Of a DNA stretch of 64,000 nt, positions 1 to 64,000 are shown in pieces. Position 1 is the stretch's first letter, and each line of letters starts with the position of its first letter. A model generated the notes under the pieces. It made no database searches and was not told the DNA's origin. It saw only the letters and a program-made list of their open reading frames with translations. A program made the position numbers and the translations under genes. This DNA comes from Squalus acanthias (Eukaryota), in the NCBI GenBank assembly GCA_030390025.1, contig CM059432.1, positions 95,668,001 to 95,732,000 on the forward strand. Reading direction: 5' to 3'.

Positions 1-3000
1 AAATACTTGGAAAGCACGTTTCTGGAAGTGGTCACCCTGCAGCCTCAGAATGTGCAGGCAGAGAGGGAATGGGTGACCCCCAGACAGAGAAGGAGGACCA
101 GGCAGGTAGGGCAGGAATCCCCAGAGTGCATCTCGCTCACTAACCGGTTCACAGTTCTGGAAACTGTTGGGGGTGATGGTTCTCTGGGGAGAGCAGCCAG
201 AGCCAAGGCCACGGCACCACGGGTGGCTCAGCTGCATGGGGTGGGGGAAGAAGAAGAGTGGAAGAGCAATAGTGATAGGGGATTCATTGATTAGGGGAGC
301 AGATAGGCGTTTCTGTGGACGCAGATGTGACTCCAGGATGGTATGTTGCCTCCCTGGTGACAGAGTCAAGGATGTCACTGAGCGGCTGCAGGACACTCTG
401 AGGGGGGGAGGGTGAACAGCCAGAGGTCGTTGTCCATATCGGTACCAACGACATCGGCAAAAAGAGGAATGAGGTCCTGCAGGCAGACTATAGGGATCTA
501 GGAAAGAGATTAAAAAGCAGCACCTCAAAGGTAGTAATCTCCGGATTACTCCCGGTGCCACGTGCTAGTGAGTACAGAAATAGGAGGATAGAACAGATGA
601 ATGTGTGGTTGGAGAGATGGTGCAGGAGGGAAGGCTTTAGATTCCTGAGGCACTGGGGCCATTTCTGGGGAAGGTGGGACCTGTACAAGCCAGACGGGTT
701 ACACCTCAACAGAGCTGGGACCAATATTCTCGTGGGGAGGTTTGCTAGTGCTGTTGGGGAGGGTGTAAACTAGCTTGGCAGGGGGATGGGCACCAGCATA
801 TAGGAGTAGAAAAGAGGAATAAGGTGCATAAGAGCATAAGTGTGTTGGATAGTACTAGAGAAGACAGTAGTACTAGAGGCGGAAGTAGTACCATATTAGA
901 TAGGAGCAAACTAAGAAAGACTACGAAAAATTCAAAAATGGGTTTAGAATGCATGTACGTAAACGCACAAAGTGTGGTGAATAAGGTTGGTGAGCTACAA
1001 GCACAATTAGCGTTGTGGCAATAACGGAAACGTGGCTTAAAAACGGTGAGGACTGGGCACTTAATATTCAAGGGTACAAGGTATTCAGAAAAGATAGGGA
1101 AGAAAAAAGGGAGGGGAAGTGGCAGTGCTGATTAAGGAAGACATTGTAGTGTTGGAAAGGGAGGATGTTCTTGAGGGGACAAGGACAGAATCCATTTGGT
1201 TAGAGTTGAGGAGCAAAAAGGGTATGATCACGATATTGGGGGTATTCTACAGGCCTCCAAATACAGGAAACTTTCGTTTATCCGGCACCCAAATATCCGG
1301 AATTCTCGCTTAACCGGCAAAAATCATCCTCCGAAAACTCCTCTCAAATAACCGGCAATGCTGCCGAGTCGCAGTCGAGTCTCCGCGAACGCCGAGTGCT
1401 CCGAAAAATCCTCTCAAATAACTGGCAATGTTGCCGATCCCGAGTCTGAGTCCGAGTCCGCGAACGCCGATTTAGTCAGTAGGGGTACTTTTCAAAAGTG
1501 CCACTACTCGGCCTCCTGGCGCTGTCGCAAGTCCGAAACATTGCAGTAGCATGAGTAGATTCTCCCGTGCTGCTTGGAGTCTCTTTGTTAAAAATAGCCT
1601 CGGTAGATATAACTCTCTGTTATCCGGTACTTTCGATAAACCGGCACCACGCCGGTCCCGTCGATGCCGGATAAACGAAAGTTTCCTGTAGTGAGAGGGA
1701 GGTAGAGGAACAAATCTGCAGGGAAATCGCAGAGATATGCAAGAGCTATAGAGTGGTGATATTGGGGGACTTTAATTACCCAAATATCGATTGGGATAAT
1801 GCTAGGGTCAAGGGAAAGGAGGGGGGAGGAATTTCTGAAATGTGTTCAGGAGAATTTCCTTGACCAGTATGTTCTTGGCCCAACTAGGAAGGAGGCATTG
1901 CTGGATCTGGTGCTGGGGAATGAGGTGGGCCAGGTCGACCAAGTGTCTGTGGGAGAACACTTGGGTACGAGTGATCATTGTATCATAAGATTTAGATTAG
2001 CAATGGAGAGGAGCAAGGAACAATCTAGAGTGGAACTTCTAAACTGGAATAGGGCTAACTTCAAAGGGATGCGAAAGGATCTAGCCAGGGTAAAATGGAA
2101 CCAAAGACTGACAGGAAAAACTGTAATGGAACAATGGTGATCTTTAAGGAGGAGATGTTCCAAGTACAGGCTAGGTATATTCCAACAAGAGGGAGGGTAA
2201 GAGAACCAAAGCAAGGGCTCCTTGGATGACGAGGGAGATAGAGAAGATGATGTGACAGCTTGGATCAGGAATTGGCTTAAGGACAGAAAATAGCGAGTTG
2301 TGGTAAATGGCTGTTTTACAGACTGGAGGATGGCAGACAGTGGTGTTCCCCAAGGGTCAGTGCTGAGGCCACTGCTTTTTTGATATTAAATGACCTGGAT
2401 ATTGGAATACAGAGTAGACTTTCTAAATTTGCCGATTACACCAAACTTGGGGGTGTGGCAAACAGTGAGGATGATACCAATCGACTGCAACAGGACATAG
2501 AAAGGCTAGCAGAATGGGCAGACAAGTGGCAGATGGAATTTAATACAGAGAAGTGTGAGGTGATGCATTTTGGCAGAAGGAACAGGGCGAGGCAATATAT
2601 ACTTAATGGCACAGTTTTAAAGAGTGTGCAGGGAGAGAGGGACCTGGGAGTTAATGTGCATAGGTCCCTGAAGGTGGCGGGACATCTTGAGAGAGCAAAG
2701 CATATGGGATCTTGGGCTTCATAAATAGAGGTATTGAGTACAAAAGTCGAGAAGTTATGCTGAACCTTTATAAAGCGCTGGTTAGGCCACAACTGGAGTA
2801 TTGCATCCAGTTTTGGTCACCACACTTTAGGAAGGATGTGAAGGCCCGAGAGGGTGCAGAGGAGATTTACCAGAATGATTCTGAGGATGGGGGATCTTAG
2901 CTACAAGGACAGGTTGGAGAAGCTGGATTTGTTTTCATTAGAGCAAAGGAGGTTGCGGGGTGATTTGATAGAGGTGTACAAGATTATGACTGATTTGGAT

Positions 3001-3320
3001 AGGCTAGATGGGGAAAGGCTGTTCTCACTAGTTAATGGTACAAGGACTAGGGGACACAGATTTAAGGTTTTGGGCAAGAGATACAGGGAGGATATGAGAA
3101 AAAACTTTTTCACGCAGCGAGTGGCGAGGACCTGGAACTCGCTGCCGACGGAAGTGGTGGAAGCGGAGACACTCAATGTTTTCAAGGGGAGACTGGATAG
3201 GCACTTGAGAGAAATAAACTTGCAGGGATAGAGCGGGCGAATGGGACTGACTGGATTGCTCTGCAGAGAGCTGGCGCAGATTCGATGGGCCGAATGGCCT
3301 CCTTCTGTGCCGTTCTGACT
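1..3320 (+). mobile_element. CR1 LINE, decayed: ORF1 SGNH/GDSL esterase, ORF2 endonuclease and RT C-terminus, with a large internal deletion near 2250
   Basis: IVIGDSLIRG / HIGTND / DGLH esterase motifs; GDFNYP, LLDLVL, SDH endonuclease motifs; SKFAD and NFFTQRV; CR1 3' tail gggccgaatggcctccttctg; frameshifts. Confidence 0.93.
1264..1688. mobile_element. Tc1/mariner (pogo/Tigger-like) MITE inserted in CR1
   Basis: Perfect 24-bp TIR CAGGAAACTTTCGTTTATCCGGCA and TA duplication. Removing it restores the CR1 YRPPNSER frame. Confidence 0.93.
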
Positions 3321-4306
3321 CTATATTCAAGACAGAGATCGATAGATTTTTGAATATTAAGGGAATCAAAGGGATATGGGAATAGTGCAGGAAAGTGGAG
3401 ATGAGGTAGAAGGTCATCCATGATATTGAATGGCCTACTCCTGTTCCTATTTCTTATGTCCTTGTGTGCAACTTTGCTAGCAAGCCTATTATGTGGCACT
3501 TTATCAAATGCTTTTTGGAAATCAATATACACCACGTCAACCGCATTGCCCTCATCAACCCTCTCTGTTACCTCATCAAAAAAACTCAAATCAATTTAGT
3601 TAAACACGATTTGCCTTTAACAAATCCATGCTGGCTTTCCTTAATTAATCCACACTTTCCAAGTGACTGTTAATCTTGTCCCTGATTATCGTTTCTAAAA
3701 GCTTCCCCACTACCGAGGTTAAACTGACTGGCCTATAGTTGCTGGGTTTATCCTTGCACCCTTTTTTGGACAAAGGTGTAACATTTGCAATTCTCCAGTC
3801 CTCTGGCACCACCCCCATATCTAAACAGGATTGGAAGATTATGGCCAGTACCTCCGTGATTTCCTTCTTAAGCTCCCTCAGCATCCTAGGATGCATCCCA
3901 TCCGATCCTGGTGACTTATCAACTTTAAGTATAGGCAGCCTTTCTAGTACCTCCTCTATCAATTTTTATCTCATCCAGTATCTCCACTACCTCCTCTTTC
4001 ATTATGACTTTGGCAGCATGTTCTTCCTTGGTGAAGACAGATGCAAAGTACTCATTTAGTACCTCATCCATCTCCTCTGCCTCCATGCGTAGATCTTTTT
4101 GGTTCCTAATCGGCCCCACCCCTCCTCTTACTACCTGTTTATTATTTATATGCCTATTGAAGACTTTTGAATTCCCTTTTATGTTAGCTGCCAATCTATT
4201 CTCATACTCTCTCTTTGCCCCTCTTCTCCTCTTTTTCACTTCCCCTCTGAACTTGCTATATTCAGCCTGATTCTCAACTTGACATCTTTCATACGCACTC
4301 TTTTTC

Positions 4307-4733
4307 AGCTGTGGCTCAGCACACTCGCCTTTGAGTCAGAAGGTTGTGGGTTCAAGTCCCACTCCAGGGACTTGAGCACATAAAGCTAAGCTGACACTTC
4401 AGTGCAGTGCTGAGGGAGTGCTGCACTATCGGATGAGATGTTAAACCAAGGCCCCATCTACACTCTCAGGTGGACGTAAAAGATCCCATGGCACTATTTC
4501 GAAGAGTAGGAGAGTTATCCCCGGTGTCCTGGCCAATATTTATCCCTCAACCAATATAACAAAAACAGATTATCTGGTCATTATCACATTGCTGTTTGTG
4601 GGACCTTGCTGTCTGCAAATTGGCTGCCGCATTTCACACATTACAGCAGTGACTCCACTTCAAAAGTACTTCATTGGCTGTAAAGCGCTTTGAGATGTCC
4701 GGTGGTCGTGAAAGGCGCTATATAAATGCAAGT
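4307..4733 (+). mobile_element. tRNA-derived DeuSINE (SacSINE1-like)
   Basis: tRNA-like head (tggctcag..., gggttcaagtccc), Deu core gtggacgtaaaagatcccatggcactattt, tail aaaggcgctatataaatgcaagt. Confidence 0.88.
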
Positions 4734-4844
4734 CTGTCTTTCTCTGTCTTTCTCTGTCTTTCTCTGTCTTTCTCTGTCTTTCTCTGTCTTTCTCTGTCTT
4801 TCTCTGTCTTTCTCTGTCTTTCTCTGTCTTTCTCTGTCTTTCTC
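4733..4844 (+). repeat. (TCTTTCTCTG)n tandem repeat expanded from the SINE tail
   Basis: About 11 perfect copies of a 10-bp unit. Confidence 0.95.
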
Positions 4845-5415
4845 GTCATCCAGGGAGCTCTGGCTTTAGTTGCCCTGCCTTTACCCATCTTGGAATTGTA
4901 CCTCGACTGTATGCGAACCATCTCCTCTTTAAAGGCAGCCCATTGTTCAATTACAATTTTGCCTGCCAATCTTTGATTCCAAGTTACCCGGGTCAGATCT
5001 TTTCTCCAACCCACTGAAATTTACCTTCCTCCAATTAAATATTTTTACACTAGATTGCTCTTTGTTCTTTTCCATAGCTAATCTAAACCTTATGATACTG
5101 TGATCACTGTTCCCTAAATGTACCCCTACTGACACTTGCTCCACTTGACCCACCTCATTCCGCAGAACTAGATCCAGCAATGCCTCCTTCCTCGTTGGGA
5201 TGGAAACGTACTGATCAAGAAAGTTCTCCTGAACACACTTCAGAAATTCTTCACCCTCTCTGCCCTTTACACTATTACTATCCCAGTCTATATTAGGATA
5301 GTTGAAGTCCCCCATTATTACTACTCTATAGTTCTTGCACCTCTCTAATTTCCCTGCAAATTTGCTCCTCTATATCTTCCTAGTTGGTGGCCTTTAGAAT
5401 ACACCTAGTAGTGTA

Positions 5416-6416
5416 TTCCTTCCTTCCCCCTCTCCCTCTTTCCCCCTCTCCCTCTTTCCCCCTTTCCCTCTTTCCCCCTCTCCCTCTTTCCCCCTCTCCC
5501 TCTTTCCCCTTCTCCCTCTTTCCCCTTCTCCCTCTTTCCCCCTCTCCCTCTTTCCCCCTCTCCCTCTTTCCCCCCTCTCCCTCTTTCCCCCTCTCCCTCT
5601 TTCCCCCTCTCCCTCTTTCCCCCTCTCCCTCTTTCCCCCTCTCCCTCTTTCCCCCTCTCCCTCTTTCCCCCTCTCCCTCTTTCCCCCTCTCCCTCTTTCC
5701 CCCTCTCCCTCTTTCCCCCTCTCCCTCTTTCCCCCTCTCCCTCTCTTTCCCCCTCTCCCTCTTTCCCCCTCTCCCTCTTTCCCCCTCTCCCTCTTTCCCC
5801 CTCTCCCTCTCTTTCCCCCTCTCCCTCTCTTTCCCCCTCTCCCTCTCTTTCCCCCTCTCCCTCTCTTTCCCCCTCTCCCTCTCTTTCCCCCTCTCCCTCT
5901 CTTTCCCCCTCTCCCTCTCTTTCCCCCTCTCCCTCTCTTTCCCCCTCTCCCTCTCTTTCCCCCTCTCCCTCTCTTTCCCCCTCTCCCTCTCTTTCCCCCT
6001 CTCCCTCTCTTTCCCCCTCTCCCTCTCTTTCCCCCTCTCTCCCTCTTTCCCCCTCTCTCCCTCTTTCCCCCTCTCCCTCTCTTTCCCCCTCTCACCCTCT
6101 TTCCCCCTCTCCCTCTCTTTCCCCCTCTCCCTCTCTTTCCCCCTCTCCCCCTCTTTCCCCCTCTCTCCCTCTTTCCCCCTCTCCCTCTCTTTCCCCCTCT
6201 CCCTCTCTTTCCCCCTCTCCCCCTCTTTCCCCCTCTCTCCCTCTTTCCCCCTCTCCCTCTCTTTCCCCCTCTCACCCTCTTTCCCCCTCTCCCTCTCTTT
6301 CCCCCTCTCCCTCTCTTTCCCCCTTTCCCCCTCTCTCCCTCTTTCCCCCTCTCCCCTCTTTCCCCCTCTCCCCCTCTTTCCCCCTCTCTCCCCTCTTTCC
6401 CCCTCTCTCTCTTCCC
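5416..6416 (+). repeat. About 1-kb polypyrimidine/polypurine minisatellite (15-18 bp units such as CCCCCTCTCCCTCTCTTT)
   Basis: Almost purely C/T on the + strand; produces the low-complexity ORFs in the track. Confidence 0.97.
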
Positions 6417-7147
6417 ATTTCACATTTGATGTTCAAAAGTTTAAATGTTTCTATTGCAGGGTGGCAATGATAGAGGAGAATTTTGCATTTCGGTCCAACC
6501 ACTTCTGAAATTCCTCAAGCCATTCTGTGAGATTCATGCTTTTCTATTTGCGAAGCTAGATGCTAGAATTTATTGCGTCCAGGTTTTTGAAGCAGCTTGC
6601 CCTTGCATTTTTACAAAGAAATCCAAGTCTTCCTTGCTTTTCTTCCTGTCTTTGTACTATTGCCTCTAGAAGGCTAGTCTTTTATTTGGAAGTGTCTGAT
6701 GTAGTCCGCCAGTTTTGAAAATATTGAAGATACCATGGCCTAGAAATTCGGGGGATTAGCGGCGGCCGTTAAGACTTGATTCGATGAAAAAAAATGGCAA
6801 TCACCATACTTCCGCCCGATGCCGACGGATCCCATGGGGGGCGGCAGCAATGCCGATGTCTGCGCTCGCTATCATTTTGGAGATTATGCAGATCATGATG
6901 TCAGTGAATGTGAAATGCTTACTTTGCGCCCGATCTACCATTTTGGAGTGCTGGCCTGTCTTAATTGCGACCAGCTGAGCAAGCGTTAAGGCTCCAGCAG
7001 TGATATTTAAAGGGATCATCAGCAACAACTTGCAGCTGACATGTTTGTTCAGTTTGACTGGCTCTGTGGAACTTTCTGCAAATCTAGCAGCTTTATAAAC
7101 TTCTTTCAAGGTCCTAAGGTGACGGGGAGTATTGGGGCAAATGAAGA

Positions 7148-8260
7148 ATGGCTTCATTCTTACTTGAAGGCTTCTGCTCAGAACACTTGCTCACAGTCAT
7201 GAGGTTCTACTGGCAGTCCCCCTCACGCTCGAGTATCTTTGGGGGAGGGAGCGGAGGCAGCAAAGAAGAGAATAAGATGCGCACAGAAGGAGGAGGAGGG
7301 CTCTCAATAGGAAGCCATACTGACCTAGGGTCTTCAGAGAGCACTTCTCCTATATCCACTTAAGTGAGGAGCAGTGTATTAGGAGGCTCCATTTCAGCAA
7401 GGAGGTGGTCACGCAACTCTACCACCTCCTGCAGCCTCGGAGGAGGGCGACCACAGCTCTCCCAGTGGCCCTCAATTTCTTCTCCAGCAGATCCTTCCAG
7501 TCTGCAGAAGGAGACATAGCTAACATATCCCAGTTCGCTGTCCATCGCTGCATTTGGGAGGTCACGAAGGCTCTCTACACCAGGAGAAGGGACTACGTTT
7601 TTTTCTTCTCTGAGCAGAGAGAAGCAGGACGAGTGCACATGTGACTTTGCCAGGTTAGCAGGCTTCCCCATGGTGCAGGGTGCCATCGGCTGTACCCGTG
7701 TCGCTTTGCAGGTGCCGCATAACAATCCTGAGATCTTCCGTAACCCGCAAAGGCTACCACTCACTTAATGTGCAGTTGTTGTGCGACCAAGCCCAGCGCA
7801 CTCTGATGGTCAATGCCCGCTATCCTGGCAGTGGTCATGATGCCGTCTTCCTGCGTCCAGCAATTTTTCAGCCACAACGTCAAACCTGAGGGTGGCTGCT
7901 TGGAGACGAGGGCTATCCACTCTGCACCTGGCTGATAACTCCCCCCAACATTCATGCCCAACACTCATATAACGAGAACCATGTTGCCACCAGGAACATC
8001 ATCGAGCAGACCATCGAGCTCCTGAAGCAACGGTTCCGCAGCCTTGACTGTTGGGGGGAGCCCTCCAGGACAATGGGTGTCCCATTTTGTGTTGGTCTGC
8101 TGCATACTTCATAACTTGGTCATGAGGACGCAGCCCTGGCCAGCAGGGATTGTGGGACCACCTGAGGAAGAGGATGAGGAGGAAGGGAGGGAGGCAAACA
8201 GCAAATCCCCCCCCCTTAGGCACGGACTGTCCGTGAACACCTCCTCAGACTCTTGAGTCG
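7148..8260 (+). pseudogene. Harbinger DDE transposase (HARBI1-like), frameshifted
   Basis: ALPVALNFFSSRSFQ, ISQFAVHRCI, GFPMVQGAIGCT (first Asp lost), [42 protein letters not shown]. Confidence 0.9.
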
Positions 8261-8425
8261 AGTGAATGAAACCCCAGATCCCCGTTGCTCACCACATCCT
8301 CATCATACCGTCCCTCTAGCACGGAATATCATAGCATCCTCCTGGGCACAAAGCTGAAATGAGAGCCACCACAAAACAGAGATTCCAAACAAAATGAATA
8401 CATTTATCAATAATCAAATACTATA

Positions 8426-10310
8426 TCAACTAATCACCCTTGTGCAATCCTGTAGTGCCTGTCGTTCGAGTGCCCTTTCCTGCTCTAGTGTTCCTAAGAA
8501 GTCCTCACCCAGTGGCTTCAGCATAGATAGTGGAAGGCTGCTGCGTTTCCATGGGGGAGACTTCAGATGGCCTTGCAGGATGACCTCGAGCAGCTCTGGA
8601 CCTAGAAGGCCCGGCTGTAGTCTGTAACACCTTGGCATTGGCAGCAGCAGTTTGGGCTGGCTGGCTGACGAGCAGTGGCAAGGGCAATGGCGGAGTGGCA
8701 GTTGTGTGAGTAGGAATACTGTCATCCTGAGAGGACAGCAGGTTCCTGCTCCACTGACCCACTCCCCCGGGGCGTCACTTCTGCATTCTTTTGCAATCTG
8801 TCGGAGGACAGATTGTTGGCCTGCTGCGACACCATGCCAGCCATGATGGCAGCAGTCTGATCTTGACTGGCAGCAAACTGAGACTGCAGGCCAGCTGTCT
8901 GCACTGACGTTGTCGCTTCTGCCTGCGTTGCAAATTCAGCCGCGACATCACTCATCACACGCAGTATCATGTCTGGGTCAACACAGTCTCTCCTGGAGTT
9001 TTCCATCATTTCCAGCCTGCAAATCATGGGCTCCAAGCTCTGTACAGAGCCCCGTGCAATGTTGAAGGCGGACTCCTCCAAGCTCCTTGACATTGCCAAG
9101 AGGCTCTCTGGCAAGCTTGCCATTGCACCTAGCAATTCGGTGTGCATGCCCATCACCCTTCTTCTGAAGGCCTCATCTGAGTCATGTGCAGCAGAACTCG
9201 CACGCAAAATCTCCCTCTGGGGAGTTGGCCCCCGAGCTACCCTATCCCTCTGGCCTTGCTGCAGCCCACTCATGCCCGGTGCTTCACCCTGTGCAGATTC
9301 CGCATCTACACTATCCTCTAAATTACACGCAGTGTCAGTTTCTGTGCTGGTGTCTGCGAGTGTCATCTTCTCTTCCCCCCCGCCCCCCTCGCTCTCCTCC
9401 ATCGTCTCGGGGTCAGGCTGTGCGGCTGCTTGTTCTTGGTTATCTGAAAGCAGAAAGGCACAAGGGTCATGTTGTGGTGAGCGAAGGTGGCGGGGGGAGA
9501 ACAAGAAATGCATGCGTACAGCATCCGCTTGTAAATGAGAAGAGACTGTGGGATGAGGGGCGAAGTGGGATGTGAAAAGAAGGATTAGGAATAAGCTTAC
9601 CGTTATTGCCGCAAGAGCTTCAACTTCACCCGTTGCCACGGCATCGGTGACTTCCTGTCAAATGATGTCAAGCACACTCTCCTCCAGTTGGCTCAAGGCC
9701 TGGATTGCGGCTGGCCGCCTTCCAAACCCCCCCACCCCAGGCTTGTCTGCCGCTGCTCCTGGCGACTGTGCGTGACCTTAGCCTGTAAGAGGAAGGGAAG
9801 TGTGTGTGAGAGTGCGGTGCAATGTGTTTGGGTGATGTGCCTGCCATAGCTGAATAGCTGTCAGTGTGCAAGATATGAGATTGTGGGTGAGAGTCTTGCA
9901 GTAGTGGTAAGGTTGTGAAGGTGAAGTGAAGCAATGATTGTGAGGTATGAGTGGTGATAGGTAGAGATTGTTGGTATGTGACTGATGGGGGTGTGGTGCA
10001 TTGAGTAGTGCGAGAGGCTTATGGTGCAGATGGTGGGATATGGCATTTGCTGAAGAGTTCACTCACCTTGACCAGCTGTGTGAGGTCATTTAAATTTCTT
10101 ACAGCATTGGATCCAGGACCTGGGGATCACGCTGTTGGCCGTCACGTAAGCAGAGATCTCCTGCCAGAGCCTTCTACACGTATGGGCCGATGGCTTCCTA
10201 CCGGTTTGCGGGAAGAGGACAGCCGCCTCCTCTCCACGGCCACCACCAGTGACTGCAGAGCCGCATCTGAGAACCGTGTTGCTCTCTCCCTCTGCTGCTG
10301 CTCAGCCATC
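8426..10310 (-). pseudogene. Harbinger Myb/SANT-like DNA-binding partner gene, spliced, decayed
   Basis: MAEQQQRERATRFSDAALQSLVVAVERRR; minus-strand donors near 10066 and 9599, acceptors near 9783 and 9444; long acidic low-complexity last exon. Confidence 0.75.
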
Positions 10311-10654
10311 TCTTGATAAATCGGTTCTGCTTCCAAGTGGCGCTCCAAATGGAATGACAATAAGGTGCTGCTGCATCAATGCACCTCCCCTTTAAGTAGT
10401 GGATAAAGCCTAGGCCAAACATGACTTGCAATTAGACTGCATAGGAACAGGATTCGACCATTCAGACCCTTGATCCTGTTCCGCCATTCAATGAGATCAT
10501 GGCTGATCTGCGACCTAACTCCATATACCCACCTTTGGCCCATATCCCTTAATACCTTTGGTTAACAAGCTATCAATCTCCGATTTAAAATTAATAATTG
10601 ATCTAGCATCAATTGTCATTTGCGGAAGAGAGTTCCAAACTTCTACCACTCTTT

Positions 10655-11269
10655 GGGGGAAAAATTGGGTGGCATCCCTTTTGGGACGCTAACGTTGCCG
10701 GGGCACTAATTTCAGTGCCTCGAAAAAGGTAGCACCCCTCCATCGGAAATTCATTAATAGCGCCCCAAGCAGGAGGTGGAGTGCTACTGAAAGCACTCCC
10801 TCCTTCTTGGGGCGGTACAACTGAAGATATCGGCGCTACGTGCAACAGCGCCACGCACATCGGCAAGTAGTGCCGCATCATTGCAGGCCTCCTCCCCTGA
10901 TTAAAGAGGAGGGGCCCTGCTAGACCGGCACCCCGAGGGAAAAAAGGGAAAGGGGGCAGGTGCTGGCAGTTGGCCAAAAAAAAATGGCCACCACTGCAAA
11001 AACGCCCCGATACTGTCGGACATATCGTCCGGTGATAGGTCAGGGGGCACAAGCGAAGTTTGCGGCCGGGGCACAAGCGGGACACTGCGCACGACAATGA
11101 TGTCATCGCCAGTGCCGCAGGGCGCTACCGGCTACTGTCGCCGCTAACCTCCCGCTGAATTTCGCGGGAGGTGTTAGCGGCGCTGCGCCCGGGCACTAGG
11201 AGATTTGCGCCCCATTAGTGCCCCCCTGGGGTGCTAACGAGAGGCGCAAATCAACCCAATTTTTCCCCC
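10655..11269. mobile_element. GC-rich Harbinger-type MITE, family A
   Basis: Perfect 16-bp TIR GGGGGAAAAATTGGGT, TTT duplication, interrupts CR1; similar to 34241-34964. Confidence 0.9.
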
Positions 11270-12088
11270 TTTATGTGTAGAAGTGTTTCCTAATTTCACT
11301 CCTGAAAGGTCTGGCTCTAATTTTTAAATGTCCCCTAGTCCTAGAATCCCCAACCAGCGGAAATAGTTTCTCTCTACCTTATCTGTTCATCTTAATATCT
11401 TGAAAACTTCGATCAGATCACCCTTTAACCTTCTAAATTCTAGGGAATACAACCCTAATTTGTGTAATCTCTCCTCGTAACTTAATCCTTGAAGTCCGGG
11501 TATCATTCTGGTAAACCTACGCTGCACTCCCTCCAAGGCCAATATATCCTTCCTAAGGTGTGGTGCCCAGAACTGCTTACAGTACTCCAGGTGTGGTCTA
11601 ACCAGGGTTTTGTATAGCTGCAGCATAACTTCTACCCTCTTATATTCTAGTCCTCTAGCTACAAAGGCCAGCATTCAAGTAGCCTTTTTGATTATGTTCT
11701 GTACCTGTTCATGACAGTTTAATGATCTCTGTACCTGGACCCCCAAGTCTCTTTGGACCTCCACTGTTTTAGCTTTTCACCATTTAGAGAATACCCTGTT
11801 CTATCCTTTTTCGGTCCAAAGTGGATGACCTCACATTTGCCTACATTGAAATCCATTTGCCACAGTTTTGCCTATTTACTTAATCTGTCAATATCTCTTT
11901 GTAATTTTATGCTTTCATCTACACTGCCTACAGTGCCGCCTATCTTTGTGTCATCGGCAAATTTGTATATGTGACTTTCTATGCCATCATCTAAGTAGTT
12001 AATAAATACTGTGAATAGTTGAGGCCCCAACACAGATCCCTGCGGGACACACCTAGTCACATCCTACCAATTTGAGTACGTACCCATT

Positions 12089-12685
12089 GGGCTGGATTTT
12101 GATACTGGGGCGGGCTAGGGGTCGTGTTATCCACCCGACTGCAATTGGATGTGGGAGATTGATGCGATTTTCACCTAATTGGGCAGTTGAGTTCCAGCAT
12201 GTGGGAACCCATGACCCAATTAGTGTTTTCAGTCTGAAAGTCGCCTCTGATGATGTCATTGCTGCTGCATTGAAGGTCTGCAAAGACTGCCTGGCCTTTG
12301 CTGTGAGAGGACCTGGAGGCAAAATGAGCAGCAGCCCTAAGTCTGCTCCCAGAAACAACAACAACACCGCCGCCACCTCCTCATAGTGGGCCTGCAGCTG
12401 ATAGTCAGCAATCCAAATGTGCTACCACCAGCTTTCACATTCGTGATTCAGAACAGGCATGCTTCATGTGGAAAAAGGGTTAAAATCACAAAGGCCTTTC
12501 AAAATGGCATTATAGAGGCAAATTAGTGCTCGTTAGGGGCCTTAACGGCCTATCCCAACTCTTGGAGGCGGGGCCAGCAGACATGTTTTAATGAAAATTG
12601 CATGGAGGCGGGCTTGTGCCCGCCCGCCAGTTTTCGCAATTTTAACCCCCCCACTGGCCTCCACGGGTCAATGAAAATTCTGCCC
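12089..12685. mobile_element. Harbinger-type MITE
   Basis: Imperfect TIR GGGCTGGATTTT/AAAATTCTGCCC, ATT duplication, interrupts CR1 RT. Confidence 0.85.
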
Positions 12686-13430
12686 ATTATCCCTACTGCC
12701 TGTCTCCTGCCGCTCAGCCAATTTCCTAACCAGATAAATAATTTGCCCTCAATTTCGTGGGCTTCTACCTTGGATAACAGTCTCTTATGTGGGACTTTAT
12801 CAAATGCTTTCTGGAAGTCCATATAAATAACATCCATAGACCTTCCCCTGTCCACTACTTTAGTCACCTCTTCAAAAAATTCAATCAGGTTTGTCAGGCA
12901 TGACCAATCTTTCACAAATCCATGCTGGCGCTCTCTGATCAACTGAAAATTTTCGAGGTGTTCAGTCACCTTAATTATCCTTAATTATAGACTCTAGCAA
13001 TTTCCTGACAACAGATGTTAGGCTAACTGGTCTATAACTCCCTAGTTTCCCTCTCTTGCCATTCTTAAATAGCTGAATGACATGCGCAATTTTCCAATCT
13101 AAAGGAACGGTTCCTGAATCGAGAGAACTTTGGAAGATCATAGTTAGGGCATCTGCAATGTACTCACCTACTTCCTTCAAAACTTTGGGATGGAAACCAT
13201 CTGGTCCTGGAGATTTGTCATTGCACCTGATATTGGCGCACTTGTTGAGCGGTAAGCCAATGAGCAGTGGTTTTAGCGCTGAGATCAGCACTATAATCAT
13301 GTAATGAGCACTCAACACGAATTTTGCATGCTACCTCGACCACTTTGACCCAGCACAGCTAAATAGCACTGGCCATGACACCGCCCGTTTTCGGGCCATA
13401 TCCAATTTCTAGGCCCATATATTGCTTCTG

Positions 13431-14603
13431 CTTTCAGAAGGCTTTCGATAAGGTCCCGCATAAGAGATTAGCGTGTAAAGTTAAGGCACATGGGATTGGG
13501 GGCAAGGTACTGACTTGGATAGAGAACTGGTTGGCAGACAGGAAGCAAAGAGTTGGAATAAACGGGTCTTTTTCCGAGTGGCAGGCAGTGACTAGTGGGG
13601 TTCCGCAGGGATCGGTCCTAGGACCCCAGCTATTCACTATACATATTAATGATCTAGACGAGGGAACTAGATGTAATATCTCCAAGTTTGCAGATGAGAC
13701 AAAGCTGGGTGGGCGTGTGTGCTGCGAGGAGGATGCCGAGAAACTCCAGTATGATTTGGGCAGAAACATGGCAGATGCAGTATAATGTGGATAAATGCGA
13801 GGTTATCCATTTTGGTGGCAAAAACAGGAAGACAGATTATTATCTGAACGGGAATAGATTGGGAAACAGGGAAGTGCAACGAGACCTGGGTGTCCTTGTG
13901 CACCAGTCGCTGAAGGTAAGCATGCAGGTACAGCAGGCGGTTAAGAAGGCAAATGGTATTTTGGCCTTCGTAGCGAGAGGGTTTGAGTACAGGAACAAGG
14001 ATGTCTTGCTGCAGCTGTACAGGTCCTTGGTGAGACCACATCTTGAGTATTGTGTGCAGTTTTGGTCGCCTTATCTGAGGAAGGATGTTCTTGCCATGGA
14101 GGGTGTGCAGCGAAGATTCACCATACTGATACCTGGGATGGCAGGAATGACGTACGAGGAGAGATTGGGTCGATTGGACTTATACTCGCTGGAGTTTAGA
14201 AGAATGAGAGGAGATCTCATTGAAACTTATAAAATTCTAACAGGGCTAGACAGACTGGATGCAGGAAGGATGTTCCCGATGGCGGGTGAGTCCAGAACAA
14301 GAGGTCACAGTCTAAAGATAAGGGGTAAGCCATTTAGGGCAGAGATGAGGAGGAATTTCTTCACCCAGAGAGTGGTGAACCTGTGGAATTCTCTACCACA
14401 GAAGGCAGTTGAGGCCAAGTCAGTAAATATATTCAAGAATGAGTTAGATATATTTCTTAAGGCTAAAGGGATCAAGGGATATGGGGAGAAGGCAGGGACA
14501 GGGTACTGAGTTTGGATGATCAGCCATGATCTCATCGACTGGGGCGGAGCAGTCTCGAGGGGCCGAATGGCCTACTCCTGCTCCTATCTTCTATGTTTCT
14601 ATG
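13431..14603 (+). mobile_element. Young 5'-truncated CR1 LINE (RT C-terminal half and 3' tail)
   Basis: FQKAFDKVPH, GVPQGSVLGP, 273-aa ORF ending GYGEKAGTGY; tail ctatgtttctatg. Confidence 0.95.
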
Positions 14604-16381
14604 CTGTCTCAGCTGCATCTGAAATCTTACCTTTCACTGAATGCAGCAATGATGCATTTCTTTAAAGAAATAAACAGCTGTTAGATGCTTAGAATTCAGG
14701 TGTTTCCTACTTGTTGAGCCTGGGCCTTTTCTTGCATTAGTTGCCTTGACAACAGAATTATTGTTTTACCTTGAGTTGGAAACCTTTCTACACCAGTACT
14801 TTAAGGTCTTCCTTGTCTGTATGTCAAGGCTTTGAATTATTTTCCATGTTTTCAACAAACTGAACAAATCCTTATTCTTGTACATCATTTGCTGGAACAT
14901 AATCTTGTCTTTCTACATTATCTGCTAGATTTGTGTCTGCCCAAATTTTAACTGCTGCACAGGTTTGCGACTACGCATTTCCTCATCCATAAATTTGATA
15001 ATGTGAGTGGCTGACTTGATAATAAACACAAATGTTGAAAATAACAACAGGTTGCATTTGACAAGAGGAAAGATAACATAGAAACATAGAAGATAGGAGC
15101 AGGAGCAGGCCATTCAGCCCCTCGAGCCTGCTCCGCCATTCAATGAGATCATGGCTGATCATCCAAATTCAGTACCCTGTCCCTGCCTTCTCTCCATATC
15201 CCTTGATCCCTTTAGCTTTAAGAAATATATCTAACTCCTTCTTGAATATATTTAATGAATTGGCCTCTACTGCCTTCTGTGGTAGAGAATTCCACAGGTT
15301 CACCACTCTCTGGGTGAAGAAATTCCTCCTCATCTCAGTCCTAAATGGCTTACCCCTTATCCTTAGACTGTGACTCCTGGTTCTGGACTCCCCCGCCATC
15401 GGGAACATCCTTCCTGCATCTAGTCTGTCTAGTCCTGTTAGAATTTTATAAGTTTCAATGAGATCCCCTCTCATTCTTCTAAACTCCAGCGAGTATAAGC
15501 CCAATCGACCCAATCTCTCCTCATATGTCATTCCTGCCATCCCAGGTATCAGCCTGGTGAATCTTCGCTGCACTCCCTCCATGGCAAGAACATCCTTCCT
15601 CAGATAAGGCAACCAAAACTGCACACAATACTCAAGGTGTGTACTCGAACCCTTTCGCTACGAAGGCCAACATACCATTTGCCTTCTTAACCGCCTGCTG
15701 CACCTGCATGCTTACCTTCAGCGACTGGTGCACAAGTACACCCAGGTCTCGTTGCACTTCCCCTTCTCCCAATCTATTGCCATTCAGATAATAATCTGCC
15801 TTCCTGTTTTTTACACCAAAGTGGATAACCTCACATTTATCCACATTATATTGCATCTGCCTTGCTTCTGCCCAATCACCCAACCTGTCCAAATCATACT
15901 GGAGTTTCTCGGCATCCTCCTCACGGCACACACTCCCACCCAGCTTTGTGTTGTCTGCAAACTTGGAGATATTACATCCAATTCCCTTGTCTAGATCATT
16001 AATATATATTGTGAATAGCTGGGGTCCTAGGACCGATCCCTGCGGTACCCCACTAGTCACTGCCTGCCACTCGGAAAAAGACCCATTTATTCCAAGTCTT
16101 TGCTTTCTGTCTGCCGACCAGTTCTCTATCCAAGTCAATACCTTGCCCCCAATCTCATATGCCTTAACTTTACACGCTAATCTCTTATGTGGGACCTTAT
16201 CGAAAGCCTTCTGAAAGTCCAAATACGCCACATCCACTGGTTCTCCTTTATCTATTTTACCAGTTACATCCTCAAAAAATTCCAGTAGATTAGTCAAGCA
16301 TGATTTACCTTTTGTAAATCCATGTTGACTTTGTCCGATCCTGTCACTGTTTTCCAAGTGCTCTGCTGTTACATCTTTTAT

Positions 16382-16416
16382 GTTCTGATGAAAGGTCATC
16401 GACCTGAAACGTTAAC
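16382..16416 (+). ncRNA. Minimal type I hammerhead ribozyme motif
   Basis: GUU-CUGAUGA-A-AGGUC-auc-GACCU-GAAAC-GUU-AAC. Confidence 0.75.
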
Positions 16417-16478
16417 TCTCTTTCTCTCTCCACGGATGCTGCCTGGCCTGCTGAGTTTTTCCAGCGTTTTCTGTTATT
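16382..16478 (+). mobile_element. Solo Penelope-type terminal-repeat module carrying a hammerhead motif
   Basis: 97-bp insert in CR1 flanked by a 13-bp direct repeat TTACATCTTTTAT; matches repeats at 24051, 30879 and 62576. Confidence 0.85.
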
Positions 16479-18804
16479 TTACATCTTTTATAATGGACTC
16501 TAGCATTTTCCCCACTACCGATGTCAGGCTTATAATTCCCCGTTTTCTCTCTACCACCTTTTTTGAATAGTGGGGTAATATTAGCTACCCTCCAATCCAT
16601 GGGTACTGTTCCAGAGTCTATAGAATTTTGGAAGATGACCAGCAATGCATCTACTATTTCTAGGGCCACTTCCTTAAGTGTACCCTAGGATATAGATTAT
16701 CAGCCCCTGGGGATTTATCGGCCTTCAATCCCGTCAATTTCCCTAACACTATTTCCTACAAATACTGATTTCTTTCAGTTCCTCCCTCTCATTAGACCCT
16801 ATGTTCCCCGACATCTCTGGGAGGTTATTTGTGTCCTCCTTTGTGAAGGCAGAACCAAAGTATGTATTTAATTGGTCTGCCATTTCTTTATTCCCCATTA
16901 TAAATTCCCCTGATTCTGACTGCAAGGGACCTACGCTTGACTTCACCAATCTTTTTCTCTTCACATATCTATAAAAGCTTTTACAGTCAGTTTTTATGTT
17001 CCCTGCAAGCTTACTCTCATACTCTATTTTCCCCCTCTTAATTAATCCTTTTGTCCTTCTTTGCTGAATCCTATACTGCTCCCAATCCTCAGGTTTTCTG
17101 CTTTTTCTGGCCAATTTTTATGTTCTCTCCTTGGATCTTATGCTATCCCTAATTTCCTTTGTTAGCCACGGTTGAGTCACCTTTTGTTTTATTTTTATGC
17201 CAAACTGGGATGAACAAATTCTGTAGTTCATTCATGCGATCTTTGAATGTTTGCCATTGCCTATCCACCGTCAACCCTTTGAGTGACATTCCCCAATCAA
17301 TCCTACCCAACTCGCGCCTCCTACCATCGTAGTTTCCTGTATTCGTGTTTTGGGTGTAGAATTTGATAGACTTTAGCTTTTTTGCTAAATAAATATCAAG
17401 CAGGACGGTACTCCTGCCTCCCATGAAAGTAGCCATTTTCAAAGTGAGTGAGTTTAACAGATTGAAACTTCAAATTCCTGCCCAGTTGCTTCATGACCTA
17501 TTTCATATGATGACCACAGGACTGTTGTGTCACTCCAGCTAACCTGGATAACAGTTGTGCAAGCTGGGTTAGAGCTGGCTATCACGAAGGGGGAGGACCA
17601 AAAAACAGTCTGTTATAGGGATCATTTCAGATGCATTAGAGTCCCTTAAACATTTTGATATAAATCTCCCAAATAAATTTGTTTAGGACGTCAGATGTCC
17701 AAACTTCTTGTGCGATGTTGATGCTCATCTAGTAGTTCCTGCAGTGGTTGGCTACATTATACTGTAGTTTTGTAATGTACATTCGTCTTCATTTGGCATC
17801 TCTTACACACTCTAGGAATTTAGCCAGGCTTCATGGTCTGTGTAAATATTCTCCTAAATTTTGATTTGATCAAACTGGGCAGAATTGTACATGCCCTTCT
17901 GATAATGTGTTGCATAAAGCCCCAGACCCTGCTCAATAGGACCAGTTCATTTACTCCCGGCTTTGTCAAGTGCTGTGTTCCCAGCATTGAATTTTCCCAG
18001 CTTCTCGAGTCAGGCTCTGCAGAGAGTGTGTATTTTAGGCATATATCTGTTTTAGTTGTTTTAATGTGGGATTTTTTCAGCCTTTGAGCTTCTCACACAG
18101 ATACTTGCCAGGGCTCATTTGAATAAGCAATAAGCTAGAGTAGACTGAACAACCCTTATTGAGGGAAACATTTCCCTTCTCATCGCAGAGAACAACCAAG
18201 TTTTTGTACAAATTGTGACAATTGCTCAGCTCTCTGACAGTCATTGAGTGAACAAAACATTTTAGGGATGTATAAATATCTGAAATACCAGTGCAGATTG
18301 TGTGTGTGTTGGGGCGGGGGTGGGCGAATAGGAAGCTTCTTCCAACAAAAAATTCAGCTGCTTCTGTTTGTGGTTCCCCAAATAAAATAGCACTTGGACC
18401 TTGACTCGGGGAAAATAAAATAAAAACCTAAGAATTCAAACAGCACAACCATTTAAACGTGCACAACCATTTAAACGTACACAGACCCAGGAACAGATAA
18501 TGTGGAGGGAAATAATCAAGTTGACTTCAGTTATGAGATGAGGATTGATCTCCAATATACATGTGCTGATCCAGTACAGACTTGTAATCACAGGAAGTTG
18601 AAGCAAGAGTGGTAAATTACCACTCCAACTGCTACCAAAAGCTTCATGTTATTAAAAAGTGCAAGTCTAAACTCTATTGCAGATCAACATAAAAATGATT
18701 TAAATAGTGTTTCTCCAATATATGATCCAGCTGCCTGCCTTGGACTTCCAAGCCAAAGACCCTAGCTGTAATTAACAGAATAGTGACATAAAGCCTTCAA
18801 AAAA

Positions 18805-19490
18805 TTCCAGAGGTGAGGTGAGAGTGACAGCCCTTGACATCATGGCAGCATTTGACCGAGTGTGGCATCAAGGAGCCCCAGTAAAACTGAAGTTAATGGA
18901 AATCGGGGGGAAAACTCTCCTCTGGCTGTAGTCATACCAAGCACAAAGGAAGACGGTTGTGGTTGTTGGAAGCCAATCATCTCAGCCCCAGGACATCGCT
19001 GCAGTTGTTCCCCAGGGCAGTGTCCTAGACCCAACCATGTTCAGCTGCTTCATCAATGACCTTCCCTCCATCATAAGGTCAGAAGTGGGGATGTTCGCTG
19101 ATAACTGCAGTGTTCAGTGCTATTCACAACTGGTATGGCACAGATAATGAAGCAGTCCATGCCCGCATGCAACAAGACCTGGACGACGTTCAGGCTTGGG
19201 CTGATAAGTGGCAGGTAACATTCGCGCCACACAAGTGGCATGGGAACACCACCACCTCCAAGATCCCCTCCAAGTCACACACCATCCTGACTTGGAAATA
19301 TATCGGTGTTCCTTCATCGTCGCAGGGTCAACATCCTGGAACTCCCTCCCTCACAGCACTGTGGGAGTACCTTCACCACACGGACTGCAGCGGTTCAAGA
19401 AGGCGGCTCACCACCACCTTCTCAAGGGCAACTAGGGATGGGCAATAAATGCTGGCCTTGCCAGCGACGCCCACATCCCATAAACACATT
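18805..19490 (+). mobile_element. Non-LTR retrotransposon 3' fragment (CR1/L2 group) with internal deletion
   Basis: AAFDRVWH, VPQGSVLDP, MFADN, WNSLP motifs; tail gggcaataaatgctggccttgccagcgacgcc. Confidence 0.8.
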
Positions 19491-19994
19491 TTTTTTAAAA
19501 AGCAGTTCAAGAAAACGGGTCATTCGCTGCAGGGTTCTACTGACTATGACGCACTCTAGGAGATGGAGCCAAGGAGAGACAGGTAACTGTCAATCTAGAA
19601 TGCCAAATGTAATAGACCACCTCCGACAGCATCTCGCAGGTAGAGAGGGACAAATTACCAGTCCTGGGGCTATTGCAACCAAGCAAATTTGGGCAACAAG
19701 AATTAGACTCTTGTAGCTTTTTAGCACGCAAATCCAACCTCCCAAGGGGATCAGCACACTGTCCTTTCTGCTACCCCCCAGCTGTGTGAAACAAAAATCC
19801 AAATGATCAATAGGCAACGTCCAAGAAGTCACCACATATAAAATGAAATGCTCTCCTGATTCCAGGATGCTGTTCAGTACTTTTAATCAGTTTAGCTTCT
19901 ATGGCTTTTTCCTTCACTGCAGACAGTGGACTGTCTAGAGGCTCTTGGAAATGAATTAATGCCATTAGTCTGACTATTAATCTAGGTTCACATT

Positions 19995-20245
19995 TCAGTG
20001 CAGTCGCATTGTCGGAGGTGCTATCTTTCAGATGAAGTGTGAAACTGAGGTCCTGCCTACCTGTTTATTTCCTATAAGAGCAGGGAGTTCTCCGAGTATC
20101 CCAGCCAACATTCATCTTTTAACTGCTGCCACCAAAAGAAAGAGTATTTATTTATTTCAGTTGCTGTTTCTGGGACCTTTTGCTGTGTGCAAATTAGCTG
20201 CTGAATTTGCCTGCAAAACAAGACTGATTGCACTTCAAAAATAGC
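19995..20245 (+). mobile_element. Degenerate DeuSINE fragment
   Basis: gtcggaggtgctatctttcagatg..., agagcagggagttctcc, ttgctgtgtgcaaatt. Confidence 0.7.
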
Positions 20246-21199
20246 ATCACAGTACTGACTATAGAAACCAGCCTGCCAGCTTCTAACATAGTAGAGAAGA
20301 CCTCCTCAAGGGGCAGAGGAACATGATAACTGATATACAGGACAACAGCATGGTAGAAATCAATTCTAAATTCAGAGACACTTAATTAACTGCCAAAATC
20401 ACAAACTTCTTCCAAACTTCACTGGCCACAGAGCCAGAGTTTCTTCCGTGAATATTTCTTGCCACCAATTGAAGATCAGATGCATATACATTGGACCTCA
20501 GCAGCCAAGATTATGTTGCATGGCATCCTGTGCATTGTAGCCTTATCCAGGGAACCAAAGTATCAGTTTTTTAATTTACACTTTGTTTTTGGAGGTTAAG
20601 TGAAGGTTAGTTAGAGAACTTCAAGGTATATAATTACAGAAACCTCTTGTGATGGGAACCATAGCATTCAAGTAAAACAGCCTTATTGGGGCCACCTTCC
20701 CTACAACTGATGATAGCGATGGCTGCTACTTTGTCAGGCAGGGCAGCACACCTTTGAGAGATATGGGCCACAGGCAGGTGAAAGAAGGAACCGTCCATGT
20801 GGCACATCCATTATTTTCAGTTTCAGGTGCAACAGTGCATTCAGTCAATTAATCCAAGGCAGGGTATTGTGCATTTGGAAGATAATACCACAGTATCCAA
20901 CCAACAGGAGAGATGGGGAAGAGACTATTCTTGTGTTATCTGCACTTCAACTGGCACATTAGCATCTATCTCACAGGGGGAAGAGACTATTTTGTCTGTT
21001 CATTATGTATTAAAATCATAAGCCAGTTTATAAAGAAGGGGTTTATGATTTTGTTGCATATAGCACATGGTGGAGTGTTCCCCCAACATATTTCTCTTGA
21101 CTCAGCATCTAGTCAGCATTGGACAGCATGACAGACATTTTATTGCATTACAGTTCATCTGTACGCATGGACGATCCACACACAGCTAGTACAGGAGAT

Positions 21200-21430
21200 T
21201 TTTGAGGTATGGGATGATCCCATTTTTACTAAACTGCTGACCACCCAACTTTCCTTCCTGGCTTCCATGCCAGCTGACATTGTAAATGGTTCCTTCCCCT
21301 CAGGTACTGTCCACGTTCCTTTCAAAACAGCCGTCATCATCCTCCTCAAAAACCCCCACCCATGATCATTCTGTCCTTGCATACTAGTGCCCCATCTCCA
21401 ACCTCCCTTTTCTTACCAAAATCTGTGAAC
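21200..21430 (+). mobile_element. L2 LINE RT fragment
   Basis: TKLLTTQL..ADIVNGSFPSGTVHVPFKTAVI, followed by PISNLPFL. Confidence 0.7.
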
Positions 21431-22465
21431 GTGATGCCCTTCCCGCGGTACTGCCTTTTGCACATCCTTTGGTGTCTTATTTTATGCAGTATTTCTTAAA
21501 ACTGCGCTCCGATCCCTTGGTTCCAAATTAGCAACATCAATGTAGTTCTTAAACTATCTGAGGTTCTTCGAAATTGCAATTTGAAGTTTTTTACATGGAA
21601 AGCAACACACTGCTAGTGTGAGAGTTGTTTCATATAATTAGTGAACTACAGGCTTTAGTTGTACATTATTTGCTTTGGTGTAAAAATTGAGTTGTTACAG
21701 GGTTAGGAAGAGAGAATGGAGCATCGGGATTAGTTTCGGATTGCTCTGACAAAGTCGGCACAGATGTGACTGGCCAAATGGCCTCCTGTGCTGTAACTCT
21801 CTCTGGTTTTTAGGCCCTCCTCAGGGTTGCTTTTGAAGTTGTTTCCCAGAAAATGACTGTTCACTCATTTCATCCGCCGCCCATTTTCAGAAGTGGATCG
21901 TAGATTTCGCTATCTGCACGCTCTCGTGTTGGGATGGGTCTCAATTCTTATGTTTACTAAATTCATGAGTTTAGAAACATTGAGCAGCTAATTGCTTCTA
22001 TGGCAAAAAAAACCCATAGCAAATTATTTACTTAGTAGCGGGTGGAGTTCCTCAACAGGAGCCGTGCTCCTAGATTTTTGCACTGCTTGGGTAACTTTCC
22101 TGCAGTATGTAAACGATGACTAATGGAAAATAAAAGTTAGATTTACCTACTTTGCAGGGTTGTCTTTATTCTTTAAATGATAGGCAAGTCTTTCTTTCAA
22201 TCATACATCACAATACCTCCCAACCATCTTTTCAGACCCTATTGGGTTCTGTTTCTTGCCTTGTTAGGAACTTTATTGTGAAGACAGTTTAGGTCAAATT
22301 CAGGTTTTATACAGAGCATGAGTGGGAAGTCATGTATGACTGTCCAGCATGATGGGACAAGAAAAATTAGTTTTGGCATAAAGCTTGCATAAGTTCCTAT
22401 AGCTTATGAAGTATGCCTGTTGTTTGGTAAAGAAAACAATGTGGGTAATCCATTTTTGATATCAA

Positions 22466-24659
22466 GACCTAGAAATTTAAGTAGGCCGGAAACCTGCCGG
22501 TGCCACTGCGGACCGCCCGCAAAAAGAGCGCAGGTGGCGCCGGTATTTTGGTGCTGCTTTACATTAACGCAGTGCAAAACCTGCAGTGCAACGTGCTGTT
22601 TTGGGCGGTAGTCTCAGCCAGAGGCCCAGTGCAGTGTCCCTGGAGCGAGGCAGCGTTCACTTAAAGCTAACCTGGCGTTTTGGAAAGAGTGCCTTCTGAA
22701 ATGAAAAAAATAAAAATCATTTAAAAATAGGCAGTCTTTAGCCCTTAGAGCTAAACTGCCTTCTGGAAAAAAAATAAACATTGCAAATATTTCCAAAATG
22801 CCGGTCTTCAGCTCTTAAAGCTTAACTGCCTACTGCACGTAAAAAAATGGGAAAAGTGCTTCAGCTCCAACACACAAGGCTCAACAAGCCAGGGAAGATG
22901 CACCCAGCGTCTTGCATGCAGCACTCCAGCTTTGTGAAGAGGGTCAACACTGCAAGAGAGGTCCTCTACCCACAGGGGCCAGGAGGCCCTCCAGAAAGCA
23001 GGGCGTGGGACCAAATCACCGAGGCCGTCACTGCCAGCAGTGTTGCCCCCACGACCAGGCTCCAGTGCCCAAAGAAGCTTCATGACCTCAGACCAGTGGT
23101 CAGGGTCAGTGAATGCAACTTCAAAAGCCTTCTCCTACCAACTGCACCACTAGCCTCACACACTGCTTATTGCATGACCCCCCCCCCCCCCCTCCCCTTC
23201 AATCACTCTCCTACCAACAATCTGTACCAAACACGAGGCACACCTCCCATCCCTAGCTTCACCTCACCCCCTTGGAGGGGACCGTGCTGCCATTCTTGGC
23301 AGGGGCATAGCTGAGCCCTTGGCCAGCGGCAGGGTTGAAGGGATACAAGATGCTGGTATCCTCATACGTTATCCTCCGCCTCACATCCTACTTACCCCAT
23401 ATCCCACAATATCTTCTGATTTACAAGATGTGCATGGTGTAATCATGCACCTCTTGCTTTCTCACCCTCCCCTCACCACAACTCTACCCTTGTGCCTTCC
23501 TTATTTCACACACCCAAGAAATCCAGCCTGCCCAGCCAGTGGTTGACCATGAAGAGGGAGAGGAGAGTGAAGAAGAAGAAACGCCATCACTCGATTTGAC
23601 ACTCCCAGCCACCAGCTCCTCGAGGTCGTCCTGCAAGGCCATCTGCAGTGTTCCCCACTGAAAGTCAGCAGCCTTCCACCAGCTATGCTGTAGACGCTGG
23701 GGTAGCACTGTGTAACATCACTAGGATAGGCAAAGGCACACACACAAGACAGTCACTAAGAGAATGCATAAGGGTGATTAGTTGATTTCTTGATGTCTTA
23801 TTGGATGGATGGATGTATAAAGTTGGATTGGAAAGTTTGCTTTGTGGTGGCTTTTATTTCAGCATTGTGGCCAAGGGGACACTATGATGGTCAATAATAG
23901 AGGGAAGGTAAGGTGTGGGACAAATATTGAAAGGGGAATTGGGGTTGTGGTCACTGGTACCACAGGCAGATGATTCCAGCCTGGGCAGAAAGGGGCTTGT
24001 CTGGGTTGCATCCTTCCGATTCCTGCGTCTTCCTCTTCTCTCTGTGAGTGGATGCTGGAAATCTGAAATAAAAGCAGAAAATGCCGGAAATACTCAGCAG
24101 GTCAGGCAGCATCTCGACCTGAGACGTTAACTCTGTTTCTCTCTCCACGGATGTTGCCTGACCTGCTCAGTATTTGCAGCATTTTTGTCTTCTCAGAGGC
24201 TTTCCTTTAACATCCGAAGCCTTGCAAGCGTCCAGCAGCACTCCCTGCACACTTTTAACATCTACTGCACCAAGCCACTACTTCAATAAAATATTTGTTA
24301 AAAAGTCCAATAGCTTAAATCAAAACTTACCTGAAAGATGTGTGTGTCCCTTTAAGAAGCGCTGACAGCGTCTCTGCAGGGCTGCTTTGCACATGCTTTT
24401 TTGTGCATGCTTTAGGACCCAGCGTAATGATGATCGAAAATGTCCAAGTTAGCATTTGTGCCATCAAGTCAGGCATTGCACGCCGATTGACGTCACGAGC
24501 TGCTAATTTACATTTCAGAGGCCAGCGCCGTCAACGGCAGCGCTATGGCCCTAACAAAATGGCGGCCACTGTGTCCCGTGCCAGAAGTGACAGGCCACCA
24601 TTTTTTTCCAAGAAAATCAGTGTTAACAGCCAGCGCTAAGGAAAGCAATTTCTAGGCCC
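22466..24659 (-). mobile_element. Internally deleted Harbinger element (Myb/SANT remnant on +, transposase almost wholly lost)
   Basis: Ends gacctagaaatt / aatttctaggccc; REVLYP...AWDQITEAVTASSVAPTTRLQCPKKLHDL trihelix remnant at 22900-23105. Confidence 0.75.
24051..24190. mobile_element. Penelope-type inverted terminal-repeat pair with central deletion
   Basis: gatgctggaaatctgaaataaaa...gcagcatct, then its reverse complement; only the 3' half of the hammerhead remains. Confidence 0.8.
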
Positions 24660-26050
24660 TATTGTTTAATATATCTACTTTTATGTGAAAATTCAAAGTA
24701 ACTTTGTCAAAATTGAATTTTTTTAAATCCGAAGTGAATTAGTTTTATCTTGGCCTTTTTCTTTATGGCTCACAAATGAAGGAATCCAGCAGATTAGTTG
24801 AATAGTCTGTTGTGATTCATTGCATACTTTGCAAAATGGCTAGTCATTATACAAGTATCTCATTGTAGATATAATGGTCCTTAACGAGAGTCACTGTTAC
24901 TGATTCCCCCAAATTCCTGAAGTTTAATATTTCAGTACAGATAACCAGCACGACAATGGAGCTCTTATGTAGGACTTTGCTGAATGTTACAGCTAATGAT
25001 TCTGTAGACACTGGGGCAAAGGCCATTAGTAAGTCTGGACTTCTGAGCCAACCTGTCAATTGCATTTGTCAAAAGAACCTAAACCTCTCTTGGCTCCTGT
25101 TGTTTTATTTTTAATTTTCTTTTGATACTTTTCTATTTTTATGCTGTTCAATTTTGGAATTTTTGGAAATGTTATGTCTTCACATCAGTATAATTGGAGC
25201 AGATGAATTAAACTGATAAACAATGAAGGAATCCATTTAAACTCTTGACTAGGTTTTACTGGCTGTAGAGGTTAAACGTGTTGTAGCTTGAAAAGTTCCA
25301 AAGTATTGTCAAGTGTAGCTACAGAATATCTTACAAATTAATGGCAGAATATTTCTGAATACTCGGTCTTCTATTAACACTGAAACTCTAATCTGAGTTA
25401 TTTCATTTTAAAATCTGACTGCATGCTATCTTCATTAAACTGTCTGCAGGATTCTGTGCTTCATGGCTCTCGACCATTTCAATTTAAAAGTCGACTGGAC
25501 TTTAGCATCAGAAAACACTGCAGACTGAGCAATTATTTTTAATTGAACAATCACACTTGGAACAAAATGTATTTTTTTAAATTAATAAATAAAAGTGATC
25601 TTACTGTACCAAATGTAACCAAGAAACATCTGAGAGGCTGCCCAGCTTAAGTACTATAGAAAAGGGAGAAAAAAAGGTTAAATCTTGCTAGTCAGTTATT
25701 TAACCCCAGTTCTTAATTTAAAAAAACTAATTTATCGGCATGAATCTTGCACAGGTTTTTGAAGAGTTGCAGTCTGTAGCTCCTTTTTTAAATGTTAGTG
25801 TGCATTCTTGAACATTCACTCCAGATTAGAGTAAGGACGTGCACCAAATTTGCATTTGTCATGACATGCCACGCGCCTAGACAGGCACATATTTTCTACA
25901 CTACTCTACTACTTGTAGACCAATTGGAGTTCAGTGCTGAATTAGGATAATCAAAAATTCACATTTGACATTCAGATAAGGGGACTGCAAGACCTGTTTT
26001 ATTTTAAATAATTCCTGAATATTTTGAGTGTGTCCTGTGTTAATCTATAA

Positions 26051-55866
<29,816 letters not shown>

Positions 55867-56159
55867 TAGACTCACTTGGTGGGTGAAGTTTGCTTTGCTA
55901 TCTTTAGTGATAGATTATATTATTTGCTTTCAGCAGTGTTGAATGAATCTTTTTAAGTCAACAAGTTAATTAATTTTGAGAGAATAGTTTTAATTTTGTC
56001 ATGTTTTGGGACTTCAGACCATGCTGCCACGGGGGGACCTTGATGTGCTGTATGTTGAAAATCCCAAATTGAGCTAAACTTCGCTTTTAAGGGGTTAAGT
56101 TCACAGCATAGGGAGGCTGGCAGGTGTAAATTAGTCTTCAAATGTCTGAAAAAAAATGA

Positions 56160-56665
56160 GAAGTCGCACAACACCAGGTTATAGTCCAACAGTTTTATTT
56201 GAAATTACGAGCTTTCGGAGCTCTGCTCCTTCGTCAGGTACAGTGAGGGAATACAAATCGATTACAAAGTATATATAGACAGAGAACAATGTGTCTGCAG
56301 AGATACAATCCGTCAGGGAGGCATTACATCAAAGACACAGCAGAGTACAGCTAAGACAATGAGGTGGGTCACAGGGGGTCCAACGTGTCAAATGCTGCAG
56401 TCTGCAGTTAAGCTTTTAACTTTTTTTTAAAAACTGGAAATCACACCTGTGAACCAGATAACGATGTCGAGTCACGTTCTGTAGCGTGACATGAACCCGA
56501 GATCCCGGTTGAGGCCGTCCTCATGGGTGCGGAACTTGGCTATCAGTTTCTGCTCGATGATTTTGCGTTGTCGTGTGTCTCGAAGGCCGCCTTGGAGAAC
56601 GCTAACCCGCAGATCCGAGGCTGAATGTCCTTGACTGCTGAAGTGTTCCCCGACTGGGAGGTAAC
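56160..56665 (-). mobile_element. Penelope-like element 3' end: GIY-YIG endonuclease C-terminus and terminal repeat
   Basis: LPVGEHFSSQGHSASDLRVSVLQGGLRDTRQRKIIEQKLIAKFRTHEDGLNRD; downstream hammerhead and aaataaaa signal. Confidence 0.88.
56206..56240 (-). ncRNA. Minimal type I hammerhead ribozyme motif, second family
   Basis: Minus strand UAC-CUGACGA-A-GGAGC-aga-GCUCC-GAAAG-CUC-GUA. Confidence 0.78.
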
Positions 56666-57484
56666 AATTCAAATGTCTGGACCAGCGTCTTGGACACAAT
56701 GAAAGATAGTTTGATATTCCAGTGATCGTTCACCCTCATTGCTCGATGTCTCTATTCAGTTGAACTCAGTAGGGGTCATTGTAAAGTTAGGCTGTTGGAT
56801 TTCATTCTGGGAGGGCAGTAGTCAGTTTGGCACTTGAATTGGGCTATTAAAAAGAGAGAGCTATGAAGCAGAGGGGTAGTCAGACAACAAAGGGCTGTGA
56901 GGAGGATGGAACATAGGAGAGGGGACTTGGGAATTAACGTTAAGTCAAGCAAGATGACCTACTGAAAGGGAGGAGCATAGCATGGTCATTATTTTTGTTA
57001 TTACACAAAGCCAAGTTGTATTGAGTGAAATCAACAAAACTGATTGTAACTGTTGTTGTGGAATAAAGCTGTTGAGAGATTGAAGAAATTCATGTGCAAA
57101 AGCCATGAGTATTTGGTCCAGTTTGCAAGGAGATTGTTACATCCCTGGGTTTGCTATTGTGCACGTAGATATAGGACAGTTTGTGTCAACTCGTTTAAAA
57201 GTAAGACACTCAAACTGCTTCGCATCCAACACCACTGAAGCAAAAAAGGTATCTACAGCAGACCTCAATTTGTAGAACATTTTTACTAATGTTTCCCCCC
57301 TCTAAATCCAGTAGAATATCGATCAGATACAAGACCATAGAGATTCACAGTACAGGAGGCCATTCAATCCATAATGTCTACCAGCTCCTTGTTGGAACAA
57401 TTCAAAGCATCTCTCTGCCCTGCTCTCTGCTCATAGCTCTGAATCTTCCCCTACTTCACATGTTTATCTACTCTTCCCTTAGAA

Positions 57485-57936
57485 GAAAGAAGAAAGAGAC
57501 TTACATTTATATAGCGCCGTTCACAACCTGAGGACATCCTAAAGTGCTTTACAGCCAATTGAGTACTTTTGAAGTGTAGTCACTGTTATAATTTAGGAAA
57601 CACGGCAGCCAATTTGAGCACTGCAAGCTCCCACAAACCGCAATATAAGGACCAGATCATCTGTTTTTTTTAGTGATGCAGATTGATCGATAAATATTGG
57701 ACAGGACACTGGGGATAACTCCCCTGTTATTCTTCGAAATAGTGCCATGGGATCTTTTACGTCCACCTGAGAGAGCAGACATCTCATCTGAAAGACGGCA
57801 CCTCCGACAGTGCAGCCCTTCCTCAGTACTACACTGGAGTGTCAGTCTACATTTTTGTGCGCAAGTCTCTGGACTGGGACTTGAACCCACAAACTTCTGA
57901 CTCGGGCAAGGGTGCTACCAACTGAGCCACGGCTGA
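57485..57936 (-). mobile_element. DeuSINE (SacSINE1-like), near full length
   Basis: Reverse complement of 4307-4733, including the tRNA-like head. Confidence 0.9.
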
Positions 57937-58790
57937 CCCTTAAAAGATGCAATGGTCTCTGCCTGTTACTCCCTGTGGCATAGCATTCCTTGCTCTAACT
58001 CTGCATAGAGATTTCTTCCAACCTCTCTCTGTGCTCAGTGACTGTTTGGCAATGATGATTTTTAGAGTACTTGATCATCACGGACTATAACTATCCCAAT
58101 AGGCTCCAATACCCATCCTAAACAGATGGGGGTGCTATTTTGGCGCTAAAGAGGTGGCCAAGATGGGGTCTTAAGCTGCAACACCGGTTTAGCCCAAGAC
58201 GCCATCTTGGTAAAGGAGTTGAAGCCAGCGCTAGGAATGGCCACCTGGAAGATCGTTAAGTGGCTCATTAAGGAAGCTGCATGCCATTTTGGTGGATAAC
58301 GCTTAATCTAATGACCTAACACCAACCAGCTGAAGAGGAGTAAAAAAGTTGTTGGTGAGGCTTTCTACCGGTACTCCTCTTCTTCTTTGGTATGGTAGTA
58401 GCAAAGCAAATCAAATGTCAATATCTAAGTTGGATATCCAGGCCAAAGCTTCCGATGTAACAGCGTGGATATCTTGTAGGCTGCCTGCAAATTTCCTCTG
58501 AACGCAGTGCTCAATAGTGTGCTCCAGGGTCTGATTAGGAGCTCCACAGTCACATGATGAGGATGTTTTCATCTTCCATCTATGGAGAAGGTGGCAGCAT
58601 CTACCATTACCAGGACTGCTTCATTACCTGAGGAGTTGTGAATGGCGCTGAACACTGTGCAGTCATCAGCGAACATCCCCATTTCTGACCTTATGTTGGA
58701 GGGAAGGTCATTGATGAAGCAGCTGAAGATGGTTGGGCCTAGGACACTGCCCTGAGGAACTCCTGCAGCGATGTCCTGGGGCTGTGATGA

Positions 58791-59720
58791 TTGACCTTAT
58801 ATCTCATTACAGAGATCTATGGCCTTGTGGAAGGAAGACTCAGACGTCACAGCAGAGCCAGGACGGCATTGCCGGTGGCAGTCAAGGTCACAATGGCACT
58901 TAACTTTTATGGTACTGGAACCTTCCAGGCTGCCACAGGTGATATAAGTTACATCTCTCAATCCTCTGTGCACTTCTGTGTAAAGGAGGTCTTTGCGGCT
59001 CTATACACTCTGAGGAATGACTACATATCATTCCCTATTGCTAGAGAAGACCAGAGGCAGAGAGCACTAGGATTCAATAGGATTGAAGGGTTCCCCATGG
59101 TCCAGGGAGCCATTGACTGTGCATAAGTGGTCACGCGAGCCCCTCATTTAAAGTGGGAGGTGTTCAGGAACAGGAAAGGATTCCATTCCCTCAAACTACA
59201 GCTTGTATGCAACCACTGGCAGCGCATCATGCAGGTGAATGCCTGCTCTCCAGGGAGCTGCCACAATGCATTTATAATGAGACAGTCATCCGTCCCACAG
59301 ATCTTTGGGCTCCAACGCAATGTGCATGGCTGACTAGTAGGTGACAAGGGATACCCTCTAATGCCATGGCTCATGACTCCCCTGAGAAACCCCCAGACAC
59401 CAGCTGAGCACTCATACAATGAGAGCCACTCAGCCGCCAAGAATATCATTGAGCAGACCATTGGGGTCCTGAGGCAGAGGTTTAGATGCCTTGACTGATC
59501 AGGAGGTGCCCTGCAGTACTCGGCCGAGAAGGTGCCCACATTCATGGTGATTTGCTGCATGTTCCACAATCGATCATGAGAGACCAGCCGTTACCACCAG
59601 CAATGATGCCAGATGGTTCAAACTCAGGAGCCACAACAGAAGGAGGACCAGGGGGAGCACCAGAGGGTTCCAGGTAGACGAGCCACACCTGGGAGAGACG
59701 CTCGCCACCATCTAATTGAA
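58791..59720 (+). pseudogene. Harbinger DDE transposase with stop codons
   Basis: [75 protein letters not shown]. Confidence 0.92.
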
Positions 59721-60012
59721 CAGCGCTTTTGAGAGACATACTCCAGAGTCCAGAGTACTGTGGCCACATGAGGTACCTTCCACGACTTAGGATCCATCAG
59801 GCAGTTCATCATCTGCACTCAATCCTTTCAACTCCTTCCCCATGAAGATCATAATAAAAAGACCACCGATTCCACCACTACCCAATTACTGTCATCACTG
59901 TTTATATACATCAAAAACAAAATATGTAAACATGACAGAACCAACATCACTTAAAAGTATCAAACTATTCACCCTAGTGTTTACCCTAGTGGCTATCTAT
60001 AAGTGCTCTTGC

Positions 60013-61850
60013 CTAATCTGGTGCTTCTATGAAGTGTATCCAAAGTGGCAGCAGCAGGCGAGGTGGATGGCCGCTGAGATTCTGAAGAGGGCAGTTCAGG
60101 TGTCCTCCTGGGACACCCTCAAGAGGCTGTGGGCCATGATGGCCCCGCCTCAGACTGCACCATCTCAGCACGGGCTTCAGCAGTCTGGGCCACCTGGCTG
60201 ACAGGCAATGGCGAGAGCAATGATGGAGTGGCGGGGGAGGGAGCAGCAATGCTGGTATCCAGAGAGAGGCCAGTAGGCTCCTGCTCCATGATTCGCACGC
60301 CGTTACCTCGGGGCCTCTGTTCAGCCCGCCCAGTGATCTGATGGAGGACAGACCTGTGGGCATCGGAGACACTCTGCGAGCCCCTTTCAACCAAGGAGCC
60401 TCCATGGCAGCTGCCTGAGCTTCCATTGCAGCAGTTTGCCGCTCCATGCAAGCTGCAGTGACCGCCGTGGAAGCTGCGACCTCAGTCGCTGCATGATGTC
60501 GGGCTCCACAGGTCGCTGGCTGGAAGTCACCAGCCTCGCCACGTTGAAGATGATGGGTTCCAGGCTTTGCATCCAGCCACGGACCAAGGTGGAGGCAGAC
60601 TCCTCCATCCCCCTAGCCACGACCCGTAGGCTTTCAGACAGGCTCTCCATTACACCAAGCATTGGGTTTGTTGCACCCATCAGCCGCCTTCTGAAGCTTG
60701 GCCCTGCAAGGTCCTCATCTGACTCCTCTGCAGCAGAACTGGCATGCGACTTTGCCCCCTGGTAAAGGTGGCACCTGTGGTGTCCCTTCCACCAGGTGTG
60801 GCTGCTGCCCGCTAGTGCCCGGTGCATCCCACTGTGAGGATCCCTCTTCTAATCTAGCCGCTAATTTGCGCGTGGTGCCGGTCTCTGAGCTGGTGCCTGC
60901 GACAGTGGTAGCCATTGACGCAGTGCATTCGTCCTCGCTCTCCTCCTCCTCCTCTTCCTCCAGGGGGCAAGGTGGTTCTTGCTGAATCTGCTCCACAGGG
61001 CGAGGTGCATCTTGCTTCTGGGAGCCTACAATGAAAAGCTGGAAGGGTTAGGGTGCAGTGCATGTGGCCACTATAGGAGGATGTGTGTGATGAGATCATA
61101 TGGAGGTTGGGAGTGAGAATAGCTTTGGGTGATTAAGGATCAGGAATAGGTCAGCATCTACAAGGAAGCTGCAGTAACCACATACCTCTATGCAAGATAC
61201 CACAGTTGTCTGCCACTCCCCTCATGATCACAGCCAGCACTGCCTCCTCGAGGTGAGTGATATCATGAATTTGTGCTTTCCCTTCCCCCGGTCAGGTCCT
61301 GGTGCCGCCTGTTATGTGCTAATTTTTCCTGGAAGAGAAAGAGTGGTGATTGTGAATGATTGTATTGGCAGGTGCATTTGTGTGTGTGATGCCCCACATG
61401 GTTGAAGAGCTCTGAGATGTGCCTGTGAAGGATGCAATAGTTTGGGGTGTGTGAATGTCAGTGTACAGTTAGATAGTGGATGAAGTGTGTTGAGGTTGTG
61501 ATGCTGGTGGTGATGTGCAGTTATTGAGAAGTGTGTTTGTGAGGTGGGGTCTTACCTTGACCACTCATGTCAAGTCAGTAAATTTCTTGCGGCACTGGAG
61601 CCATGTCTTGAGGCCAAGGCTCCTGGCTGTGACCTCCTGGGCGATCTCTTCCCATATGCAGCGCATCAGCTGCGTCTGTGGCCTCCTTCCCCCTGCGGGT
61701 AGTGGACATCCCTCCTCCTCTCTACCTCCTCCACCAGGACCTCCAGTGCCACATCGGAGAACCTGGGCACCCTCTCTTTTGCTCCTTGCGACATCCTTCC
61801 ACTCCCAGCCATCGCACTCCACACCTTCAGCGGAACTGGGATGAGTGCAG
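60013..61850 (-). pseudogene. Harbinger Myb/SANT-like gene, spliced, decayed
   Basis: IWEEIAQEVTARSLGLKTWLQCRKKFTDLT, donor near 61555, acceptor near 61328 (EKLAHN), acidic last exon. Confidence 0.8.
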
Positions 61851-62575
61851 GCTACATATACTGCTCCATGAAAATTGCATCTAATCAACACTTGAGTGCT
61901 AAACTTGCAGGTTTCTGGTTAGTGCCTGCAGGCACGTTCAAATCACGATAATCATCAATTAACCCGAAAATTGCGTGCTAAATCCAGACTTTCAAACAGG
62001 CATTTCTTATTAGCACAGCATCCATTTAGCGCCTGTTTTCACCCTTTGGCCAAATAACTCCCTTATTCTTTTTGACAATTAATCAATTCAGCCTCAACTG
62101 CTATTGCTGAGAGTCTGTTCCACAGAGCCACAGCACTTTTTAGATGGAAGAAAAAGCTTTTCTAATTTCTCATCTCACATGAGGCTTGTTTATTTTCAGC
62201 CTATGTTCTCCGTTTAAGTTTAAACACTTAATTATATCCACATCATCTGGGCTTCTGTGCATTTAAACTTACATCATGCCTTCCTTCTAACTTTTCTCAA
62301 TGAAAACAAATTTAGATCTGCAAGTTTCCGCTTTAAACTTGGATATGTAAGTCCAGAATCATCCACGAGTTTCAGTGGACTGAAGATCCCTTTCTCATCC
62401 TTGAGTTGTCTCTTTTCTGACCCCCTCCAATGCATCAATGTTCTTTTGAAGGTAGTACATGCAAAATTGCACACATTATTCCAAACGTAGCAAAGCCTGT
62501 GATTTAAGCAAGCTTGCCTATCTTTACAATTCCAATGCCTCAGTTAAAATGGGACCATTTTATAATGTAAAACAT

Positions 62576-63181
62576 AAAGCAAAATACTGCAGATGCTGGA
62601 AATCTGAAATAAAAACAAAAAATGCTTGAAACACTCAGCAGGTTTGGCAACATCTGTGGAGAGAGGAAGGTTGGGTTAATGTTTCAGGTCGATGACCAGG
62701 AGATGTTACAGGTGAACTGCCTCTAAGGAGGAACAGAGCCGGGGAAAATGGGTTGGGGAGGAAAAAAAAGGAATGGTCTGTGATTAGGTGGAGCACAGGA
62801 GATGACTAAATGACAAGTGATAGTGGTGTAACAAAAGGAGGCAATAATGCGAGAAATTAGAGACATAAAAGATGCATCAAAGACTCAGAGGATGTGTAAA
62901 TGAATAGCAGAAGGGAAGTCATGGTTCTGATAGGGAGGAGAAGGGGTGAGGGCAGAACTGGGGGAAATGGGACAGATACTGTCGAGGGCCCTGTCTACCA
63001 TGATGGAGAAAAATTCTCAGCTGAGGAAAAAGGGCATTTCGGAAGCTCTAGTATGGAAGGTGGCATCGTCTGAGCAGATACGATGGCGGCTGAGAAGCTG
63101 GGAGAAGGGAATGGAGTCCTTACATAAAGCAGGGTGGGAAGAACTATAATTGAGGTGGCTATGGGAGTTGGTGGGCTTATG
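62576..63181 (-). mobile_element. Penelope-like element remnant: RT thumb region and terminal repeat
   Basis: Minus strand HKPTNSHSHLNYSSSHPALCKDSIPFSQLLSRHRICSDDATFH, linked to the same terminal repeat as 30741. Confidence 0.85.
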
Positions 63182-64000
63182 TTACAGAAATACGTTCCTC
63201 CAAGTCCTTCATAAATAGTGTGAACAGTAGAGGACTAAGGAAAGACCCGTATGGGACTTTGCTCTTACCTTCTAGATTATTTGCCTGAAATCCAATTAAT
63301 TTGTAAGGAATGGCCTCTTCTCTTGTATCCATGCTCACTATGACTCCTATATTCTTTAGATAAGCATGGATAGCATCCTATATAATTCTTCTGACCATTT
63401 TCTCCACTACAGATGTTAGACTAACTGTCTAGCAGGCTCACTCTCATTTTGAATAATGGAATAACATTCCCATCTTCACTTGCAGCTTCAATGTTAGGCG
63501 TTCCTTCATATATTTACCAGAGTTTTGACAGTTTTCTCCCTCATTTCCTTGAAGGTGTTGCTTGTATCACATCTGGCCCAAGTCCCATGTGGACATTTAG
63601 CTCATCCTAACTCGTGTTTTATTGATAATTATTTGTGTTATAGTTTCCTGAGCCAAAATGGCTGGATCTGGAATGTGACCACAATTTTCTTTTTTCATTT
63701 TTCTTACTGATTTTTTTTCCCATCCTTTGCAAAAACCTTTGACTTCACAGCTGCTCAGGCCCCTCTGGTACCTGGACTAAGTGATCATTATTCATCTGTG
63801 AGCCTCGAGAGTATGTGGCAGCAGACTGATGGACATCAAAGCCAAAACTGTTCCTGAACCACATCCATACATGTGTGCACGCAGGCCTACGCACACAGCA
63901 GGGATTGTTGAAGAATGATCCTGGGTGATTTTTGTGTTCCAGGGTTACTGACACCACTTGTAGCACCTCACTAGATATACTGAGGCCAATTTAGCGCCCT

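What the first reader, a model, noticed from the sequence alone, without database searches (positions are those of the whole stretch)
16369..16491. Solo 97-bp hammerhead-ribozyme module inserted with a 13-bp target-site duplication
Seen: a 97-bp insert (16382-16478) splits a young CR1 and is flanked by TTACATCTTTTAT on both sides. It begins exactly at the 5' strand of hammerhead helix I: GUU-CUGAUGA-A-[AGGUC auc GACCU]-GAAAC-GUU^AAC, with predicted cleavage after 16413. Known: Penelope-like elements carry minimal type I hammerheads with a loopless palindromic helix III that work as dimers. Inference: this is a very small non-autonomous ribozyme-bearing retroelement, mobilised in trans later than the CR1. 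It lies sense to the RBBP8 pre-mRNA if that intron extends this far.
Basis: partly seen in the sequence, partly recalled or inferred. Interest (0 to 1): 0.8.

Follow-up and report, generated by a model that had tools for sequence, protein, structure and literature searches.

The report
Penelope retrotransposon stub, hammerhead stop site
This 97-base insert is the broken-off end of a very abundant Penelope-like retrotransposon, not an element of its own, but about a quarter of its young copies break off at this same ribozyme edge, which likely marks where one class of the element's RNA begins.

Summary
Observation confirmed: 97-bp insert, exact 13-bp duplication (empty sites found), minimal hammerhead, sense in an RBBP8 intron. 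It is not a separate mini-element. It is the 3'-terminal stub of an autonomous Penelope-like element (intact 3.2-kb copy: 971-aa RT + GIY-YIG ORF, Neptune/Nematis-type linker), with thousands of exact copies of every length. 3' ends fall at two fixed sites (+100, +135), the known 'tail' signature. Only 1 of 97 ends near the predicted cleavage site. Stubs carry the same variants as long copies, so they are made repeatedly from the parent. Likely cause: RT running off an RNA 5' end at an initiator-like motif; a roadblock is the rival. Cleavage untested and probably weak. Solo truncated hammerheads are in print; this pile-up was not found in seven searches. The scan noted similar shark Penelope stubs in two other genomes.

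The parts
16369..16381 (+). 5' copy of 13-bp target-site duplication (CR1 sequence)
16382..16478 (+). 3'-terminal 97 bp of the pseudo-LTR of an autonomous Penelope-like element (element positions +1 to +97; equals L090 1453-1549 and 4652-4748)
16382..16416 (+). minimal type I hammerhead motif: helix I 16382-16384/16414-16416, core 16385-16391 and 16406-16409, extra A 16392, helix II 16393-16397/16401-16405, palindromic CG 16410-16411, predicted cut after 16413
   Evidence: sequence; activity not tested
16388..16478 (+). first ~30 codons of the element's ORF frame (ATG at 16388 not conserved across variants; second in-frame ATG at 16436)
16474..16478 (+). 3' end at the first of two family-wide end sites (inferred internal RT start site, about +100)
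   Evidence: PMC11167929
16479..16491 (+). 3' copy of 13-bp target-site duplication
15169..17330 (-). host CR1-type LINE fragment with stops and frameshifts, split by the insert (ends approximate)
1..26064 (+). part of the ~30-kb RBBP8 (CtIP) intron that holds the insert; next exon 26065-26160
30742..30974 (.). head-to-head pair of older stubs of the same family, both ending at the hammerhead 5' edge, one with the tail

Best explanation
The insert is a 5'-truncated copy of an autonomous Penelope-like retrotransposon whose reverse transcriptase likely started inside the RNA about 100 nt downstream of the hammerhead and likely ran off the RNA's 5' end at the hammerhead's edge. Steps: (1) shown: the sequence is the end of the pLTR of an intact RT + GIY-YIG element; (2) shown: it landed in a CR1 with a staggered-cut duplication of typical length; (3) shown: 3' ends fall at two fixed sites, inferred from the Anolis element to be internal RT start sites; (4) shown: 5' ends pile up from +11 to -2 and then stop; (5) inferred, about 50%: a class of template RNA begins at about -1, at an initiator-like motif, so that starting at the first internal site gives a ~100 or ~135-nt 'strong-stop' cDNA, trimmed by microhomology joining; (6) inferred: the hammerhead is a passenger, its cleavage does not define the unit, and this lone copy would cleave the RBBP8 pre-mRNA poorly if at all.
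For: Intact element L090: two hammerheads 3,199 bp apart around a 971-aa ORF with RVT_1 (E 2.5e-5) and GIY-YIG (E 4e-4), both just under Pfam's cut-offs; 1,573 homologues at E<=1e-20. 5,627 exact hammerhead 32-mers and 17,601 exact downstream 37-mers, reversed controls 0. 3' ends: 59 of 97 at +93..+107, 35 of 97 at +132..+142. 5' ends, one young variant: 23 of 97 in +11..-2 (2.0%/nt) against 24 in the next 299 nt (0.13%/nt), ratio 15, p 3e-16; 10 ends in +2..-2 then 0 in the next 12 nt, p 2e-6. Other variants, sampled on a downstream anchor: 19 ends in +11..-3 against 6 in the next 57 nt, n 80, p 1e-7. Genome-wide nested counts 2,856 > 2,498 > 2,127 agree; 1,889 copies begin at +1 like this one. 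11 of 17 non-inverted stubs have a TSD of 8 nt or more. G precedes the A at -1 in 43 of the first 100 such copies (hand tally) against 8 of 52 at distant truncation points, Fisher p 6e-4, as a copied cap would give.
Against: No RNA 5'-end data: eight runs were contigs of guessed RNA and show no starts. All three full-length copies examined have 5' pLTRs of about 360 to 1,000 bp beyond the hammerhead, so long copies come from longer templates and a single start at -1 cannot explain everything. Of 13 G-at-minus-2 junctions read, 4 are explained by the target and 3 by an inverted copy; only 6 are unexplained, against 2 T and 2 A, so the cap signal is suggestive only. G excess before +1 starts is not significant against the control (p 0.14). 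In D. virilis the start site lies about 120 nt upstream, before an intron that ends at helix I. The same motif reads equally well as a 3' splice acceptor.
Confidence: 0.8

Rival explanations
1. Same parent element, but the pile-up is a roadblock or joining bias: RT is stopped at the hammerhead edge by a bound protein (the element's own, or factors on the polypyrimidine tract) or junctions prefer the local near-palindrome and helix I complementarity.
For: Ends rise gradually from +29 to -2; many junctions use microhomology and several inverted junctions use the near-palindrome or helix I; full-length copies pass through the site; the Anolis protein binds near and assists its hammerhead.
Against: A fold would stop RT at its 3' side (+36), where 1 of 97 ends lie; the drop after -2 is abrupt; 17 of 23 stubs are not inverted; G excess before -1.
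Confidence: 0.35
2. A separate SINE-like non-autonomous 97-135-bp element with its own master copies, mobilised in trans.
For: 1,889 copies start at +1 and 1,332 at -1 (5 of 30 of the latter are mutated long copies); many have TSDs.
Against: Stubs occur in at least four sub-variants that also have long copies; 18 of 20 stubs of one variant are identical to the full-length copy over +55..+92 and share no private change; 5' ends are spread over 13 nt and use both 3' sites in the same ratio as long copies (15:8 against 46:27); no shared upstream sequence among 60 stubs.
Confidence: 0.07
3. The boundary is a 3' splice site: spliced RNA is the template and homology ends where the intron was removed, as the D. 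virilis intron ends at helix I.
For: Pyrimidine tract plus AG immediately before +2 in all main variants, with a branch-point-like motif in older ones; precedent in PMC4209133.
Against: No common first exon upstream of 60 stubs: the TSD or an inverted copy abuts directly in most; no GT..AG joint onto this site listed in contigs of 8 runs (contigs cannot show absence); one variant has AA for AG.
Confidence: 0.1
4. Hammerhead self-cleavage releases the RNA that was inserted.
For: The motif is kept at tolerated positions.
Against: A cleavage product would begin at +33; 1 of 97 copies ends in +30..+36; in Anolis uncleaved RNA is the main substrate.
Confidence: 0.02

Closest known systems
Canonical EN+ Penelope-like elements, Neptune/Nematis type (PMC8557442; passages read)
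   Same: Single RT + C-terminal GIY-YIG ORF with DKG, CCHH-type and CX4CxxC linker motifs; pLTR partial tandems, inverted 5'-truncated copies, optional 30-40-bp tail, hammerhead in the pLTR, heavy 5' truncation.
   Different: A sharp pile-up of 5' ends at the hammerhead edge is not described in the passages read; targets here are mixed sequence with 8-16-bp TSDs rather than microsatellites. No tree was built, so Neptune against Nematis is not resolved.
PAc (Poseidon) of Anolis carolinensis (PMC11167929; main text read)
   Same: ORF begins in the hammerhead; two internal RT start sites give two 3' ends about 35 nt apart; cleavage not needed for insertion; both strands extended, fitting head-to-head pairs.
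   Different: Different clade by the linker motif; the paper maps RT starts, not 5' ends of genomic copies (supplementary figures not visible).
Minimal hammerheads of metazoan PLEs (PMC4209133; main text read)
   Same: Core, extra base before helix II, short helix I, palindromic pair in place of helix III; mostly single motifs 'probably related to truncated PLEs'.
   Different: First helix II pair is A-U (G-U in 15 of 270) instead of the usual G-C; this copy has GUU at the cut and a 3-bp helix I.
Animal non-LTR retrozymes (bioRxiv 10.64898/2026.07.22.740005; part 1 of 5 and passages read)
   Same: Non-coding, hammerhead-bearing, pLTR-derived.
   Different: Retrozymes are tandem arrays of at least two units; this is a lone stub with a TSD and no lineage of its own.

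Membership tests
EN+ Penelope-like element | Single ORF with RT and C-terminal GIY-YIG endonuclease | tested here: met
   L090 971 aa; RVT_1 E 2.5e-5, GIY-YIG E 4e-4, both under curated cut-off; homologues carry the same families
EN+ Penelope-like element | pLTR from partial tandem, including the ORF's first codons | tested here: met
   L090, L154, L174; insert aligns to both pLTRs
EN+ Penelope-like element | Optional 30-40-bp tail (two 3' ends) | tested here: met
   59 of 97 near +100, 35 of 97 near +135
EN+ Penelope-like element | Inverted 5'-truncated partner copies and variable TSDs | tested here: met
   33 TSDs of 8 nt or more, 32 of them 8-16 nt
Neptune/Nematis clades | CX2-5CxxC motif between RT and EN (absent in Penelope/Poseidon) | tested here: met
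   CX4CxxC in the L090 translation; criterion from PMC8557442
Neptune/Nematis clades | RT phylogeny with named references | not tested
   no Repbase references on hand
Minimal type I hammerhead | CUGANGA / GAAA / NUH core with helices I and II and palindromic 15.2-16.2 | tested here: met
   sequence
Minimal type I hammerhead | Compensatory changes in helices | tested here: inconclusive
   none within this family in 270 copies, only A-U to G-U; 7 of 9 pairs change on both sides against a second family, in 17 hand-picked rows pre-selected for helix II pairing
Minimal type I hammerhead | Match to an Rfam hammerhead model | tested here: not met
   no hammerhead family at E<=10; expected for a helix-III-less motif (inference)
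Minimal type I hammerhead | Self-cleavage, as dimer or with protein | not testable with these tools
   monomer MFE is an alternative fold (-7.3 against -5.5 kcal/mol)
Non-autonomous SINE-like element | Own lineage with fixed 5' end and private variants | tested here: not met
Non-LTR retrozyme | Tandem array of two or more hammerhead units | tested here: not met
   single unit between TSDs

The most novel reading that the evidence does not exclude
Penelope-like elements have a 'strong-stop' product: a capped RNA starts on the first base of hammerhead helix I, the protein begins reverse transcription at the first internal site ~100 or ~135 nt in, runs off the 5' end and inserts the stub. Thousands of genomic stubs would then map the element's start site and show that the hammerhead sits at the very 5' end of the message, uncut.
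Probability: 0.4. Interest if true: 0.6.

Novelty: new member of a known kind. Interest (0 to 1): 0.38.

Why it matters
As an object the insert is ordinary: one of thousands of truncated Penelope ends, and such solo hammerheads are in print. What adds value is the population pattern. The Penelope transposition cycle and the role of its hammerhead are open questions, and this genome holds a very young, very large family with intact copies whose insertion ends can be read at base resolution. The pile-up gives a direct, cheap prediction (an RNA start at -1) and argues that cleavage does not set the ends of inserted copies. It also warns annotators that ~100-bp 'SINE-like' hammerhead repeats in such genomes can be by-products of an autonomous element.

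Tried and rejected
Rfam scan: no hammerhead match. DNA search of the own genome with the insert returned nothing because common words are skipped. Folding z-scores give no support. Contigs of 8 runs guessed to be RNA, from 3 studies of unnamed related organisms, cover the region but cannot show starts, strand or level; no splice joint onto +2 was listed. Search for a shared first exon or shared flank among 60 stubs: none. Peak of 5' ends at the cleavage site: none. Within-family covariation: none. Gapless end-calling misplaces long copies, replaced by gapped calls (49, 87). My first guess of the Poseidon clade was dropped after seeing the linker motif. Text search of the PMC11167929 supplements found none of five terms; its figures are not held, and they may show 5' ends. 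Supplements of the bioRxiv preprint were not seen. Search for a paper on cap-derived G gave only listings; that link is recalled knowledge.

Full report
Numbering: +1 is the first base of the insert (window 16382); -1 is the base before it in the parent element.

1. Observation. The insert and its exact 13-nt flanking repeat are as described. The flanks are a CR1-type RT region on the minus strand. Two other CR1 copies among the fetched loci, 92-95% identical to the flanks, carry the site empty with a single copy of the repeat, so the duplication is real and the insert came later. RBBP8 exons lie on the + strand upstream of the window and at 26065-26160 (the two upstream exons were found with recalled motifs), so the insert is intronic and sense. 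The hammerhead core, helix II and palindromic CG are present; Rfam does not call it and the fold is not better than shuffles.

2. What it belongs to. The window holds four more pieces of the same sequence in two inverted pairs and one single. The genome holds 5,627 exact copies of the hammerhead 32-mer and 17,601 of a downstream 37-mer. Upstream of longer copies lies the end of a GIY-YIG frame. Locus L090 is a complete element: two hammerheads 3,199 bp apart around an open 971-aa frame with RT and GIY-YIG matches. The insert equals the last 97 bp of its pseudo-LTR, which are also the first ~30 codons of the frame. A CX4CxxC linker places it with Neptune/Nematis, not Penelope/Poseidon, by the criterion in PMC8557442; no tree was built. 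The closest named protein is from a shark (70% identity), so the host is inferred to be a cartilaginous fish.

3. The 3' end. Among 97 copies of one young variant (the first 100 listed; 3 dropped as identical in context to L090's upstream pLTR, all long), 59 end at +93..+107 and 35 at +132..+142. This is the 'tail' signature, which PMC11167929 traced to two internal RT start sites in the Anolis element. The insert ends at the first site.

4. The 5' end. In the same 97, 23 end between +11 and -2 (2.0% per base) against 24 in the next 299 bases (0.13% per base; ratio 15, p 3e-16); 10 end in +2..-2 and none in the next 12 bases (p 2e-6). A second sample anchored downstream (97 copies: the 100 listed, less 4 segmental duplicates not fetched, plus one neighbour) gives, for the 80 copies of other variants, 19 ends in +11..-3 against 6 in the next 57 bases (p 1e-7), and 1 of 97 near the predicted cut. 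Genome-wide nested counts fall 2,856, 2,498, 2,127 from +12 to +2 to -10 (no genome-wide control segment was run, so mutation is included). 1,889 copies begin at +1 and 1,332 at -1.

5. Not a separate element. The insert's first 94 nt occur unchanged in 29 fetched places, 15 of them long copies; the 60 stubs fall into at least four sub-variants; 18 of 20 stubs of one variant are identical to L090 over +55..+92 with no shared private change. Stubs and long copies use the two 3' sites alike. No upstream sequence is shared among stubs; junctions show TSDs with 1-4 nt microhomology, inverted partners or local filler. This insert is a blunt junction at +1.

6. Mechanism. Shown: parentage, TSD, two 3' sites, pile-up and cliff, no peak at the cut. 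Inferred: a cliff with a ramp on its 3' side is what a template end plus trimming gives. The sequence around -1 fits the initiator consensus YYANWYY with A at -1 (consensus recalled). G precedes that A in 43 of 100 listed copies (hand tally) against 8 of 52 at distant truncation points (p 6e-4), as a copied cap would give (recalled from LINE work), but only 6 of 13 such G read in context are unexplained by target or inverted copy. Against a single start at -1: the three full-length copies examined extend about 360-1,000 bp upstream, so longer or circular templates must also be used. A roadblock and a splice acceptor remain rivals. RNA contigs could not decide.

7. The ribozyme. In 270 copies the common variants fall at tolerated places: N7, loop II, the cut base (U or C), and A-U to G-U in helix II; no double change (the scan seeds bias against changes in the core). 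A second hammerhead family in the same loci keeps the architecture with other letters: 7 of 9 pairs change on both sides in 17 selected rows, and its helix I covaries within the family. This copy has a 3-bp helix I, GUU at the cut, and a predicted alternative fold; the nearest complete sense partner is 14.5 kb away. PMC4209133 found no cleavage by a monomer and low cleavage by dimers; the Anolis motif needed the protein. An effect on RBBP8 is unlikely but untested.

8. Literature. Read: PMC11167929 and PMC4209133, parts 1-2 of 4 (main text); bioRxiv 10.64898/2026.07.22.740005, part 1 of 5 and passages; PMC3846280, passages and Discussion; PMC8557442, PMC2377424, PMC6155905, passages. Solo truncated hammerheads, inverted pairs, tails and TSDs are all in print. 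A pile-up of 5' ends at helix I was not found in searches or in what was read; Repbase and subscription journals were not searchable, and unseen supplementary figures may bear on this. Two earlier notes of this scan describe similar stubs in other shark genomes.

9. Verdict. Real, ordinary in kind, with one measurable and testable mechanistic feature. New member of a known kind; interest 0.38.

Noticed in passing
L034 1192-1554, L122 1279-1625, L145 1228-1589, L029/L104: Four insertions are circularly permuted mini-units: ORF +84..141 to +244..277 joined by microhomology to pLTR -74..-109 to +100/+136. Each stops within 22 nt of one full round from its own 3' end, each with a different joint, suggesting a ~320-390-nt circular or end-joined template.
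   Followed up: partly
L090 1726 to 1386: A joint of the same kind appears in contigs of 7 of 8 runs, two organisms; the identical joint suggests a fixed genomic deletion derivative.
   Followed up: no
window 56205-56241 (minus) and 11 places in fetched loci: A second hammerhead-bearing repeat family with different helices and a within-family compensatory change in helix I; its parent element was not sought.
   Followed up: partly
window 30742-30974, 24075-24185, 62611-62697: Older stubs of the same family: two head-to-head pairs and a single.
   Followed up: partly
L127, L170, L194, L195: Long head-to-head insertions whose two arms overlap by only a few bases or up to about a dozen, one arm with and one without the tail, as expected if both strands prime.
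   Followed up: no
L090, L154, L174, L074: Full-length or near full-length copies 98-99.8% identical; L090 has an open frame, so the family is probably still active.
   Followed up: partly
L009-L014 (G000:C1 6.99-7.13 Mb): Copies amplified with their flanks inside a tandem satellite, spaced about 1.7 and 3.3 kb.
   Followed up: no
window 5380-6500: About 1 kb of 18-bp purine/pyrimidine tandem repeat in the same RBBP8 intron.
   Followed up: no
window 8722-9657 and 60013-60848: Two related open frames of 150-310 aa of an unidentified repeat.
   Followed up: no
G000:C11:16.58-16.59 Mb: A second CtIP_N-matching gene, probably the RBBP8 N-terminal-like paralogue (name recalled).
   Followed up: no
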